64,000 bases of DNA from a virus, in IMG/VR virus record IMGVR_UViG_3300034082_004296, positions 64,001-128,000 of that record. The stretch is one strand, 5' to 3'. The notes beneath the pieces were generated by a model, which had not been told where the DNA came from, did not search any database, and saw only the letters and a program-made list of their open reading frames with translations. Both the position numbers and the translations under genes were made by a program. Shown one piece after another: positions 1 to 64,000 of the stretch (positions are counted from its first letter, which is position 1; each line of letters begins with the position of its first letter).

Positions 1-1538
1 AAAAAGTTAATTAAGGTTGCTGCAATGTGACTACCGTCAGGATCGGCGTCAGTATAGATATAGATGCGACCGTAGCGTAGTCCTTTAGGTTCTTCGCCTA
101 ATTTTAGTCCCAGGGAGGCCATTAACTGCACGGCTTCGTCATTTTTAGCGATTTCAGAGGGTTTCATCTCACTTACATTGATAAATTTACCCTTTAGAGG
201 AAATGCACCAATTATTTGAGTGTCTCTAAACTTACGAACTGCTGAAACTGCTGAAAGACCTTCATATATGCCTAGGATACATACTCCGCGGTCACCTTTG
301 CGTTGTGCATCGATCAATTTAGGTATTTTTGTCTTATCTAGGTCCTTATTTAGCTTTCTGAGCTCAGCTCTCTCTTGAGCAAGGGCTTTTTTCTCTATCC
401 AATCTAGGACCGACTGTATTATTTCAGACTTAAAGACTAGTTTTGCTAACTTATCTGTCACTTCGTGCTTAGTTCCGAAATCTTTGACCTCAGTGATCAG
501 TTTTTCCTTAGTTTGTGAGCTAAAGAATGAATTTACAATAGTCGAATCGATAAAAACGTATATGTGATTGCGGATATCGCTTGGCTTGACGTCGACTTTG
601 TGTTTTTTCTTGATCATCTCTCTTAATTGAGCGATTAATTGATTAGTAATGTACTCTACGTGAGTTCCGCCATCTTTAGTATGTACTGAATTGACAAAAC
701 TTACGTTTTGAAAGCCATTTTCAGACTTTGCAAAGCCTATTTTCCAATCTTTGGTCTCTTCAAAAAAGTATTCTTGAGCATAGAGCTGGATATATTCCTC
801 AAAGCTCTTAAATTTAAGAACAAAATCCTCTTTTTTACCGTCCTTGACCTTAGTTAGCTTCAAGGTAAGCTTGTTATTACATGCAACTAGGTCCAAGCAA
901 CGTTTAAAAAGTATCTGAAAAGACTTTTCGTCAATTAATCGCATCTTAAATCGTTCAAGGTCCGGAAAAAATGAGATTTCGGTGAATCCACGCTTGGCTG
1001 GGGTGATCTTTGCAGTAGTTCGTTTTCCCATATTGTCAGTAAAGACTTGGTCAAATCGGTTTTTACCATCACATGTGGAAATAGTGAACTTTTTGCTAAA
1101 TATATTAGTTAAAGTGGAACCAACACCATTTGTTCCGGCAACAGTACGCTGTTCTGAGTCATCAAAGTTGGATCCAGCCTTTAGATTTGAGAAAATCATT
1201 TCAGGAATCCATTCTTTATGGACTGGGTGTTTTTCTACTGGAATTCCGCCGTTATCCCATACTGAGATTTCAGTAGTGTCTAAATTAATCGTCACCCTAA
1301 TCTCATTCAGTTTAGGATTTCGACGATGTTCATCTACCGAATTTGAAACAATCTCATCAAATAATTTAATAAAGCCCGGATTATAGTGAACCTCTTCAAC
1401 CGTTACCTTCTCTCCATCATATAGATGTTGCTCTCCAGTATGGATAGCGACTGATCCAATATACATTGATGGTCTGAGCAAAACATGCTCAATGTCAGTC
1501 AGTTTTTGATATTTTGTTTCTATTGATTTTTTAGCCAT
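1..1538 (-). CDS. Type IIA DNA topoisomerase large subunit (GyrB/ParE-like, T4 gp39+gp60 equivalent); 3' end runs off the window
   Basis: Not in the ORF track. Manual minus-strand translation from ATG 1538 gives MAKKSIETKYQKLTDIEHVLLRPSMYIGS...EIVSNSVDE...DNGGIP...GSNFDD...GTNGVGSTLTNIFS (GHKL ATPase) and TOPRIM motifs EGLSA, PLKGKFINV, TDADPDGSHI. Confidence 0.93.
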   Translation of the reverse strand, partial: MAKKSIETKYQKLTDIEHVLLRPSMYIGSVAIHTGEQHLYDGEKVTVEEVHYNPGFIKLFDEIVSNSVDEHRRNPKLNEIRVTINLDTTEISVWDNGGIPVEKHPVHKEWIPEMIFSNLKAGSNFDDSEQRTVAGTNGVGSTLTNIFSKKFTISTCDGKNRFDQVFTDNMGKRTTAKITPAKRGFTEISFFPDLERFKMRLIDEKSFQILFKRCLDLVACNNKLTLKLTKVKDGKKEDFVLKFKSFEEYIQLYAQEYFFEETKDWKIGFAKSENGFQNVSFVNSVHTKDGGTHVEYITNQLIAQLREMIKKKHKVDVKPSDIRNHIYVFIDSTIVNSFFSSQTKEKLITEVKDFGTKHEVTDKLAKLVFKSEIIQSVLDWIEKKALAQERAELRKLNKDLDKTKIPKLIDAQRKGDRGVCILGIYEGLSAVSAVRKFRDTQIIGAFPLKGKFINVSEMKPSEIAKNDEAVQLMASLGLKLGEEPKGLRYGRIYIYTDADPDGSHIAATLINF

Positions 1539-3130
1539 TATTTCTTTGCTAATTTTTTTACTTTTAGTGCGTCTAAAAAGTATTTAGGCACGTTTTTATT
1601 TTCTAGGATTTGGTCAAAACACTCGTCTAATATGTAGGTCTCTGCCCAATCGTCATCATTTCTTATTGATCTACCATATGCTTGTAAAAGGTCCACCAGG
1701 GTCTTCCAATTATACCACTCTGGTCGAGTTTCAAGTCTCTTCTTAATCTTTGTACTAACAAGATTAGGAAAAGGTACTTTTAGGATTACTTGAAAACGAG
1801 AAAGTTCGTCTTTTAGATCGACTCCATTAATCATCGATGGTGAGACTAGGACAGTTTCTATTTTTGAAGTAAGGTGATCCTCTAGTGACTTTTCTCTAGT
1901 TATTGAATCATGGAATATTAAACGAACATCTTGAATAGAGTTTTGAATCCACTTACTAAACTCATAATTCGCTGTGTGGATAATACCCTTATGTTCGTGG
2001 TTCTTTTCTAGGATCTTACCAATTATTGGTACTGCTCTAGCAAAAGTCTCCTTCTTATTATAATAGGACATTTTACCGAATCTTACGTAGATTACAGGTC
2101 GAGCTTCAGCTTTAAATGGACAAGGTAATGCAAGATAGGTTGACTCATGGTCCTCAACTCCCATAATAAATGAAAATAACTCTCGATCAAGTAGTGTACC
2201 TGACATTAGGATCACATGGTCATACTGGTCCCAAAATAACTCTTTAAGATAGAGATTTCCCCAAATGGGTTCAACTAAGATTCGGGTCTTGCCATACTGG
2301 TCTAGGTCCTTTTCAAAAGTCCAATTAGTCTTGTAGTTTTCTCGATCGTTGACGAATCTGTTGTATTTACACATTGACTTATCGACGTGATCGGCTTTCT
2401 TAATTAGATCAATCTTTTTTTTCTTAGCTCGGGTTTCCTTAGCTTCCTCCAATAACTCATAGGCTTTTTGCTCAAGTAAGGGAACAAGTATATCTTTAGT
2501 CCAGTCTGAAAGTTCAGTCAAGCTTGAAATATTATCGAGGTCTCGTTCCATCCAATCTTGCCAGACATCTAATATCTTTAAACTGCGTTCAGAATAGGTA
2601 GAGAGGATAAAATCACAAAAGGTCTCCTCAAAAGCATGAGCCTCATCAATTATAAGAAGTTTAGAATTACGCTCAGCCATCATCTCTGGAGAATACATTG
2701 AGTATGCTGTCACTAGATGAAAATTGGCTAGACTTACTGGGCTCTTTAAAAACTTTGATTGTGCGATCTTATGAGGACAGATAGTACAACGCTTTTCATT
2801 TGCTTTATTTATGACTTGAGCATCACCGCAACCCATACCTTGAGTACGACACCAGTAATTGTTCTTGCCCTTAAGATTGGCTGCAAAACCAAAGTCTTTT
2901 ACGTATTGATCTTGTAGGATTTTAGTATTGGTAATAATATCAGTTTTGGCCTTTTTTGAGTGTTCACCTCGATACCACTCAGCAATCATGATCGCGGCAT
3001 ATGATTTTCCAACTCCAGTGGGAGCATCCACCATGATAAATTTCTTTCCATCCTTAATAGAAGACTTTACAAAGTCCAGTATTTGGACCTGTTGAGGTCT
3101 TGGTGAAAACTCAAGAGGGATATCGCTCAT
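1538..3130 (-). CDS. DinG/XPD-family SF2 DNA helicase
   Basis: Walker A APTGVGKS, four-Cys cluster (possible Fe-S), DEAH box, MSGT, GVDLKDE, QAYGRSIRNDDD. Confidence 0.88.
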   Translation of the reverse strand: MSDIPLEFSPRPQQVQILDFVKSSIKDGKKFIMVDAPTGVGKSYAAIMIAEWYRGEHSKKAKTDIITNTKILQDQYVKDFGFAANLKGKNNYWCRTQGMGCGDAQVINKANEKRCTICPHKIAQSKFLKSPVSLANFHLVTAYSMYSPEMMAERNSKLLIIDEAHAFEETFCDFILSTYSERSLKILDVWQDWMERDLDNISSLTELSDWTKDILVPLLEQKAYELLEEAKETRAKKKKIDLIKKADHVDKSMCKYNRFVNDRENYKTNWTFEKDLDQYGKTRILVEPIWGNLYLKELFWDQYDHVILMSGTLLDRELFSFIMGVEDHESTYLALPCPFKAEARPVIYVRFGKMSYYNKKETFARAVPIIGKILEKNHEHKGIIHTANYEFSKWIQNSIQDVRLIFHDSITREKSLEDHLTSKIETVLVSPSMINGVDLKDELSRFQVILKVPFPNLVSTKIKKRLETRPEWYNWKTLVDLLQAYGRSIRNDDDWAETYILDECFDQILENKNVPKYFLDALKVKKLAKK

Positions 3131-3309
3131 GTAGTAGTTTCTAGTTTTATTATTATCTTTTTAATGTCCTGATGAATCTCCCTTATTTCTAAGGCAAGTT
3201 CATTGTTAGAATCAGCCTTTTCCATGGAGGAGGAAACCCGTCGACAACACTCTCTAATTATCGCAAGTTCACGTTTTGAAAGCTTGGGGCCAAGTAGTTT
3301 TCTTAACAT
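3127..3309 (-). CDS. Hypothetical protein (60 aa)
   Basis: Overlaps the helicase start (ATGA coupling); TATAAATAA lies just upstream. Confidence 0.55.
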   Translation of the reverse strand: MLRKLLGPKLSKRELAIIRECCRRVSSSMEKADSNNELALEIREIHQDIKKIIIKLETTT

Positions 3310-3342
3310 CTTTCGTTATTTATACAATTCTATTAATAAAAC

Positions 3343-4143
3343 TCAAAATTGCTCACTGGTTTCAATTTGGATAGGATGATACCACATTCTGCGACCGTTC
3401 TTGTCGGTAAACCAGTGGCCCTTGCCATAACACTTCATCCACTCATCAAAACCGCTAGGTTGGATATCAAATGGATTTTCCCAATCCTTTAATTGACCTC
3501 CTCCAAGAAAGTATGCCTCTCGAGGAAGCCGTTCGCATAGGTCTAGGATAGATGGGTTCATAGTGATTGCGGTACGAGCATCCACAAAAGGATCCTGTGC
3601 TGCATGGAAAACTATCTCAGCTCTAAGATAGTTGCCAATTCCGTTAAAGTATTGCTGGTTCATGAGCACCAGGTGAATCGGCTTATTAAATTCCTTCTTG
3701 CCTAGGTTAGCGAAGATATTCTCCCTAAAAAGCCTAGATTCATGTACTGGACACGGCCCTCTATTTTGGGACCAATCAGTAGCAACATTCCACCTAGCAA
3801 ATCGACGAGTGTCAACCAAGCATAGACTATGCTGATCAACAGTATTGAATTTCATGTGAGTATGTTTTGGTACAGCATCACGGTGACATAGCGCCCAGTG
3901 ACCAGACATGCCCATCGAGCAGCTGATCTTCATAAAGACCTCACCTCCTTGAATTAGGGAGAGCATGAGCTCCTTGCCTCGAGATTCAGCAGTAATACTG
4001 AATATCTGAAGGTCAGTCGGCTGGACTATACCTAGTTTTCGATTCATGGCACTTTCTGAAAAGGAGATTGATGTAAAATTCCTTTCTCTGCAGGCTAGAT
4101 TTATGAAATCCGCCATTATTTTTATCTCTGCAAGTTCTGGCAT
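3343..4143 (-). CDS. Fpg/Nei-family DNA glycosylase, NEIL1-like (zincless finger)
   Basis: N-terminal PE catalytic motif, RGKEL, MGMSG, DTRRF, H2TH motif FNGIGNYLRAEI, C-terminal DKNGRRMWY without four-Cys zinc finger. Confidence 0.92.
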   Translation of the reverse strand: MPELAEIKIMADFINLACRERNFTSISFSESAMNRKLGIVQPTDLQIFSITAESRGKELMLSLIQGGEVFMKISCSMGMSGHWALCHRDAVPKHTHMKFNTVDQHSLCLVDTRRFARWNVATDWSQNRGPCPVHESRLFRENIFANLGKKEFNKPIHLVLMNQQYFNGIGNYLRAEIVFHAAQDPFVDARTAITMNPSILDLCERLPREAYFLGGGQLKDWENPFDIQPSGFDEWMKCYGKGHWFTDKNGRRMWYHPIQIETSEQF

Positions 4144-4178
4144 ATCATTAAGATACTAAAAAAAAATTGACATATTAA

Positions 4179-4187
4179 AATAAATAA
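4179..4187 (+). promoter_or_regulatory. Late promoter motif NATAAATAA
   Basis: 17 nt before ATG 4205. Confidence 0.65.
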
Positions 4188-4204
4188 CTAAAAAAGTATC
4201 TAAC

Positions 4205-6172
4205 ATGTCATATTTGTTAAATTATAAAAATTGGAGAGCACTATATGAAAGCCAAACTAATATTTTTGAAGATGGAGAAGACCCATACGGAGGAGTTGGT
4301 ATGATTGATGATACCAAAATCAAAGATAAAGGCACAGTTGATCCATTTGCAGACATGCCAAAAGAGGGCAAGAAAAGATTAGAGTATTTAGTAAATAAAG
4401 CAGGAGACCTAGATTCACAGGCGATAAAAAAGGCAGGAGCAGCGCCAGCAACTTCACTTCTACCCTACGATGCAATAACTGACTGGATGATTACTGCAGG
4501 TAAGCCTACTACAAGGAGCGATGGAAAAGGAGGATATAAAGATTTTTCACCAGAATGGAAGAAAAGATTTAAAGATAGAGAGCCTTCCATGAAATTAGAA
4601 GACTGTATTCAATGTATGCAGTATTGGAATGGAATAATTGATACGACTAAAACAAAAAAAGAAACTATTGAAATAAACGGTAAACCGTATGATGTTGCAA
4701 ATTATGACACTGCTCGAGTAATTAGACAATTGGATCAATTAAGTAATCTCAAAAAAGTTAAATCTTTAGTAGAAGAGGCATGGAAGGCTAAAGGCATTAT
4801 ATATTTTAATACTGGCTCGCCTTCAGAATATGAGTTTGAAGGAACTAAGTATTCTATTGAGAAAGACAAACAGGTAACATTTGACCCAAATTTAATCGTT
4901 GAAAAGAGTAAGATTTTACTAGAAAAAGCGAAAAAAACATTTGTAAACACTGGAAAAACCAGAAGAAATTCAAAGACTGATATGCTTTCTCCAAACCCCA
5001 ATTCAGATAATGTATGGTTTGATACAGGAGAGGGAGGAAAATATTATTCAAAGAAATCTAGAGATCAAACTGGAAGCTTTTGGCTATGGTATCAAATAAT
5101 ATCGGACGATGCTCAATTTCAAAAGTTATTAGCTAGATTCGATGATCCAACTTATGTGAGGACAGTATTCACAAAAATGACGGAGCAGGATAAGATAAAC
5201 ATAATAAAGGGTATTTCGGACGCTGCACAGAAGAAATTTGAGAAAGGATCAGTCGGAGCAATGGAAGGGATCTATGGCGCTACTTCCATCGTGTGGTGGC
5301 CGGTTGAAGCTAAAGAGACGATGCCAAAAACAACGGTCCTTAAACCAGCTAGTCCAGGAATTGACGTTGAATATGAAAATGAATGGGACTTTTCTTGGCC
5401 GTATGCTAAAGAAGGAGGAGTAGGAAAAGAACTTGCAATGACCTACTTTAAGAGTGATTCAGCAATAATACAAGATGGCAAGGACAAAGAGATAGACAAT
5501 GCAGTCAAGCAAATCATGGCTGAAATTAAGAGCAAAAATGGTACTCTTAAATCATTAAAGTATAGAGTAGTAGCATCGACGAGTGACGAACCTTCTAAAT
5601 ATGCAAGCCCTAATAAAGTAGCCGCAAAATACGATATTGCAAATAATCAACCTTTAGTTAGAGACCGTGCTAAGGTAATCGAAACTGCCCTAACTGCTGC
5701 GATCACTGCGAACGGAATTGATCCGACCCTGGTCACTAAAGACGGCGAAGACCTTACTCCTAATAATATTCTAGACGATGGAAGTGCAAAATACCAAGAG
5801 AAAAAATGGATGCGGCTTGATCATAAGGACCCTAGAGCAACGGCTGCTACTGATGCTGAATATAAAGCACTATTCGCTAAACCTAAACATTCAGGGCTTC
5901 TATTTAATATAGTATATACAACCATTGAAAAGGAAAAGAGTGAACCTACTCCTGAAGAAACGACCGTATCTGATTATGAGGTAGTAGGAGAATGGCTATT
6001 CGAGATCAAGTGGGCAGGCGGAGGAAGCTACAAGAAAAAGAGAAGAAGAACTCACACTAGAAGACCGATGAGGGGAATCCCTTGGGATAAATTGTTTCCG
6101 CCTCTTCCTGCAGGTGGAGGATGGAGCGTCGAAGACTTATGTGACGCATATGGTAGATCAGGACCAGGATAG
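4205..6172 (+). CDS. Late protein with capsid-targeting-like N-terminus and C-terminal OmpA-like domain
   Basis: N-terminus YLLNYKNWRALYES shared with the 6866 ORF; YFKSDSAII...VVASTSDEP...NQPLVRDRAKVI resembles OmpA_C; late motif upstream. Confidence 0.6.
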   Translation: MSYLLNYKNWRALYESQTNIFEDGEDPYGGVGMIDDTKIKDKGTVDPFADMPKEGKKRLEYLVNKAGDLDSQAIKKAGAAPATSLLPYDAITDWMITAGKPTTRSDGKGGYKDFSPEWKKRFKDREPSMKLEDCIQCMQYWNGIIDTTKTKKETIEINGKPYDVANYDTARVIRQLDQLSNLKKVKSLVEEAWKAKGIIYFNTGSPSEYEFEGTKYSIEKDKQVTFDPNLIVEKSKILLEKAKKTFVNTGKTRRNSKTDMLSPNPNSDNVWFDTGEGGKYYSKKSRDQTGSFWLWYQIISDDAQFQKLLARFDDPTYVRTVFTKMTEQDKINIIKGISDAAQKKFEKGSVGAMEGIYGATSIVWWPVEAKETMPKTTVLKPASPGIDVEYENEWDFSWPYAKEGGVGKELAMTYFKSDSAIIQDGKDKEIDNAVKQIMAEIKSKNGTLKSLKYRVVASTSDEPSKYASPNKVAAKYDIANNQPLVRDRAKVIETALTAAITANGIDPTLVTKDGEDLTPNNILDDGSAKYQEKKWMRLDHKDPRATAATDAEYKALFAKPKHSGLLFNIVYTTIEKEKSEPTPEETTVSDYEVVGEWLFEIKWAGGGSYKKKRRRTHTRRPMRGIPWDKLFPPLPAGGGWSVEDLCDAYGRSGPG

Positions 6173-6176
6173 AGGA

Positions 6177-6779
6177 TCACTCTATTCTGTTAGTTAATAA
6201 TAAAGTGGAAGATATTCGATATCTTCCATTTTTGTTTACATAGACCTTTTGATATACTCCACAAAAGGTAGCCTCCTTCTTTAATAGCTTTGAGTTATGA
6301 CCTGGAGACTCGATCCAATAATTTAGGACACACTGTGCAGCTAACTTAGGATCGACTATTTTGGATCCAATATTTTTAAGCCAAAGATCGCCAACTTTTT
6401 GTTTTGTAGGATCCTTAAATACCATTGGTCCAGCATTAAGACAGTTCTCAGCAATCATGCCGCCTGCTCCTAATTTTACGCCAAATCGTTCAACTCTTGT
6501 TTCAGGAGAGACTAGATTTTCAATAAGATGTAGTGAATCATAATTTCGCTCAAAGTGGCCTCCTTCATCGTATATAGACAGGTATTCGCAATGGTGTTCA
6601 CAAGCACGAGTCGCTTTAGAGTCTAGCTTAAGTGGATTGAGCCCATTTTTTTGACGATATTCATTTATGGCATCAAGTAGAAGAGTTGAGAATTCAGCCT
6701 CAGTAGTTAAAAGGTTTTTAGGAACTTGAGAAAAAGTGATCGTAGAGATCAATAGAAGGGTTAATGTTATTAATTTCAT
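6177..6779 (-). CDS. Secreted CAP/SCP-domain protein (start revised to 6779)
   Basis: Signal peptide MKLITLTLLLISTITFSQ; INEYRQKNGLNPL, AENC, YWIESPGHNSKLL CAP motifs. Confidence 0.82.
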   Translation of the reverse strand: MKLITLTLLLISTITFSQVPKNLLTTEAEFSTLLLDAINEYRQKNGLNPLKLDSKATRACEHHCEYLSIYDEGGHFERNYDSLHLIENLVSPETRVERFGVKLGAGGMIAENCLNAGPMVFKDPTKQKVGDLWLKNIGSKIVDPKLAAQCVLNYWIESPGHNSKLLKKEATFCGVYQKVYVNKNGRYRISSTLLLTNRIE

Positions 6780-6837
6780 GGCTCTTACATTTACTGTGGA
6801 TATAGTTATAATACAATAAAAAGAGTCGGTTTTAAAA

Positions 6838-6846
6838 GATAAATAA
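6838..6846 (+). promoter_or_regulatory. Late promoter motif GATAAATAA
   Basis: 19 nt before ATG 6866. Confidence 0.65.
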
Positions 6847-6865
6847 CTAAAAAACTTATTTAAAA

Positions 6866-8410
6866 ATGGGTGGTTATTTATTAAATTATAACAAGTGGAG
6901 AGCTCTATATGAGTCAGCTCAACTAAATGAGGCAATTGAGATACCTGGATTTAATCTTAAACCGGTAGAAAAAGGAAATAAGCTAGTTTCTAGAGTTTCG
7001 TATCCATCACTTGGAATTAATCCAAAATACGATAATGAGCTAAATTCAATCATGACTAAAACAGTCGGTAAGGAGACAATTCCTAAGTTATTTGTAGTAA
7101 ATGGTAGTGAAGTTGATTCTCAGGCTGAATATCGAAAAATATTTACTGCGCTAGTTTATGGAGTGATCCAATATTTTGAAGATGATACATTAAAGGATAA
7201 GATCGATGATATTGCTCCACAACTTAAATTCACAACAACGATTTCAGGTAAAGTACAATTGTATGGTTCAAGTAGTGGAAGGATTAGTACACAAGGACAA
7301 ATTGTGGAACCGAATACTGGTGGGGCAGTCTATATTTCAAACACAGCTGACACTAAAGAGTCATCAGTAATCGGGATATGTAAATATATCAATGGATTTA
7401 ATTTACAGAATTGGATGACAGGTAATTTCCTACAGATAGATCCAACGAAGATTCTTGATCAAAACAATGTAACTGATTTAACTGGAGCGATGAGAGAGGC
7501 ATATGTTGAAGAACGAGGATTCTTACGATTAGTCAGTCCAGCAAGTGCAAGCATTACTGCTGGAGCAAGGGGTACTGAGACTGAAACTGTTCAAGGTGCA
7601 CAGGCGCAAACTGGTAATGCAGAGATTGCATTTACTGCTGGAAAATCAGATATTGATGATAAAGGAGTTAAAGTTGATGCAAATCACCCTAAAGTAAAAG
7701 AGATTGGTGACAAGATCATAGGGTATTTAGGAAACAATGGTGTAATTGATTCAATGACGTTAACCTCATCTGCAAGTCCAGAATATGGATCGATCCAAAA
7801 CGTTGCAGGCTGGGAAAAATCTTATCCTAAGGGGACTACTGGAACAGCTGATCCTGGTGCAGGAGCGGATGACGCTGGTAAAAACATGAAGCTTGCATAC
7901 GATCGAGGAGTCGTATTTAGTAATGCGTTATACGCTTATTTAGGAGGACATGTAAAACAAAATGCAATTGCCGTTTCTTGGAAGATCTCAACTGATGCTC
8001 CAGGAGGAGGAAAGAATATCACTTACTCAGTTGCTACTAAAAGTGAATCTCCACAAACAATCACAAAAACGACTTACCAAGGAGCAAAAGTATCTGTCAA
8101 AAATGAAGATAACTCAATCGTAGTCTATAAGATTACGTATGATGCGTCAGCAATTGCTAAAAATAAAGATGGACTTTTCACAAAAGAACGAATTGATTAT
8201 AATAAATTAAAAGTAGGTGATAAGATCATAGTATACGCTAAGGACATGAAGACTAAACTTGGAAAAGATGAAGATGAACCTGTCACAGTAAGTAAGGTTG
8301 AAGATAATAATGTTTACGTAAATTATAAAGAAAACACCGATATCTTGATACCTAAAGATAGATACATTAAACAAGTAGGAAAAGCTGAAAAGCAAGAAGC
8401 TGAAATCTAA
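6866..8410 (+). CDS. Late protein with capsid-targeting-like N-terminus and OmpA-like domain
   Basis: YLLNYNKWRALYES N-terminus; FTAGKSDI...SSASPEYG...NMKLAYDRG resembles the Bacteroidota OmpA-like 'ASPEG..N..LA..RA' pattern. Confidence 0.6.
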   Translation: MGGYLLNYNKWRALYESAQLNEAIEIPGFNLKPVEKGNKLVSRVSYPSLGINPKYDNELNSIMTKTVGKETIPKLFVVNGSEVDSQAEYRKIFTALVYGVIQYFEDDTLKDKIDDIAPQLKFTTTISGKVQLYGSSSGRISTQGQIVEPNTGGAVYISNTADTKESSVIGICKYINGFNLQNWMTGNFLQIDPTKILDQNNVTDLTGAMREAYVEERGFLRLVSPASASITAGARGTETETVQGAQAQTGNAEIAFTAGKSDIDDKGVKVDANHPKVKEIGDKIIGYLGNNGVIDSMTLTSSASPEYGSIQNVAGWEKSYPKGTTGTADPGAGADDAGKNMKLAYDRGVVFSNALYAYLGGHVKQNAIAVSWKISTDAPGGGKNITYSVATKSESPQTITKTTYQGAKVSVKNEDNSIVVYKITYDASAIAKNKDGLFTKERIDYNKLKVGDKIIVYAKDMKTKLGKDEDEPVTVSKVEDNNVYVNYKENTDILIPKDRYIKQVGKAEKQEAEI

Positions 8411-8431
8411 TCTTGACTTTAGATATTTGAT

Positions 8432-8458
8432 AAGGGAGTCTAACGACTCCCTTTTTTT
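8432..8458 (+). terminator. Intrinsic terminator
   Basis: AAGGGAGTC-TAAC-GACTCCCTT followed by a T run, downstream of the 6866 ORF. Confidence 0.8.
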
Positions 8459-8991
8459 GGCATTATATATACGTACCCATTAAATGTGGTCTTGCTCTTA
8501 TCTAGTGAATGAAATGTAGCATCAAACTTGATAGATTTATTTTTACGATCAATCAATATGATCGAAACAATAGTAGCTGCTTCGTCGTTGGGTCGAGAGA
8601 TAGCTGCCTCATGGGTAGAAGAGTGAATCCAACCCTGAACAGCTTTCTGTGCAAGCGCTTCAAGATCGATCTCACCGCGATCACTAATGATATTTGTAAA
8701 AAATGAACCTGACGTTTCGTATCTATATAAACACTCAGCATTGCTCCAATAACCTAGGCTATCTGAATGTCTCTGCATGGGCCGATTAAAATTTCCATAT
8801 GCTACTCTGGTACAAAACTTTCGCATCAGGGAGTCCTCAAATGCCATAAATGGAGAGAGGCTTTGTGTGATTCTATACTCATTAATCTTTTTCCAGATCA
8901 AACTATCAAGCTTAGTAGATTCGATTCTTTCTACTTGTGAAATCGAAGAGAATGAAAGTAATGCAAAAAATATTATTGCAATTGTTTTCAT
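8440..8991 (-). CDS. Secreted CAP/SCP-domain protein (paralogue of 6177-6779)
   Basis: Signal peptide MKTIAIIFFALLSFSSISQ; INEYRITQSLSP, NAEC, AVQGWIHSSTHEAAI. Confidence 0.75.
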   Translation of the reverse strand: MKTIAIIFFALLSFSSISQVERIESTKLDSLIWKKINEYRITQSLSPFMAFEDSLMRKFCTRVAYGNFNRPMQRHSDSLGYWSNAECLYRYETSGSFFTNIISDRGEIDLEALAQKAVQGWIHSSTHEAAISRPNDEAATIVSIILIDRKNKSIKFDATFHSLDKSKTTFNGYVYIMPKKGSR

Positions 8992-9046
8992 GGCTTTAAA
9001 TTTAATTGGTTATAGCTATAATACAAAAAATTATCGAAATAAAAAA

Positions 9047-9055
9047 GATAAATAA
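9047..9055 (+). promoter_or_regulatory. Late promoter motif GATAAATAA
   Basis: 17 nt before ATG 9073. Confidence 0.65.
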
Positions 9056-9072
9056 TAAAAAATTAAATTGTA

Positions 9073-9306
9073 ATGGCAAATCCAGTTATGAACTACAACC
9101 AGTTTATGTCAGCATTCAAAAAAGCTGAAGCGGGATACCGTGGAAAAGCTAATGTTGCGGCTAACGATAGATCAGGTTCTATGAAGATCAATCAAGGTTT
9201 AGTTGAAGGTCCAGTTAAAGGAAAAGGAACTCCTCAACTTGATAAGTATACTAAACAATACATGACTACTGCAAAGAACAAGAGTGTAGTAGGTAAGAAG
9301 AAGTAA
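9073..9306 (+). CDS. Small basic late protein, putative head-internal protein
   Basis: VMNYNQFM N-terminus, Lys-rich, GATAAATAA upstream. Confidence 0.6.
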   Translation: MANPVMNYNQFMSAFKKAEAGYRGKANVAANDRSGSMKINQGLVEGPVKGKGTPQLDKYTKQYMTTAKNKSVVGKKK

Positions 9307-9326
9307 TCAATAAAAATCTAGGACCA

Positions 9327-9584
9327 ATGAATAGAGCTATCATGAGATTTGAGCAATATGCTCTACTTGAAAAGAAGGGCGACCTTAAGAAGCTAGTAGG
9401 TAAGGACGAGGACGAAGAGCTTACGATAAATGATGCCAAGAAGATTGGGGTCAAGGTTGCTAACATGGAAGGAGAGGACAAGAAGAAATACGTTGGTATC
9501 ATCAACTTTTTAGGGGCTTCATGTAACATCTATAACGAGCTTTGGAAGAATTATAAACGAACGAGAGATCGTAAAAAAGACTAA
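9327..9584 (+). CDS. Small late protein, putative head-internal protein
   Basis: IMRFEQYALLE N-terminal motif; coupled to the next gene. Confidence 0.6.
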   Translation: MNRAIMRFEQYALLEKKGDLKKLVGKDEDEELTINDAKKIGVKVANMEGEDKKKYVGIINFLGASCNIYNELWKNYKRTRDRKKD

Positions 9585-10717
9585 TGGATAAAGTATTTGA
9601 AAAGGCGTATTCTGATGAGGCTAGCTCAAAGGATGGAGGTTTCATCTTTCAAGCAATCCTAAACTATGACCTGTCCTGGTCAATAGTCAATGGCGAGACT
9701 GCACTCGATCAAAAAAATATCCAAGGTTGGCTTAAGCAAGTAGATGTTTTTCCAGATATGCGGTTTGAAGAGGGCCATGCCACTCTTACCTATGTTATCT
9801 TAAGTGAAGTAAATCTACTTAAAAGAAAGTTTGAGCTTGCGAGCGAGGCAATCAAGAGATTACTTAATCCAGATTATGCTCGAGAAATGGACGGTTTACC
9901 TGCTGAAGTGACACCGGAAGAAGAGACACCAAAACCGGTCGAGACCGACATAACTGACGACGATTGGAACAATCTCTTACCATCTGGTCCAAATCCACCA
10001 TTGGGATTACCTGAGCCACAAAAGAGAATTGGTCAAGGCCAAGTAGCTTTGCCTTCGGGCCCATCTGCTCCACTAGGTCTTCCGCCAGCAACTTCTGAAT
10101 CAAGAGTAAATGAGGTTCTTTTTACTACAAAGTTGACTTCTGCTCAAATCAAGGCGATTAATGACAAGTACTTTAGCAACACTCACTATGAGGTAAGGTT
10201 CACAGTAGATCGAATGGTCCTACGTGAGGTCTCAACCAGTGGACTTGATACGGGTTCTCCCAATGTGACACTTAAACTTTCTACAGGTATGGTGGACACG
10301 CTTGATGGAAAAGCAATCAATAGCTGGGACGGATTTAAGGTAAAGGTATCGGGTAAAAACACTCTAATTAATAATGAGTCGCTGTTGATAGACAACACGA
10401 CTGAACCCAAGATCTCAGAAATAATGGTATATGACCCTATTGAAAACGTGAATGAACTTATCTTTAGGACTATCCTACCTTCTTTAGTATTGGAATTTAA
10501 GGGAGACCGTGTACAAATAGATAACTATTCAAACCGCTCTTCACAAGTATCTATACGATCTAACATTGATTTTGAAAACTTATTTAATATTGAGGAGGCA
10601 CCCGCCTCTGAGATAGTAGACACAGAAGAGGGAGAGGAACCTGAAGAGGAGAATACTGAAGAAACTCAGGAACCAACTACACCCGAACAAAATATTGCTC
10701 CAAAGCAAAATAAATAA
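9584..10717 (+). CDS. Hypothetical late/virion-associated protein
   Basis: 377-aa ORF with Pro-rich linker and acidic tail, in a late operon before the tail tube. Confidence 0.6.
   Translation: MDKVFEKAYSDEASSKDGGFIFQAILNYDLSWSIVNGETALDQKNIQGWLKQVDVFPDMRFEEGHATLTYVILSEVNLLKRKFELASEAIKRLLNPDYAREMDGLPAEVTPEEETPKPVETDITDDDWNNLLPSGPNPPLGLPEPQKRIGQGQVALPSGPSAPLGLPPATSESRVNEVLFTTKLTSAQIKAINDKYFSNTHYEVRFTVDRMVLREVSTSGLDTGSPNVTLKLSTGMVDTLDGKAINSWDGFKVKVSGKNTLINNESLLIDNTTEPKISEIMVYDPIENVNELIFRTILPSLVLEFKGDRVQIDNYSNRSSQVSIRSNIDFENLFNIEEAPASEIVDTEEGEEPEEENTEETQEPTTPEQNIAPKQNK
10709..10717 (+). promoter_or_regulatory. Late promoter motif AATAAATAA
   Basis: 19 nt before the tail tube ATG. Confidence 0.65.
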
Positions 10718-10736
10718 CTAAAATAATCGATACACA

Positions 10737-11312
10737 ATGGCAGGTTTACCATATTGGACCAACTCAGTCGCAGCTCGAGAATACTACGAACCGATCTATA
10801 AGAATCAGTTTGAGGTGATCTTGAACCCACCGGCAGTAATCTCTGGTAGCAATGTAGCTCTTTTAGTGGAGCACGTGACCGAGATTTCAGGTCTGCCTGA
10901 AATAAATTCTAACGGGACTCTAGTTGAACAGTCTTACAAGTTCGCTAAAAGATCCTTTGCTGGAGGAATCCCAGACACTACAACTGCTGACTTAACTATT
11001 AAATTTACAGTCAACTTAAATGAAGAAAATGACGCATATGTCTATAATATCCTTAGGGCATGGAACGATATCGTTTACAATCCTCAAACGGGTAGTCAAG
11101 GACTAAAAAGAGACTATGTAGGTTCAATGTCAGTACACGTTGCAAACAAGACTGGTGAGATCTTTAGAGAATGGAACTTTCCAGTGATCATTCCAAATGA
11201 TAAACTGACTGAACTCTCTTTAAATTACACTGAAAATGGAATCTATGACGTAACGATGAAATATAGAGCAGACTACTGGGTTGAAACTAGAGTAGGTCAG
11301 ATTAACGTATAA
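10737..11312 (+). CDS. Tail tube protein (T4 gp19-like)
   Basis: Size and pattern NQFEV...LPE...F..R.FAG...LTIKF...LRAWNDIVYNPQTG..GLKRDY...DYW; late motif upstream. Confidence 0.8.
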   Translation: MAGLPYWTNSVAAREYYEPIYKNQFEVILNPPAVISGSNVALLVEHVTEISGLPEINSNGTLVEQSYKFAKRSFAGGIPDTTTADLTIKFTVNLNEENDAYVYNILRAWNDIVYNPQTGSQGLKRDYVGSMSVHVANKTGEIFREWNFPVIIPNDKLTELSLNYTENGIYDVTMKYRADYWVETRVGQINV

Positions 11313-11327
11313 AAAATCGAGATAAAA

Positions 11328-12032
11328 ATGGAAATGTTTAACACACATCGTCGAGATATCCTAAATTTCGATAACTATATGGATCTTAAGAAACCAGGAT
11401 TCGGAGGACCTAAATCTGCAATCGAATTACGGGATGCTCGAGGTAATATGAATGATCGCGATCCTAAACTTAAAGGATTTAGACGAACTGTTGAGAGAGA
11501 CCCTGCTTTTTCTCACCCTGTATACGACCCTACGTACAAGGCAATGACTGGCGATCTTGTTTATCGACAAGAAAAAAAGAAGCCGTTTACGTATGATGAT
11601 CGAATCACTGGAATTCCAGTTGTAGAGATCGAACCAGTAGAAGAGGGAAGAGCCTATTCTTCATTTACCCGATTCATTAATGAAGAAGTAGAAGATGAGT
11701 TAGAAGACGAATTGGATGCTGAATTAGAAGATGAGTTAGAAGATGAGTTAGAAGACAATCAATATGCTGAATTAGAAAATGATTATGAAGAGAGTGACTC
11801 AGATGATTGGAACGAAGATGAATATCGTCAGGAGGCAACTGCTTTCAATAATACTATGTCAGACCTGCGTAGCATAGAGGCTATGCTTCGAGGATTTGAA
11901 AACGGAGAAAACTTTGATGATGAAGAGGAAGACTTTGGTACAAACCCATTAGAAGACGAGGAGAGTCCGTTTGGAGAGATACCCGACTGGGTAAAGGAGC
12001 TTCAAGCTCCAGAAGATTCTGAAGGATATTAA
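11328..12032 (+). CDS. Highly acidic late protein (prohead core/internal-protein-like)
   Basis: ILNFDNYM and internal YSSFTRFINEE motifs; very Asp/Glu-rich C-terminal half. Confidence 0.55.
   Translation: MEMFNTHRRDILNFDNYMDLKKPGFGGPKSAIELRDARGNMNDRDPKLKGFRRTVERDPAFSHPVYDPTYKAMTGDLVYRQEKKKPFTYDDRITGIPVVEIEPVEEGRAYSSFTRFINEEVEDELEDELDAELEDELEDELEDNQYAELENDYEESDSDDWNEDEYRQEATAFNNTMSDLRSIEAMLRGFENGENFDDEEEDFGTNPLEDEESPFGEIPDWVKELQAPEDSEGY
11691..11756 (+). repeat. Imperfect 12-bp coding tandem repeat (GAAGATGAGTTA) encoding EDEL units
   Basis: gaagatgagtta gaagacgaattg gatgctgaatta gaagatgagtta gaagatgagtta gaagac. Confidence 0.75.
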
Positions 12033-12035
12033 TCG

Positions 12036-12066
12036 AAAACCTCATAGCAATATGAGGTTTTTTGTT
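12036..12066. terminator. Intrinsic terminator between convergent genes
   Basis: AAAACCTCATA-GCAA-TATGAGGTTTT with GNRA loop and T run. Confidence 0.85.
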
Positions 12067-12465
12067 TTATATAGTTATAGTTGAGACCAAATCAAGTGGT
12101 AATTCTAGTGGATCTGCATCATTTAAGGTGGATATTATTCCATAACTAAATTCAAACTCAGGATACTCATTAGTGATAAAGTCGATTGTGTTTAAAACTA
12201 CTGATGCAGAAAGATTGGAGTTTAGGTATATTATCCTACTGTATTTTTCGTTCTTGACATTAATTGCCTTATCTAAAAGTTTCTTAATCTCATAATTTAA
12301 TAAAAAAGACTGCACCTTATTTGGAACAATAAACTTTGTACTAAACTTGTCCTTAATCAGCTTACTCACGTTTAGGATGTAATCGCTACGATCCTTTCGA
12401 TTAAATGTCAGGATAAAGCTCTTATAGTCTTTAACAAAAACAATTGATACTTTTCTCTTTTCCAT
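12067..12465 (-). CDS. Hypothetical protein
   Basis: 132-aa ORF in an operon with dCMP deaminase. Confidence 0.6.
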   Translation of the reverse strand: MEKRKVSIVFVKDYKSFILTFNRKDRSDYILNVSKLIKDKFSTKFIVPNKVQSFLLNYEIKKLLDKAINVKNEKYSRIIYLNSNLSASVVLNTIDFITNEYPEFEFSYGIISTLNDADPLELPLDLVSTITI

Positions 12466-12466
12466 T

Positions 12467-12886
12467 CTATATGTCTAGTTTTACAACGTCAATATTTGCA
12501 GCACGCAATATTGTGATTCCAGAAACATCTCGATATGTCTCACGATAAATTACAAGCTTGATTCCTGCCTGGATTATTAGTTTTGAGCACTCCTTACATG
12601 GAGAATAGGTCACATAGAGTGTAGCACCTTCTGTGCTTTGAGTGGATCGAGTCACCTTCATCATTGCATTGGCCTCAGCGTGTAATACATACCAATTAGT
12701 GTCTCCGTTTGCATCTTCACAATCGTTTGGAAAACCCTTAGGCGTGCCGTTAAATCCGTCTGAAATAATGGTACCGTCCTTAACGATTAGAGCACCGACT
12801 TTTTTACGTTTACAACAAGAAAGATTGGACCATTCTGTGGCCATCTTCAAGTAGGTAATATGATATTTAAGATCCTTGTTCGTCAT
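12467..12886 (-). CDS. dCMP deaminase (ComEB-like)
   Basis: SCCKRKKVGA, GFNGTP, HAEANA, SPCKECSK zinc motifs. Confidence 0.93.
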   Translation of the reverse strand: MTNKDLKYHITYLKMATEWSNLSCCKRKKVGALIVKDGTIISDGFNGTPKGFPNDCEDANGDTNWYVLHAEANAMMKVTRSTQSTEGATLYVTYSPCKECSKLIIQAGIKLVIYRETYRDVSGITILRAANIDVVKLDI

Positions 12887-13082
12887 TCTTTTCTTTGGGT
12901 TTAACGATACTGTCCGGTGTAAGAGAATAAACTATCGTGACTATTCCTACCCATTGTGGATAAGAGATGACTGATCTAAATACTTTATCTAGACTAGTCC
13001 ATTCATATATGAAATCACAGAGCAAGGAAATTACTAGTAATTTGATGGCTGTTCCAATTATTGATACTATTGCTTTTTTCAC
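12867..13082 (-). CDS. Small membrane protein
   Basis: Two hydrophobic segments; overlaps both neighbours. Confidence 0.55.
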   Translation of the reverse strand: MKKAIVSIIGTAIKLLVISLLCDFIYEWTSLDKVFRSVISYPQWVGIVTIVYSLTPDSIVKPKEKNDEQGS

Positions 13083-13948
13083 AGGTTTACGTTTTTAAGA
13101 ATCCAATCATATAGCGGATCAGGTAAGTCAGTTGGCTCATCTTGTCCATCAAAGAGAGATACGAAATTAGAGGTTGGTGTACCGATTATGTTAATTAGAT
13201 CTAGATCGACTTTAGGAATCTCTAAGGGCTCAAACTTACGAGTAATCATCTTCTTTGCGATCTCAAAATGACGCTCGTAGATATGAGAAGAGTTAGCGAT
13301 ATGCGTATATGTACCTAACTCTAATTCAGGATATCCTGCATGGTGACGAAGATGGTTCAGCATCTGCGATTGTAGGATAGCAAAGAATGCAATATCTGTA
13401 GGAAGTCCCAAGATCACATCATTGCTGCGCATGCTCACAGTAAGGTTAAGCTTATTATTTCTGATCTGAAAGATTCCATACATTGTACATACAAAATCCT
13501 TATTTCCTTGTCTCTGATGGGTAGGCAGGTTAAAGTGCAGGACAGCCTGTCGTGAATCCTTGTCTTGAGCTAATGATTCAAGTGCCCATTGATATTGAGT
13601 AAAACCGTGTTCATTCTGGTTATTAAATAGCAGATTGCCGTATGAAGAGTTTACAGTATCATCTTCATTTTTAATAGATTCCCAAAACTTTGCGTATTTT
13701 GCGATATATTCAACATCATTTCTACCCATAAAATACCATAGAAATTCTGCAGCAATATACTTGGATTGAGAAGACCTAAACTCGTTTCTATAGAGACACG
13801 AAAGAGGATCTTCAATCACCAATGCTACATCACACATTTCATTGATCCTCATGTCCCGAGGCTGAGTCACATATTCTGGACTAGTCATCAATTCATGTAA
13901 GAGTTCTTCGTATGCGGCAGCAAAGGAATTTGCTTGAATTATTACCAT
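13079..13948 (-). CDS. Thymidylate-synthase-superfamily enzyme, dCMP hydroxymethylase (T4 gp42)-like
   Basis: VNSSYG, DKDSRQAV, DFVCT, MRSNDVILGLPTD (Asp at the specificity position), HIYERHF. Confidence 0.75.
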   Translation of the reverse strand: MVIIQANSFAAAYEELLHELMTSPEYVTQPRDMRINEMCDVALVIEDPLSCLYRNEFRSSQSKYIAAEFLWYFMGRNDVEYIAKYAKFWESIKNEDDTVNSSYGNLLFNNQNEHGFTQYQWALESLAQDKDSRQAVLHFNLPTHQRQGNKDFVCTMYGIFQIRNNKLNLTVSMRSNDVILGLPTDIAFFAILQSQMLNHLRHHAGYPELELGTYTHIANSSHIYERHFEIAKKMITRKFEPLEIPKVDLDLINIIGTPTSNFVSLFDGQDEPTDLPDPLYDWILKNVNL

Positions 13949-13963
13949 AACTTAGTTTTTATT

Positions 13964-13990
13964 TTTATACATGTTACTTTTAAAAAGTTT
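13964..13990 (-). promoter_or_regulatory. Putative early/middle promoter AAAC-N16-GTATAA
   Basis: Minus strand AAAC TTTTTAAAAGTAACAT GTATAAA, 15 nt before the ATG. Confidence 0.6.
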
Positions 13991-14041
13991 CGATTTTTAA
14001 ATAAAACTTTGCTAGCATCATACAATGTATAACTAGTTTGA

Positions 14042-15709
14042 CTAAATTTTAATTATTTCCATTTCTGAGAAATGATCCTTCTGATTTACTAATATTCGAT
14101 GATCAAAAAGTTCTTCAGGTAGAGATTCATGAGAAACAACAAAGATTGTCATATTATATTTGGTTGAATACTCTTTAAGGATTGATATTGCACGATAAAC
14201 ATTTGTCTTATCTAAAGAACTAAAGATTTCATCAAGAAACATTACGTTCATGGTGCTGTGCTTCATTTTAATTATTTCAATAAACGCAAGCAATACAATA
14301 AGGTTCATCTTTTTTCGCTGCCCACTGGATAAACTCTCAGGAGAGATTTGCATTCCTAAATAAGTAATATGTGGATCAAACTCATTATCGAATTCAAATG
14401 AAAACTTAAATTCTAATTTTTCAGAGATCTCAAGAATCCTAGCATTTAGGGTAGGAATAATTCGGTCAATCATATCACGTTTGATTCCATTTTCAGATAG
14501 AAGATCATCTAAACTTAGTGAAACTGATCTGGTAGAATTTAACTTATCGATTGCGTGTGAATCCTCGCCTATTTGATCCTCTAAGCTCTTAATTATCCCA
14601 GAGATAGAAGATATTTCTTCTGATCCATCATTCTCCTGAGCAGCCTCTAGTGAGGACTCTAAAGCTTGTAATTCAGCCTTCTTATTGAAATAATTAGAAT
14701 CAATATCACCCCGATCTAATAATAATGAAGTTAAGCTCTCATTGATCTCATCAGCTAATTTTTTCTTATTAACTAGTGATTCTTTTAATTTAGTAATCTT
14801 CTCTTCGATCTTTTCTTTTATCTCGATTGAAGAATCAGATTTTAAATCATTAAGACAGTGAGGACATCGGTTTTTAGCGTATATTGTGAGTCGGTTCGAT
14901 AAGTCTCTAATCTCTGAATTTATTGTAATAACCTCCTCTTGAGCGGCTTTATTTGTCTTGGTTTGAGAATCAATTTTATCTTTAAGTTTAGTCTTTAAGA
15001 CTAGAGCTGCAGATACTTCTACCTTTTTATTGGTGATATCAAGGGTAAGCTTATCAGTAAGAGCCTCCTTCTTTTTGCTCAGTCTCTCTTTTAGTGCCTC
15101 AAGTTGAGCTTCATAAGTTTCTAAATTAGATTGACTGCTTTTTAGAGTAGCTGAGTGAATATCAAGATCAGATTTATTTTCCTTCAATTCCTCCTTTACT
15201 CTACTCCGCATATCAGAAAGAATATCAATTCCAAATATTCGATCAACAATTTTTCGTTTATCATCTTTGCTTAGATTTACAAATGATTTAAAATCATCAA
15301 ATGAAAGACTAATAGTATTACAAAAAACTGAAAATGGAATACGTGAAAGTTCCTCTTCAATAAACTCATCGACTTTTCTCTTATCTGGTAGATTAAATTG
15401 AGAGCCGTTTATTTTAATATCACTAAAGTTTGGATCAATTCCTCTGTCAAGCTCAACAATCTCACCAGAGTTGGTAACAAACTTTACGTTAGTATAGGCA
15501 TTTCGATTTATCCAATTTGGGATATCTTTCATTTTACGAATAGCCGAACGTCCATATATTGAGACGGTCAGCGCTTCTTTAATTGAAGATTTACCTGCAC
15601 CATTTTCTCCCTCAACTAGGATTAGTCCTGGTTTATCGTCAAACTTAAATGTTTGTAACATATTACCATAAGATAATATGTTTCTATATGAAAATTCTAT
15701 TAGTCTCAT
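14042..15709 (-). CDS. SbcC/Rad50-like recombination ATPase (gp46)
   Basis: GENGAGKSS, coiled coil with CPHC zinc hook, LSSGQ signature, FLDEIFSSLD, VSH. Confidence 0.93.
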   Translation of the reverse strand: MRLIEFSYRNILSYGNMLQTFKFDDKPGLILVEGENGAGKSSIKEALTVSIYGRSAIRKMKDIPNWINRNAYTNVKFVTNSGEIVELDRGIDPNFSDIKINGSQFNLPDKRKVDEFIEEELSRIPFSVFCNTISLSFDDFKSFVNLSKDDKRKIVDRIFGIDILSDMRSRVKEELKENKSDLDIHSATLKSSQSNLETYEAQLEALKERLSKKKEALTDKLTLDITNKKVEVSAALVLKTKLKDKIDSQTKTNKAAQEEVITINSEIRDLSNRLTIYAKNRCPHCLNDLKSDSSIEIKEKIEEKITKLKESLVNKKKLADEINESLTSLLLDRGDIDSNYFNKKAELQALESSLEAAQENDGSEEISSISGIIKSLEDQIGEDSHAIDKLNSTRSVSLSLDDLLSENGIKRDMIDRIIPTLNARILEISEKLEFKFSFEFDNEFDPHITYLGMQISPESLSSGQRKKMNLIVLLAFIEIIKMKHSTMNVMFLDEIFSSLDKTNVYRAISILKEYSTKYNMTIFVVSHESLPEELFDHRILVNQKDHFSEMEIIKI

Positions 15710-16818
15710 TAATCGTATTGTTTGGTGTTTCTCAAAGAATCGTAGATTTCTTTAAAACGGTCTACTATTTTTTGAGACTGATGTGATGGAAGATTCATTA
15801 TCTTTATTCTCTCATCAAGTAGAGTAAAGATATTATATTCATAATTTGAATCTATTTCAATATCGCTCTTTTCTCTTAATTGATCCTTTGAATAAGAGCC
15901 TAATTCAAGACGACGATGTCCATAATCTTTTACAAGTTCAGTAAATTGAGATATTGGAAACTTTTTTGAAAATTCAGATTCTATTAAAACATCAATAAAA
16001 TTATTATTGAAGAGTTCACGAATATCTTCAGGAGTCTCATTTAATAGCTCAAAGATATCAAATTTTAGATGTTTTGGAGAAAAGTGATTTGGCACAAATT
16101 TTTCTTGTACTTCTTTTCCACTAACATCTAATACGTAGAAACCTTTAGTGTTTCCTCGATCTCCTCTATCCATTTCATATGGAGTTCCAACATAGAGAAC
16201 ATTTCCTTTTTCTTGGCGAATATGAATATGTCCAGAATAAATTCTAGAGAATGATTGGATATCTTCCGGTTCTAGGCCATGCTCAAGCTTTTGAACTTTA
16301 TTAAAGTTAAATCCTTTAAAATCAGTATGGCAAAATACGTATCTAGCTGAGATATTCTTTTGAATTTGAGCTTTAAGTTCAGGTAGATTCTCAATCCACG
16401 GTAACATTAGAAACTTATGAGAATTTATCGATAATATTTCCGGTTTTGAGTATACTTGGAAATTAGGATATATTTTATCAAATCCTTCTAGTGAATGAGT
16501 ATCAGTTCGATCTTTATAGTATACGTCATGGTTACCAAGAATTACAAAGACTCCTCTTTTAAATTTTTTAGTAAGTACTTCAGCTATCTTTAGGGATAGT
16601 TTATAGATACGTACATTAGTAGATTCCCTAACGTGATTCCAATCACCAACTTGGACAAGTATATCTGTTTCTGGATTAAATCCTTCTTCATCAATCATTT
16701 TAATAAAATGATCAATTAGATATTGACTTTGAATTTCAGACCATTCAACTGAATTGTTTCGTATACCTAGGTGAAGATCACCAAGTACAAATATTTTTCG
16801 AATATTGTCTAATTTCAT
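15709..16818 (-). CDS. SbcD/Mre11-like nuclease (gp47)
   Basis: GDLHLG, GDWNH, GNHD, GHIH metallophosphoesterase motifs; coupled to gp46. Confidence 0.93.
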   Translation of the reverse strand: MKLDNIRKIFVLGDLHLGIRNNSVEWSEIQSQYLIDHFIKMIDEEGFNPETDILVQVGDWNHVRESTNVRIYKLSLKIAEVLTKKFKRGVFVILGNHDVYYKDRTDTHSLEGFDKIYPNFQVYSKPEILSINSHKFLMLPWIENLPELKAQIQKNISARYVFCHTDFKGFNFNKVQKLEHGLEPEDIQSFSRIYSGHIHIRQEKGNVLYVGTPYEMDRGDRGNTKGFYVLDVSGKEVQEKFVPNHFSPKHLKFDIFELLNETPEDIRELFNNNFIDVLIESEFSKKFPISQFTELVKDYGHRRLELGSYSKDQLREKSDIEIDSNYEYNIFTLLDERIKIMNLPSHQSQKIVDRFKEIYDSLRNTKQYD

Positions 16819-17042
16819 CCTTGAGTTGCTAACTGGTCAATATCTATTACTTTTGAAATACTCGTAAGTTTTGCTAAAAACGCAGTAAGAGCAGCAGGGG
16901 TCGCAAAAGTATAAGTGGTTGGCAGGATTGAGTTAGCATCATAGAACGTTATGTCGGTTGATGAAGTCTGTTCATACCGATATACTTGCTCAAGGTTAAG
17001 ATATACTGATCCACCTGTGTGAGTTAATTTTATCCAAATCAT
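16815..17042 (-). CDS. Hypothetical protein
   Basis: 75-aa ORF coupled on both sides. Confidence 0.55.
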   Translation of the reverse strand: MIWIKLTHTGGSVYLNLEQVYRYEQTSSTDITFYDANSILPTTYTFATPAALTAFLAKLTSISKVIDIDQLATQG

Positions 17043-17587
17043 TAGTGTATTCTTTTTTTATGCATTTTTCCTTCTAGGAATTGGTATTTTTTATTTAGTT
17101 CAATGATTAGTATTTCCTGAATCTCAGTTTCAAGGGAATCAAAGATCTTTTTATATTCCATTGAAGATATTGAAGAGATTGCTTCTAAAATATAGATTGG
17201 ACTATAGAAAGTAATGCCCTTATTAGTAACGTCCAAGTTTTCATGAACCCTATTAAAAATCAGGTTAATGTCCTCCTTTGAAAATCTTATTTTTGCAACG
17301 GAGGAGTTTTTGTCGGTCAGCTCACTAACATACTTGCTTAATACATCGTCAGTCTTTAAAAAATCAAAGATTATATCAAGTATAAATGAAGATTCGAGCT
17401 GCTCCTCATAATCATAAAGATCCTTTAGATAATTATCGGAATAATCGGAAGATACTGATATCTTTTTTGAAAACTCATACTCATCAGAGTCTCTAAGCTT
17501 GTCTCCATTATAATAACTATTATTAAATATTTTATCTTCTCTTACCTGGTCGTCAGAGTTTTCTTCTGTGAATTCTTCGGTGCTCAT
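17042..17587 (-). CDS. Hypothetical protein
   Basis: 181-aa acidic ORF in the replication operon. Confidence 0.6.
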   Translation of the reverse strand: MSTEEFTEENSDDQVREDKIFNNSYYNGDKLRDSDEYEFSKKISVSSDYSDNYLKDLYDYEEQLESSFILDIIFDFLKTDDVLSKYVSELTDKNSSVAKIRFSKEDINLIFNRVHENLDVTNKGITFYSPIYILEAISSISSMEYKKIFDSLETEIQEILIIELNKKYQFLEGKMHKKRIH

Positions 17588-17601
17588 TCATAAAGATTAT
17601 T

Positions 17602-19086
17602 TTATATTGAATTAAAGAGAGCGTCATAGTCGTCCTCAATTAAGTTTTCATTTACAAACGATGGAGAGGCATTAGTTATTTCAGAGTATTCTGATCTTAA
17701 CTCATCTGCCATTCGACTCACTTCTTCATCGTCGCTATAGAATTCGCTGTTTTGTCCAACTTCTTCAGAAAGTCTAAAGTAGTCCTTATGCATAGTATAA
17801 AACTTGTAACTTTCTTCGTAACCGTTGTCTCTATTCGCAATCACTTTGATTTTCATTCTACTCTCTAATGGACTTCTCATAAGACCAAATAGAGCGTCAA
17901 CTGTGTGGATTAGACCAAATGACTCAGCTACTGAATCCATACCCAAATCAAAGTTGTCAATGTCTTCTCTACGAATCTGAGTAGCACTAATAACACACCA
18001 TTCATTTCGCATAGCAACACCTCTAAGTTCTTCAGAGATTGCTTTGATCTTTTCATATAGGCCGTTTTGAGTGTTGATTGGTTTAAGTAGGTTTAAGTAA
18101 TCAACAACGATGACTTTAAATTTTCGATTCATCTTTTGTTCTAGTCGAACAAAATAATTCTCAATGTCGATTGCAGTTGCGCCACCGGTTGGAAATTCTT
18201 TGATAACAAGTTCACCAATAGTTTGACCTGAAGCCTTAAGTTCATTTATCTTTTTCTCAATTAGCTTAGCTGCATGTTCGTCTGTGATATTAGCATAATC
18301 TTCAGACTTGATGTTTAAAATATTTGAACCGATTCTTTTCATATAGGCACGATCAGCTAATTCTACCGTGACTAGTCCAGTTGCATTTCCAGTCAAGAAT
18401 GATCGAGCTGCAATATTTCCAAGCACCATTGATTTTCCAACCTTTGGTCTACCTTGAAAAACAACTAGCGCTTTTGAATTCCAGCCACCACCCTGTACCT
18501 TATCTAAGAATGGAAATCCAGTAGGACTACCTGATTTAGAAATTTGGATATGGGATTCAGGGTTAAAGAAATTTAAACCAGTATCTGCGCTAGAAAAATT
18601 TAGAGCAAGCTTACTACTAATATCATTTCTGATTTTTTCAGAAATCTTATCAATATTTCCAGGATCAATTGGGGTAGTCTTTAAATAAGTAAGAAGATCA
18701 AATACTGTTAGGTTTAGATTTCTTAGAAGAATAAACGACCTAACGTACTTATAAAGATAATCATAATTGTATTCGGTCAAGTTAAAGGCATATAACTCAT
18801 TAAACTCGTCATCATTTAGATTAACATGAGAAAGATCAAGGTAACTCTTTAATTCCTTTCGGTTTGGAATCTTTTCGTATTCTTTAAAAAACTTAACGGC
18901 TGCCTTAAATGACTCCTGTCGATCATCCTCATTAAAATAGCTAGGCTTCATCATTGTGATTAGCTCTTCTCTTCTTAACGAATCATGATTGGATGGACGT
19001 AGGTCATTTATGTCATTCTCAGAATTAAGAATAAAATTCCAAACCATCTTTTCAAGAGAGTCAATATTTTCTGTAAAATCAATCAT
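17602..19086 (-). CDS. Replicative DnaB-like helicase (T4 gp41-like)
   Basis: PTGFPFLD, GRPKVGKS, IKEFPTG, VVDYLNLL, ATQIRR, VAESFG. Confidence 0.92.
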   Translation of the reverse strand: MIDFTENIDSLEKMVWNFILNSENDINDLRPSNHDSLRREELITMMKPSYFNEDDRQESFKAAVKFFKEYEKIPNRKELKSYLDLSHVNLNDDEFNELYAFNLTEYNYDYLYKYVRSFILLRNLNLTVFDLLTYLKTTPIDPGNIDKISEKIRNDISSKLALNFSSADTGLNFFNPESHIQISKSGSPTGFPFLDKVQGGGWNSKALVVFQGRPKVGKSMVLGNIAARSFLTGNATGLVTVELADRAYMKRIGSNILNIKSEDYANITDEHAAKLIEKKINELKASGQTIGELVIKEFPTGGATAIDIENYFVRLEQKMNRKFKVIVVDYLNLLKPINTQNGLYEKIKAISEELRGVAMRNEWCVISATQIRREDIDNFDLGMDSVAESFGLIHTVDALFGLMRSPLESRMKIKVIANRDNGYEESYKFYTMHKDYFRLSEEVGQNSEFYSDDEEVSRMADELRSEYSEITNASPSFVNENLIEDDYDALFNSI

Positions 19087-19417
19087 TCGTTAAGTAAAAA
19101 TAAGTTAATCCTTTTTTTGTAAAATAGATGAATTCTCCTTGAGTAGTAAGATATTCTTCGTTGATCATCGTCTTTAATGATTTAACTAAGTTTGTCTTAA
19201 AAGTTTCATCTTTTATCCTTTCACCAAAAACGTATTTTAGAGACTTGGATGAAAACTTTATGCCATCCGGGTCAATATCCTTGTCTTTGGAAGCAGCAAC
19301 CCTTATAATGTACTGTAGGATCTCAAAAAGGAGGGTAAACTCATCGCTCAATCCCTCCTCATTATATAAGTTCAGATAATACTTTATCGGTAGATCAGAA
19401 CGTAGATTCATCGTCAT
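19079..19417 (-). CDS. Hypothetical protein between UvsX and helicase
   Basis: 112-aa ORF overlapping both neighbours. Confidence 0.55.
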   Translation of the reverse strand: MTMNLRSDLPIKYYLNLYNEEGLSDEFTLLFEILQYIIRVAASKDKDIDPDGIKFSSKSLKYVFGERIKDETFKTNLVKSLKTMINEEYLTTQGEFIYFTKKGLTYFYLTND

Positions 19418-20597
19418 CGTTTAAATCATTAAGTTCACTTGTCTCTAATAGATCAATTTCATCTTGTGTTTCTGGGAATTTAAAGGTAGGCTTAATTACT
19501 TTTTCATCAAGTTCCAATAGTACGTCATGAGTAAATAATCGAGCTGAAAAAAATTCTTTGACTTGTACTAAATCACCATTGTGTCGAATAACATAATTTT
19601 TTCCAAGTTTCTTTGGTAGAAAATAGAATTTTTCTCCATCTACTTCAAATTCTGAACAGATTGATTGTTCGTCTGCTTTAAGCTTTGAAAACTCTTTTTC
19701 AGTCAATTTATTTCCTCGACCTACTCCACAATTTTCCCAACTAACAAACTGTTCAAGACCAACATATTGATTCATACCTTTATGGAAAGAGATATGGAAT
19801 TCAATGTCGATTGGTTTAGCTAAACGATTCTTTCTAGTCTTGGACCTAACGATAATTCCAGTAGTGGTTTTGGCATCGTCTCTTAAGGTACCTTTACTCA
19901 ACATCAAGATTATTGAAGCTGAAAACTCAGGACCACCACCACCAGACATTCCTTTAGGAGTGTATTGATCCATCGACGCATATGTGTGATTTGTAAAAAT
20001 AAATGGAACTTTTAAGTTAGATAGTTCAAGAGTAAATGACTTGAATAGAGATCTCATCTCTTTAGAACGAAGTCCCATATCTGATGCATTTTTACCAGCA
20101 TCCATGTCTCGCTTGCTCTTATCTGTATCCAACATTCCGACTGAATCTACAAAGATCGCAGCCTTTAATCCTGGATTTTCTCTCATCGTTTCGATAAAAT
20201 CATTGATAAAGAACTTAACATCACTGATTAAACCCATACGAAGGTATTTTAATTTTTCTAGATCTACTCCAAACTTAGTGTAGTCAGACCGGTCAATTGC
20301 ACCCTCAGTATCGATATAGAAAACGAAATAGTCTTTCTTTTGAAGTTCACGAACAGCATTTAAACAAAGAAATGTTTTACCTGCACCAGAGTCTCCAGCA
20401 ATTCCAATACTTCGAGTGTTTGGATATCCTCCAAATACTGAACCTGAAATTTGTGCATTTAAAAGATAATTTCCAGTTGGAATATAATCATCAATGTCGG
20501 AGAATCCCATTAAGGTGACTTTGGACTTTACTTTCTTTTCTAATAGATCATTGAACTTATTAAAAGCATTAATTGCGTCATTTGTTGACTTTGCCAT
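19395..20597 (-). CDS. uvsX: RecA/UvsX recombinase
   Basis: GDSGAGKT, IDTEGA, VDSVGML, DMGLRSK, TNHTY, SGGGG. Confidence 0.92.
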   Translation of the reverse strand: MAKSTNDAINAFNKFNDLLEKKVKSKVTLMGFSDIDDYIPTGNYLLNAQISGSVFGGYPNTRSIGIAGDSGAGKTFLCLNAVRELQKKDYFVFYIDTEGAIDRSDYTKFGVDLEKLKYLRMGLISDVKFFINDFIETMRENPGLKAAIFVDSVGMLDTDKSKRDMDAGKNASDMGLRSKEMRSLFKSFTLELSNLKVPFIFTNHTYASMDQYTPKGMSGGGGPEFSASIILMLSKGTLRDDAKTTTGIIVRSKTRKNRLAKPIDIEFHISFHKGMNQYVGLEQFVSWENCGVGRGNKLTEKEFSKLKADEQSICSEFEVDGEKFYFLPKKLGKNYVIRHNGDLVQVKEFFSARLFTHDVLLELDEKVIKPTFKFPETQDEIDLLETSELNDLNDDDESTF

Positions 20598-20616
20598 AAT
20601 TAATTTGTTTTAATAT

Positions 20617-20643
20617 ATTCTACTAGAGAATGGGCAAAAGTTC
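20617..20643 (-). promoter_or_regulatory. Putative early/middle promoter (GAAC-N16-GTAGAAT)
   Basis: Same spacing as the other copies; 19 nt before the uvsX ATG. Confidence 0.5.
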
Positions 20644-21200
20644 TATTCAGAGATGTATGAAAGTAATAAAATAGAACAGGATAAGGCTAACGTATCGCAT
20701 ATCTCTCCTCTCATGACTCTGCTAAATCTTACTTTATCTATAGAGTGAAGCTTTGATTCGGGATTAAGAACTTTTGCTGTAAATCCGGACGGTTCATCGC
20801 TATAATTAGTTAGGTTGACTGCATAACACTTATAAGTCTTAGTAAAAGGAACAGTATGTTGGATTTGACCTAAATAAAAAATATCATTTACATCAATATC
20901 ATTCAATCCAAGTTCATGGTCTATGCAATCTGATAGAGACTCATGATAGGTGTTAAATTCGTCTGGTTCAAGTGTAGTTGTGATGCATCGATGGTTTTCT
21001 CCATCCAATACATAATCGTGATATTTAGCTAAGTATAAGTTTTTTATTTGGCCGTTTTCATTAACGTCAAAAGGAAGCAAACATATTGCTTCCTTTGAGG
21101 ATGAAATTCTTTTAAAGCTTCCCTTGTCTCCAGTGAAACTTAGAATCTTAAACTTATCGTCTGAATATTCTTCTTTTGAATTAAACTGATCATTCTTCAT
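20643..21200 (-). CDS. Degenerate Nudix-fold-like protein
   Basis: AICLLPF...HELG...FYLG...YAVNLT layout resembles phage Nudix proteins, but the Nudix box is not canonical. Confidence 0.4.
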   Translation of the reverse strand: MKNDQFNSKEEYSDDKFKILSFTGDKGSFKRISSSKEAICLLPFDVNENGQIKNLYLAKYHDYVLDGENHRCITTTLEPDEFNTYHESLSDCIDHELGLNDIDVNDIFYLGQIQHTVPFTKTYKCYAVNLTNYSDEPSGFTAKVLNPESKLHSIDKVRFSRVMRGEICDTLALSCSILLLSYISE

Positions 21201-21828
21201 GGATCTCGGTGATATTTACAGTAGGTCCAGACTTGCTTCTCTGAGTTTTTAGTGGAACCACCATGTCTGAGATAGCTGACTGTATTACAGTTTTATTTAT
21301 CGCTCGAAAAACGTAATCAGATAATTCACTTAAAAACTTTTCTTTGTCCTTAGCGTTACTATACATCATCTTTAGAAAATCCTGTTCAGGAAGATTCATA
21401 GTTACTTGAAGATCTATTTTACGCTCTTCTGAATTAAACATCTCAAACATATTAGTAGTAGGCTGAGCCTGTTGAAAATGTCGAGGCTGAGCATCACCAT
21501 TTTGTTCTAAAGAATTTGGCGGCATTGTCTGAGTTTGATTTACTCTAGGTTGAACAGTCGGTCTCTTTGGTCCAGAAATGGATTCAACTTCTGCTTTACT
21601 TAAAGGCTGCATGTCTCCATGTATCATGAGTAGACTTGTATTAAGTTGAGCAGTATCTACACTTGACCCATCATCAAATAGGGCAAAGAATCGGTCTCCC
21701 CTAGGCTCAATATTTCTGCAGGTAACAACTTTGCCTAATAATTCAGGACGATTTGTCTTGATCCACTGAAATTTTGCTCCAGAAAAGTTTTCCATTAAGG
21801 AAATTAGTTTATTTTCATCAAATTGCAT
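21190..21828 (-). CDS. Hypothetical protein (start revised to 21828, MQFDENK)
   Basis: Longer start overlaps the upstream gene. Confidence 0.6.
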   Translation of the reverse strand: MQFDENKLISLMENFSGAKFQWIKTNRPELLGKVVTCRNIEPRGDRFFALFDDGSSVDTAQLNTSLLMIHGDMQPLSKAEVESISGPKRPTVQPRVNQTQTMPPNSLEQNGDAQPRHFQQAQPTTNMFEMFNSEERKIDLQVTMNLPEQDFLKMMYSNAKDKEKFLSELSDYVFRAINKTVIQSAISDMVVPLKTQRSKSGPTVNITEIHEE

Positions 21829-21844
21829 CTGATCTTGATTTTTT

Positions 21845-22177
21845 TTAGGAATTAAGTTCTTCCATAGTTGAGGCAGTCTTATTCTCCTCAATAGCTTTAA
21901 TAAATTCTTCATCTAACGAACCATTATTTGGAAGATTTGAGTCTGGTTGAACCAGTGTGATTGTTGAAAAGTGATCTGCTGGAATAGGATCAATCGACTT
22001 ATTCCATAGTGGATTATACATTTCGCCAGTTGAGCGATTTATTGCAAACTTATCTTTGCTTGTAGGCAAAGCTGCCATCTTTTTTCTAACCTCCTTGATT
22101 TGTTGAGGAGATGGTGAATTTTTACATGCGTCTAGAAATCCTTCTAGCCAGTTTACAAAATCTTGTGTTGTGTTCAT
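21845..22177 (-). CDS. Hypothetical protein
   Basis: MNTTQDFVNWLEGFL N-terminus typical of small phage proteins. Confidence 0.6.
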   Translation of the reverse strand: MNTTQDFVNWLEGFLDACKNSPSPQQIKEVRKKMAALPTSKDKFAINRSTGEMYNPLWNKSIDPIPADHFSTITLVQPDSNLPNNGSLDEEFIKAIEENKTASTMEELNS

Positions 22178-22178
22178 A

Positions 22179-22409
22179 TTAATCGGTTATTTTAAAATTT
22201 ATCTCTTCTTTTAGTTTTTCAATGTCTAAATCATCTGCAGTGTCTGCATTTAGGACAGTCAGTGTCAGCTTTTCGATATCACTGGATCGATATGCTATCA
22301 CATAATAGTCAGTTAATTTATCTTCTAATTGAGCAATTGACTTATTAATGGGTTGTAGTTGAGTTATTGAATCTTCCGGAAAAGCAACTACGAGTATTGG
22401 CTTTGCCAT
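22179..22409 (-). CDS. Hypothetical protein
   Basis: Coupled (TAATG) to the polymerase stop. Confidence 0.55.
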   Translation of the reverse strand: MAKPILVVAFPEDSITQLQPINKSIAQLEDKLTDYYVIAYRSSDIEKLTLTVLNADTADDLDIEKLKEEINFKITD

Positions 22410-23830
22410 TATTTTGAATTTTTTAACTGTTTAATCTCACCCTGAGTCTTGATACGTTCATCATATAGACGAGTAAGAATTTTCCTAGCAACTGAATCTG
22501 TTTTACTTGAAAACATAGTATCGTTCTTAGTATGGATTTCAGTACCGTCTTTTTTAACTTTATCGGTTTTTCCAAGATAGGTATCTGGTGAGATATTAAA
22601 TTGAATTTGTATGTTAGGATACATTGATGAAAAGTCATAGCATGCAACTGCACCATAATATCCAGGAATTGGATCCTTTACATAGGCGCCGGCATAGGTT
22701 CCATCAATAACTTCTTCTCCCCAAGGAAGTTTCATCATCTTCATGTTCTTGTTTAAGAACTCACGACACATTAGAATTTCAGCAATATACACTGGACTAA
22801 ATACTTTATTTACTTCAACTTGAGCGACGTTTGCCATAGCGAAGGCAACATCCATTAGAGCTAGCTTATCTTCGATTAGTTTAACTAGAATAACGTCAAT
22901 TACGTTATACATAGTAAAAAGATAAGTATCTTTTTGAAACTCTCTAAATGAAGGATAATCGTGGTGCAATTTAGCTGTACCTAGGACAAGATCTGCAATG
23001 TAATCAAGCTTATAGTTTTCTACAACTTTATAAGGCTTCATTTTTTCAAAGACTTGCATGTAATCAAGAACTCCTAAGTGAGTAGGAATCTTGACTTTAG
23101 AAACAGTTGATCGAGTTGGCATTTTTTCCATCATATCGATCTTTAGGTTCTTACCGCGATTCATCAGATACTTCCAGTCAAATTCTGTTACATTCCAGCC
23201 AGTCACAAAATTAAAGTGGGGCATAATCTTATGGAAATAGAATTCCATTAATTCATCTTCACTCTTAAAGAACTTATATTTAATTTTGAAATCTTGATTA
23301 AAGAGGCGAGCATCTTCTGGTTTTTTAGGAACGGTTTTTCTAAAGTATTCATTGACCTCTTTTTCCATTTGAACGATCTGTTCTGGTGCAAGACCATCAG
23401 GCTGATCTTCGGTATTTAAAATAGAGAGAATGTAGGTGATGTTGTCTTCATTACAGAATGAGATCAACCCAACTGGCATTCTAGCTTTGTCTGGTTCTGG
23501 AAAAGAGTCATCAATTAATTTAATCTCAATATCGAGATATGTTTTCTTAGGAAAATTATCAAAGTTATAGACTAGCTCAAGTTCTTCAGCCGTTAATTTT
23601 TCTTGAATTAACTCTTGAATTCTAAACTGGTTCATGTATTGTCCTTGAGACTGACCCTTTTTTACAAACTTTCCATTCCAATTTTTAGTAGTGGTTGGCG
23701 TTTGAGATTCTACCCAATTATACATTTCATGGTCCATTAGTCTTTTTCTAATAAATTCTATTTTTCCATTATTGTTATAATAAGAAATTGTTAAAATATT
23801 ATCATTTAATACTTCGGCGCCAATTATCAT
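22409..23830 (-). CDS. Family B DNA polymerase, N-terminal subunit (exonuclease + motif A only; split gene)
   Basis: ExoI YLDIE, ExoII GWNVTEFDWKYL, ExoIII YNVIDV, YAGAYVKDP, motif A YDFSSMYP, NISPDT; ends after the first fingers helix, with no motif B or C. Confidence 0.88.
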   Translation of the reverse strand: MIIGAEVLNDNILTISYYNNNGKIEFIRKRLMDHEMYNWVESQTPTTTKNWNGKFVKKGQSQGQYMNQFRIQELIQEKLTAEELELVYNFDNFPKKTYLDIEIKLIDDSFPEPDKARMPVGLISFCNEDNITYILSILNTEDQPDGLAPEQIVQMEKEVNEYFRKTVPKKPEDARLFNQDFKIKYKFFKSEDELMEFYFHKIMPHFNFVTGWNVTEFDWKYLMNRGKNLKIDMMEKMPTRSTVSKVKIPTHLGVLDYMQVFEKMKPYKVVENYKLDYIADLVLGTAKLHHDYPSFREFQKDTYLFTMYNVIDVILVKLIEDKLALMDVAFAMANVAQVEVNKVFSPVYIAEILMCREFLNKNMKMMKLPWGEEVIDGTYAGAYVKDPIPGYYGAVACYDFSSMYPNIQIQFNISPDTYLGKTDKVKKDGTEIHTKNDTMFSSKTDSVARKILTRLYDERIKTQGEIKQLKNSK

Positions 23831-24060
23831 ACTTTAGGTTTAAACATTTCATTAATATGACCACATTTAGCACAAGCAATTACTGGAATTGGGACTATTG
23901 AGTCTTGATCCGAGCCTGTCATAAATCTTGAAACTTTTTTAATCATCATTTTTTCTTCAAACACCTTTCCTTGACACTCTTCACATTCCATGTATGGAGC
24001 ATCTGCTAGATTAATGTTTAATTGCGGTTGAGATTGGCCGCCGAGTTGTGTTGAATCCAT
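23827..24060 (-). CDS. Zinc-ribbon protein (start revised to 24060)
   Basis: CEEC...CAKCG. Confidence 0.65.
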   Translation of the reverse strand: MDSTQLGGQSQPQLNINLADAPYMECEECQGKVFEEKMMIKKVSRFMTGSDQDSIVPIPVIACAKCGHINEMFKPKV

Positions 24061-24076
24061 AGTTATTATACTTTTT

Positions 24077-24544
24077 TTAATAGCCTCTTTTCTGTCTGTC
24101 ACGATTTTCTGCGTTCTTTGCCATGTACATGTTGTACATTTCCTGCGGAGTCATGCCAATTGAGATAGCATAATTCATAAAGAAGTGTAACATGTCAATG
24201 ATTTCAAACTTTGCTTCAAGCTGATCACTTTCAGTTAGATCTGAGAACTTCATAAAGCCGTACTTGCCAAAGTCCTTTTTCCAATACTTCCAAATAGCGT
24301 TTCCGCTACCGTCCTTGATTCCGCCTAGGGCGTCAGTTGCTTCATGAATTTCATCTACCATCGCATGAGTATTTGCATGCCAAAATGACATAATTTCGCG
24401 AAGAGTCATGTTGTCAAAATTCCATCCATATACGTGATTTTGAGTGTCCTTTTGGAGAGCCATGATGTCGCCTAAAGTGTCAGTACTTTTTGAATATAGA
24501 TCTTCGATCGTAAGATCGGCACAAGTATTATCGATATTTGCCAT
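24077..24544 (-). CDS. Dimeric dUTPase/dCTPase (T4 gp56-like)
   Basis: NTCADL, DEIHE, WKYWK, DQLEAKFEIIDMLHF, KNAENRDRQKRGY parallel gp56. Confidence 0.85.
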   Translation of the reverse strand: MANIDNTCADLTIEDLYSKSTDTLGDIMALQKDTQNHVYGWNFDNMTLREIMSFWHANTHAMVDEIHEATDALGGIKDGSGNAIWKYWKKDFGKYGFMKFSDLTESDQLEAKFEIIDMLHFFMNYAISIGMTPQEMYNMYMAKNAENRDRQKRGY

Positions 24545-24630
24545 TCTTATAGTATTTTGATATATTATACTATAAAACGAGCCGAGGATCTTAATTTTTC
24601 TATTTTTTTAGATTTATTGATGCTATTTAA

Positions 24631-24639
24631 GATAAATAA
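24631..24639 (+). promoter_or_regulatory. Late promoter motif GATAAATAA
   Basis: 20 nt before the sheath ATG. Confidence 0.7.
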
Positions 24640-24659
24640 TTAAAAATATCTATACAGAG

Positions 24660-27600
24660 ATGGCTGAACCAAGGATAAACTTAAATAATTACAAGTCTAG
24701 TGGTGTATACACAGTTGAGATTGATGCAAGTGAGAACGTAGTCTTACCTCTTACCACCGGTCGTTTAATCGTAGGGTCAAGTAGAGTAGGTCCTTTCAAT
24801 ACAGTAGTATTGATTAACGATATTCGAACTCTAAGAGCAGTATTTGGAGAAATTGATCCAAAATTAGAAAAAGCAGGAAGCTATTTTCATAGAACAATTG
24901 AGGTTGCTCTAAGAGAAGGACCTGTTTTTGCAATGAATGTTTTACCTTTGGATACTGAGATCGCGACACCTTCACTAAACTTAGACCAGGCAGCATTTAC
25001 TACATTTAATACTGAGTCTGCTTCAAAGAATGAGGGAGTCAATCAATATCCAATGGTTGAATTCTTTAATCGCCAAAGATTATGGTTTGCGGATGCTGCA
25101 AAAGTAAACAAATCTAAAAACTTAGCTCTAGGTGATGATTATATCACTAACCCTGGAGGATTTGGTATAACAACGTCTGAATCGAATAAAGTTCTTTCTT
25201 TCGCTAACCTAGGTCAATATAACATGACAGTATGGGTTAGAAAAGCAAATGTTACTGGTTTTGATGTTACTGCTAAAGAGTGGTACGCAAGCGTAGGAGG
25301 AGGAAACGTTGAATTTCCTTCATTTGTTCACCCAGACGATTTTATTTCTGATTATTTCGTTGAAGTAATAGTGGTAAACGGTGATTGGACTAATTATTTA
25401 AAACTTTCAAAGGATCCGATCTACAAGGCATATTTTGATGAAGTAGGTCTAAAAACAGCCAATTCTGCTAACTTCTTTGCATTAAGAGAGATTACAGTTA
25501 TTAATAGAACGATTGGTTGTTTGATTCCTGATTTTAGAGATCAAAGCGGCGTGACTGTTTCAATTGATAGATTAGTAAATAGAGCATTTCCTACTACTGG
25601 ATTGATTTGTGCACTAGATGCTGAAAAATTAGATTTGATTGACTTAACTGATGATAACTTTATTGATACTGAAGTACCTACACATAGAGTAGATATCATT
25701 GGTCACGGATTTGATGAATTAGCATATTATGCAGATGATGGAGGTTTCGATAACGTATATGTTGGTGGAGTTTCTACTTTTACAAGAAATAACTTAGGTA
25801 CAGGTTATACTACTGCGACTGGCGTAGCTACGACTAGTGCGGGAGGCGGTACTGGATTAACGGTTGACATTACTGCACTTGCCGGCGCGATCACTGCGGT
25901 TACTGTAAATAACGCAGGTACTGGATATGAGGTTGGCGATACTGTCACAATCACTGGAGGTGCAATTCCGGAAGTCCTAACCATAACTGCAGTAACATAC
26001 CTTAATCCAGGAGTTGCGGCTACTCCACTGATTGATACAATCAGTTATAAAAAACCAGTAGACGCTGAGTTGATTTTTGAGATCACAAGCACTGAGACTG
26101 AGCCGAGTTTCCTACTTAATGCTGCTGCAGGTGATACATATATTATTAATGCTGCTACTGATTACTTAATTGCTGTACAAGGAAGTAAAATGTATGAAGC
26201 ATATGCCAATGGATTCTTAAAGACTGGAGATATTAGTTCAAACGGTGGACTTAACCCTAACCGATACTTAAAAGTTATTGATAACTTGACAGTAACAGTT
26301 GGACCAACTACTCTAAAATACATTAAGATTGAAGTATATGCTAACTTAGGTTTGACTACCCTAGTCAATGAAAACACATACACTGTTTCTGGTACTAATT
26401 ATCTTAAAGTGACACTAGATGATGGTGATGATTTTAAGAATACTTTTGACTTGACTGATACTAACTTTTTTGCAAGTTATTCTATCTCTCAACCAAACGT
26501 ATTAACGTTAGAATTAGATGGAGCAATTACTGTCCAAAACAAGGCACTAGTTAACAAATATATCAAAGCAAATAATTATATTAAAGCTACTGTAACTGAT
26601 GGTCGAGCTAGACTATTAAAAATAGTGTCAGTTCTTACCCCAAATCCATTAACTGCACCTGATACGATTAAGGTGACTACAATGGCACCTACTGTAGAAG
26701 AAGTAATTGGATTAGATGTTACTGGAAATGAGATTCAAGTATACTTAGGAATCCCTAACTTTGTAAGTAGTCTAAAGGGTCAGATTCTTACTGGATTTAA
26801 GTTGAGAAATGATCTTTTACCTGATGGAACTGCTGAGAGATTAGAAGGAACTGGTGGGATTTTAGATTATCTTTTCACAGATACTCTTATTCCTCAAGCA
26901 TTAGCAAACGGCGAGATGGTTGACTTTAGATATGTTGTCGATTCTTATTCTGGAACGATTTCAAGTTCTTCTAAATACCATTTGGCTAAGCTTGCTGCAC
27001 TTAATGGACAAGCTATGGCGATCCTAAATGCACCATCGATGCAGCAGTTTGAGAGATCGGTTGATCCTAGCTTCATCAATACTACAACTAGACTAGTTTC
27101 GACTGAATATATTTCACAAGGAGGTAATGCAGCATTGAATCCTAGTTTCCTATATAAGTTTGCAGAAGAGGATGTGAAAGGAGTTCCTTTGTCTTCTTAC
27201 GCATCTTATCACTTTCCTAACTTAATAGTAAGAAGCGGAAGCAAGAATGTTTCAGTTCCACAAGCTGGATATATTTCTAACTTATATGTTAGAAAATTCA
27301 AGAACGGTACTCCATTCTTAATTGTAGCTGGTGGAAAACGAGGAGCATTGAACGATCCAGAAATAGTAGGATTAGAATATGACCTTACTGATGAGGATAG
27401 AGATTTCTTAGAGCCAGTAGGATTTAACTTAACTGTTAAACGTAGAGGATTTGGAATTATTTTATTCTCTAATAACACTGCATACCAAAGAATTAATTCG
27501 GCTCTTAATAATGCTCACGTTAGAGATAACTTATCTACTATTGAGAGAGATATCGAAAAGATCTTATTTAACTTCTTATTTGATTTCAATGACGAGATCA

Positions 27601-27851
27601 CAAGATTGAGAGTAAGAACGATTGTTGAAAATTATTTGAACGCAGTAGTTAATGCACAAGGACTTTCTACATATGAAGTAATCTTTGATACTTCAAATAA
27701 TACAAACGAGGTAATTTCTGCAAATGCGGCAATTATTGATATCCGAGTAGATTTCCCAAGAGGAATCCAAAAGTTCATCAACCGAATCACTATTACAAGA
27801 GTCGGAGGAACATTAAGTTCGGATTCAACTGGATTTATTCCAAGCTTCTAA
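24660..27851 (+). CDS. Contractile tail sheath protein (gp18-like, 1063 aa)
   Basis: SSGVYTVEID, GPFN N-terminus; C-terminal AGGKRG, SALNNAHVR, FDFND...R...VENYL, FDTSNNTNEVI. Confidence 0.92.
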   Translation: MAEPRINLNNYKSSGVYTVEIDASENVVLPLTTGRLIVGSSRVGPFNTVVLINDIRTLRAVFGEIDPKLEKAGSYFHRTIEVALREGPVFAMNVLPLDTEIATPSLNLDQAAFTTFNTESASKNEGVNQYPMVEFFNRQRLWFADAAKVNKSKNLALGDDYITNPGGFGITTSESNKVLSFANLGQYNMTVWVRKANVTGFDVTAKEWYASVGGGNVEFPSFVHPDDFISDYFVEVIVVNGDWTNYLKLSKDPIYKAYFDEVGLKTANSANFFALREITVINRTIGCLIPDFRDQSGVTVSIDRLVNRAFPTTGLICALDAEKLDLIDLTDDNFIDTEVPTHRVDIIGHGFDELAYYADDGGFDNVYVGGVSTFTRNNLGTGYTTATGVATTSAGGGTGLTVDITALAGAITAVTVNNAGTGYEVGDTVTITGGAIPEVLTITAVTYLNPGVAATPLIDTISYKKPVDAELIFEITSTETEPSFLLNAAAGDTYIINAATDYLIAVQGSKMYEAYANGFLKTGDISSNGGLNPNRYLKVIDNLTVTVGPTTLKYIKIEVYANLGLTTLVNENTYTVSGTNYLKVTLDDGDDFKNTFDLTDTNFFASYSISQPNVLTLELDGAITVQNKALVNKYIKANNYIKATVTDGRARLLKIVSVLTPNPLTAPDTIKVTTMAPTVEEVIGLDVTGNEIQVYLGIPNFVSSLKGQILTGFKLRNDLLPDGTAERLEGTGGILDYLFTDTLIPQALANGEMVDFRYVVDSYSGTISSSSKYHLAKLAALNGQAMAILNAPSMQQFERSVDPSFINTTTRLVSTEYISQGGNAALNPSFLYKFAEEDVKGVPLSSYASYHFPNLIVRSGSKNVSVPQAGYISNLYVRKFKNGTPFLIVAGGKRGALNDPEIVGLEYDLTDEDRDFLEPVGFNLTVKRRGFGIILFSNNTAYQRINSALNNAHVRDNLSTIERDIEKILFNFLFDFNDEITRLRVRTIVENYLNAVVNAQGLSTYEVIFDTSNNTNEVISANAAIIDIRVDFPRGIQKFINRITITRVGGTLSSDSTGFIPSF
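25764..25994 (+). repeat. 77-aa Gly/Thr-rich module, copy 1 (in tail sheath)
   Basis: GGVSTF...LGTGYTTATGVATTSAGGGTGLTV...GTGYEVGD...LTITAV. Confidence 0.85.
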
Positions 27852-27870
27852 TTAGATTTAGATATATTAG

Positions 27871-27896
27871 AAAGGAGGCGACTAGCCTCCTTTTTT
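27871..27896 (+). terminator. Intrinsic terminator after the sheath gene
   Basis: AAAGGAGGC-GACTA-GCCTCCTTT plus T run. Confidence 0.82.
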
Positions 27897-27902
27897 ATTT
27901 TA

Positions 27903-27911
27903 GATAAATAA
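27903..27911 (+). promoter_or_regulatory. Late promoter motif GATAAATAA
   Basis: 14 nt before the M15 peptidase ATG, just after a terminator. Confidence 0.7.
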
Positions 27912-27925
27912 GAATAAAGATTATT

Positions 27926-28393
27926 ATGAAATTAAGCGAACACTTATCATTGGCTGAAGTAACTCGAAGTGAGACTGCAAAGAGGAGAGGAATTTCCAAT
28001 ATGCCTACTGAAGCACATATTACAAATTTTAAGTTACTTGCAGAAAAGGTTTTTGAGCCGATTAGAAAACATTTTGGAAAACCGATTCACATTTCTTCTG
28101 GTTATAGATCAGAGGCTTTAAATAAAGCAATTGGCGGATCATTGACTTCTCAACATTGTAGCGGAGAGGCAATTGATATTGACATGGATGGGGGTGCAAA
28201 TGGCATCACAAATAAAATGGTTTTTGACTATATTAAGGATAATCTTCAATTTGACCAATTGATTTGGGAATTCGGGACAGATTCTGCTCCAGATTGGGTA
28301 CACGTTTCTTATGAATCTACTGGAAAACAACGTAAGCAGATTCTAAAAGCTATTAAAAAAGGAGGAGCGACTAGCTACATACCTTACAAATAA
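27926..28393 (+). CDS. Peptidase M15A-family cell-wall peptidase (endolysin candidate)
   Basis: SSGYRS, SQHCSGEAIDI, WVHVS zinc ligands; late motif upstream. Confidence 0.85.
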   Translation: MKLSEHLSLAEVTRSETAKRRGISNMPTEAHITNFKLLAEKVFEPIRKHFGKPIHISSGYRSEALNKAIGGSLTSQHCSGEAIDIDMDGGANGITNKMVFDYIKDNLQFDQLIWEFGTDSAPDWVHVSYESTGKQRKQILKAIKKGGATSYIPYK

Positions 28394-28421
28394 AAAAGAG
28401 GAGCTAACTGCTCCTCTTTTT
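28392..28421. terminator. Bidirectional intrinsic terminator
   Basis: AAAAAAGAGGAGC-TAACT-GCTCCTCTTTTT between convergent genes. Confidence 0.85.
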
Positions 28422-28423
28422 AT

Positions 28424-28723
28424 CTATTCAAATTCTTCTAGAGAGATATCGTTAGGGTCATCTAAGATTGCGATAATCTCATTTGCCATTATGACATAGT
28501 GTTTTTCTCCTTTGTATGTTAGCTCTAATCCAGCATAACGATTAAAAAGGATTTGATCTCCAGGCTTAACCACCATCTCGTTGTGTTTAGTACCGTCTCC
28601 AGTATTAACAACAATTCCGATATTTGGTTTTTTGACTGCTTTTTCAGGAAGCATAATTCCTTGACTCGTGCGAGTCTCCTTTTGTTTAGGTTTAACTAAT
28701 ACTCTTTCGTATAGAGGTTTCAT
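28424..28723 (-). CDS. groES: Co-chaperonin GroES
   Basis: MKPLYERVLVKP, TSQGIMLPE, VKPGDQILF, YAG, EIIAI. Confidence 0.92.
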   Translation of the reverse strand: MKPLYERVLVKPKQKETRTSQGIMLPEKAVKKPNIGIVVNTGDGTKHNEMVVKPGDQILFNRYAGLELTYKGEKHYVIMANEIIAILDDPNDISLEEFE

Positions 28724-29859
28724 AATGATGATAGGTTATTTTTTAAGTTAGTGAATTCCCTAAAATTAAAGCGCGTGATAGAGTAGTCATTAAAGAAATC
28801 TACTAGAGATTCTCTGATCTCATCTGGAAAAACTTTAATAGAAAGACGAGTTAACCTAATGTTAAATAATAGGTGTTCTCTGATCTCATCTATTTTATCC
28901 TGATCCTTAATCTTATTGATTGTTTGTATCTCCTCGACCACTCCAGAAATGACTGACTCATTTAGCTCATCTAGTAGAGATATAAAGCTTTCTCCAAACT
29001 TATTATACACTGCAGCAATTACTTTTTTGGCTTTTGCTGGAGACACGCTAGTTATTTTTGGGATATTATCAGACTTATCACCTAATAATATCTTACTTAG
29101 GACGTCCTCGACAAGATCTACTTTATACTCAACATAGTCTTTGCTTGCTAAATTTGAGATGGTCTTTTCTATGGTTGCTCCAGTAATGTGCACATCGCTT
29201 AAGGAAAAGAAGTTATCTATCTCCTCATTCGCTGCAGTAGGAACAAGCTGAGTGGGAACAAATAGCCTCTTGGTTTTGGCCATTTGTTTAGGTGTGATAA
29301 GTAGCACGTTTTTGTTCGGTGTACCCGTCAACTGTTTTAGATCCTGATCTACTGAGTATATCAGGATATCGTCGCTAATTATGTCACACAGATATGCAAT
29401 GATGTCATCACCTTCAGTACCTTTAAATTTATATTGATTTATTCCAGCACGATCAACCAATTGAGGCATTAGTATGTGCTGAAAATAATCAAAGAAAAGA
29501 TACTGATGATCGTCATATTTACGGTTTCCCTTATACTTAAATTCAGTAGGCGCAGAAGAAGTCTTGAAGTCAGAGTTTTTGAAAAACTCATTCGTATATT
29601 CTTTTCTCCAACTTGTTGAATCAAACACGATATGCACCCTTTCTGGGTGAGAGGAAATCGGTGTGATTAGGGAATTTAAGTAGGTAAAACAGAAATTTCT
29701 AAAGGTTACTCTTACGTGGTCCTTTAGCATGAATCCATCATCATTAAATAGATCATTAACATAGTATGCGTCACCAGTTCTCTTGTCTTTTGCTGACAAT
29801 GACTTGGTGACGCTTATTGCGACATTAATAAAGGCGTTCCCGTCTATGATTAAGTCCAT
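28720..29859 (-). CDS. 5'-3' exonuclease / T4 RNase H-like flap nuclease
   Basis: IIDGN, VFDSTSWRK, YKGNRK, EGDDIIA, DQDLKQL, GDKSDNIP. Confidence 0.9.
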   Translation of the reverse strand: MDLIIDGNAFINVAISVTKSLSAKDKRTGDAYYVNDLFNDDGFMLKDHVRVTFRNFCFTYLNSLITPISSHPERVHIVFDSTSWRKEYTNEFFKNSDFKTSSAPTEFKYKGNRKYDDHQYLFFDYFQHILMPQLVDRAGINQYKFKGTEGDDIIAYLCDIISDDILIYSVDQDLKQLTGTPNKNVLLITPKQMAKTKRLFVPTQLVPTAANEEIDNFFSLSDVHITGATIEKTISNLASKDYVEYKVDLVEDVLSKILLGDKSDNIPKITSVSPAKAKKVIAAVYNKFGESFISLLDELNESVISGVVEEIQTINKIKDQDKIDEIREHLLFNIRLTRLSIKVFPDEIRESLVDFFNDYSITRFNFREFTNLKNNLSSL

Positions 29860-29868
29860 GTTAACTTT

Positions 29869-30156
29869 TTAATTTTTATCTTGTGATTCGTTTTTCTCGC
29901 TAGTCTTACGGATTGCTCGAATGGCTGCAGAAAGAGTCTCAGATTCTAATAAATTAAATCCTCCTTTTGCTTGTGAGTAATTAGCAGATGCGATTAGGAC
30001 AAATAGCGCTTGACTGATATTCATTGTGCTGATAAAATCTTCATAAGCATTATCGTCAGCATAGGTAATTGTTCCAAATAGGATGTTTTGAGTAGCCTCA
30101 GTCGTTTGAGTTTTCTCTTTTTCAAGAGTTACTTGTGATTCTTTATTTTCTTCCAT
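29869..30156 (-). CDS. Hypothetical protein
   Basis: 95-aa ORF in operon. Confidence 0.6.
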   Translation of the reverse strand: MEENKESQVTLEKEKTQTTEATQNILFGTITYADDNAYEDFISTMNISQALFVLIASANYSQAKGGFNLLESETLSAAIRAIRKTSEKNESQDKN

Positions 30157-30170
30157 GGTAATAGGTTATT

Positions 30171-31202
30171 TTAAAGATTTGAGAATAGAGAATCATATTC
30201 ATCGTCAGAGTCAGTCGAAGAAACGGATTCAGATTCGATTGCTGTTTCTAAATCAAGTGAAGCAGGTTTAGCTGGAGTACTTGAAAACTCTAGATCATCA
30301 TTAACACTGGCTTTAGGGGCGTTTGATTTTCCAGGTTTCATTTTAGAACGAATTAATTCATTCATTTTAGTATCCTTACTTCTTTCAAGAATCATCTCCA
30401 ATACTTCTCTTTGAGGAACTGCTGCAATAATAGCTTCCGCTACTTTAGTGAAAGTTTCTTCTGTCCAATCTTGGTGAAAATATTCATCCATTTTTGGAGT
30501 ATTTTTTGTCATGAACTCGGTTACAAGCTTAACTGATTTTTCATCATTTTTAACCTGTACTTGAGTATCACCGATTTTAAATACTAGTGGAGTAACTTCA
30601 TCCATGAATTTACACTTAGACCAATCTCTAAAATCTTTGGTTTTTTTACCAACAACACAAAGAAGATCTTTTCCTTCAAGTAGGTGATAAGGATTTACTT
30701 TTTTACTAGTTGAAAATCCATCAAGCTCTTCAGGATTTACTAATTGGTCAATAAGCATTCCAATTTGATTTCTAAACTTGAAGATTTTAATAGTTCCTTC
30801 AAGATCAGGTCTTTGTGGATCTTTCTTGATGTAAACAGCTGAGTGATTAGTACTCCATCGTGAGAAGTTTCTACCAATTTCTTCAGCGATTTCAGGTTCC
30901 TCTTTTTTCAAAGATCTTAGAACTGATTCCATTGTCCAAAGGATTGAAGGTTTTTCAACATTCGATGGACAGTCAATAATTAAGGATTCCTTAGTTAAAG
31001 GATTCCAAAATTTAGCAGTGTACTTTGTGTACTTGCTTTTTGTTTTGTCAAACACATACGGAATAAATCGGAAAACTGACTTATACGAACCGTTGTGCGC
31101 ATTTGGATCCGGATCATACACGTTCGGATCTACTTTTTTACTGCCACCAGCCTGAGGTTTCTTTGTGAATCCGTCTTCTGGTAAATCAAAAAAATCTGTC
31201 AT
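30171..31202 (-). CDS. Single-stranded DNA-binding protein (gp32-like; start revised to 31202)
   Basis: FRFIP, VYIKKDPQRPDLEGTIKIFKF, NPYHLLEGKD, acidic C-terminus DDEYDSLFSNL; promoter motif lies just upstream of 31202. Confidence 0.8.
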   Translation of the reverse strand: MTDFFDLPEDGFTKKPQAGGSKKVDPNVYDPDPNAHNGSYKSVFRFIPYVFDKTKSKYTKYTAKFWNPLTKESLIIDCPSNVEKPSILWTMESVLRSLKKEEPEIAEEIGRNFSRWSTNHSAVYIKKDPQRPDLEGTIKIFKFRNQIGMLIDQLVNPEELDGFSTSKKVNPYHLLEGKDLLCVVGKKTKDFRDWSKCKFMDEVTPLVFKIGDTQVQVKNDEKSVKLVTEFMTKNTPKMDEYFHQDWTEETFTKVAEAIIAAVPQREVLEMILERSKDTKMNELIRSKMKPGKSNAPKASVNDDLEFSSTPAKPASLDLETAIESESVSSTDSDDEYDSLFSNL

Positions 31203-31226
31203 AATTTTTGTTGTTATTTTTATATT

Positions 31227-31253
31227 CTTGTACTGGTAATCCGATAAAAGTTT
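31227..31253 (-). promoter_or_regulatory. Putative early/middle promoter AAAC-N16-GTACAA
   Basis: AAAC TTTTATCGGATTACCA GTACAAG. Confidence 0.6.
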
Positions 31254-31263
31254 TAAAAAAAAC

Positions 31264-31290
31264 AAAAAATGCCTCAAAAAGAGGCATTTT
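31264..31290 (-). terminator. Intrinsic terminator after the Hc1-like gene
   Basis: AAAATGCCTC-AAAAA-GAGGCATTTT with A run (T run on the minus strand). Confidence 0.75.
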
Positions 31291-31311
31291 CCGGTTTATA
31301 GGTTTAGGAGT

Positions 31312-31581
31312 TTACTTAGCTGAAATCTCGTCAGTTAGAACTTGGCGAAGGTTTTTTGCTCCTTCTTGAATCTTAGTCATTTCAGCTTTAACCATTGGAT
31401 GCTTGATTGCTTTTCTAATCTCTTGCATTTTCTTTTTAAGTCTGTTTCCAGCGCTTTTTACGCCTTTTCCATAATACTTATCAGCATCGTCTTCTGCTGA
31501 AGATACAAGAGAAACAATCGGTTCGAATATTGCAGCCTGTGCTGATGCAATTTCCGCTTTTAATTTTTCAAAATCGTTCAT
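31312..31581 (-). CDS. Histone H1-like (Hc1-family) nucleoid protein
   Basis: AEDDADKYYGKGVKSAGNRLKKKMQEI...AKNLR matches the Bacteroidota/Chlamydia Hc1 pattern D..KF..KGNKAAGTR.RK. Confidence 0.72.
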   Translation of the reverse strand: MNDFEKLKAEIASAQAAIFEPIVSLVSSAEDDADKYYGKGVKSAGNRLKKKMQEIRKAIKHPMVKAEMTKIQEGAKNLRQVLTDEISAK

Positions 31582-31600
31582 ATTTAATACTTTTTATAGT

Positions 31601-31627
31601 ATTATACTAGATATTGAGTATTGGTTT
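31601..31627 (-). promoter_or_regulatory. Putative early/middle promoter AAAC-N16-GTATAAT
   Basis: AAAC CAATACTCAATATCTA GTATAAT, 19 nt before the ATG. Confidence 0.6.
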
Positions 31628-32377
31628 TTATATTGAATTAACTATATGATCTACTTTGCTTGAGAAAGTAGCGTCTGGATATAGTTCTAGAGCTCGAGTA
31701 ACCCATACTTCCATGACATGATCGTATTCTGACTCACTCATGTAATTAGATTCAATAAAAGGCAGGAGATAATCGTCAAAAACTTGATCGATTGGACAGT
31801 TTTGCTCCTTTGAGCTATAGTACATTCCTTCAATCATTGATTCTATCTCGTCCATCAATAGAAAGTAACGATAACTCTTTTTAGCTCCTTCCCTTTTGTG
31901 TTTACTGCTAACCTGAGAATTAAAAGGCGAGCGGTTCATTCCTAACTGATCTAGGTGATTTGTTTCGTGTGATAAAATATCAATTAGTCGATAGTGTAAT
32001 TTACTATATAGGATCGGCTCTTCTCTAGGATTTAGGATAATATGAACTATTATTTTTGGAACAGCTACTGTAGATCTACTCATTCTAGTATTAGCGTCTA
32101 TACTGTATCCAAGTTTATCAAAGTTTATCTTTTCCCAAGGAAGACCCTCAAAGTGACTGTCTTCTTCTAAGTCAGGTGAAGAGTCTCTACGAACATTTAG
32201 GATCAAATCAAAGGTAAATGGTTCAATAAATTCCATTCCAGAAAAAACAGAATACTCTGTGCTCTCACCTGTAGGTGAAGTACGAATCTTTGTGATTAGA
32301 GTTTGAGCCAATCTTTTGATAAACTCTTCCTTGCTATCCACGTTTTCATTTATGAATTGATTGAAAGACTTAATCAT
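31628..32377 (-). CDS. Putative head-internal protein with HExxH (zincin-like) motif
   Basis: MIKSFNQFINE N-terminus; LSHETNHLDQ...DEIES. Confidence 0.6.
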   Translation of the reverse strand: MIKSFNQFINENVDSKEEFIKRLAQTLITKIRTSPTGESTEYSVFSGMEFIEPFTFDLILNVRRDSSPDLEEDSHFEGLPWEKINFDKLGYSIDANTRMSRSTVAVPKIIVHIILNPREEPILYSKLHYRLIDILSHETNHLDQLGMNRSPFNSQVSSKHKREGAKKSYRYFLLMDEIESMIEGMYYSSKEQNCPIDQVFDDYLLPFIESNYMSESEYDHVMEVWVTRALELYPDATFSSKVDHIVNSI

Positions 32378-32889
32378 TATCTTTTATGTTTTACAAAAGT
32401 CACCTCTATTTCATCAGTAGTAGGAGTACCGTTTGAAAAAACAACAGTAACATCTGGTAATTTCTTAGCAATTAGGTTGGCTGAAACTGCATTCTTTAAC
32501 TTTTCAATAAATTGAAGATCATCGCTTGAAATATTTGTACGATCTCCCTTGATTATGTCTTCTAAACTCTTTTGACGAATCTCTATCTCCGGCTTATTTA
32601 GGTCATTCTTATCTGAAGAAATAACGTTTTCTTTGATCCAGGCCTGCAACTTGTCCTTTTTAATTGAATAACAAGGATACTCTACCACAACGCTACCGTC
32701 TGGATATTTTCTACGAGTTGTACCAGCATCTTCTGGCCCAGTCATGAATATAAACTTATACTCTACTGGCTTTGCGCCTGGTGCACCGGGTGTTCCTGGA
32801 GCAGGCGGTGCCCCTGGCATCATTGGCGGGGCTGCCATATCTTGCTCAAATAAAAAATCAGAATATTTTTTGATGTGTTTATTTTTCAT
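32377..32889 (-). CDS. Putative head-internal protein (start revised to 32889)
   Basis: MKNKHIKKYSDFLFEQ then a Pro/Ala/Gly linker. Confidence 0.6.
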   Translation of the reverse strand: MKNKHIKKYSDFLFEQDMAAPPMMPGAPPAPGTPGAPGAKPVEYKFIFMTGPEDAGTTRRKYPDGSVVVEYPCYSIKKDKLQAWIKENVISSDKNDLNKPEIEIRQKSLEDIIKGDRTNISSDDLQFIEKLKNAVSANLIAKKLPDVTVVFSNGTPTTDEIEVTFVKHKR

Positions 32890-33112
32890 CTTTGTTAGAA
32901 TCTTTCTTTTTTTCAATAATCACCCCTCCACGTTCCTTCCACATTCCTCGATTTATTTGAATATCTTTATTTTTACCATCTATTGTGATCGCGCCATCTT
33001 TTACTCTTTTGACTTGATATCGCGTTCCCATCCAGCGAATGGTGTCCCCTTTTTCAATAGATTCAAATTCATTGTCCTTGCTCTCGTTTATGAACTGGTT
33101 GAAATTAAGCAT
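32879..33112 (-). CDS. Small putative head-internal protein
   Basis: MLNFNQFINES; GATAAATAA 16 nt upstream on the minus strand. Confidence 0.6.
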   Translation of the reverse strand: MLNFNQFINESKDNEFESIEKGDTIRWMGTRYQVKRVKDGAITIDGKNKDIQINRGMWKERGGVIIEKKKDSNKDEK

Positions 33113-33128
33113 GAAACTAGATTTTTTA

Positions 33129-33137
33129 TTATTTATC
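33129..33137 (-). promoter_or_regulatory. Late promoter motif GATAAATAA
   Basis: 16 nt before ATG 33112, just after the nrdA terminator. Confidence 0.7.
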
Positions 33138-33142
33138 TAAAC

Positions 33143-33170
33143 AAAAAAGCAGCAAAGGTTATTTGCTGCT
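33143..33170 (-). terminator. Intrinsic terminator after nrdA
   Basis: AAAAAAGCAGCAAA-GGTTA-TTTGCTGCT. Confidence 0.7.
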
Positions 33171-33194
33171 CCGATATATTTTTTTATTAGTTGC

Positions 33195-35000
33195 CTATCC
33201 ATCACAGCTTAAACAATCGGTCATTGCTCTAGCTGAAATATCTCCTCTTAATACTGACTCTGTTCTCATGTAATAGAGAGTCTTGATTCCAGACTGGTAT
33301 GCTTCTAAGTGAACTTGGTTGATAAACTTAGGTTCAGCTTCAGTAGGGAAAGCAAGATTTAAAGAAACTGCCTGATCAATGTATTGTTGGCGCAAGCCGG
33401 CCTGTCTAACTAATTCTAATTGATTGATTTCTTTAAACGTAAGGTATACGTCTTTTAATGGAACATATACACTCTTTTCTACTTCTGGAAGCTTGGTCCA
33501 TTTGCTTAGAGTGATTGGGTTACTTGTCTCCCCTAGTTTTACTCGATAATTATCTAGAAAATCTAATCCTTGAACTGATCCTCCATCAGATAATATTTGA
33601 TCCCATACTTCTTTAGTATCGTGCCCTAATTTTTCAAGAACTCGTTCTAATGATGGGTTCTTACGAATAAATGTACCTTTAGCAGTTTGCTCAGTAAAAA
33701 CGTTGGCTGCCCATGGTTCAATACCGGCAGAAACATTTCCAGAAAGCTTAGAATTAGACACAGTAGGGGCAATCGCTCTTAAATGAGTGTTTCTCATTCC
33801 AGTACCAACACACCATAGAGGCTCGCCGTATTCTCTAGCCATGTCTCGACTTGCTCTTTCACTCTCAATCTTTAACTGAGAAAAGATCTTTCGGGTCTCA
33901 AATTGAGCGGGTAGAGAATCAAATGGGATATTTTTATTTTGTAAGTATGTGTGCCAGCCAAGTACGCCAAGACCAAGGGCTCTACCTTTTTCAGCAGACC
34001 TAACTGAGTTTTCAAATCCTCTCATGTATTTTGCACGATGGATAAATTCTTCTAATACGCCATCTAGAAACCAAGTAGCAGTATAGATAAGATCGGTGTC
34101 TTTCCATTCATCGTATTTAGCTAAGTTTAGCGAGGATAGACAACAAACAAACGAGTGATTCTCATCAGTATGTAAAGTGATCTCAGAACAGATATTGGTC
34201 ATATATACTTTAAGGCCGTTCTTTTTATATGCTTCTGGGCTTTGGCGATTAACGTTTCCTTTATACATAATATATGGTTCGCCAGTAGCTTTACGTTTTC
34301 TTAAAACAGCAGTCCATCTTCTTCTGGATTCCTTATCTCCATGCTCAAGTTTTTGCATAAAATCATCAGATACAATAACGCACTGGTGTAAATTTAAACA
34401 CTGACGATTAATATCTCCTTTAGGCTCCCTAATTTCAAGCCAGTCCCAAAAATCTCCGTGTTCAATATCTATATTTACTGAAGCTGCACCTCTACGAACG
34501 TTTCCTTGATTAGTAGCGAGCACGGCAGAATCATAAATCTTACAAAATGGAACGACTCCATCCGATGTGCCATTTTGAGCAATCGTTGAACCTGCTGGAC
34601 GAACTTGATTTATTCCGATTCCAACGCCTCCTCCGTGTTTGGCAAGAAGCATTAACTCTAAGTTTTTGTTTCCAATATCTGCGATTGAGTCAGCTACGTC
34701 TATTCCAAAACAGCTAATGGGTAAGCCGCGTTCAGTACCAGTATTAGAAAATACTGGGGTGGCTAAATTTAACCATCCACGCCACATGTAATCAAAAAAC
34801 TTAGAAGCTAGTTCAGGTTTTCTAAGTCGCTTAGCGACTGCACTGGCAACTCGCCAGTAGGCATCCTTTGGAGTTTCACCTTCAAGTAGGTAGCCCTTAG
34901 ATACTGTTTTGACATATACTTCAGTATTTGCCCATACTGGATAGTGTACTCCTATTTCCCAACCTAGTGATTCACCATGATTTACTTCTTTTTCTTCCAT
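33195..35000 (-). CDS. nrdA: Class I ribonucleotide reductase alpha subunit (no ATP cone)
   Basis: ATPVFSN, PISCF, GGGVG, RRGA, TNICSEI, CCLSSLN, APTVSNS, KTLYY, C-terminal CLSCDG. Confidence 0.95.
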   Translation of the reverse strand: MEEKEVNHGESLGWEIGVHYPVWANTEVYVKTVSKGYLLEGETPKDAYWRVASAVAKRLRKPELASKFFDYMWRGWLNLATPVFSNTGTERGLPISCFGIDVADSIADIGNKNLELMLLAKHGGGVGIGINQVRPAGSTIAQNGTSDGVVPFCKIYDSAVLATNQGNVRRGAASVNIDIEHGDFWDWLEIREPKGDINRQCLNLHQCVIVSDDFMQKLEHGDKESRRRWTAVLRKRKATGEPYIMYKGNVNRQSPEAYKKNGLKVYMTNICSEITLHTDENHSFVCCLSSLNLAKYDEWKDTDLIYTATWFLDGVLEEFIHRAKYMRGFENSVRSAEKGRALGLGVLGWHTYLQNKNIPFDSLPAQFETRKIFSQLKIESERASRDMAREYGEPLWCVGTGMRNTHLRAIAPTVSNSKLSGNVSAGIEPWAANVFTEQTAKGTFIRKNPSLERVLEKLGHDTKEVWDQILSDGGSVQGLDFLDNYRVKLGETSNPITLSKWTKLPEVEKSVYVPLKDVYLTFKEINQLELVRQAGLRQQYIDQAVSLNLAFPTEAEPKFINQVHLEAYQSGIKTLYYMRTESVLRGDISARAMTDCLSCDG

Positions 35001-35127
35001 TTTTTATTTGATTTAATTTTTGTGCTATTCTGGGTGAGATTCCGATCCATTCAACAATGCCTCTTTTGCCTACTTCATGGAGCTTATTAAAATACTCTTC
35101 CCATGGTGTTAATTTATTATCTTGCAT
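34972..35127 (-). CDS. Possible 51-aa hypothetical protein
   Basis: Manual ORF MQDNKLTPWEEYFNKLHEVGKRGIVEWIG... fills the gap between the SET gene and nrdA. Confidence 0.35.
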   Translation of the reverse strand: MQDNKLTPWEEYFNKLHEVGKRGIVEWIGISPRIAQKLNQIKNGRKRSKSW

Positions 35128-35130
35128 GCT

Positions 35131-35496
35131 TTATTCAAAAGAGCGTATTTCACAAACTAATTGTCTATAGTCAGTTAGAATTTCTTCCCCTGACTGGATA
35201 TCTACTTTTGCATAAGTGCAAGGTCCATCCTCATAAACATTTGGCTCGTCTGAATGATTTGTAAATTTATCATTATCCATAGAGCAATATATGACATCTC
35301 CTCTTCTATAACAATACATATTTATGTAAGATAATTCTCTTTCGCTGTATTTAAAAAGATCTTCTTTTTCTATTTTAATAGAAAGATTATCTTCCTCAAA
35401 TATCTTGGTTCCTTTTGGAATAAATTCATCTGCAAAAAGACCTAGACCGGCCCCAGGTATTGTACTTGTATCGATTTTTGTTTTAACTAATAACAT
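35131..35496 (-). CDS. SET-domain protein-lysine methyltransferase
   Basis: GAGLGLFADEFIPKGT, KFTNHSDEPN, DIQSGEEILTDY. Confidence 0.88.
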   Translation of the reverse strand: MLLVKTKIDTSTIPGAGLGLFADEFIPKGTKIFEEDNLSIKIEKEDLFKYSERELSYINMYCYRRGDVIYCSMDNDKFTNHSDEPNVYEDGPCTYAKVDIQSGEEILTDYRQLVCEIRSFE

Positions 35497-35511
35497 ATCA
35501 ATCCTTTTTAT

Positions 35512-36516
35512 TTACCAAAGTTCGTCTTCTGACCAGTTTTCATTTTCTCCAGCCTTTGCATAATCAGTAGGACGAATTGCGAAAAAATCAGTATGAGTAT
35601 GTCCGCCAGTAAGATGATAAAACCAGTCAAGCTCAGAGGCAGAATCTTCACTATAATGGAAAACTGATTCGTATCCTAATTCATTTAGTTTTTCGTTTGC
35701 TCTCTTCTTAATAAAGTCTTTTAGGTTCTCAGATTTAAGATTCTCAAGATCTCCCATTTCAAACATTTTATCGATAAAAGCAAGTTCCATATCTACCATT
35801 AAGGCCGCCGCTTCTTCCACTTGTGCTTGAACTGACTCACGAAGTTCAGGATATTCTTCACACATATGTCTAAATAATTGACAGCCCATTTTAGAATGTA
35901 GTGATTCGTCACGGACTGACCACTTCATCTGTTGACCTATTCCTTTTAGATAGTTTCTCATTTGAAAAGAATATAGGACAGCAAAGGACGAATAGAGGGA
36001 TACACCTTCAGCGAATGCGGAAAATATAGCAAGAGACTTTGCCGCATCTCTACGGGCATCTGATGAATCAGCTAGATCAATATGGGTGTAATCGCTAGCA
36101 GTAGATAAGAGAAATTCAAATTTATTAGCAATAGTCGGCTCATGCATAAATCCTTTAAAATCATCTAATCCTAAAGTTTCATTAAGGTATGAATAAGCGG
36201 TTGCATGAATAGTCTCTTGAGAACCAAAGATCATGGCCATTTGTTTTATCTCATGCTTAGGAAACCACTTAGTCACCATGCCGGTCCAATAATCACTGAC
36301 TGCACACTCAGTTTGGGCAAAACCTAAAAGAATATTACCGACTAGGTTTTTCTCAGCAGATGTTAGGTTTTCATTCCAATCTTTAATGTCGCCTTGCATA
36401 GAGATCTCAGTATGTAACCAAAATGCTTGTGCTTGTTTGAGCCAGCCTTCTGTATAATAAACTGGATATTCAAAGGGTTTATATTCTATTCTTTCTTTAA
36501 AAAGTGAACTTGCCAT
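35512..36516 (-). CDS. nrdB: Class I ribonucleotide reductase beta subunit
   Basis: FWLHTE, ETIHATAYS, EGVSLYSSF, WSVRDESLH, HTDFFAIRPTDY. Confidence 0.95.
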   Translation of the reverse strand: MASSLFKERIEYKPFEYPVYYTEGWLKQAQAFWLHTEISMQGDIKDWNENLTSAEKNLVGNILLGFAQTECAVSDYWTGMVTKWFPKHEIKQMAMIFGSQETIHATAYSYLNETLGLDDFKGFMHEPTIANKFEFLLSTASDYTHIDLADSSDARRDAAKSLAIFSAFAEGVSLYSSFAVLYSFQMRNYLKGIGQQMKWSVRDESLHSKMGCQLFRHMCEEYPELRESVQAQVEEAAALMVDMELAFIDKMFEMGDLENLKSENLKDFIKKRANEKLNELGYESVFHYSEDSASELDWFYHLTGGHTHTDFFAIRPTDYAKAGENENWSEDELW

Positions 36517-36666
36517 ACTCTTTTACTTGTTTTTTTAGACAGCACAGCTTATACATCAGCTGGGCCAATTGTTAAATTTTTCAGTGTCACGTGTTTAATC
36601 TAGATTGAACTGAACTAGTTCTAAGTTATTTATCTTGACTTAATTTGGATGAGAGCTCTTTTGAAA

Positions 36667-37830
36667 TTAATTTTCAGAGTCTTCAACAAATTCAAACTTT
36701 AGGCTCTTATTTAGGACATCTACTTTAGATACTTTAACATATGGAAACCTATTTAAGTTCTTTTCAAGATCTTTTCTTTTTAGAGAAACTTCATAATTTT
36801 CTCCGTCGATCTCAATTGAAATAGAATTTTTCTTGATGTCAACGTCATATGTAAAACTTTTAGATTCGGTCTTTTCTCTAAGTTTTTGCCATGCAAGCTT
36901 TTCAGCATTGACGCTGTCTGCATTTAGAGTAAGAACTATTCTAAACTGTCCGCCTTTTGTTGTGATATCTTTTACAAAAACAGTTAATGGATCACCTGTT
37001 TTTAGAGTTTTTCTTATTTTTTCATAATCTTCAAACTCGGTTTGGTGAACAAGCCCAGTAAAGTAGCCATCTATCTCAACAAATACTCCAAAATCGTATG
37101 GTTTGTTAGTAAGTACCCCTTGATATTCTCGATTAAATTCTAAATTTTCAATCATAGTCGGCATCGACTGAGCAACATATTTCTTATATGAAAGTATGAA
37201 TAGATCATTTGCTTGGTCGTAGTTATCTACCATGACAGTTAATGTCTTATTTAACATATCATTGAAGTTATGCACGACATTTGCTGCTGCATGTGATCCA
37301 GGTATAAAACACTCTATCTCTTTTTTATAGACTGCTAAGTATCCTCCTTTTATTAGTTTTGTGATAGTTACATCAAACCATGTATTTTGATTAAGGTGAT
37401 CAAATAGTTCTTGTTTATATGAGATAGAAAGAGCTTTTCTCTCAGATCCATAGTTTTCTCCGTGTCTAGTTGATTTATAAACCATTATCAAGAACTCACG
37501 GTCTTCACCTTTGGAAAGGATATCAAGATCCTTAGAATACTCCCTAAATGGGATTATTACTGGAGTCTTGGAACCAATTTCTTCTGCGTGAATTAGTTTA
37601 TCGTCAAATGAGATAAGGTTTGCTTTTACTCGATATACTCCGCTTTCTTCAAGGTCCTTAGTTGATGTCTGCCACTGACCTGTGCTTTCAAGCTGATTCA
37701 TTCGGTCATATAGCTCCTGAGCATATGACTCTTGGCAATAGATTTTAACTCCAGCATTTTTATCCTCTGGTGTAAGACTCACTTCAGTATTATATTTACT
37801 TACTATTTTAAATGGATCTGTTGTTGTCAT
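36667..37830 (-). CDS. Ribosomal protein bS1-like multi-S1-domain protein
   Basis: Three S1-like domains resembling D1-D3: GSKTPVIIPFRE...GSERKA; ITKLIKGGY...CFIPGSH...ILSYKK; DFGVFVEIDGYFTGLVHQTE...GDPLTVFV. Confidence 0.8.
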   Translation of the reverse strand: MTTTDPFKIVSKYNTEVSLTPEDKNAGVKIYCQESYAQELYDRMNQLESTGQWQTSTKDLEESGVYRVKANLISFDDKLIHAEEIGSKTPVIIPFREYSKDLDILSKGEDREFLIMVYKSTRHGENYGSERKALSISYKQELFDHLNQNTWFDVTITKLIKGGYLAVYKKEIECFIPGSHAAANVVHNFNDMLNKTLTVMVDNYDQANDLFILSYKKYVAQSMPTMIENLEFNREYQGVLTNKPYDFGVFVEIDGYFTGLVHQTEFEDYEKIRKTLKTGDPLTVFVKDITTKGGQFRIVLTLNADSVNAEKLAWQKLREKTESKSFTYDVDIKKNSISIEIDGENYEVSLKRKDLEKNLNRFPYVKVSKVDVLNKSLKFEFVEDSEN

Positions 37831-37847
37831 TGTGAATTAATTTATAA

Positions 37848-37874
37848 TTTATACAAAGTTAGTGAATAAAGTTT
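37848..37874 (-). promoter_or_regulatory. Putative early/middle promoter AAAC-N16-GTATAA
   Basis: AAAC TTTATTCACTAACTTT GTATAAA, 17 nt before the S1 ATG. Confidence 0.6.
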
Positions 37875-37884
37875 TTATGGAAAT

Positions 37885-37915
37885 AAAAAAAAGAGATAGT
37901 TTCCTATCTCTTTTT
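37885..37915 (-). terminator. Intrinsic terminator after groEL
   Basis: AAAAAAAAGAGATAG-TTTC-CTATCTCTTTTT. Confidence 0.8.
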
Positions 37916-37935
37916 GCTTTTAATATTGGTCAGTC

Positions 37936-40320
<2,385 letters not shown>

Positions 40321-40337
<17 letters not shown>

Positions 40338-41055
40338 ACTCTTCTACTACAGAAAGGTTTGATAGTTTTAAAAGAGTTTGTATTCCGGCAAAAACATCAC
40401 GTTGACAATATTCAGCAATTCGTTGAGTATCTCCATCTTGCCAAAAAACTCGACTAACTTCTTCCCCTTTGATATCTCCCTTTGGAGTCTCAAGACCAAT
40501 TGAGGTCACTAATAATTCAAGAGAAACAAATCCCTCTTGCCATGCTCCAAAACTCCATAACTCAGAAGTATCAATAAATGGCATTTCCCAAGGCTTAAGG
40601 TTTTGGATCTGTAAGCCCTTAGGTAGGGATCTTCCATGGATCAGGAGTCTCTTGCACATCATGGGTATGTCAAAGCGTTTGATATTATGGCCTGAAAACT
40701 TTAAGGCTGCAAACTTATCGAATACTTTTTGAATTCCATCTAATACTTCGTCTTCATGCCCTGAACAGTAGCTTTTTATGATTACATTAGGATCCTCTCC
40801 AATAAAGTTAAGTCGACCAAAGGTAGCACAGACTATTCTCGCAAACTCTGGAGTCAAGGCCGCTTTTGCTTCATATAATTGCTCGTCAGTCATGTCTCGA
40901 TTCTCTTCAAATCGGGAACGAAGATATTCACAACGTTTTGACCAAAGCTCAGCCATCTTTGGCTTATTAAGAGCTAATTGATCTAGTGATTCGTATTCTG
41001 ATGCTGTTTCCAGGTCAAAGAATACTGTTTTTGCTAATTCTGCAGGTGTGTACAT
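40321..41055 (-). CDS. Stand-alone PolB-related DEDD 3'-5' exonuclease
   Basis: FFDLET, GHNIKRFDIP, KPWE..IDT..LW.FG, YCQRDV. Confidence 0.85.
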
Positions 41056-41065
41056 GTATTTGGTT

Positions 41066-41188
41066 TTAATTATTATCGTTATCTAAATCGTCAGCCTCAT
41101 TGTATACTCTTCGAACCACTTCTATTATTAGAACGATTGCTAAAAAAGTAGCTATAAAAGCTGCTGAAATAATTACTAATGTTTTCAT
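41066..41188 (-). CDS. Possible 40-aa single-TM protein
   Basis: Manual ORF MKTLVIISAAFIATFLAIVLIIEVVRRVYNEADDLDNDNN fills the gap. Confidence 0.45.
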   Translation of the reverse strand: MKTLVIISAAFIATFLAIVLIIEVVRRVYNEADDLDNDNN

Positions 41189-41203
41189 AGTCTTCTATTT
41201 TTT

Positions 41204-41812
41204 TTAATCCCACCAGTGCTTCATACCGTTTCCATTGAACCACTTATTCCAGACTTCTTCTGTACCGGTTTTAGGGTTTTCGGATTTTGCTTTATCTAAG
41301 AGCATGATATAGTGAGTATGTTCCTGTCCTTCAAATATCTTCCAAAGTTCTTTCCATTCTTTATCTTCTAATTCATGAGAAAGCTCAAACAGTTTACGGT
41401 TTTTTTCGGTCACCTTTTTAGGTTCTCCATCACCAGTAATACTATAATTTAGGTTTACTTTATAACCTAGCTCCCCTTCTGCTAACTCAAGATAATCTTC
41501 ATTTGATTGTCGATTAAGTATCTCAATCGCTCTCTTGATTGCCGCAACTTTTTTTAGTCGAGGCTCGTCTACTTCGTTACCGTGATATTCTAATGTATGG
41601 GCTAAAGGTTCAAGCGAACGGCTTAGGATCTTCATTTGATAACTGGAGTCCCATGACCTATATTGCCAAATAACTTTCCAGAAAAAAAAGATATTCTTTA
41701 TTCCTTGCACTAGGTCGTATCTGAAAAAATTCCATGCTTGCCAGTACCATCTCTGACGATTGATTATTCTCTGAATTGAGTCAAAAAACCCGTCTGCAAA
41801 TTTAATTTCCAT
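41204..41812 (-). CDS. Hypothetical protein
   Basis: 202 aa, Trp-rich, ends GMKHWWD. Confidence 0.65.
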   Translation of the reverse strand: MEIKFADGFFDSIQRIINRQRWYWQAWNFFRYDLVQGIKNIFFFWKVIWQYRSWDSSYQMKILSRSLEPLAHTLEYHGNEVDEPRLKKVAAIKRAIEILNRQSNEDYLELAEGELGYKVNLNYSITGDGEPKKVTEKNRKLFELSHELEDKEWKELWKIFEGQEHTHYIMLLDKAKSENPKTGTEEVWNKWFNGNGMKHWWD

Positions 41813-42152
41813 ATTCTTTGTAATTTTTATCTATATGTAGGTCAAAAATATTTTGAGCTTGATCTAGATCAGCCGCAGTAGGTCCAGGGTTAGTAATCCT
41901 AATAAATCCATTTTGATATACTGAAAGGTATTCAAGGTCAGCTAACACTATTTTGTTTTTTTGTAAAGCCTTTATATAGTTACAAAAATTCTTATATACA
42001 TTTGAAGGTGCCACTTTTTTAAGGATTTTTAATCTCTCGGTTGAGATAAATGGAGTGACATAATTTTCACTATCTGCATAGAGAAGGCCAACTGTGATCT
42101 GGTCATCAGTCATTGATGTTAGTCGATATGATAAAAAACTTATGTGTGCCAT
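41802..42152 (-). CDS. Hypothetical protein (start revised to 42152)
   Basis: MAHISFLSY start avoids overlap with the upstream gene. Confidence 0.5.
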   Translation of the reverse strand: MAHISFLSYRLTSMTDDQITVGLLYADSENYVTPFISTERLKILKKVAPSNVYKNFCNYIKALQKNKIVLADLEYLSVYQNGFIRITNPGPTAADLDQAQNIFDLHIDKNYKEYGN

Positions 42153-42153
42153 T

Positions 42154-42663
42154 TTAACTAAAGTCAGTTGATGTGGATACTCTAAGCCCATCGATAATAA
42201 GATCAAAATATTTTTCATGATCATATCCATATTCTCGATGATAGCCCTCTTTTTTCATGTGGTCTAGATAATCTTGATTGTATAAAAATCCATCAGGTTC
42301 GCCCCAAGAAAGGGCCATTTGGATAAACTCCTCTACTTCTTGTTCAGCTCCATATTCATCGACTACTCTACCGCTACGAATAAAGGCAAGAAGTTCCTCC
42401 TTGTCCCGGTAATACTTTTCCTTATTGAAATTCCAACAGAACCGCCAGCCCATGCTTCGCTTACCTAGATGAATTGAAGTTCCATCAATAAATTCGCTCC
42501 AAGGTGAGTGGTATTCCCAGGTAGATTCACTATTTTCTAGCGTGCAAAAGCCTCTCTCGATTGTTCCTGGCGAAAGATCAAGACTCTCTACTCTCTCTTG
42601 GAGTTTCTTTTTTCTCTCAAGCAATTCAGCGTGAGTCGGTATTCTATAATAATTTGTTCCCAT
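42154..42663 (-). CDS. Hypothetical phage protein
   Basis: MGTNYY...IHLGKRSMGWRF...VDEYG...DFS pattern common in phage hypotheticals. Confidence 0.65.
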   Translation of the reverse strand: MGTNYYRIPTHAELLERKKKLQERVESLDLSPGTIERGFCTLENSESTWEYHSPWSEFIDGTSIHLGKRSMGWRFCWNFNKEKYYRDKEELLAFIRSGRVVDEYGAEQEVEEFIQMALSWGEPDGFLYNQDYLDHMKKEGYHREYGYDHEKYFDLIIDGLRVSTSTDFS

Positions 42664-42664
42664 T

Positions 42665-42913
42665 TTAATTTAGTGCAAATTCATATTCTTTTTTAGTTGT
42701 TTTTGAGTCATCTGTGACTCTAAATCGAGTAGCATCATACCCGATCCACCGCATGCCCATCCTAGTTATCCCTTCATTGGTAATACCTTGAATAATGTAA
42801 ACTCTTTGATCTAGGGCATTGTGATACTCGTTCTCAATAACGTATTCGTTTCCTTCAATCACACAGGCGCCCTCAGGTTGATTCTTATCATTTATACATA
42901 CTACTCTTTTCAT
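42665..42913 (-). CDS. Hypothetical protein
   Basis: MKRVVCIND small phage protein. Confidence 0.6.
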   Translation of the reverse strand: MKRVVCINDKNQPEGACVIEGNEYVIENEYHNALDQRVYIIQGITNEGITRMGMRWIGYDATRFRVTDDSKTTKKEYEFALN

Positions 42914-42914
42914 A

Positions 42915-43484
42915 TTAAGTTCTTTTTAATATTAAACAACCATCAGCATCAAGTTTTGGTATTTGCTTATATGTAGTAATTTTATTGCCGCTACCTTTAA
43001 CTCCTTTTATAGCACCAACTATTTTAGTTTCATCTATAACGTTTTTCATCACAACCTCAACATCCCATTCAGTTTGTTGTAGTGATTTTTTAAAAACATC
43101 AAAAGTGGGTTCATTTTGTACATGGAAAAACGCTTCTCTTAATTGTTCCTCACTAAACTTCTTATCACCCATCAACTCAAGTGCTTTTACGATTTCAGAT
43201 GCGCCTGCAATATAAGCAATATAAGCACTATTGTTTTCAGGGTGTGCATTTGAAAATTCAACTGCTTTATCTACAATGTTAAAATCGTTAATTTTCTTAG
43301 CAACCAACTCATCCAAATCGTAACCACGTTCAATTACTTGACAGTTTTTGAGTGATAGTTTATATCTAATAGGACCTTCTTCTATGTTTAAAGATTCAAT
43401 CAGTCCGTGGTTTGTTGAACCTTTTAGGAATCCTTGTGTAAATAGTTCATAACTATCAATAGTTCTAATTAGTTTTGCTTTCAT
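42915..43484 (-). CDS. Hypothetical protein
   Basis: KLSLKNCQ...TEWDVEV...PKLDADGCLILK; start likely MKAKL. Confidence 0.6.
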   Translation of the reverse strand: MKAKLIRTIDSYELFTQGFLKGSTNHGLIESLNIEEGPIRYKLSLKNCQVIERGYDLDELVAKKINDFNIVDKAVEFSNAHPENNSAYIAYIAGASEIVKALELMGDKKFSEEQLREAFFHVQNEPTFDVFKKSLQQTEWDVEVVMKNVIDETKIVGAIKGVKGSGNKITTYKQIPKLDADGCLILKRT

Positions 43485-43485
43485 A

Positions 43486-44418
43486 TTATTCAAATTCAAA
43501 TTTTAGTGACTCAAAAACTATCCCTTCTCCTGCACGATAGCGAAGAACGGCTAGATCCTTGGCTTTAGCCTCGACTTCAACGTCAGCATCAAATCCATAG
43601 TCTGGAATGGAATCATATACATAATCCGCATGGGAACGATTAATTACTGATGAATCTTCGTATAGAGCCTTAGGACTGGAATAGTGCTGGAGGGGGGTAA
43701 TTTGGCCCCAGGTGGAAGCAGCTAGATTGGCAGCCTCGCTAGCTGAGATATCATTAGTACAAAAACGGTGATGGAAGTGATCAAAGGTAATTGGGCAACC
43801 AACCACTCGATGAATGCCATTGAATAGATCAATAACACCAAACTGACTAGGTTTATCGTCGTTTTCGACCACTAGTCTAGCTTGGGTAGAAGGAGCAAGC
43901 CTTTTGAAATTTTCACAAAAGCGCTGCATTGCAGTTAGTTTGTCACCATACGAACCACCAACATGGATATTGATTGCAGAACTATGGTCTCGAGGAAGAT
44001 CCATCATGTCCATAATGCGAGCATGTTGGTCAAGGTCATATATAGTTTTACGAACCACTTCGGGATTTGGAGAGGCAAGCACATCAAACTGGCCTGGGTG
44101 AAAGGAGAGCCGCATATTGTATAACGTAATGAATGGGCCGACTTTTGCTGCAAGCTTAGAAATCTCATCATATTGAGGAAGATCTTCAAACCTATACTCG
44201 CTCATCCAGGGAAAGAGATCACTGGACATGCGATAAATCTCTATTCCATTAGATTGGTTCCATTGGAGTATCTTGAGAAGATCAGTAAGGTTATGTATGA
44301 TGAGCTCGCTCACATAGTCTAATCCACGTTCATCAAAGGTCTTACGTATCATGCCCCGATTAGTACTTATTCCCTGATCCTTCAGGCTTAAGTTTATACA
44401 GCAATATCCTAGTCTCAT
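43486..44418 (-). CDS. uvsE: UV-damage endonuclease (UvsE/UVDE)
   Basis: MRLGYCCIN, YRMSSDLFP, RLSFHPGQF, NIHVGG, RLVVENDD, FDHFHH, HADY, EAKAKD. Confidence 0.93.
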   Translation of the reverse strand: MRLGYCCINLSLKDQGISTNRGMIRKTFDERGLDYVSELIIHNLTDLLKILQWNQSNGIEIYRMSSDLFPWMSEYRFEDLPQYDEISKLAAKVGPFITLYNMRLSFHPGQFDVLASPNPEVVRKTIYDLDQHARIMDMMDLPRDHSSAINIHVGGSYGDKLTAMQRFCENFKRLAPSTQARLVVENDDKPSQFGVIDLFNGIHRVVGCPITFDHFHHRFCTNDISASEAANLAASTWGQITPLQHYSSPKALYEDSSVINRSHADYVYDSIPDYGFDADVEVEAKAKDLAVLRYRAGEGIVFESLKFEFE

Positions 44419-44637
44419 GTGACTATAATACTCTTTTTTTTCTAACATTAAAAAAATTTTCGTGCGCGCGAGTACTACTAAAGTATCTTTATAGTAATTA
44501 ATTAAGTAAGAATAGAAGTAATACTTACTATAATAGTACTATAGAGTACTCCCACCCGCCATCCCTATTGTACTAGCGTAAAGCTTATTGGTTTTAAAAT
44601 TAAGATAAATAAAAAAATAGGAAAATAATAAACGACT

Positions 44638-44805
44638 ATGGCTAATTGGATAAATTCTTGGAAAAGTAATAATAAAAAAAGTAAATACACTTTAACATTA
44701 CGTTTAGGTAAAGTAACTCTATTTGAATTAGATATCTGTTTTTGTAATAAAAAGGAGTGTAGAAAATTTAGACTTATGCTACTTAATTTTGGTTTTGAAT
44801 TATAG
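44638..44805 (+). CDS. Small hypothetical late protein (55 aa)
   Basis: Manual ORF MANWINSWKSNNKKSKYTLTLRLGKVTLFEL...FGFEL, preceded by GATAAATAA at 44604. Confidence 0.55.
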   Translation: MANWINSWKSNNKKSKYTLTLRLGKVTLFELDICFCNKKECRKFRLMLLNFGFEL

Positions 44806-44825
44806 ATAAATATTATTTAGCAGGG

Positions 44826-44852
44826 AAACTCTTAACTTATCCTAAGTACAAT
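44826..44852 (+). promoter_or_regulatory. Putative early/middle promoter AAAC-N16-GTACAAT
   Basis: Upstream of the RuvC-like/gp55-like genes. Confidence 0.6.
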
Positions 44853-44884
44853 ACTACTATGTTTTTAAAAATTATCAGTCATGA

Positions 44885-45544
44885 ATGACTATAGTCAGCA
44901 TCGATTTTTCAATACTCTATCCGGGTATTTGTATCTGTAAGGATTTTAAGGAGTTTAAGTGGCTCTCTGTAGTAAACACTAAAGTTAGAAAGGTAGATCA
45001 AGAAAACCTAGACTATTTAGTACAAAACTACCCTAACATAAAAATCACAAAGACTAACACAGTCAGAAAGACTCATCCAGAGTATCATATCACAGAACGT
45101 GTAAAACTGATAAACTATCAAGAATTAATCTCTAAAATTATTACTGAACTATTACTCGAAGTAGGCGACGATGAAGTTATTGTTGCAATCGAAGGAATCT
45201 CATTTGGATCTAAAGGAAACTCACTAGTCGATATTTCACAATCTACAGGAATTTTAAAACATGAACTCTTAACTCGGGTGCTAAAAAACAACGCAGACCG
45301 ACTCTTTATCTTTAGCCCTAGCGAACTTAAAAACGCGATAGGCTGTAAAGGAAACGCGAATAAAATGGATATATTTAACCAGTTTAAGAGCGAGCCTCAA
45401 ATTGAAGCAATAAAGAGCTCTGACTTGTACAAAGCAGTAAACGCCGAGAAATGGATAGTCCAGGGAGACAAGATACTTTCTCCCGTAATTGACATGGTAG
45501 ACTCAGTATTAGGAATAATCAAGGTCTACCAGCTTTCAAAATAA
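44885..45544 (+). CDS. RuvC-like (RNase H fold) Holliday-junction resolvase/endonuclease
   Basis: SIDFS..PG, IEGISFGS, SPSELK...GKGNANK-like segment, DMVDS. Confidence 0.72.
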   Translation: MTIVSIDFSILYPGICICKDFKEFKWLSVVNTKVRKVDQENLDYLVQNYPNIKITKTNTVRKTHPEYHITERVKLINYQELISKIITELLLEVGDDEVIVAIEGISFGSKGNSLVDISQSTGILKHELLTRVLKNNADRLFIFSPSELKNAIGCKGNANKMDIFNQFKSEPQIEAIKSSDLYKAVNAEKWIVQGDKILSPVIDMVDSVLGIIKVYQLSK

Positions 45545-45554
45545 TCAAGCATAA

Positions 45555-45953
45555 ATGGCTAGAAAAAAGAAAGGGGACACCCATTATATTAACAATAGAG
45601 AATTTACAGCAGACATCATTGAGTGTAAAAAGAACGGTGAGCTTTCAAAGTTCTCAGTAGACTGTTTTATTTCGCTTGCAAATAGAGCGGCTGACCGTCT
45701 CTATTTTAGAGATTATCGTGACCGAGAAGACTGTATTCAGTCTGCAATCCTAGACTGCCTAAAATACTGGAAGAGCTTTGATGAGACCAAGATGATTTCT
45801 CCAAACGCTTTTGCATACTTTACACAAATTTGCAAAAATGGATACGCTAAAGAGTGGAAAAAGATCCACAAAAAGACGGGTCTTGATGCTGATGACACCT
45901 TAGAGTTCATCTCCATTAGTACTAGCGGAGAAAATTCAGTATACAGCATATAA
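45555..45953 (+). CDS. Late-transcription sigma factor (T4 gp55-like)
   Basis: HYINNREF, EDCIQSAILDCLKYWKSFDETK, NAFAYFTQI. Confidence 0.8.
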   Translation: MARKKKGDTHYINNREFTADIIECKKNGELSKFSVDCFISLANRAADRLYFRDYRDREDCIQSAILDCLKYWKSFDETKMISPNAFAYFTQICKNGYAKEWKKIHKKTGLDADDTLEFISISTSGENSVYSI

Positions 45954-45966
45954 AGTTATCTAATCT

Positions 45967-45975
45967 AATAAATAA
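45967..45975 (+). promoter_or_regulatory. Late promoter motif AATAAATAA
   Basis: 20 nt before ATG 45996. Confidence 0.65.
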
Positions 45976-45995
45976 CCTAAAGCCAGCAGACACTA

Positions 45996-48900
45996 ATGAA
46001 TGTTCAAAATTTAAACTTTTTTGATAAGTTTGGAAAGAACCTAAACTTTCTGTACGATAACATAGACTCAGTATGGAGAGGTAAGATCTTTTTTAAAAAT
46101 ATCTCGATCTATCTTTTTGATAACGAGAACCTCTTTATACTAGAGGAAGTATCAGCAAACGTCTATAAGTTTCCTACCCTTGCTCAAGGCCAATCTCTAA
46201 AGTTTGTTTGGCAAGACTCTAAGAATAGCGACGAGATGTTTCTGTATGACGTAGTTCGAGACACTACTCTACTTGAAAACTTTATTAACAAGATTGCATC
46301 ATCAACCATCTCTCACTCTGACTTTTCAAATAGTCCTGCTCCACTTGACCTTAAGATGCCATTACAGGTAAACCTTGCGTTTAGTCCAAACACTGAGATC
46401 GCATATGAGAGAAAGCTCTTAATTAATTTAATTGATGGATCTATTGAAACTACGATAGCAGAATTTGACATATATGGAGAGGGAATTGAGGAGGAGGAAA
46501 GATTTAAGACATGGGCCCAAAACTTTGGAATCCGGTTCCTAAGAGAGGATGCAAACATTCTTAAAGACTACGACATAAAGGAGGCATTTCCAGACATGGA
46601 TGCTCTAAATAAAGCAAGAAAACAGTTACTTGTTAACAAGGAGGAGATCTATCCATATATTGGTACTTATCGAGGACTAATTAACTTTATCAACATTCTA
46701 GGTTATCGCGATCTATTAAAAGTAAAGGAATACTGGCAGAATATTAACGCTAGCTCTGCATATTTTAATAAGCTAGCAATGGTTGATATCACTGACTATT
46801 TGGATGACGGTAAGATCCAGTCGCTAGATTTAGTTGACAAAAACAGCAACCTAAAATCAGGTAAGCAGTTTAAAAAGACTGAGTTTCTTGCCCTAGTCTA
46901 TGAATTTACTAGGGTCACTGGAGAATTCGATGATGATGGGATTCCACTAATTGAGGAGACCACTGATTTTACAGTGGATGAAGTTTTCTATAAATTAAAC
47001 CTTCTTCAAAAAAAGCTAAAAACCGAGATACTGCCGATTAACGTTAAAATAAAAGACGTAATTGGAGAGTTTATCTACTTTCAAAAGCTAACTATAAACT
47101 ATTGGCCTGACTCTACGATAATCCGCGACTATCAAATTAACGAATCGGTTGAGATCGGGGTCTATCCTGGAAACAGCACAAACCTTGTGCTCAGGTCACT
47201 GGATCCCCTATATCGACAAGCTGATCCCAATGGAGCTGATTTTGGAGTAGTTCGATTTAATGACACAGCCAAAAATCCATTTGAGAACTTTCAATATTAT
47301 GCAAAGTCTGAGATTCCAGCAATCGTTGAGTACATTACTGAGTTTTATGATAACATTCGAGACCAGCGACTACCTGATCTTGGAGCTAGACTTAGCTGGG
47401 AATACGGTGACGATCCTCAACGTGTGATAGGAGCACCAATAGTACTTGTTGCAGACATAGACAAACTTACATTAAATGATGTTAAAGGGGTTAAGTTAGA
47501 GGACTTGGACGAGATTGCAGTAGGGCTAAGTGCTTATTGGACCCTTGAGAATATTGACTTTCGTAACTATTATGAGATCAAGTGGAAGATAACTAAACCC
47601 GGACCAAACCCATATAATTTTGAATATCGAGGTCGAATAGCTGATCTATATCAGCTTCCTCACTTTCTTCCATTTGCTGGAAAATATCGAATAACGATCG
47701 AGCTTTACGATTTTTGCGGAAACACTAGCGTGTTTTCAAAGTTTATCGAAGTCTCAGATCAAATGAAACCAGAAATAATTGCTTTTTCAAGAATAGAGGA
47801 CAAGTTCGAATATTCTATCAAAAACTTAAGCAATGTTCAACTAAGAGATTTTGGCTCGTCTCCAATCTATTATCCAAAAATTAATGTTCTAGATAATGAA
47901 GACACTGCAGTTAAAATCGATCTTTATAAGAACTTAACTGAATGGGGATCATTTTTCATGAACCGGTATGGTATGGGTCAAAACATATACGATGTTGACA
48001 TATACGATGTCGATACTGCAGCATATGTCGCATATAATGATCCCTTACAAAACCATCCTAGAAAAAGATATTGGGGTCTTGGAGAAAACGACACACCAAT
48101 CACTCTAAAAGATTTTAGAGATATTGAGATCGGCTCACTATATTGGATGCGATTAAATAGCTTTGTTCACGTTGATGATTTTGAAGCCGGTTTCTACTTC
48201 TATACACCAACGGCTGGTGACACAATACAAATTTCATTGTTTACCCCATATGTTATCCCAGCATTTACTAGCTTAGATAATCTATGCACTATCCTGAATG
48301 CCAGCATCGATCCAGCAATAAGCCTATTTACCTATTCTGTTTTAAACGGAACTGATATTCATGCACAAGCCAAATTCCTAAGTAAAGAATTATACCACAC
48401 AATATCGTATAGCGGCGCCACGATAACCGGTGATACTTACACGTATTTTACTCCTAAAAAAGTATTTTCAACCTCTCTTGTAAATCACTTAGTCGCAAAC
48501 TATCCAGCCTTTGAGGAAGAAAATCTATTTGTTTTTGCCAAGACGAGCGACGTTCTTTCGGGTAACATGCAAAATCCATCATTTTGGGTCGATGATTACT
48601 GGTATTTTGATAACAATCAGCAATATGGGTTCATACCTACAACAATTGACCAAAACGTGTTTAACCTTGGTGATATTAAACTTTTCAAGGACACGTTTAC
48701 TATTCCTGAAAACGGAATAGTCTTTTTTGTAGTTAATAACTTAGATGGAAAAAATGATTTTATCTGGTCGCTAACTAATACTGTTACTGGAGAAGAGATG
48801 ATGAGAGTAAAATCAGTTCCTTTCTTTATCTGGAAGTTTAAAGATATTGGAAATTTCTCACTTAGCGTGCGAGTGATAGATAATCGTGAAACAAATTACG

Positions 48901-49013
48901 AAAACTCAGTACAAAACTTTATTAGAGTTCTAAATAAGACCCAATATTCCTTTGAGATTGAGGATCGACTCAACGTTAGGAAAAACTACTTAATAAAGAA
49001 CTCTGTTGCTTAA
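45996..49013 (+). CDS. Large virion structural protein (baseplate-like)
   Basis: 1005 aa; YIGTYRGLINFINILGY resembles baseplate wedge motifs; late motif upstream. Confidence 0.55.
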   Translation: MNVQNLNFFDKFGKNLNFLYDNIDSVWRGKIFFKNISIYLFDNENLFILEEVSANVYKFPTLAQGQSLKFVWQDSKNSDEMFLYDVVRDTTLLENFINKIASSTISHSDFSNSPAPLDLKMPLQVNLAFSPNTEIAYERKLLINLIDGSIETTIAEFDIYGEGIEEEERFKTWAQNFGIRFLREDANILKDYDIKEAFPDMDALNKARKQLLVNKEEIYPYIGTYRGLINFINILGYRDLLKVKEYWQNINASSAYFNKLAMVDITDYLDDGKIQSLDLVDKNSNLKSGKQFKKTEFLALVYEFTRVTGEFDDDGIPLIEETTDFTVDEVFYKLNLLQKKLKTEILPINVKIKDVIGEFIYFQKLTINYWPDSTIIRDYQINESVEIGVYPGNSTNLVLRSLDPLYRQADPNGADFGVVRFNDTAKNPFENFQYYAKSEIPAIVEYITEFYDNIRDQRLPDLGARLSWEYGDDPQRVIGAPIVLVADIDKLTLNDVKGVKLEDLDEIAVGLSAYWTLENIDFRNYYEIKWKITKPGPNPYNFEYRGRIADLYQLPHFLPFAGKYRITIELYDFCGNTSVFSKFIEVSDQMKPEIIAFSRIEDKFEYSIKNLSNVQLRDFGSSPIYYPKINVLDNEDTAVKIDLYKNLTEWGSFFMNRYGMGQNIYDVDIYDVDTAAYVAYNDPLQNHPRKRYWGLGENDTPITLKDFRDIEIGSLYWMRLNSFVHVDDFEAGFYFYTPTAGDTIQISLFTPYVIPAFTSLDNLCTILNASIDPAISLFTYSVLNGTDIHAQAKFLSKELYHTISYSGATITGDTYTYFTPKKVFSTSLVNHLVANYPAFEEENLFVFAKTSDVLSGNMQNPSFWVDDYWYFDNNQQYGFIPTTIDQNVFNLGDIKLFKDTFTIPENGIVFFVVNNLDGKNDFIWSLTNTVTGEEMMRVKSVPFFIWKFKDIGNFSLSVRVIDNRETNYENSVQNFIRVLNKTQYSFEIEDRLNVRKNYLIKNSVA

Positions 49014-49014
49014 T

Positions 49015-49023
49015 AATAAATAA
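49015..49023 (+). promoter_or_regulatory. Late promoter motif AATAAATAA
   Basis: 19 nt before ATG 49043. Confidence 0.65.
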
Positions 49024-49042
49024 CTAAAATAATTAATTAATT

Positions 49043-49996
49043 ATGCCTTTTACGCCGATTTCGTTACCGATTCAGCAGATGCTACTAACTAATTTTGTTA
49101 CGGACATTGCGACTATAACAAATGCTAATACTCTGCTTCTTCAAGCACAGCTTGAAGACTTAATAAATGACCTTGAAATCGATATTTCGAACAAGACAAT
49201 AGGCACCGATACCCCAATCAACTATTTAAAATCAGATACTGTTATTCTACAGGATACTGGTCTAATCTATCAGACAGGCTCACCGACTCCGACTATTATT
49301 GCAACACTAGCTAAAAACATAAGTAATGAGTCAGTTCTTACTGTAGATCATCTGGTCAATAATATCACAGCTGGATTTGATGTTGTTACTCTAAACGATT
49401 TGACAGTCAATACTTCAGCTATTTTTACAGGAACAGCTGATTTTAATGCTCCACTCACAATAAATTCTAGCGTAATCGAATCAAAAGAGAGCATTCAGGA
49501 AGATCTTCTTTGGACTGGGACACCTGCAACTCCAGCGGAAGCAACGATTACATTAAGTAACACTTCTAGACAGAACATATTTCTTACATTAAAGGCAAGC
49601 ACTGCACCTGACCCAACTCCAGTATATGATGGAGTCGGAACAATCAACTCAAACATCAATGAATTTAATGTAATCATTGATTTTGATGCAGTCAACCCAC
49701 CAGCCCAAAACACAAAATTCACCATTTATCTGATTGATATTATTGATTCAGTAGCATTAAACACGATAATTAGTCCAGCGGTCCAGGCAGCTGCAATTCC
49801 AATAAAGTTTCTTGCTGGTACCAACCTAAATACTACAAATGCAATCATATTGCACGATAACACTAGCTCAGTAGGAGTTGCAGATACTACTTTTATTAAT
49901 CAGTATGGAACTAGTGTTACGTTTAACTATATAATTGATGTAAATAATGACGACCGCCTTCTTGCTACAAGCCTAGTTGGAACGTCAGTATTCTAA
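49043..49996 (+). CDS. Virion structural protein
   Basis: Thr/Asn/Ile-rich beta composition; late motif upstream. Confidence 0.55.
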   Translation: MPFTPISLPIQQMLLTNFVTDIATITNANTLLLQAQLEDLINDLEIDISNKTIGTDTPINYLKSDTVILQDTGLIYQTGSPTPTIIATLAKNISNESVLTVDHLVNNITAGFDVVTLNDLTVNTSAIFTGTADFNAPLTINSSVIESKESIQEDLLWTGTPATPAEATITLSNTSRQNIFLTLKASTAPDPTPVYDGVGTINSNINEFNVIIDFDAVNPPAQNTKFTIYLIDIIDSVALNTIISPAVQAAAIPIKFLAGTNLNTTNAIILHDNTSSVGVADTTFINQYGTSVTFNYIIDVNNDDRLLATSLVGTSVF

Positions 49997-50015
49997 TAAA
50001 AAAAGAAAAAATTAA

Positions 50016-52133
50016 ATGGCAGTAACTCCTTTAATTAAGCCAGTTCAGGACAAGAAGGGGATATTTTATAACTTTCAAAGTGCTCTTGAAGACATAAATA
50101 TCACGCTTGCAAATAGCGAAAATGCTGTTCGTTTTTCAAAGTTTGCACTACTTAGAATACCAGAGATAGGTACACCAAATACCCTAGCAACTGATAACAA
50201 AATACAGTTTGCCGCAGCTGGTGAGTCTCCGATAATTGAAGGACTTAATCCAGACAATAACGTTAATTTAGCTGAGAGCTTTCAAAACTATGCACTAAAC
50301 TTAGAATCGTTATTATTAAGTAGACCAACATATAAAAAGAATGAACGACTAACTGTATCTGAAAGAGTCTTTTGGAAGTGGTTAAAGGAACTAGGATCAA
50401 TCAGGTTTCAGGATGCAAATGCTCTTGAAAAAAACACAGCAAACCTACCAGTAGATCCAGTAGATCACACCGAATATCGATTTGTAGAAAAACCCGAAAC
50501 AAATTCTACCTATAATCGGGTAGTAAAATATATTGGTGATATCGATGTCGTAAACACTCTTTCTTCTAGCGAAAACTCATACACCGAAGTTTATATTCAC
50601 GTTCCTACCAATGTAGGAACCACTCCACATGTACTATTTAAGTCAGTAAAGGACGATAATTATAAACCTGGAATGACGATTGCAAATACTCTAGCTGCAC
50701 CGTTAGACATTGAATATCTTTCAGGTAGAAAATATAATGAGACCCATCCATTTGGACTTTCACTAAAGGCCTTTTATGACTTAGACGATGCTAGTGTAAC
50801 TGCCCAAATAAAAAACACACTGGCTGGTGCATACTCTCCAGGTAACTGGTTTACGGGAACAATAAACAATTCATACTATACTGACAATAATGGTTCTAAT
50901 CAATATTATGTTGCATCAGATCAGTTTATCAAAAAGACATTCGGTCCAACCATCGTTGAATATCAGCGATCTACCTTGGATGGAATCTCTATAGATTTTG
51001 ACTTAGCTAACTATAAACTCGCTAGCGAAAACCCGGAAATCAAAGTTTTTTCTCAATTCAATGATTACGTAGCTAATCGTGATTTTGAATTTAATGCGGT
51101 CCTAGTATATTATGATACGTATGATCCAAACAATTTAGATTCTACTGGAAATCCAATCGATTTTAGAACAAACCTATACGGTGTCCTATTTTTAGACAAA
51201 GTTCAACAAAGCGGTCTAGAATTTGCGATTCCTCCAATAAGTAAGTATAAACCAGATCCAATAAGTAAGACCAACGGTAATGCTTTTTCATTTAAGTTAA
51301 ACCTTAAGTTGGATACTTCTATCGAGGACGCAAAAGTTGAAAAATCAATAAACGATTACTCAACCTTTTCTCTAGAGCTATTTACTGATGTTTTAACCAA
51401 GTTCACCCAGCTCCAGACAAGCTTTTCGAATAAATTAATTGAACTAGAGGCTTTACAGCAACAAGTAAATTCAATTAAAGACTTATTAGTTAACTCTATT
51501 GACTCTAGCGAAATCCTAACTAGGGTTTCCAATTTAGAGACTTCTCTTATTGCAAATCAAGCGATTTTTAGCAATACTGGTGAACTTGTTGCAATGATCG
51601 ATAACACTAATTCTAAAATCAATTCAATCATTGCTGGTGATACTAACATCGTCGTATCATACGATTTAGATGGAATCCGACCAGGTGAAGGAATTGTGAT
51701 CGACCGTAGTACACCAAATAGGGTAAGGGTGGTGAACACCAACCAACAATATAACATCGCAAACGGCTCTTTAACAAATATTGTAACGGGAAATACCCTA
51801 ACCTTAGGTACCTTTACTAATTATTTTGTCCATCAAAATGCAAGTACTCCTACCATACTAACTAATGATCTTTCTCTTTACATCAATGATACAGATATCA
51901 GATGGAAAAAAGGTCAAGTTCTTAGATTAGTCATAGAGGATGAAATCATTCCAGGGACATTTGATTTTAAAATATACACAGATGCTCTAAATAGAAATAA
52001 TACTGGTGTGTATGGTGTAGTAATCGGATTATTTAATGACCTAGATTTTACTCCATCATTAAACAAACCTATTTTTGACATCATCTGTTTAGACGATGCG
52101 ACCTTTACATTTAGAGTAGACAAAATAAGATAA
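50016..52133 (+). CDS. Virion structural protein with coiled-coil segment
   Basis: 705 aa in the late operon. Confidence 0.55.
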   Translation: MAVTPLIKPVQDKKGIFYNFQSALEDINITLANSENAVRFSKFALLRIPEIGTPNTLATDNKIQFAAAGESPIIEGLNPDNNVNLAESFQNYALNLESLLLSRPTYKKNERLTVSERVFWKWLKELGSIRFQDANALEKNTANLPVDPVDHTEYRFVEKPETNSTYNRVVKYIGDIDVVNTLSSSENSYTEVYIHVPTNVGTTPHVLFKSVKDDNYKPGMTIANTLAAPLDIEYLSGRKYNETHPFGLSLKAFYDLDDASVTAQIKNTLAGAYSPGNWFTGTINNSYYTDNNGSNQYYVASDQFIKKTFGPTIVEYQRSTLDGISIDFDLANYKLASENPEIKVFSQFNDYVANRDFEFNAVLVYYDTYDPNNLDSTGNPIDFRTNLYGVLFLDKVQQSGLEFAIPPISKYKPDPISKTNGNAFSFKLNLKLDTSIEDAKVEKSINDYSTFSLELFTDVLTKFTQLQTSFSNKLIELEALQQQVNSIKDLLVNSIDSSEILTRVSNLETSLIANQAIFSNTGELVAMIDNTNSKINSIIAGDTNIVVSYDLDGIRPGEGIVIDRSTPNRVRVVNTNQQYNIANGSLTNIVTGNTLTLGTFTNYFVHQNASTPTILTNDLSLYINDTDIRWKKGQVLRLVIEDEIIPGTFDFKIYTDALNRNNTGVYGVVIGLFNDLDFTPSLNKPIFDIICLDDATFTFRVDKIR

Positions 52134-52142
52134 CCTTAATAC

Positions 52143-55100
52143 ATGGAAACAAAACATACGCTATCTGACGTTTTAAAAAGACTTGTTGTTGACATAGACA
52201 ACATGAATCAATTTTTATTCAGCTTACAAAATATTCTAGAGTCAAGCTCAGAGAACGTCACTGTTTCTCAAACAAAGGTTGATGGGACTTCAACCAATAT
52301 CACGGTTCCTTCATTTGGATATCTAAAAGGTAAGATCGAAGACATCAACACAAAGTTTGATACCTTAATCTCAGCAAATAGCGATGTGATTGGAATAAAG
52401 TCTTCTAGTGGAGACCTTAGGAAATTTGAATTAAAAAAGACCTCACAACTAGTAAAAGACTTGGAGGCCGTTCAAAACTCAACCTTTACTGTTCCAAGTT
52501 CATTTAAAGTAAAGAATAACTGGTTTTTTGAATCATTCCTAAATCCTTTGCTCTATGTTAGCTTAGATGTATCTGCTATCTTAACTGATGATATTGATCA
52601 ATTCGTAGTCAAAAGAATCATAGTCAATTCAGTTAATAACGATGATGTTGCAACATTCTTTGACGATAACTATAAAGGACAGAACAACCTTTCTTATCCT
52701 AGCCTAGTTCAGGAGCTTAACGATAATGGTATTGACTTTTTTGAAGACGATAATATCGTTGACATGGAAGTATCAGTAAATAGATATCAAGGATCCTTTG
52801 ATGTAGTTAAGATATTGGAGGAGACTGGAAACCAGACTCTAACAAGCGGAGCAACCGTTTCAACATTACGTCGTCGATATAAGTTAAGTACTCTAGTCTA
52901 TACTGACATATTGTCTGGAATACAAAATAGCAAATCTCTAGCTGAGGGTGACGTTTTACTAACTGCAAACGATACTGAATACCGAGTAATCTCAATAAAT
53001 TCTACGGATACTGAGGTCGTGCTCGAGAGAATATTTGGAAACGATCCTATCACAATAGGTGCAGATATTCTTAAGTTGAAGCCAGTTCCATATCGTCGAC
53101 CTGAATTACAAGTAAATGTAGGTTTTAATGAAAGAGAAGTGATCTTTATTAAACCTGTAAGCAAGGCTAAAAACCTAACAATTAATGATTTTTCTAAAGG
53201 GCTTGCTCTATATACAAATGAGTTGACAATTCCTTTGCAAGACGAGTCCACTACGACCCTCGCCGATTACTATAACAACTTTGTATCTGATTTTGGACTG
53301 ATTCTCTTGAATCTAGCAAAAGAAAAGACATTACCGTCGATCTTAGCTATAACGCCAGATGCGCCAGCCCTAGACGAGACCAGTTTTAAAGTATATCAAA
53401 TAGATCAGCATATCCAAGATGATAATAGCATAACTGAATTAAACAATAACGTAAAGGAAAAAGCCGCTCTTCAGCAAGAGGTTGAGGAACTTAACAAGAA
53501 GATTGACTCGATTAAATCGAGCATCACAACTATTTCCAAGACACCAAAGGAGGCAAAGCGTTTACAAAACAAGTTGACTGAATCTCTTACTGCTCGGAAC
53601 GAAAAAACAGCCGCTCTTTCTTCTATTGTCACTAACATTACAACTCAACTCTCTACGACCCCACAGTTTGTTACCAATAAAAAATATGAAGTTCGAGGAT
53701 TTTGGCAAATACCTAATCCTAAATTAGATAAGTATGGAACTCAAAACGTAGTCCAGTTTAAATACCGTTATCGATACTTAAGTCTTACTGGAACTCAACC
53801 GAACGCTCAACAACAATCATTCGTTGATGTTGATGGAGCAACCAAGACGGCGACCTTTTCTCCATGGACTGAGGTGTTAACTAAACCTAGACAAAAGGTA
53901 TTGGATGAGACTACTGGTCTTTATGTTTGGGCCGAAGAGACTCTTACTGATTCAGAAGTAGTAAACACAAATCAATTAAACATAGCGATTAGAAAAGGAG
54001 AATTAGTTGAGATTCAAGTAAAATCTCTCTCTGAAGCAGGCTGGCCAACGAATGCTGCTGAATCAGTATGGTCAAACGTAATTCAAGTAAAATTTCCAGA
54101 CAATATTCAATCTCAAGAAGAGGGTGTAGTCATGTCTCAAAAAGCATTTACCGAAAAGGCTAGGCTTGATTTTGAAAACAGCCTAAACGCTAAGGGACTA
54201 GACAATCACCTAGCTAATCAGTTTACTTCAGGCGATAAGTTCTATGCTCACCTAGCAGAAGACATTTCTAGTGGGTTTTTTACAAATGAAGGAAACGTCA
54301 TTGACTTATATCAAAAATTAAAAAATCTACAGTCTACTCTAGATGCAATCCAACAATCAATTAACCTTGATCGTGGAGTAATCAAAGTAAGCGTCATCGA
54401 CTCAGAAGGAAACTCATTAGACGTTGCAAACGGAGACACAATTCAACTTTTTGCTGGATATTATAAGGACCTAATTAAGGATACTACTGGAGGAACTGTG
54501 ATCTATAATGAAGGTGCAATAATCACCAAACAGTATGCTATCTCTATTCAAAATACGTCAGCTACAAATCTTGAATTAATTTCCCTATTATTTGGAGGAA
54601 TAAATGAATTAGCTGAAGGGGTAGATCCAGTAACAGGTATATCTGTTCCCACTGATCCGTTAGCATATCCTACTTCAGATTATCACGTAAACCGGAGATA
54701 TGATATTGTTCCGATTGGTGTCAATTCAAATCCAGTTCCTCTAATTTCTAACTTTAAACAAAAAGCTAGTACACAATCGGCTCAAGTAAAGAGCCAATTT
54801 ATTCACTCTAGAGTAAGAGAGTATGGATTGTCTGAAGAGATTTATTCTCCTAGCGTTCCTGCAACAACATACGCTGGAGCTACCTATTATACACAAGCAT
54901 ATGTCTATGATGGCAGAACAGTCGGCACTACACAATATGTTCCAGCAAACTGGGGACACTACTTACCGTTCAATCCTCAGTTATTAATTCCTGGAACAGC
55001 AACTGATTCTAGAATTTGGAATGGAACGACTAATGCATCGTCAATCGCGAATGGCTCTGGATACCTTACTGAATTCTGTATCAGTAAAGATCATCCTCAT

Positions 55101-55769
55101 CTTACTACATTGGGTCCATCATTCAATTCAGTCTATTCAGTTACTACATTGGCTGAAGCATTTCGACCAGACTTTAATGCCGTTGCACCAATCACAGCAG
55201 CAGACTTTCAAAAATACTTACCGTTTGCTCACTCACTTCACTTTGAGACTTCTGTCTCAGAAGTAACTAATGCATATAGTATTGAATATTATAAGCAGGC
55301 AAGTCGAATCACTCCTTTGACTCCATCTAATAACACAACATCGGCTGGTAAGAACGATAGTCACTATCCAATTAAGTTAGGTTTTGTGAAAGATGACGAA
55401 TATCTAATAGGAAAATATACATGCGGTTCATACCTTTATCTATATCCTACTACATATGAATCAGTATCTGTCGAAGGAAACTTCCCAGCGCGATCAGTTA
55501 AGTCTGTCACATTTGGTCCAGAGAATGCATTAAATATCCCAGTATTGTTTCAGTTCAGAGCATCTGATAGGTTGGGATATATTGGAGGATATCGAAGAAC
55601 CGGAGACGCTTTAACTAATATAAAATATTCAAAGAAGCTAGGCATTGATATTATCTTAAAAGATGATGCACCTTTCTCGTTTGATTTACAAGTAAGCGCA
55701 CAATATGCTAAAGAGACTACTCTAGATGCACCATTGGTTCAAAGTAAAGGAAAAGTTTCAAGTTTCTAA
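52143..55769 (+). CDS. Large virion structural protein with coiled-coil segment
   Basis: 1208 aa in the late operon. Confidence 0.55.
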   Translation: METKHTLSDVLKRLVVDIDNMNQFLFSLQNILESSSENVTVSQTKVDGTSTNITVPSFGYLKGKIEDINTKFDTLISANSDVIGIKSSSGDLRKFELKKTSQLVKDLEAVQNSTFTVPSSFKVKNNWFFESFLNPLLYVSLDVSAILTDDIDQFVVKRIIVNSVNNDDVATFFDDNYKGQNNLSYPSLVQELNDNGIDFFEDDNIVDMEVSVNRYQGSFDVVKILEETGNQTLTSGATVSTLRRRYKLSTLVYTDILSGIQNSKSLAEGDVLLTANDTEYRVISINSTDTEVVLERIFGNDPITIGADILKLKPVPYRRPELQVNVGFNEREVIFIKPVSKAKNLTINDFSKGLALYTNELTIPLQDESTTTLADYYNNFVSDFGLILLNLAKEKTLPSILAITPDAPALDETSFKVYQIDQHIQDDNSITELNNNVKEKAALQQEVEELNKKIDSIKSSITTISKTPKEAKRLQNKLTESLTARNEKTAALSSIVTNITTQLSTTPQFVTNKKYEVRGFWQIPNPKLDKYGTQNVVQFKYRYRYLSLTGTQPNAQQQSFVDVDGATKTATFSPWTEVLTKPRQKVLDETTGLYVWAEETLTDSEVVNTNQLNIAIRKGELVEIQVKSLSEAGWPTNAAESVWSNVIQVKFPDNIQSQEEGVVMSQKAFTEKARLDFENSLNAKGLDNHLANQFTSGDKFYAHLAEDISSGFFTNEGNVIDLYQKLKNLQSTLDAIQQSINLDRGVIKVSVIDSEGNSLDVANGDTIQLFAGYYKDLIKDTTGGTVIYNEGAIITKQYAISIQNTSATNLELISLLFGGINELAEGVDPVTGISVPTDPLAYPTSDYHVNRRYDIVPIGVNSNPVPLISNFKQKASTQSAQVKSQFIHSRVREYGLSEEIYSPSVPATTYAGATYYTQAYVYDGRTVGTTQYVPANWGHYLPFNPQLLIPGTATDSRIWNGTTNASSIANGSGYLTEFCISKDHPHLTTLGPSFNSVYSVTTLAEAFRPDFNAVAPITAADFQKYLPFAHSLHFETSVSEVTNAYSIEYYKQASRITPLTPSNNTTSAGKNDSHYPIKLGFVKDDEYLIGKYTCGSYLYLYPTTYESVSVEGNFPARSVKSVTFGPENALNIPVLFQFRASDRLGYIGGYRRTGDALTNIKYSKKLGIDIILKDDAPFSFDLQVSAQYAKETTLDAPLVQSKGKVSSF

Positions 55770-55790
55770 AAAAAATGAACGTACATCAAT

Positions 55791-58700
55791 ATGAGTAATC
55801 GTGACATAAATTATGTTAAGTTATTAACGGAGGACAGTAGTTTTCAATTAGTTAGGACAAATCCTAAATTAACCGGAAACGTTAAGATCACGATAAATGA
55901 ATCAGGAAACCTGTGGTTAGAATCGATAAAAGCGAACCCTGAGCTTTCAAAAGATCTCTATTCTAAAGTTCCGATCAATACTGCTCAATCTCATCCAGCA
56001 AACTTACTTAGATTTTTTAATAATGGATCAACTCCAAACGAGATAATATTTGACCTAAATGAACAGGTGAATGCTACCAAGACTTCTAAGAATTTTAAGG
56101 ATCAGTATGATTTTTCACACTATTTTAGTGGAGCAAAATATTTAGCATCCAATAAGTATACTGAAAGAATGTCGTATTTTGCCCCTCTGTATCTTAAAGA
56201 AGAGGTGCCAGACTATTTTATAATTTTTAAGATAGACGATCCCGCCAATTTTCCACTGGACCAAGTAAAACAAAACTATATCTCTGGGGAGACAAAGACT
56301 GATTACTTAATCGATCTTTTCACTCGAGCTTCAATCATCAAGACATTCGACATTAGAGCAGAAACTATTCCTGGAAAATACTTGAGAGATTACATAAACA
56401 ACGTAAATTTTCCAACAAGTCCATTGACTGTTCTCTATGAAGAGGACGACTTTACTACATGGAATGGCATCTTAATAAATGAAGGAATATTTGGAAGTAG
56501 AGGAGAGTTAATAAACAGTCTCTATACTTCTTCCCAACCTTTAAAGTTCTTTGAAGAAAACATTACTAATGGATTTTCTAGAAATGGTGTGATCTTTCCA
56601 AATATTTTAAACCTAGAATTTGTATTTAATGACGATAGCTCAAATAAGTACGATTTTAATAGATATCTAGGAATGTATGTAAATGCCATTGAGTTGACTA
56701 AGTTAGACATAGATCTTGACCGAGCATACTTAAATAGGGGAACTTGGGAAAACGAACCTCACTTTAGAAAGAGATTCCTAGAGACAGACGAAGCTTTTCT
56801 TACTCAATCAAATCCAGATGGCGTAATCGTTCCTTTTAAAAATTCAGAAGTAAAATTTTCAGACTTTTCAAGAACGTTCGTTGATTCAGACAATCTATTT
56901 ATAAATTACATAAGCGATAAGGATAGCCGGTTATATATGCCGAAACTAACTAATCCATTTAGTATAGAATATGAACCTTTAAAAACAGTCAGTCTTTCTG
57001 CAATTGGGGCTCTAGTAAACGCAAATATTACTTCGCATGGATATGAGACAAACGATCTAATCGTAATTGATTCGATTGACTCTGAGTATTCTGGTGAGTT
57101 CCTAATAACTGTAATAGATCCCAATAACTTTGAGTATACTGTCTCTTCTGCACCAGTCAATCCTACCTCGACTGGAACCTCTAAAAAAGAACTTTCGACT
57201 GGCCAGTTTAGGTTTGCAAATAACAAGATAGACCTTGGATTATTTTTTGGACAGAGTAGAAAAAATTTTTTACAGGACATTGGTACTGCAACTAAGGTTG
57301 CCGGTAAATCACATGCCGTAATAAAAATAAATTATGCAGGTCGTGTAAGTCAGTTTAACTTGTCTTCAGCCGGCACGAGTTACATTGGATCAACTGGTGT
57401 AACTACTACTGGAGGAAGCGGTACTGGCTTGACACTAGATCTAATCGATAACGGTGCAGGTGGAATACTATCAGCTACGATAGATCAACCTGGTTCAGGT
57501 TATCAAGTTGGCGATGTAATCACGATCGATGGCGGAAACAATAACGCAACAATTACTGTTTCAGCTGTCATAAACGCTTCGCTTGACAATTATGATGAGA
57601 TTAAAATATATCATCCAAATGGCACGCAAATTGACTCAATAGGTAAGTATGATTTAATAGTCTCAACTCAACTTTACCCATTGATTCCCAATCCTGGAGA
57701 GTACTATGTCTATAATGATTATGATAATGTCCTAGGATATGATGAGTTTTACATGAATGGTGGAGGCACTGCAAGTCAGATCGCAAGCGCACTTGCCGGA
57801 TGTATTAATGGTATTCGAAGTAGAACATTTACCGCCTATCAATATGATGATCGTGTATTTATTAAAGCCAATTCTCCTGGAGATTTTGATCAGTTACATA
57901 AGATCTCTTTCTTTTCTCCAGTAAATGAATATTCAGTAATCACAATAAATAGCACAAATACTGGATCTGCTCTGATTGGCTCAGTCTTTTCCTTTATGGG
58001 AGGATCTAAAGAAACGGGTAATCGACTAATCATAGATGCTGGTCATCTCAGTAAGATCGAGACAAACTTAGATTCTATTCTTGTAAAATCATCAGATAGC
58101 TGGTCAAAGATCAGAAAAGTATCACAATGGGTTGATGAGATCACTGAAACTAACTCAACTACTCAAGCTCTAAGATCAAAGGCCGTCTCAGAATATGATG
58201 GCAAAATAGCAATAGTATTGGAAGAAAATGAGACTCCAACAATCTCTAATAAAGAATTCCTAATGAAGCCTAAGTTTAGGCCTTCATTTGGTCTACTCTC
58301 TTTTTATCTAATTAAGGATCTAGACTTTGATTTTTACTCAAGTACATACACTAATTTTCCAATAATCGATTTATATCAGCACTATTTTATTCCAGAAGGA
58401 ATGGACCTATTGGAACCAGGCATAGACTATATCGTGTATAATGGTTCAATTTTAACAGAAGGTACGACATATCCAGCAAACTCAACATTTACAGTTTCTA
58501 CGATTACCTCATATTCAGTAGTAACAGGTACTCCATTAGTGACGTATGATCCTTCTACTACAAGTTCAGTGATTCCAGTCAATGATGAAAACAAGGAGCT
58601 TAAGAGTTTTGATGGATTCTCAATCCTAAAGGACCCAAGTAAGATCGTTCAGCAGGACACAAGTAATGAATACATATTTAAGACAAAATACTTAAATGGT

Positions 58701-61232
58701 CTTACTGATACAGAATACGATTACTATAAAGAAAATGAAAGCCTAGATTTTGCTCTACTGTCTAAGGTGATACCATACATCACTAAATGGGGAATTAAGA
58801 ACGGTAAAGACTCTCGAGATAATCCGTATCGATTAAACACTGAATTGATATTTGGTAGAAATAATTTTTCTCCTGACCATGCAGACAGGTCTCAAAATCC
58901 TATTAATTTTACGCATGAATGGTTTTACATAGAGAGCAAGTTTAATTATGTATATGATGAGAGCACTGCTGCACAAAACACAAGTTATTTTGATGTCCCA
59001 CTCAATGAATCGGCTCTTCTTTCTGATCCTGATTACTTTATCAACTATTTTACCTATACTCCAACCTCGTTAACAGGCAAAGAGATAGCTGATACTCAAT
59101 TTAGATACTCATCACTTTATAAAAATGCTGCAGACCAATATGAGGCTTTCTTTAAAGGCTTTAAGTTAACATTTAAAGACGTCACTGACCCTGCTGTTTT
59201 GGGAGCAGATGGAAAACCTGTTGCAAAAGATATTACTGCAAGGTTTGATGGATATAGGTTTAGCTGCATCTTAAAACCAGTATTAGAAGACATTAACGAT
59301 CATACTAAGCCTCCAATAAGATATAGAGTAGTCGAACATAAAGATTACAAATTCATACTAGTAATCATAGAAATATTCATAGGAAGCCTCTCTGAAATAG
59401 ACGATTATTGGAAAGATTCTAGTTTATTTGGTACCACTCAAGTCAGCACATCTAATTTTACAGCCCTGACTCCAAGCTCAGTAGAGTACTTTGACAGTGT
59501 TAATGGAGACTATCGATTATCATTTAACCAAGTATCTAACTTAACTCACACTCTTCTCTATTCCCTAAAGAATAAGAAATACAATACACTATTGAATTCT
59601 TTTTCCAATATTAAAATGGGTTCAAAGCTTAACATTACTCCTACTGGATTCAATGGAGCTAACTATACTATTCGCGCATTAGCTAATGCAAACACCCCAA
59701 ATTATGTAGGATCATTGACTGACGATGTCATCAACCCTACCGATTCTACCCTAATCTTTATAAAAGATCTTAGTACTAATTTTGATATCTTTGTGTGTGG
59801 ACTAGTAAGCTTTGTTCCAACTGTTCCATTGATTAATCCAATAGATTATTCTCTAGAAAAGTTTGTACACTACGATGGCATAAACTATGGAGTTGGACTA
59901 GTACTACCTTCCCTAGCACTATATGGAATACTTCCAACAAGTACCGTTTCCTTTATCAATCAGAATTTTGCTTTTAAAGTAATGACTGGTGGAGAAAAAT
60001 ACTTTGAAAAACTAATTGAAAAGATCTCATTTGCAAAGTTTAAAAAATACATTAATGAGCTAGACAATATCATAGAATATTCTTCGTACTCTCTTAACTC
60101 TGCCGGAGTCTCTGTTCTTAATCCTAATCCTAACTTTTATCTAGAGGTACTTGACGTTAGTTACATTGAAAAACAAAATCAATTAATAACTAACTTTACT
60201 GAGAGCATACCTATCCAGTTTTCTGGACAAGATGAAATCGGTACAGATTACGAAGTAGCAGATCTTCCAGTAAAATATGAACTAAACAGATATAAGGGAG
60301 AATACGAACCAGTCGTTCGAAACTACTCTATTTACCAATCAAATTATAAGTTTACCAAAAACGCAATAAATGATCTTTCTTTAAGTAACACTAAGATAAA
60401 TCCAGAAGTTTCCAATTTTCTGACTATTCAAAACTTTAATCATATTAAAGTAGCAGACACTCAGGTTTTAGTTTTAGAGTCTGACGAATCATACCTACCG
60501 ATTTATCCTAAGATAAGCGAAGTTGCAATCGGTCAAGGAGAATATTTCCTACTTCGAGGTAACTGGGATTGGGGATTCCACTACAAGTATTCAAATAAGG
60601 AACAGTATTCTCCGGTGTCTGGTGCACTGCGAATAGAAGAAGATGATTCATTCTTAGCTAAATTGATAAACTTGCCTGAGATAATAGAACTTAACGATTT
60701 TAATATCGAGTTTATTGATCCTGCAATAGAGTTTAAATCAGTAGATATATCCAAAGTAGAGATAGTTGCTAAGGAGACTCCTAATGCAGTAGAGGGAATT
60801 ATCAACGTAAATAATGTTCTTACTCGATTCCTGATTGAGGATGGGATTGATGCAAAATTTAACGAGTATCTAATAAACTCAAACCAGTATATTGGAAACT
60901 TTACCAGTATTTCTGATCCAGACATAAATGTTTCTTCGTATGTTAGGGAATACATAAAACTTAATATTTTAAAGTTGTATGATATTGATATAAATGCCTT
61001 TTATGCAAAAGAAGATACTACATTAGTGTCAACTAATCAACAGGCTGGCGCAAATCCAAACGCAATAGAATTTGTTTTCCTGGATGATAAGAAACGCTTT
61101 ACTCAAGGTTACAATATATTAAAGTCATTGCAAATAAATAAAAAAGATAAGTTGATACTCCAATTTAGTTTCTTAAAGAAACCAGGTACTGGTCTATTAA
61201 TAAGTCCAAAGATAAAAATTAAATTCATCTAA
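55791..61232 (+). CDS. Very large virion structural protein (1813 aa)
   Basis: Late operon; contains copy 2 of the 77-aa module. Confidence 0.55.
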   Translation: MSNRDINYVKLLTEDSSFQLVRTNPKLTGNVKITINESGNLWLESIKANPELSKDLYSKVPINTAQSHPANLLRFFNNGSTPNEIIFDLNEQVNATKTSKNFKDQYDFSHYFSGAKYLASNKYTERMSYFAPLYLKEEVPDYFIIFKIDDPANFPLDQVKQNYISGETKTDYLIDLFTRASIIKTFDIRAETIPGKYLRDYINNVNFPTSPLTVLYEEDDFTTWNGILINEGIFGSRGELINSLYTSSQPLKFFEENITNGFSRNGVIFPNILNLEFVFNDDSSNKYDFNRYLGMYVNAIELTKLDIDLDRAYLNRGTWENEPHFRKRFLETDEAFLTQSNPDGVIVPFKNSEVKFSDFSRTFVDSDNLFINYISDKDSRLYMPKLTNPFSIEYEPLKTVSLSAIGALVNANITSHGYETNDLIVIDSIDSEYSGEFLITVIDPNNFEYTVSSAPVNPTSTGTSKKELSTGQFRFANNKIDLGLFFGQSRKNFLQDIGTATKVAGKSHAVIKINYAGRVSQFNLSSAGTSYIGSTGVTTTGGSGTGLTLDLIDNGAGGILSATIDQPGSGYQVGDVITIDGGNNNATITVSAVINASLDNYDEIKIYHPNGTQIDSIGKYDLIVSTQLYPLIPNPGEYYVYNDYDNVLGYDEFYMNGGGTASQIASALAGCINGIRSRTFTAYQYDDRVFIKANSPGDFDQLHKISFFSPVNEYSVITINSTNTGSALIGSVFSFMGGSKETGNRLIIDAGHLSKIETNLDSILVKSSDSWSKIRKVSQWVDEITETNSTTQALRSKAVSEYDGKIAIVLEENETPTISNKEFLMKPKFRPSFGLLSFYLIKDLDFDFYSSTYTNFPIIDLYQHYFIPEGMDLLEPGIDYIVYNGSILTEGTTYPANSTFTVSTITSYSVVTGTPLVTYDPSTTSSVIPVNDENKELKSFDGFSILKDPSKIVQQDTSNEYIFKTKYLNGLTDTEYDYYKENESLDFALLSKVIPYITKWGIKNGKDSRDNPYRLNTELIFGRNNFSPDHADRSQNPINFTHEWFYIESKFNYVYDESTAAQNTSYFDVPLNESALLSDPDYFINYFTYTPTSLTGKEIADTQFRYSSLYKNAADQYEAFFKGFKLTFKDVTDPAVLGADGKPVAKDITARFDGYRFSCILKPVLEDINDHTKPPIRYRVVEHKDYKFILVIIEIFIGSLSEIDDYWKDSSLFGTTQVSTSNFTALTPSSVEYFDSVNGDYRLSFNQVSNLTHTLLYSLKNKKYNTLLNSFSNIKMGSKLNITPTGFNGANYTIRALANANTPNYVGSLTDDVINPTDSTLIFIKDLSTNFDIFVCGLVSFVPTVPLINPIDYSLEKFVHYDGINYGVGLVLPSLALYGILPTSTVSFINQNFAFKVMTGGEKYFEKLIEKISFAKFKKYINELDNIIEYSSYSLNSAGVSVLNPNPNFYLEVLDVSYIEKQNQLITNFTESIPIQFSGQDEIGTDYEVADLPVKYELNRYKGEYEPVVRNYSIYQSNYKFTKNAINDLSLSNTKINPEVSNFLTIQNFNHIKVADTQVLVLESDESYLPIYPKISEVAIGQGEYFLLRGNWDWGFHYKYSNKEQYSPVSGALRIEEDDSFLAKLINLPEIIELNDFNIEFIDPAIEFKSVDISKVEIVAKETPNAVEGIINVNNVLTRFLIEDGIDAKFNEYLINSNQYIGNFTSISDPDINVSSYVREYIKLNILKLYDIDINAFYAKEDTTLVSTNQQAGANPNAIEFVFLDDKKRFTQGYNILKSLQINKKDKLILQFSFLKKPGTGLLISPKIKIKFI
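57339..57569 (+). repeat. 77-aa Gly/Thr-rich module, copy 2
   Basis: GRVSQF...AGTSY..STGVTTTGGSGTGLTL...GSGYQVGDVITIDGG...ITVSAV. Confidence 0.8.
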
Positions 61233-61233
61233 G

Positions 61234-63960
61234 ATGCCAATTAGAATAAACCTAAAGGAAATATTTTCGTCAGATCCTCAAGAGATATTAGTCGATAAGT
61301 TAAACTTTAACTATAACAAGTTGCTTGAGCTTGGCGTGGGTACTCCAGGACCAACTGGCTTGACTGGACCACAAGGACCAGCCGGACCGATTGGATTAGT
61401 TGGACCTCAAGGAGATCGTGGAGCTACTTGGTGGGTTGATTCAGGGGATCCAAATACTCTTACTTTTACTGGATTAATTGACGGTGATCTCTATCTTGAT
61501 CAGACATCCAACGTTTTTCAAGTTTGGAAATATGATGATGGAACCAGTACATGGGTAACAGTAGTGAGTATTGCTGCCATTGTGACCTCATATCTAAGTA
61601 GCTTATCGAACATTCCATTTGAGACAGTCACTACTTTTCAGGCTCCAGGATCGACTGCAGTAAATAAGTTTATCTTATTTGATAAACGAGACGATTATGT
61701 AGCTGATACCACTCGAGGTACTGCTAACGTTTCCCTTAACAATATGTTATTCCTAAATAACTTTGATGAGACTGATGTTACATATCCGATCTTGGGTCAA
61801 GACCAATACAATTCTCTACTTTCAATATTTCCTGCGCATGATGATACGCAAGATTCAGGTAGAGCTCAATCTGGTAGATACCATATTGAAATGGGATCCC
61901 TTTATATGGACAGCGATGTGTTGCCAGTAGGTACCATAAAATACAGTGATCTTAAGCATAACCTAAAAGCTAAGTTTTATAAGCAATATGTGGATCCAAT
62001 ACTTCCACCACAGCTTCCAGCAACTAATACATGGATCAATACTGCTAGGTTTTCTCTTTCCTATACTGAGAGTCAGTCTTTGCTAGACATAGATCAAAAT
62101 GCTGTATTTGAGTTTCTTTTTCCAAAGTGGAATAGCGAGAATCCATCGATCGGTGGTGTTACTTCATGGACAGCTGACGGTTTAGGTACAGGTTATACTA
62201 CTGCAACTGGTGTTGCTACAACAAGTGCAGGTGGAGGTACTGGCTTAACCGTAAACATAACGGCCGTCTTAGGTGCAATCACAGCAGTCATAGTAAATAA
62301 TCTTGGCTCAGGATATGAAGTCGGAGATATAGTTACGATTAATGGAGGCTCAACTAGTGAATCATTAACTATCACATCAGTTATTTTACCTGTGCAAGAA
62401 GAGTTATCCGTTGTGCTTAGTTCAGCTGAGGCAATTGTTGAACGTAGCCCAGCTCACACTCATATAGTAGCAGACGGTATTCACGTTTCAACTAAAAGTT
62501 CTTCTATAAATGCTACTCTAGGTTTAGCTCTAGACTATTCAAGTTTAAATGCTAAGCTTGATGCTAAGAATCACCTAATGTTAGACTCTAATTCTGGAGT
62601 AGATGGAGTGATTCTTCTAAATAAAGGCACTTTTGTTAATGGCGACGCGAATATTGTCGATGGATTAGCCATTGGTTCAGGATACGAAGATTTAACTGCA
62701 CCCGCAAATAGCTTAATTGTTGAAGGTAAGGTAGGAATCGGGATAGCTACTCCAGATGCCAATACTAAGCACCATATATATGAAACAGGTTCAGCTATAA
62801 TTAAAATAACCTCTCTTACTCAACTTGATTCTCTTTCTTTTTCAGGCTTTATTAAATTTCTTGCAGTCGATGCGATATCGATTAATGATATTTCTGGATC
62901 ACCTACCGTTGTTTTACAAAACAATTCTTTTACTGGAAATAACGCAATTAGTAGTTTTACAGGAAATAATCTTGATTTTTCTAGTACTCTTTCATCTCAT
63001 ACATTTAGTGGAACTCAATTTTGTGGAAATAAGATCAGCCTGCTGAATTCTTCAGATTTTACAACATTGTCGAGTGCTCTTGAGATCACCGGTAATCTTT
63101 TTACTCTTTCTCCAGTAATTACCTCATCATCCAATGGTAAAGTTTATGGAAATAAATTTGTTCTTCAACCGGATCTAAGTTCAGCAACTGGTGGCACAAT
63201 TAGAGGAAATCAAATAGAGATTACTAGCTATTCACCGAACTCTACTACTGAAATTAGAGGTACTCAAACAACAATTGAACAACTAATAGCTGATCCTCAA
63301 GGTATAACATATGGTAGTGTAACAAACATACAAGTAAACTCAAGCAATTCTTTATCTAGTGATCTTATCGGACAACAAATAAATGTAAATACTACAGGCG
63401 TATCTCTTCCTACTACCTCATATGGTTCCAGAATCATAATGGGAACTAATCTTCCATCACCCGGAACAGCATATGGTTATCATATAGTTGGCGCAACTGA
63501 TAACTATGCTGAAGGGGCTTCTAGATTTAAAGGATCAGTCTCAATTAATAATAATGATTCTTATGTACAATACGTTAAAAATACTTGGACAGGTTGGGCA
63601 ACTTGGGGATTTAATGTAAATCTTGTAAACTTCTCATTTGCATTGGACGAGTCCGGTTTACCTACTGGTTTTGGTGGGACATATGCAACCAGTGGTGCAC
63701 AAACGGCTGGCGGCACTACCGCAATATGGAGATTTAATCATCCCACGATCGATCCAAATAAAAGTACTTTACTTGCAACACCTAGGTTTGGAGGAGCAGG
63801 ATCAGCGCCATATGTCGGTAAAGTTGAATCAACTGGCTTAACGACCTTTTGTAGAATAACTGCTACTCAGTCATATATCATATTTACTAATATTGGTTCA
63901 ACTGCTTGGACAAATGACTCTCTAATAAGTTTTAGTTTTACATTAACTGAATGGGCATAA
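61234..63960 (+). CDS. Collagen-repeat tail-fibre-like protein
   Basis: (G-X-Y)n at 61339-61422, DGDLYLD, copy 3 of the module, GKVGIGIATP motif, beta-helix-like G-rich C-terminal part. Confidence 0.65.
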   Translation: MPIRINLKEIFSSDPQEILVDKLNFNYNKLLELGVGTPGPTGLTGPQGPAGPIGLVGPQGDRGATWWVDSGDPNTLTFTGLIDGDLYLDQTSNVFQVWKYDDGTSTWVTVVSIAAIVTSYLSSLSNIPFETVTTFQAPGSTAVNKFILFDKRDDYVADTTRGTANVSLNNMLFLNNFDETDVTYPILGQDQYNSLLSIFPAHDDTQDSGRAQSGRYHIEMGSLYMDSDVLPVGTIKYSDLKHNLKAKFYKQYVDPILPPQLPATNTWINTARFSLSYTESQSLLDIDQNAVFEFLFPKWNSENPSIGGVTSWTADGLGTGYTTATGVATTSAGGGTGLTVNITAVLGAITAVIVNNLGSGYEVGDIVTINGGSTSESLTITSVILPVQEELSVVLSSAEAIVERSPAHTHIVADGIHVSTKSSSINATLGLALDYSSLNAKLDAKNHLMLDSNSGVDGVILLNKGTFVNGDANIVDGLAIGSGYEDLTAPANSLIVEGKVGIGIATPDANTKHHIYETGSAIIKITSLTQLDSLSFSGFIKFLAVDAISINDISGSPTVVLQNNSFTGNNAISSFTGNNLDFSSTLSSHTFSGTQFCGNKISLLNSSDFTTLSSALEITGNLFTLSPVITSSSNGKVYGNKFVLQPDLSSATGGTIRGNQIEITSYSPNSTTEIRGTQTTIEQLIADPQGITYGSVTNIQVNSSNSLSSDLIGQQINVNTTGVSLPTTSYGSRIIMGTNLPSPGTAYGYHIVGATDNYAEGASRFKGSVSINNNDSYVQYVKNTWTGWATWGFNVNLVNFSFALDESGLPTGFGGTYATSGAQTAGGTTAIWRFNHPTIDPNKSTLLATPRFGGAGSAPYVGKVESTGLTTFCRITATQSYIIFTNIGSTAWTNDSLISFSFTLTEWA
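62152..62382 (+). repeat. 77-aa Gly/Thr-rich module, copy 3
   Basis: 58/77 aa identical to the sheath copy by manual alignment; shares TTAGGTACAGGTTATACTACTGC at the DNA level. Confidence 0.85.
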
Positions 63961-64000
63961 AATATAAAAATAAAAAAATATAAAATGGGACTAACTATAA

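Follow-up and report, generated by a model that had tools for sequence, protein, structure and literature searches.

The window analyzed here—64,000 nucleotides of a T4-like freshwater phage, most likely one of Flavobacteriales—carries two tandem two-gene units at positions 4205–6779 and 6866–8991, with all four ORFs present where an earlier note had placed them. Each unit sets a large-protein gene on the + strand against a convergent signal-peptide gene on the − strand: fam1 (4205..6172, 655 aa) faces CAP1 (6177..6779, 200 aa), whose stop codon lies 4 nt from that of fam1, and fam2 (6866..8410, 514 aa) faces CAP2 (8440..8991, 183 aa). The duplication of a tagged-protein/secreted-CAP unit proposed in that note is borne out by these two convergent pairs. 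The resemblance between fam1 and fam2 is limited to an N-terminal 14-mer and one domain of ~100–150 residues; most likely, the pairs are copies of a mobile two-gene module. The genome examined spans 176 kb, with 207 ORFs scanned for the tag pattern described below, and relatives were sought through an IMG/VR search with fam1 (two loci) and a metagenome scan with fam2 (seven loci). Among 50,697 GenBank phage records, no cultured relative matched at the DNA or protein level.

Both large-protein genes are preceded at 10–12 nt by the 16-nt late-type motif ATAAATAAYTAAAAAA (at 4180 and 6839), the only two exact copies of this 16-mer in the genome. The late-promoter-like motif of fam1, ATAAATAACTAAAAAA, occupies 4180..4195 (+ strand), 10 nt before the gene start; that of fam2 (6839–6854, + strand) lies within a divergent cassette (6780..6865) that also holds a − strand box for CAP1, TTGTATTATAACTATA (6801–6816). 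A looser version of the motif has 19 + strand and 3 − strand matches in the genome and also stands just before the gp21-like protease ORF. A second divergent cassette (8992..9072) combines the − strand box TTGTATTATAGCTATA (9011–9026) with a late-type motif at 9049 that precedes a small tagged ORF at 9073, and two more near-identical cassettes lie at G000:16–18.3 kb. The near-identical 16-mer that had been reported before both CAP genes, TTGTATTATA[A/G]CTATA, is present with 15/16 positions identical. Its core, GTATWATARCTATA, has three matches in the window vs 0.19 expected; the genome contains four exact copies, each ~22 nt ahead of a signal-peptide gene. A Bacteroidota −33/−7 promoter consensus before the CAP genes was dropped; the box resembles a TATAAT/TATTAT −10 element. 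Strand and this −10-like box are what suggest early expression of the CAP genes. A terminator-like hairpin with a T-run (8432..8453, + strand) follows fam2 and overlaps the last CAP2 codons.

The N-terminal tags YLLNYKNWRALYES of fam1 (4211..4252, + strand) and YLLNYNKWRALYES of fam2 (6875..6916, + strand) share the pattern YLLNY..WRALYES, which occurs exactly twice in the 176-kb genome, and are identical at 12/14 residues. Their codons differ at synonymous sites, which rules out a recent DNA duplication as the source of the shared 14-mer and indicates that the peptide, not the DNA, is conserved. The tag ends in a putative prohead-protease site, L-Y-E↓S, with L-Y-E at residues 13–15 of fam1 and 14–16 of fam2; E15 is invariant in the fam1 family and E16 nearly invariant in the fam2 family. 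The arrangement aromatic-xx-aromatic...h-x-E appears in the first 28 residues of 22/207 ORFs, against ~2% per comparable internal window, and similar tags mark ~17 further, unrelated proteins of the same phage. The tag version varies across phage lineages and is constant across different cargo inside one phage. The phage also encodes a gp21-type protease (Peptidase_S77, PF03420; 44.3 bits, above cut-off). In T4, gp21 cleaves after L/I-x-E (PMC9026906), ten residues of the capsid-targeting sequence (CTS) are enough for packaging (PMC3012670), and targeting involves residues 4 and 7 and processing residues 8 and 10 (PMC9026906). Judged by its sequence, the 14-mer is compatible with a T4 CTS ending in a gp21 cut site. 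The earlier capsid-targeting reading gains support, with the tag behaving in the T4 manner: it is common to unrelated proteins, in a phage with a gp21-type protease.

Behind the tag, fam1 has a variable middle (hypervariable at residues about 50–300), an OmpA-like domain, a basic tail rich in Arg/Lys (residues about 606–625), and a conserved C-terminal end, DLC[DC]AYG. fam2 has a large, conserved N-domain (residues about 30–235, pLDDT 80–95), an OmpA-like domain, and a small C-terminal barrel (residues about 440–510) that is Tudor/KOW-like in the predicted structure (mean pLDDT 80); it also gives a weak PF24203 ProQ_C-like match. The basic tail of fam1 and the barrel of fam2 make nucleic-acid binding by the C terminus likely. 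By sequence, Pfam, PHROGs, and the PDB returned nothing useful for the two proteins or their isolated domains: the fam1 family (17 homologue clusters) has no Pfam or PHROG match, and Pfam and PHROG searches found no hydrolase signature in either protein. Residues 30–235 of fam2 and the N-terminal half of fam1 gave no fold match (neither folded alone). A signal peptide is absent from both proteins.

The domain common to both families (hhalign 91.5%) covers residues 388–571 of fam1 (5366..5917, + strand) and 245–393 of fam2 (7598..8044, + strand) and was recognized by fold. The fam1 domain aligns with the Salmonella OmpA C-domain 4rha (VIA Z 8.9, rmsd 3.7, 123/127 residues), has 3td3 as its best match (Z 8.7) in an unbiased search of 48,161 chains, and reaches a Foldseek probability of 1.00. 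The fam2 domain aligns with TagL 5m38 (VIA Z 10.3, rmsd 2.6, 104/114 residues); among the matches listed, 50/50 are OmpA-like peptidoglycan-binding domains, and in the unbiased search the 31 best rows are likewise all OmpA-like. By sequence, Pfam OmpA (PF00691) gave no match for the isolated domains even at E 10, the ESM Atlas gave weak OmpA leads only, and a domain profile run against 1.84 billion proteins found 87, none a canonical OmpA and all within the phage family. The previously suggested OmpA_C-like domain thus stands as a predicted fold in both proteins but not as Pfam OmpA sequence membership. Only A-S...N..L...R is common to the two domain families, with the invariant Arg at R488 in fam1 and R347 in fam2. 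Both have A-S at the GxTD position; by sequence motif, Ser apparently replaces the diaminopimelate-binding Asp, and peptidoglycan binding is therefore uncertain. At locus L004, a 509-aa tagged protein with a true Pfam OmpA match has no significant match to fam2, and CAP2 likeness is not detectable in its secreted 143-aa neighbor.

The description of the partner genes as coding for secreted CAP-domain proteins held up, both products having a signal peptide and a CAP domain. CAP1 matches Pfam CAP (PF00188; 1.1e-10, 42.8 bits vs cut-off 21.1) and is assigned to phrog_16914. CAP2 is diverged, with no Pfam match above threshold, and was recognized by profile–profile comparison, its family profile aligning with CAP1 over 153 columns (93.8% probability, E 1.8e-7); its WxNSPxH motif agrees with the Borrelia CAP protein BB0689. 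Within the CAP2 family, H75, E86, and H127 are invariant and E111 is found in 90% or more; equivalence of these residues to the CAP His/Glu/Glu/His tetrad is by spacing only, and the third position of CAP1 is not Glu. CAP2 homologues of up to 61% identity lie in Flavobacteriales chromosomes, with fam2 never adjacent. Since the family includes such stand-alone chromosomal genes, its fold is not a dedicated immunity fold and has a partner-independent role. Pfam and PHROG gave no homology of CAP1 or CAP2 to Spackle or Llp, the phage exclusion proteins discussed below.

A check of synteny proposed in the earlier note was run, and distant relatives were found to keep both convergent pairs. The fam1–CAP1 pair is found at L001, L003, L004, L010, and L020, loci that represent three or more distinct neighborhoods. 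fam2 adjoins CAP2 in 11/11 viral loci reached through CAP2, and the convergent pair is also present at L012, L013, L014, L017, and L018, with identity down to 27–30% and a different tag type. One phage (L001 and L023) carries the fam1 and fam2 pairs ~50 kb apart, both intact, and cognate pairing is never mixed in ~20 loci. Divergent promoter-sharing genes were ruled out as the conserved unit, since relatives keep the convergent pair. Between close relatives, conservation is much higher for the CAP partners (86–89%) than for the cargo (50–71%), a contrast that a tight mutual arms race would not lead one to expect. dS is 0.5–1.9 in the module block vs 0.33 for the helicase and glycosylase on its flanks, pointing to mosaic exchange. 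Unrelated proteins, both here and in relatives, repeat the convergent layout of cargo and envelope partner: at G000:16.1–18.3 kb, genes for two tagged proteins each face a convergent gene for a secreted protein and carry the same promoter cassette, and in relatives one tagged protein is convergent with a rhomboid and another with a secreted protein. Homologues of the 139/147-aa secreted proteins of this second module type were not found in IMG/VR or two relatives.

The pairs look like an undescribed cargo-plus-periplasmic-partner system, for which peptidoglycan targeting, effector–immunity, superinfection exclusion, and ejection aid, all raised in the earlier note, are candidate roles. Our best guess at its function, with a probability of about 0.35, is superinfection exclusion by a virion-delivered, envelope-acting cargo and an early periplasmic CAP partner. 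From the observed gene order, tag, folds, and conserved linkage, we infer packaging, cleavage, ejection into the envelope, expression timing, and partner contact as follows. The cargo gene would be expressed late; given its capsid tag and prohead-protease site, the product would probably be packed into the prohead core, cut after Glu15/16, and ejected along with the DNA. Behind the tag, its N-domain evolves fast, its OmpA-like domain is conserved, and its C terminus is likely to bind nucleic acid. The CAP gene, with its sigma-70-like −10 box, would place a Sec-exported product in the infected cell's periplasm early. At entry the cargo would act in the envelope, anchoring to the wall or opening it; when further phages attack, CAP from the resident phage could attach to the cargo or shield its target in the envelope, with exclusion as the outcome, as for T4 gp5–Spackle or T5 pb5–Llp. 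Counting against an envelope site of action, T4 internal proteins are delivered to the cytoplasm rather than to the periplasm (PMC9026906).

The same linkage, localization, and timing evidence would fit a pair that serves its own infection, early CAP removing, capping, or processing cargo left in the envelope at the entry site so that wall and membrane are resealed for the latent period. The rhomboid protease partner in relatives suggests processing of a membrane-inserted protein, and the His/Glu/Glu/His set of the CAP2 family resembles, by spacing, the metal-binding CAP tetrad; a literature search, however, gave no precedent for such clean-up proteins, and the fast diversification of cargo N-domains is left without explanation, so we regard resealing as quite unlikely. 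The partners may instead have no direct interaction: a hyperplastic zone could shuffle late cargo and early host-derived envelope genes on bidirectional cassettes, with CAP modifying the host envelope. All four modules in the genome do have near-identical divergent cassettes at their flanks, and both the dS evidence of mosaic exchange and the stand-alone bacterial CAP2 homologues suit this picture. It is nonetheless unlikely, in that conservation applies to the convergent pair rather than to the cassette-sharing one, and unmixed cognate pairs survive ~50-kb relocation and a change of tag type.

Two further alternatives tie the modules to lysis. If the tag were not a capsid address, fam1 and fam2 could be cytoplasmic late lysis accessories that reach the wall after holin action, and CAP would act as a periplasmic inhibitor of enzyme released from lysed neighbors. 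Like endolysins, both proteins combine a wall-binding-type fold with the lack of a signal peptide, and the large conserved fam2 N-domain could be catalytic. Set against this are the ~17 unrelated proteins with the same tag pattern, the covariation of tag with phage lineage, the protease motif at the tag's end in a phage that encodes a gp21-type protease, and the lack of a hydrolase signature in the Pfam/PHROG searches; together they make it distinctly improbable. By analogy with T4 lysis inhibition, whose trigger is thought to be a periplasm-reaching substance from secondarily adsorbing phages (PMC6832632), CAP could also be a periplasmic sensor of superinfecting capsid contents that feeds lysis timing, in the way suggested for the T4 RI antiholin. 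The geometry of cargo and periplasmic partner is compatible with such a trigger, but no holin/antiholin link was found near the modules and CAP has no recognizable membrane anchor or holin-binding feature, which renders a sensor role highly improbable.

Most of what is known of internal proteins packaged in capsids comes from T4, whose internal proteins counter restriction in the cytoplasm. The predicted capsid cargo described here has a wall-binding-type fold, and each such cargo gene is accompanied by a gene for an exported partner. On a bolder reading, Flavobacteriales T4-like phages would carry portable modules, each coupling an envelope effector, packed in the capsid and ejected, to a dedicated early neutralizer in periplasm or membrane (CAP, small secreted protein, or rhomboid), and the module set would decide which kin phages can still enter an infected cell; such a cargo-based self/non-self system is possible, if doubtful. 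Were the pair to interact, the periplasm would be a site of action for ejected capsid proteins, and phages would police each other via linked cargo/anti-cargo pairs. To our knowledge, entry and superinfection exclusion in Bacteroidota phages are almost unstudied; the system, if real, would offer a handle on both and a first function for bacterial CAP-domain proteins. Lineage-specific tags would give a practical rule to predict capsid cargo in uncultured T4-like phages.

Among known systems, T4 IPI, IPII, IPIII, and Alt likewise bear a short N-terminal tag on otherwise unrelated late proteins, and the T4 CTS similarly has two aromatic residues three apart followed by h-x-E (PMC9026906). Likeness extends to the encoded gp21-type protease, gene content that is plastic between relatives, and an Alt-like size. 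In contrast, fam1 and fam2 share no sequence relation with the T4 internal proteins, their tag has 14 residues of other sequence, and their OmpA-like fold points to the envelope rather than the cytoplasm; T4 internal-protein genes are without an exported partner gene, whereas fam1 and fam2 each have a dedicated one.

T4 Spackle (gp61.3), an early signal-peptide periplasmic protein that neutralizes wall-directed gp5 from incoming virions (PMC7677548), offers an early periplasmic partner to a late virion protein, as proposed here on the suggested CAP timing. Spackle, however, is a 75-residue helical bundle in place of a CAP domain, acts on a tail-spike enzyme rather than capsid cargo, and is encoded by a gene not adjacent to that of gp5; a lysozyme domain is absent from fam1 and fam2. 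In T5, the early gene for the envelope protein Llp adjoins the late pb5 gene, and Llp excludes superinfection by masking the host target (PMC9586334); this pair, and the T1/phi80 Cor lipoproteins, share the placement of a late virion-protein gene beside an early envelope-protein gene. Llp, though, is a small lipoprotein whose target is an outer-membrane receptor, unlike the soluble CAP, and pb5 is a receptor-binding protein, whereas fam1 and fam2 are tagged, putative capsid cargo.

With OmpA, Pal, MotB, TagL, and PorE, the shared domain has in common the beta-alpha-beta-alpha-beta-beta fold over the whole reference domain (Z 8.9–10.3) and the N..L...R helix motif with its invariant Arg. It differs in lacking an HMM-level match, in having A-S instead of T-D, and in insertions of 20–35 residues that lengthen the stretch from strand 2 to the Arg helix; its carriers have no export signal and form a small, phage-only family (87 representatives). 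The partners resemble bacterial CAP/SCP/YkwD-like proteins (PF00188; BB0689, PDB 4D53) in joining a signal peptide to a single CAP domain and in conserving the WxxSxxH motif and, judged by spacing, a His/Glu set, with close chromosomal homologues in Flavobacteriales; unlike these, the phage CAP genes are invariably linked to a gene for a tagged OmpA-like protein.

The paired genes lie on a single virus contig of 176,210 bp (~36% G+C; the window is its bases 64001–128000). The phage is a divergent T4-like one with relatives in freshwater metagenomes, and nothing resembling the locus turned up among GenBank phage records at either the DNA or the protein level. Neighboring genes, all on the − strand, encode a T4-type topoisomerase II large subunit, a helicase, and an Fpg/Nei-type glycosylase, with thymidylate synthase further on, and a gp21-type prohead protease is encoded at 55503–55952 of the whole contig, G000 (Pfam Peptidase_S77, 44.3 bits).

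Two convergent pairs stand in tandem exactly where the earlier note had placed its four ORFs: fam1 (4205–6172, +; 655 aa) with CAP1 (6177–6779, −; 200 aa counted from the Met of MKLITL), and fam2 (6866–8410, +; 514 aa) with CAP2 (8440–8991, −; 183 aa). Directly upstream of both fam1 and fam2 is the 16-nt motif ATAAATAAYTAAAAAA, a looser form of which has 19 matches on the + strand and 3 on the − strand, one immediately before the protease ORF; the motif fits a T4-like late promoter. The near-identical 16-mer noted earlier upstream of the CAP genes is recovered as TTGTATTATA[A/G]CTATA, common to CAP1 and CAP2, with three window matches to its 14-nt core (0.19 expected). The exact string GTATWATARCTATA occurs genome-wide only before four secreted-partner genes: CAP1, CAP2, and those for the 147-aa and 139-aa proteins described below. 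The fam1 and CAP1 stop codons (6172–6177) are 4 nt apart, and in L004, a relative's locus, the genes themselves overlap by 4 nt. Because no terminator lies between them, late transcription of fam1 would cross CAP1 in the antisense direction, a possible timing switch.

BLASTP between fam1 and fam2 finds one common stretch, the N-terminal 14-mer or tag (12/14 identical), a motif occurring twice in the whole genome. Its copies differ in codons at synonymous positions, so the peptide is the conserved entity. T4 internal proteins are loaded into the prohead core via an N-terminal capsid-targeting sequence of ~10 residues, with residues 4 and 7 determining targeting and residues 8 and 10 determining processing by gp21, a protease that cleaves after L/I-x-E (PMC9026906; PMC3012670). 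The tag likewise has aromatics (Y, W) three apart, then L-Y-E, and its Glu is kept in all 17 fam1 homologues and in nearly all of the 28 from fam2. Of 207 ORFs, 22 have a generalized pattern within residues 1–28, some 17 of them apparently genuine; the rate in comparable internal windows is ~2% per window. On the comparative side, the strongest evidence is lineage specificity: the tag version varies among phage lineages while unlike cargo of one phage carry one version, as would be predicted if the phage's own scaffold reads it as an address. In L004, VL(S/D)FN.. or ISLFDDF-type leaders are found on fam1, on a 509-aa true Pfam OmpA protein, and on two ~700 aa proteins; L013, L014, and L017 each have a version of their own.

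Neither large protein matches Pfam or PHROG, and each belongs to a small metagenomic family, on whose alignments AlphaFold2 models were built (mean pLDDT 80 for fam2 and 66 for fam1, the latter with individual domains well modelled). Residues 245–393 of fam2 superpose on OmpA-like peptidoglycan-binding domains, best on TagL 5m38 (Z 10.3, rmsd 2.6 Å, 104/114 residues), and all 50 matches listed are OmpA, MotB, Pal, TagL, DotK, YfiB, or PorE-type domains. In an unbiased comparison of fam2 with 48,161 chains, the top 31 were OmpA-like domains, followed by Tudor/KOW barrels matching residues 440–510. Residues 388–571 of fam1 match Salmonella OmpA (Z 8.9, 123/127 residues) and an Acinetobacter OmpA-like domain (Z 8.7), with PurM-N-type sandwiches interspersed from Z 8 down. 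Profile–profile alignment of the two families has exactly this domain in common (91.5%, E 8.6e-7), with invariant columns A-S ... N..L...R; relative to OmpA, the Arg helix is kept and the T-D of GxTD is replaced. The excised domains had no Pfam match, and a domain profile searched against 1.84 billion representatives retrieved 87 proteins, with Pfam OmpA in none of those checked. The OmpA_C-like assignment of the earlier note thus stands for the modelled fold in both proteins and lacks a sequence link; given this and the replaced T-D, we file the domain as an OmpA-like fold with peptidoglycan binding unproven. The fam1 C-terminus has an Arg/Lys-rich stretch followed by a conserved DLC[DC]AYG, and that of fam2 forms a small barrel weakly matching ProQ_C; both are plausible nucleic-acid contacts, which DNA-embedded cargo would be expected to have.

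The secreted CAP partner was borne out: CAP1 has a signal peptide and a clear CAP domain, and the CAP2 family (46 clusters) aligns with it over 153 columns at 93.8%, with the INEYR helix, ECL motif, and WIxSxxH in common. The CAP2 family conserves H75, E86, E111, and H127. Chromosomal CAP2 homologues (30–61% identity) occur on 17 Flavobacteriales MAG contigs (L031–L047; also L019) from Crocinitomicaceae, Lishizhenia, and other Flavobacteriales, stand-alone or at times in tandem pairs, in ordinary bacterial surroundings, e.g., adjoining IMP dehydrogenase. The phage-borne partner is thus a member of a host periplasmic family of sporadic occurrence, with a strong match in 4 of 151 sampled Flavobacteriales genomes. 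The phage hosts are probably Flavobacteriales. No fam2 lies near CAP2 at any of those bacterial loci, and none occurs genome-wide in five such genomes.

Co-location in relatives, which the earlier note had proposed to examine, extends to different neighborhoods. In every recovered locus CAP1 lies tail to tail after fam1, their stops 2–4 nt apart or overlapping: L003, L010, and L020 share the window's neighborhood, L001 has a different one, and L004 another. The CAP2 profile retrieved 11 loci in IMG/VR, all with a fam2 homologue as convergent neighbor; L012, L013, L014, and L018 have this arrangement too, and in L017 CAP2 is convergent with a fam2 detectable by profile alone (97.9%), its leader wholly different. 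The L001/L023 phage keeps both pairs intact ~50 kb apart, and no mixed pairing (fam1 with CAP2, fam2 with CAP1) occurs among recovered loci. A divergent promoter-sharing pair as the conserved unit is ruled out, as relatives keep the convergent pair. In a distant clade (L028–L030, about 2200–6400), one CAP2 lies between two fam2 paralogues, one divergent and one convergent, bearing ILPF..WF.VYE-type tags.

Amino-acid identity between the window and L003 is 97% for the helicase, 93% for the glycosylase, 89–90% for CAP2, 86–87% for CAP1, 71% for fam2, and 50–56% for fam1. The module block is mosaic, with dS of 0.5–1.9 vs. 0.33 in the flanks. Divergence focuses on the post-tag N-domains (fam1 residues 51–300, 34% identical, dN/dS 0.43), and the fam2 OmpA-like domain is 90% identical. 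Thus the cargo's variable region and CAP do not co-vary; if cargo and CAP touch, contact would run through the conserved domain or via a common target. A late 377-aa ORF of unassigned function (9584–10717) lies in the same mosaic block (dS 1.9, dN/dS 0.07 vs. a close relative).

The same design recurs with unrelated proteins. Outside the window, at G000:C1:16122–18298 (16.1–18.3 kb; L016:2123–4298), two further convergent units stand in tandem: one joins a tagged 195-aa product to a secreted one of 147 aa, the other a tagged 188-aa product to a secreted one of 139 aa. Identity between the two secreted products is 32%, the two tagged products have only MSNILNFKNWL in common, and the divergent promoter cassette is almost the same as that at 6780–6865. 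Relatives without fam1-CAP1 in the glycosylase-to-fam2 slot carry other convergent pairs there (L018:7265–9684; L021, L022, and L025, about 6200–7450): a tagged product of 228 aa with a secreted one of 150 aa and/or a tagged product of 125–137 aa with a rhomboid protease (PF01694). In every case, then, the convergent partner is an envelope protein. L004:1553–7394 holds two tandem tagged ~700 aa proteins with long Gly/Ala-rich hydrophobic cores, which may be membrane-active cargo, then a 509-aa tagged protein that has a true Pfam OmpA domain and is convergent with a secreted 143-aa protein. Immediately downstream of the window pairs lie two small late ORFs (9073–9306 and 9327–9584; 92–95% conserved in a close relative) whose N-termini, VMNYNQFM and IMRFEQYALLE, resemble the tag less closely; their products may likewise be capsid cargo.

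The module is a genuine feature that is both conserved and portable; its function is predicted. The fam1 and fam2 products are quite probably packaged and trimmed, CAP is likely exported early, and cargo and CAP are reasonably likely to be functionally coupled. On our proposed reading, CAP would act against phages arriving later by blocking their cargo or the envelope target of that cargo (probability about 0.3–0.35). Established here are the order of the genes, the conserved linkage of cognate partners, and the mobility of each pair, together with the tag, the protease, the folds, and the export signals. Rival readings are mere cassette adjacency, a non-packaged lysis accessory as the role of the cargo, self-repair of the entry site, and lysis-timing sensing (PMC6832632).

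A literature search found no description of capsid-tagged cargo arranged with an exported CAP partner. Blocking by CAP would have precedents in T4 Spackle, which acts against gp5 lysozyme (PMC7677548), and T5 Llp, whose gene adjoins pb5 (PMC9586334). The locus joins known principles, capsid-targeting tags and early periplasmic exclusion proteins, in a single arrangement.

Follow-up and report, generated by a model that had tools for sequence, protein, structure and literature searches.

Phage T4 gp42 (deoxycytidylate 5-hydroxymethyltransferase, EC 2.1.2.8; PDB 1B49, 1B5E, 6A9A) is an enzyme of the thymidylate synthase (TS) fold, and its gene has replication and recombination genes (uvsX, 41, 43, 46, 47) for neighbors in a genome that also encodes gp56 and a dCMP deaminase. 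Cytosine replacement is a known anti-restriction strategy, and other TS homologues that act on dCMP have been described. The Xp12/PaMx74 dCMP methyltransferase is paired with a 5mC-selective deaminase (bioRxiv 10.1101/2024.12.05.627091), and the DNA of PaMx74 has 5mC in place of C. RB69 gp48 and DLP3 gp80 are flavin-dependent 5-hydroxy-dCMP synthases (PMC13326640). Residue rules for these enzymes, which are correlations drawn from a few dozen assayed proteins, associate N177D with dCMP and L143D/E with hydroxymethyl products, and treat D169N as the mark of a 5-hydroxy-dCMP synthase (PMC13326640). Positions 177 and 147 have the strongest association with cytosine-modified contigs (PMC8670742). 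In MetaGPA data, 70% of the deaminase genes that lie on cytosine-modified contigs are paired with a TS gene, versus 6% of those on unmodified ones (bioRxiv 10.1101/2024.12.05.627091).

The locus described here lies in a window of 64,000 nucleotides, the whole stretch analysed, which is part of a 176-kb contig. The phage is uncultured, T4-like and from freshwater, and the contig is ~70% complete. The region had no megablast match among known phages, and a literature search turned up nothing specific on such a pathway in phages of flavobacteria or of freshwater. The TS-family gene lies among replication and recombination genes, as gene 42 does in T4. The features of interest are as follows.

12067..12465, minus strand: orf132, a conserved 132-aa ORF ending the TS-deaminase module
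12467..12886, minus strand: predicted dCMP deaminase, 139 aa
12867..13082, minus strand: 71-aa ORF between the TS homologue and the deaminase, with two hydrophobic stretches by eye
13079..13948, minus strand: TS-family enzyme of 289 aa, predicted dCMP 5-hydroxymethylase and functional analogue of T4 gp42
24077..24544, minus strand: T4 gp56-family all-alpha NTP pyrophosphohydrolase of 155 aa, predicted dCTPase/dUTPase

An earlier reading of the sequence alone had proposed a cytosine-substitution pathway from these genes. Every sequence test run supports cytosine modification, with 5hmC favored over 5mC, and the locus probably specifies a T4-style replacement in which 5-hydroxymethyl-dCMP is made and 5hmC enters the phage DNA, possibly to be decorated further.

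Active site of the TS-family protein

The 289-aa ORF matches PF00303 in a Pfam profile scan (E 2.8e-26), and T4 dCMP hydroxymethylase (1b49) ranks first among solved structures (E 1.5e-20), with MilA and ThyA behind. All four motifs singled out by the sequence-only reading (VNSSYG, KDFVCT, MRSNDVILGLPTD and HIYERHF) are present in the ORF, and the T4 gp42 counterparts that it named (INSNYG, DFMCT, MRSNDVVFGFRND and HVYSRHF) are correct against the T4 sequence. Alignment with T4 gp42 and ThyA identifies the catalytic Cys as Cys154, corresponding to E. coli C146 and T4 C148. The substitution of Asp for Asn noted earlier is also borne out, as Asp185 in the PTD motif aligns with T4 Asp179 and E. 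coli ThyA Asn177. E. coli L143, H147 and D169 correspond to Asp151, Thr155 and Asp177; in the comparison with other proteins, positions were read by counting back from the catalytic Cys, and the alignment rows concur. The resulting signature of D143, C146, T147, D169 and D177 (E. coli numbering) consists of the same five residues as in T4 gp42. The context of position 143 is KDFVCT in the ORF, DFMCT in T4, LAPC in E. coli and NVPC in PaMx74; that of position 169 is RSND in the ORF, a motif shared with T4 gp42, versus RSQN in RB69 gp48.

The protein nonetheless differs from gp42 in several respects. The two are 26-28% identical and measure 289 and 246 aa, Arg127 is replaced by Gln in the ORF, and the deaminase gene is immediately adjacent. 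The ORF also has a ThyA-like C-terminal segment that is absent from gp42. In ThyA, this segment contributes to closing the active site.

Two assignments were rejected on these residues. The Asn177, Leu143 and His147 of a canonical ThyA are Asp, Asp and Thr in the ORF. RB69 gp48 (E143, N169) and DLP3 gp80 resemble the ORF in Asp177 and an acidic residue 143 but have D169N, and since the ORF retains Asp169 it is not of the flavin-dependent 5-hydroxy-dCMP synthase type. The published rules (PMC13326640) favor 5-hydroxymethyl ahead of 5-methyl and speak against 5-hydroxy as the product, and the protein is predicted to convert dCMP to 5-hydroxymethyl-dCMP with methylene-tetrahydrofolate.

Conservation and phylogeny

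The TS-family gene has 278 related loci in IMG/VR. The KDFVCT, RSND and PTD motifs and residues 143, 146, 147, 169 and 177 were invariant in all 200 relatives examined. Of 80 related loci, 79 have the deaminase gene after the TS homologue, and 79 likewise keep the order TS, deaminase, orf132. The distance between the deaminase and TS genes is less than 3 kb, as in the MetaGPA pairing.

The phylogeny suggested as a check on the sequence-only reading sets the family apart from ThyA. With 99% support, the family falls in a clade that takes in every pyrimidine hydroxymethylase and hydroxylase of the tree and leaves both ThyA and PaMx74 outside. This super-clade comprises the query family, gp42, RB69 gp48 and the dUMP hydroxymethylases; its inner order lacks resolution, the gp42 branch is very long, and T4 gp42 does not emerge as the specific sister of the query family. 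Two relatives encode a second enzyme, a canonical ThyA (L143, H147, N177) in G002 and a ThyX in G004, so the TS-family gene is not the thymidylate synthase of those two phages. Together with the residues at 143, 147, 169 and 177 and the separation from ThyA, this upholds the earlier identification of a TS homologue that is probably specific for cytosine.

These results bear on the possibility that the protein is an ordinary thymidylate synthase that is fed by the deaminase and converts dUMP to dTMP, with the gp56-like protein serving as a phage dUTPase and the DNA left unmodified. Automatic annotation labels the family as thymidylate synthase, a deaminase, a dUTPase and a TS would constitute a normal dTMP pathway, and no ThyA or ThyX was found in the 176-kb contig, including by a ThyX profile search, which leaves room for a dTMP route through the TS-family enzyme. 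However, the replacement of Asn177, Leu143 and His147 throughout the 200 relatives, the 99% support for the split from ThyA and the canonical ThyA that accompanies the family in one relative make this extremely improbable. If the DNA is indeed modified at cytosine, the "thymidylate synthase" labels on the genes of this group are a mis-annotation.

Among the closest TS homologues in named, annotated phages are those of Xanthomonas phage Xp15 and Acinetobacter phage MD-2021a (~34% identity), which have the D143, T147, D169, D177 signature and are followed directly by a deaminase gene, as in the contig. These phages differ in their small, siphovirus-size genomes and their replication module, and in that the TS homologue adjoins a carbamoyltransferase gene annotated as NodU-family or putative; no carbamoyltransferase was seen in the contig. 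A carbamoyltransferase beside a TS homologue is the arrangement of the 5-carbamoyloxymethylcytosine system (PMC8670742), and the gene content of Xp15 and MD-2021a suggests that they make the carbamoyl base.

The deaminase and the gp56-family hydrolase

The product of the 139-aa ORF matches PF00383 (E 8.5e-24) and phrog_174 (E 2.2e-52) and has the zinc-binding motifs HAEANA (HAE) and SPCKEC (PCxxC), in agreement with the dCMP deaminase expected from the earlier reading. Its top match among solved structures is a 138-aa deoxycytidylate deaminase (4p9c, E 1.4e-38), followed by T4 Cd (1vq2), and it is predicted to be an ordinary dCMP deaminase.

The position of this gene invites two further explanations of the module. 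The first is that the TS homologue methylates dCMP as the Xp12/PaMx74 enzyme does, with 5-methylcytosine replacing C and the deaminase turning methylated cytosine nucleotides into thymidine ones, so that a separate TS is unneeded. The two systems share Asp177 and the direct succession of TS and deaminase genes, deaminase-linked TS homologues frequently yield 5mdCMP (bioRxiv 10.1101/2024.12.05.627091), and the retained ThyA-like C-terminal segment and 176 kb of sequence with neither ThyA nor ThyX would fit as well. However, Asp143 is of the hydroxymethyl type whereas PaMx74 has Asn143 and Pro147, PaMx74 (the one reference of its type) falls outside the clade of the query family, the deaminase is nearest to the dCMP deaminase 4p9c, and some relatives have their own ThyA or ThyX. 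We rejected the methyltransferase assignment for the ORF and consider this explanation unlikely.

The second explanation is a two-step bypass, in which the TS homologue and the deaminase together convert dCMP to 5-hydroxymethyl-dCMP and then to 5-hydroxymethyl-dUMP, or, in a methyl version, to dTMP, giving a modified base on the thymine side while cytosine is canonical or partly replaced. The TS-deaminase linkage is tight and nearly universal, seven phage deaminases gave 5hmdU in cells making 5hmdC (bioRxiv 10.1101/2024.12.05.627091), the contig lacks a TS of its own, and gp56-like enzymes also act on dUTP, according to an annotation in the T4 record. Against this, the deaminase resembles the standard dCMP enzyme, relatives with ThyA or ThyX produce ordinary dTMP, no dTMP-removing enzyme was recognized, and T4 has both a dCMP deaminase and gp42 yet no such bypass. 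The bypass is therefore judged very unlikely, and 5-hydroxymethylation of dCMP is the preferred reading.

The gp56-like dCTPase named in the earlier reading also proved sound. The 155-aa ORF is homologous to T4 gp56 from end to end (BLASTP, 28% identity over 149 aa, E 2e-22), with its acidic DE..E and FE..D motifs lining up, and both proteins match phrog_173, phrog_18650 and phrog_12184 in the same order. By these criteria the ORF is a true gp56 homologue, with predicted activity on dCTP and dCDP. A profile search of the contig for a trimeric dUTPase (PF00692) found none; T4 likewise is not known to have a separate trimeric dUTPase. No match to phrog_173 was detected in four relatives that are more distant but do have the TS-deaminase module (one is 83% complete), and the gp56-type hydrolase is thus not an obligate partner of that module.

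Proposed pathway

In the 5-hydroxymethylation pathway, the gp56-family hydrolase would degrade dCTP and dCDP, as well as dUTP, to monophosphates, emptying the dCTP pool and supplying dCMP. The TS-family enzyme would then use methylene-tetrahydrofolate and Cys154 to place a one-carbon unit on C5 of dCMP, with Asp185 selecting cytosine. At the active-site mouth, Asp151 may admit water to the exocyclic methylene intermediate, so that the product would be 5-hydroxymethyl-dCMP and not 5-methyl-dCMP. A kinase, possibly the thymidylate-kinase-fold enzyme encoded by the phage, and the host NDP kinase would raise this to the triphosphate for incorporation by the split family-B polymerase, replacing cytosine fully or in part. 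Some of the dCMP would be converted by the deaminase to dUMP, from which dTMP would be made by the host ThyA, or by a phage ThyA or ThyX that may be encoded in the 30% of the genome absent from the contig. The 5hmC might also be decorated further, for instance by glycosylation.

If this is true, a large group of uncultured freshwater T4-like phages carries a non-canonical cytosine, which should alter how its DNA responds to restriction, to CRISPR and to the preparation of sequencing libraries. Neither the principle, familiar from T4 onward, nor the published residue rules are new. Unless the phages make a new final base, finding the strategy in one more phage group is of value for annotation and ecology.

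Candidates for later steps

The sequence-only reading saw no glycosyltransferase in the window, and none was seen among the window ORFs scanned here. Its proposed search of the rest of the genome was fruitful in part, yielding a thymidylate-kinase-fold (Tmk-fold) kinase, whose gene is well conserved in this phage group, and a GT-B glycosyltransferase candidate; thyA, thyX, gene 1 and the T4 glucosyltransferase genes were not found. Among the 211 contig ORFs there was no BLASTP match to T4 gp1, alpha-gt, beta-gt, td, frd, tk, dam, alc, denA, denB or arn, and profile searches of the contig with phrog_139 (T4 gp1 dNMP kinase) and phrog_7922 (T4 beta-glucosyltransferase, BGT) were also negative. 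In this the contig differs from T4, which has gp1, both glucosyltransferases, Alc, DenA and DenB.

The GT-B candidate is a 354-aa protein (contig 162818-163882) without a family match in Pfam and PHROG scans. Its structural model (pLDDT 90.7) has T4 BGT (1bgu) as first Foldseek match (E 3.7e-6). When compared with the model by VIA-align, BGT (Z 15.5, rmsd 4.1, 281 aligned) is on a par with numerous GT4 enzymes (Z 16-17). The protein was rejected as a member of the T4 BGT family, as BLASTP against T4 BGT was not significant and phrog_7922 was negative; the model supports a general GT-B fold alone. A search of five relatives at a greater distance did not find the protein, a weak negative. This protein and the Tmk-fold kinase are at most candidates for later pathway steps.

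An FkbM-type methyltransferase gene adjoins that of the GT-B protein (pair at contig 161934-163882), and a GT25 and sulfotransferase pair lies at contig 136266-137713. No further glycosyltransferase, kinase or DNA methyltransferase was found among the ORFs scanned inside and outside the window (Pfam/PHROG), most of those outside being without a family. It is conceivable, but quite unlikely, that 5hmC is a mere precursor from which either pair builds an undescribed base, for example a glycosyl-5hmC that is O-methylated or sulfated, in these widespread freshwater T4-like phages.

Palindromes and small ORFs

There is no avoidance of palindromes containing C, the median observed/expected being 1.01 and no value lying below 0.5. 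This is compatible with a globally protected genome but is weak evidence; T4 itself avoids them somewhat. The 71-aa ORF gave no match in Pfam and PHROG scans and is poorly conserved, being present in 36 of the 80 related loci at 33-58% identity. Pfam, PHROG and ESM Atlas searches provided no lead for orf132, which directly follows the deaminase gene in 77 of these loci (52-100% identity).

Gene content and order of the locus

The locus probably encodes a T4-type cytosine-replacement route, which is our best reading of its gene content. The source contig, from a freshwater virome, is a linear IMG/VR record of 176,210 bp with an estimated completeness of ~70%; the window covers its bases 64001–128000. 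All ORFs of the examined span lie on the minus strand.

Genes of the examined span in transcription order (window coordinates)
24077–24544 (−): gp56-like ORF, 155 aa, first in transcription order
22409–23830 (−): family-B DNA polymerase, N-terminal half, 473 aa, matching T4 gp43
Between the polymerase half and the TS-family ORF (−): homologues of T4 UvsX, gp41, gp47 and gp46
13079–13948 (−): TS-family ORF, 289 aa, PF00303
Between the TS-family ORF and the deaminase (−): 71-aa ORF
12467–12886 (−): deaminase, 139 aa
12067–12465 (−): 132-aa ORF with no family match, last of the module

The polymerase is split, as T4 gp43 also matches a 478-aa ORF at contig positions 32896–34332 (−), ~52 kb away. 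Of 80 related loci, 79 have the deaminase gene after the TS gene, and in the other one the contig stops just past the TS gene. The 132-aa ORF comes after the deaminase in 77 of the 80 and is a conserved third member of the TS-deaminase module. In the MetaGPA study, 70% of the deaminase genes from cytosine-modified contigs had a TS gene no more than 3 kb away, versus 6% of those from unmodified contigs (10.1101/2024.12.05.627091).

The TS-family enzyme

The 289-aa ORF matches PF00303 with an E value of 2.8e-26. Its best match among solved structures is the T4 dCMP hydroxymethylase (1b49, E 1.5e-20), followed by the CMP hydroxymethylase MilA (about 8e-18), with ThyA enzymes lower (about 1e-13 and weaker). 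The motifs quoted for this ORF in the sequence-only reading are all present, and the T4 gp42 motifs given there agree with the gp42 sequence. The protein has 811 matches at E ≤ 1e-5 and 278 related IMG/VR loci, and KDFVCT, RSND and PTD are invariant in all 200 aligned relatives.

For several active-site positions (E. coli ThyA numbering), published rules tie the residue to substrate and product: N177D confers the use of dCMP, Asp or Glu in place of L143 accompanies hydroxymethyl rather than methyl products, and D169N is the mark of the flavin-dependent enzymes, RB69 gp48 among them, that make 5-hydroxy-dCMP (PMC13326640). No positions are tied more closely to cytosine-modified contigs than 177 and 147 (PMC8670742). 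Reference genes from annotated phage records were aligned with the ORF, position 143 being read by counting back from the catalytic Cys. The alignment recovered the published signatures of tested enzymes, which serves as a check on the method.

Active-site residues at positions 143, 147, 169 and 177
TS-family ORF: Asp151, Thr155, Asp177, Asp185
T4 gp42: D, T, D, D
E. coli ThyA: L, H, D, N
PaMx74 TS homologue (5mC-DNA phage): N, P, D, D
RB69 gp48: E, T, N, D
SP10 dUMP hydroxymethylase: D, N, D, N

The ORF thus has the gp42 pattern, and the likeness to gp42 first drawn from motifs extends to all four residues. The ThyA pattern is ruled out (D143, T147 and D177 versus L, H and N), as is that of the 5-hydroxy-dCMP synthases, since Asp169 is kept where RB69 gp48 has N. 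A 5-methyl product of the enzyme is unlikely: the PaMx74 homologue shares Asp at 177, but its pattern is ruled out by Asp rather than Asn at 143 and Thr rather than Pro at 147.

In a maximum likelihood tree of 32 sequences (quick search), canonical ThyA, represented by E. coli and the second TS of the related phage contig G002, split first with 99% support, followed by PaMx74. T4 gp42, RB69 gp48, the SP10 and M6-like dUMP hydroxymethylases, the Xp15/Acinetobacter proteins and the family of the ORF formed one clade (99%), within which that family was monophyletic (99%). The tree does not settle the order inside this clade; the branches of gp42 and gp48 are very long. The topology groups the family with hydroxymethylase/hydroxylase enzymes and does not thereby establish gp42 orthology; separation from ThyA was recovered, a specific sister grouping with gp42 was not.

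Among annotated phages with names, Xp15 and Acinetobacter phage MD-2021a have some of the closest homologues (about 34% identity), and these show the same residue pattern. In both, a carbamoyltransferase gene (annotated as NodU-family or putative) adjoins the TS and deaminase genes, the combination one would expect for the carbamoyl base derived from 5hmC in PMC8670742.

Thymidylate synthase in related phages

The ORF is the only PF00303 gene in the contig, and a profile search of the contig found no ThyX. Among five larger related contigs searched for a second TS, G002 encodes an additional full-length canonical ThyA (E 6.7e-88; LPPCH, RSVD, PFN) and G004 a ThyX besides its Asp-type gene (E 7.7e-54), an arrangement like that of gp42 and td in T4. 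A separate thymidylate synthase, which the sequence-only reading had proposed to look for elsewhere in the genome, is found in relatives and not in the contig itself. In those relatives the Asp-type gene accordingly has another role; that the ORF is an ordinary thymidylate synthase, as its solitary PF00303 match might suggest, is hardly credible. Neither ThyA nor ThyX was found in G001 (83% complete), so in some phages of the group the host may supply the enzyme. Thymidylate synthase is variable within the group: ThyA (G002, L104), ThyX (G004, L105) or neither (G001 and the present contig).

The deaminase and the gp56-like hydrolase

The deaminase carries HAE and PCxxC motifs. Its best solved relative is 4p9c (E 1.4e-38), the deoxycytidylate deaminase of cyanophage S-TIM5, 138 aa long, and T4 Cd is next, in keeping with the original dCMP deaminase call. 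In sequence it resembles an ordinary dCMP deaminase. It may also act on modified cytosine nucleotides. A route in which the deaminase carries the product over to the uracil side is quite improbable. The remaining share of likelihood falls to some chemistry beyond the readings named here.

The gp56-like protein can be aligned to T4 gp56 from end to end (28% identity, E 2e-22) with the acidic motifs in register, and the two match an identical series of three PHROGs, which bears out the initial assignment. Hydrolysis of dCTP and dUTP is predicted, a preference for dCTP not being readable from sequence. No trimeric dUTPase was found in the contig by profile search. phrog_173 is present in the contig and was not found in four more distant relatives that keep the TS-deaminase module (G001–G004, loci L111–L114), where the sheath gene directly adjoins the polymerase region; the gp56-like gene usually sits between the two. 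Closer relatives carry the gene wherever the retrieved flank extends far enough.

Candidate later enzymes

The sequence-only reading saw no glycosyltransferase in the window; beyond it the contig adds a GT-B glycosyltransferase and a candidate kinase. BLASTP and profile searches of the contig found no T4 gp1 homologue.

Candidate genes outside the window (contig coordinates)
39749–40345: P-loop protein, 198 aa, thymidylate-kinase-like
162818–163882: GT-B protein, 354 aa, adjoining an FkbM methyltransferase (PF05050); the pair spans 161934–163882
136266–137713: GT25 glycosyltransferase and sulfotransferase (PF13469), overlapping genes within the structural-gene region

The P-loop protein has weak thymidylate-kinase profile matches (PF02223, E 0.0046, under the Pfam cutoff; phrog_761, E 2.6e-4), and thymidylate kinases make up nearly all Foldseek matches to its model (pLDDT 76.6). 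Conservation within the phage group is high, many relatives being annotated as thymidylate kinase by JGI, and phrog_761 also includes RB69p045 and the kinase that lies beside the TS homologue in Chryseobacterium phage MA9V-2. The protein may be a dNMP kinase, a candidate role made less certain by its setting: in the cluster at contig 39165–42821 its neighbors look like RNA-repair genes, namely a HAD phosphatase (HAD_SAK_1) and a 624-aa RNA-ligase-like/cytidylyltransferase fusion. The cluster may function in nucleotide salvage or in RNA repair.

The 354-aa protein matches no Pfam or PHROG family. Its confident model (pLDDT 90.7) has a GT-B fold, with T4 beta-glucosyltransferase as the top Foldseek match (E 3.7e-6); by VIA-align that enzyme (Z 15.5) ranks level with many GT4 enzymes (Z 16–17). 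The modeled fold and structural matches indicate that it is a glycosyltransferase, for which DNA would be one possible substrate. It has 276 relatives (E ≤ 0.001), mostly uncultured-phage and metagenome contigs among the matches listed.

Other observations

The contig shows no avoidance of 6-bp palindromes containing C (median observed/expected 1.01, none <0.5), which is weakly consistent with a protected genome. The cytosine-replacement strategy is already in the literature, as are the residue rules and the association of TS with deaminase genes; our literature search found no paper on such a pathway in the present phage group, and the final form of the modified base is possibly the only new point. 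The phage also encodes three further proteins.

37936–39561 of the window (−): Cpn60/GroEL-type chaperonin
43486–44448 of the window (−): UvdE UV endonuclease
5267–6226 of the contig (+): patatin-like phospholipase
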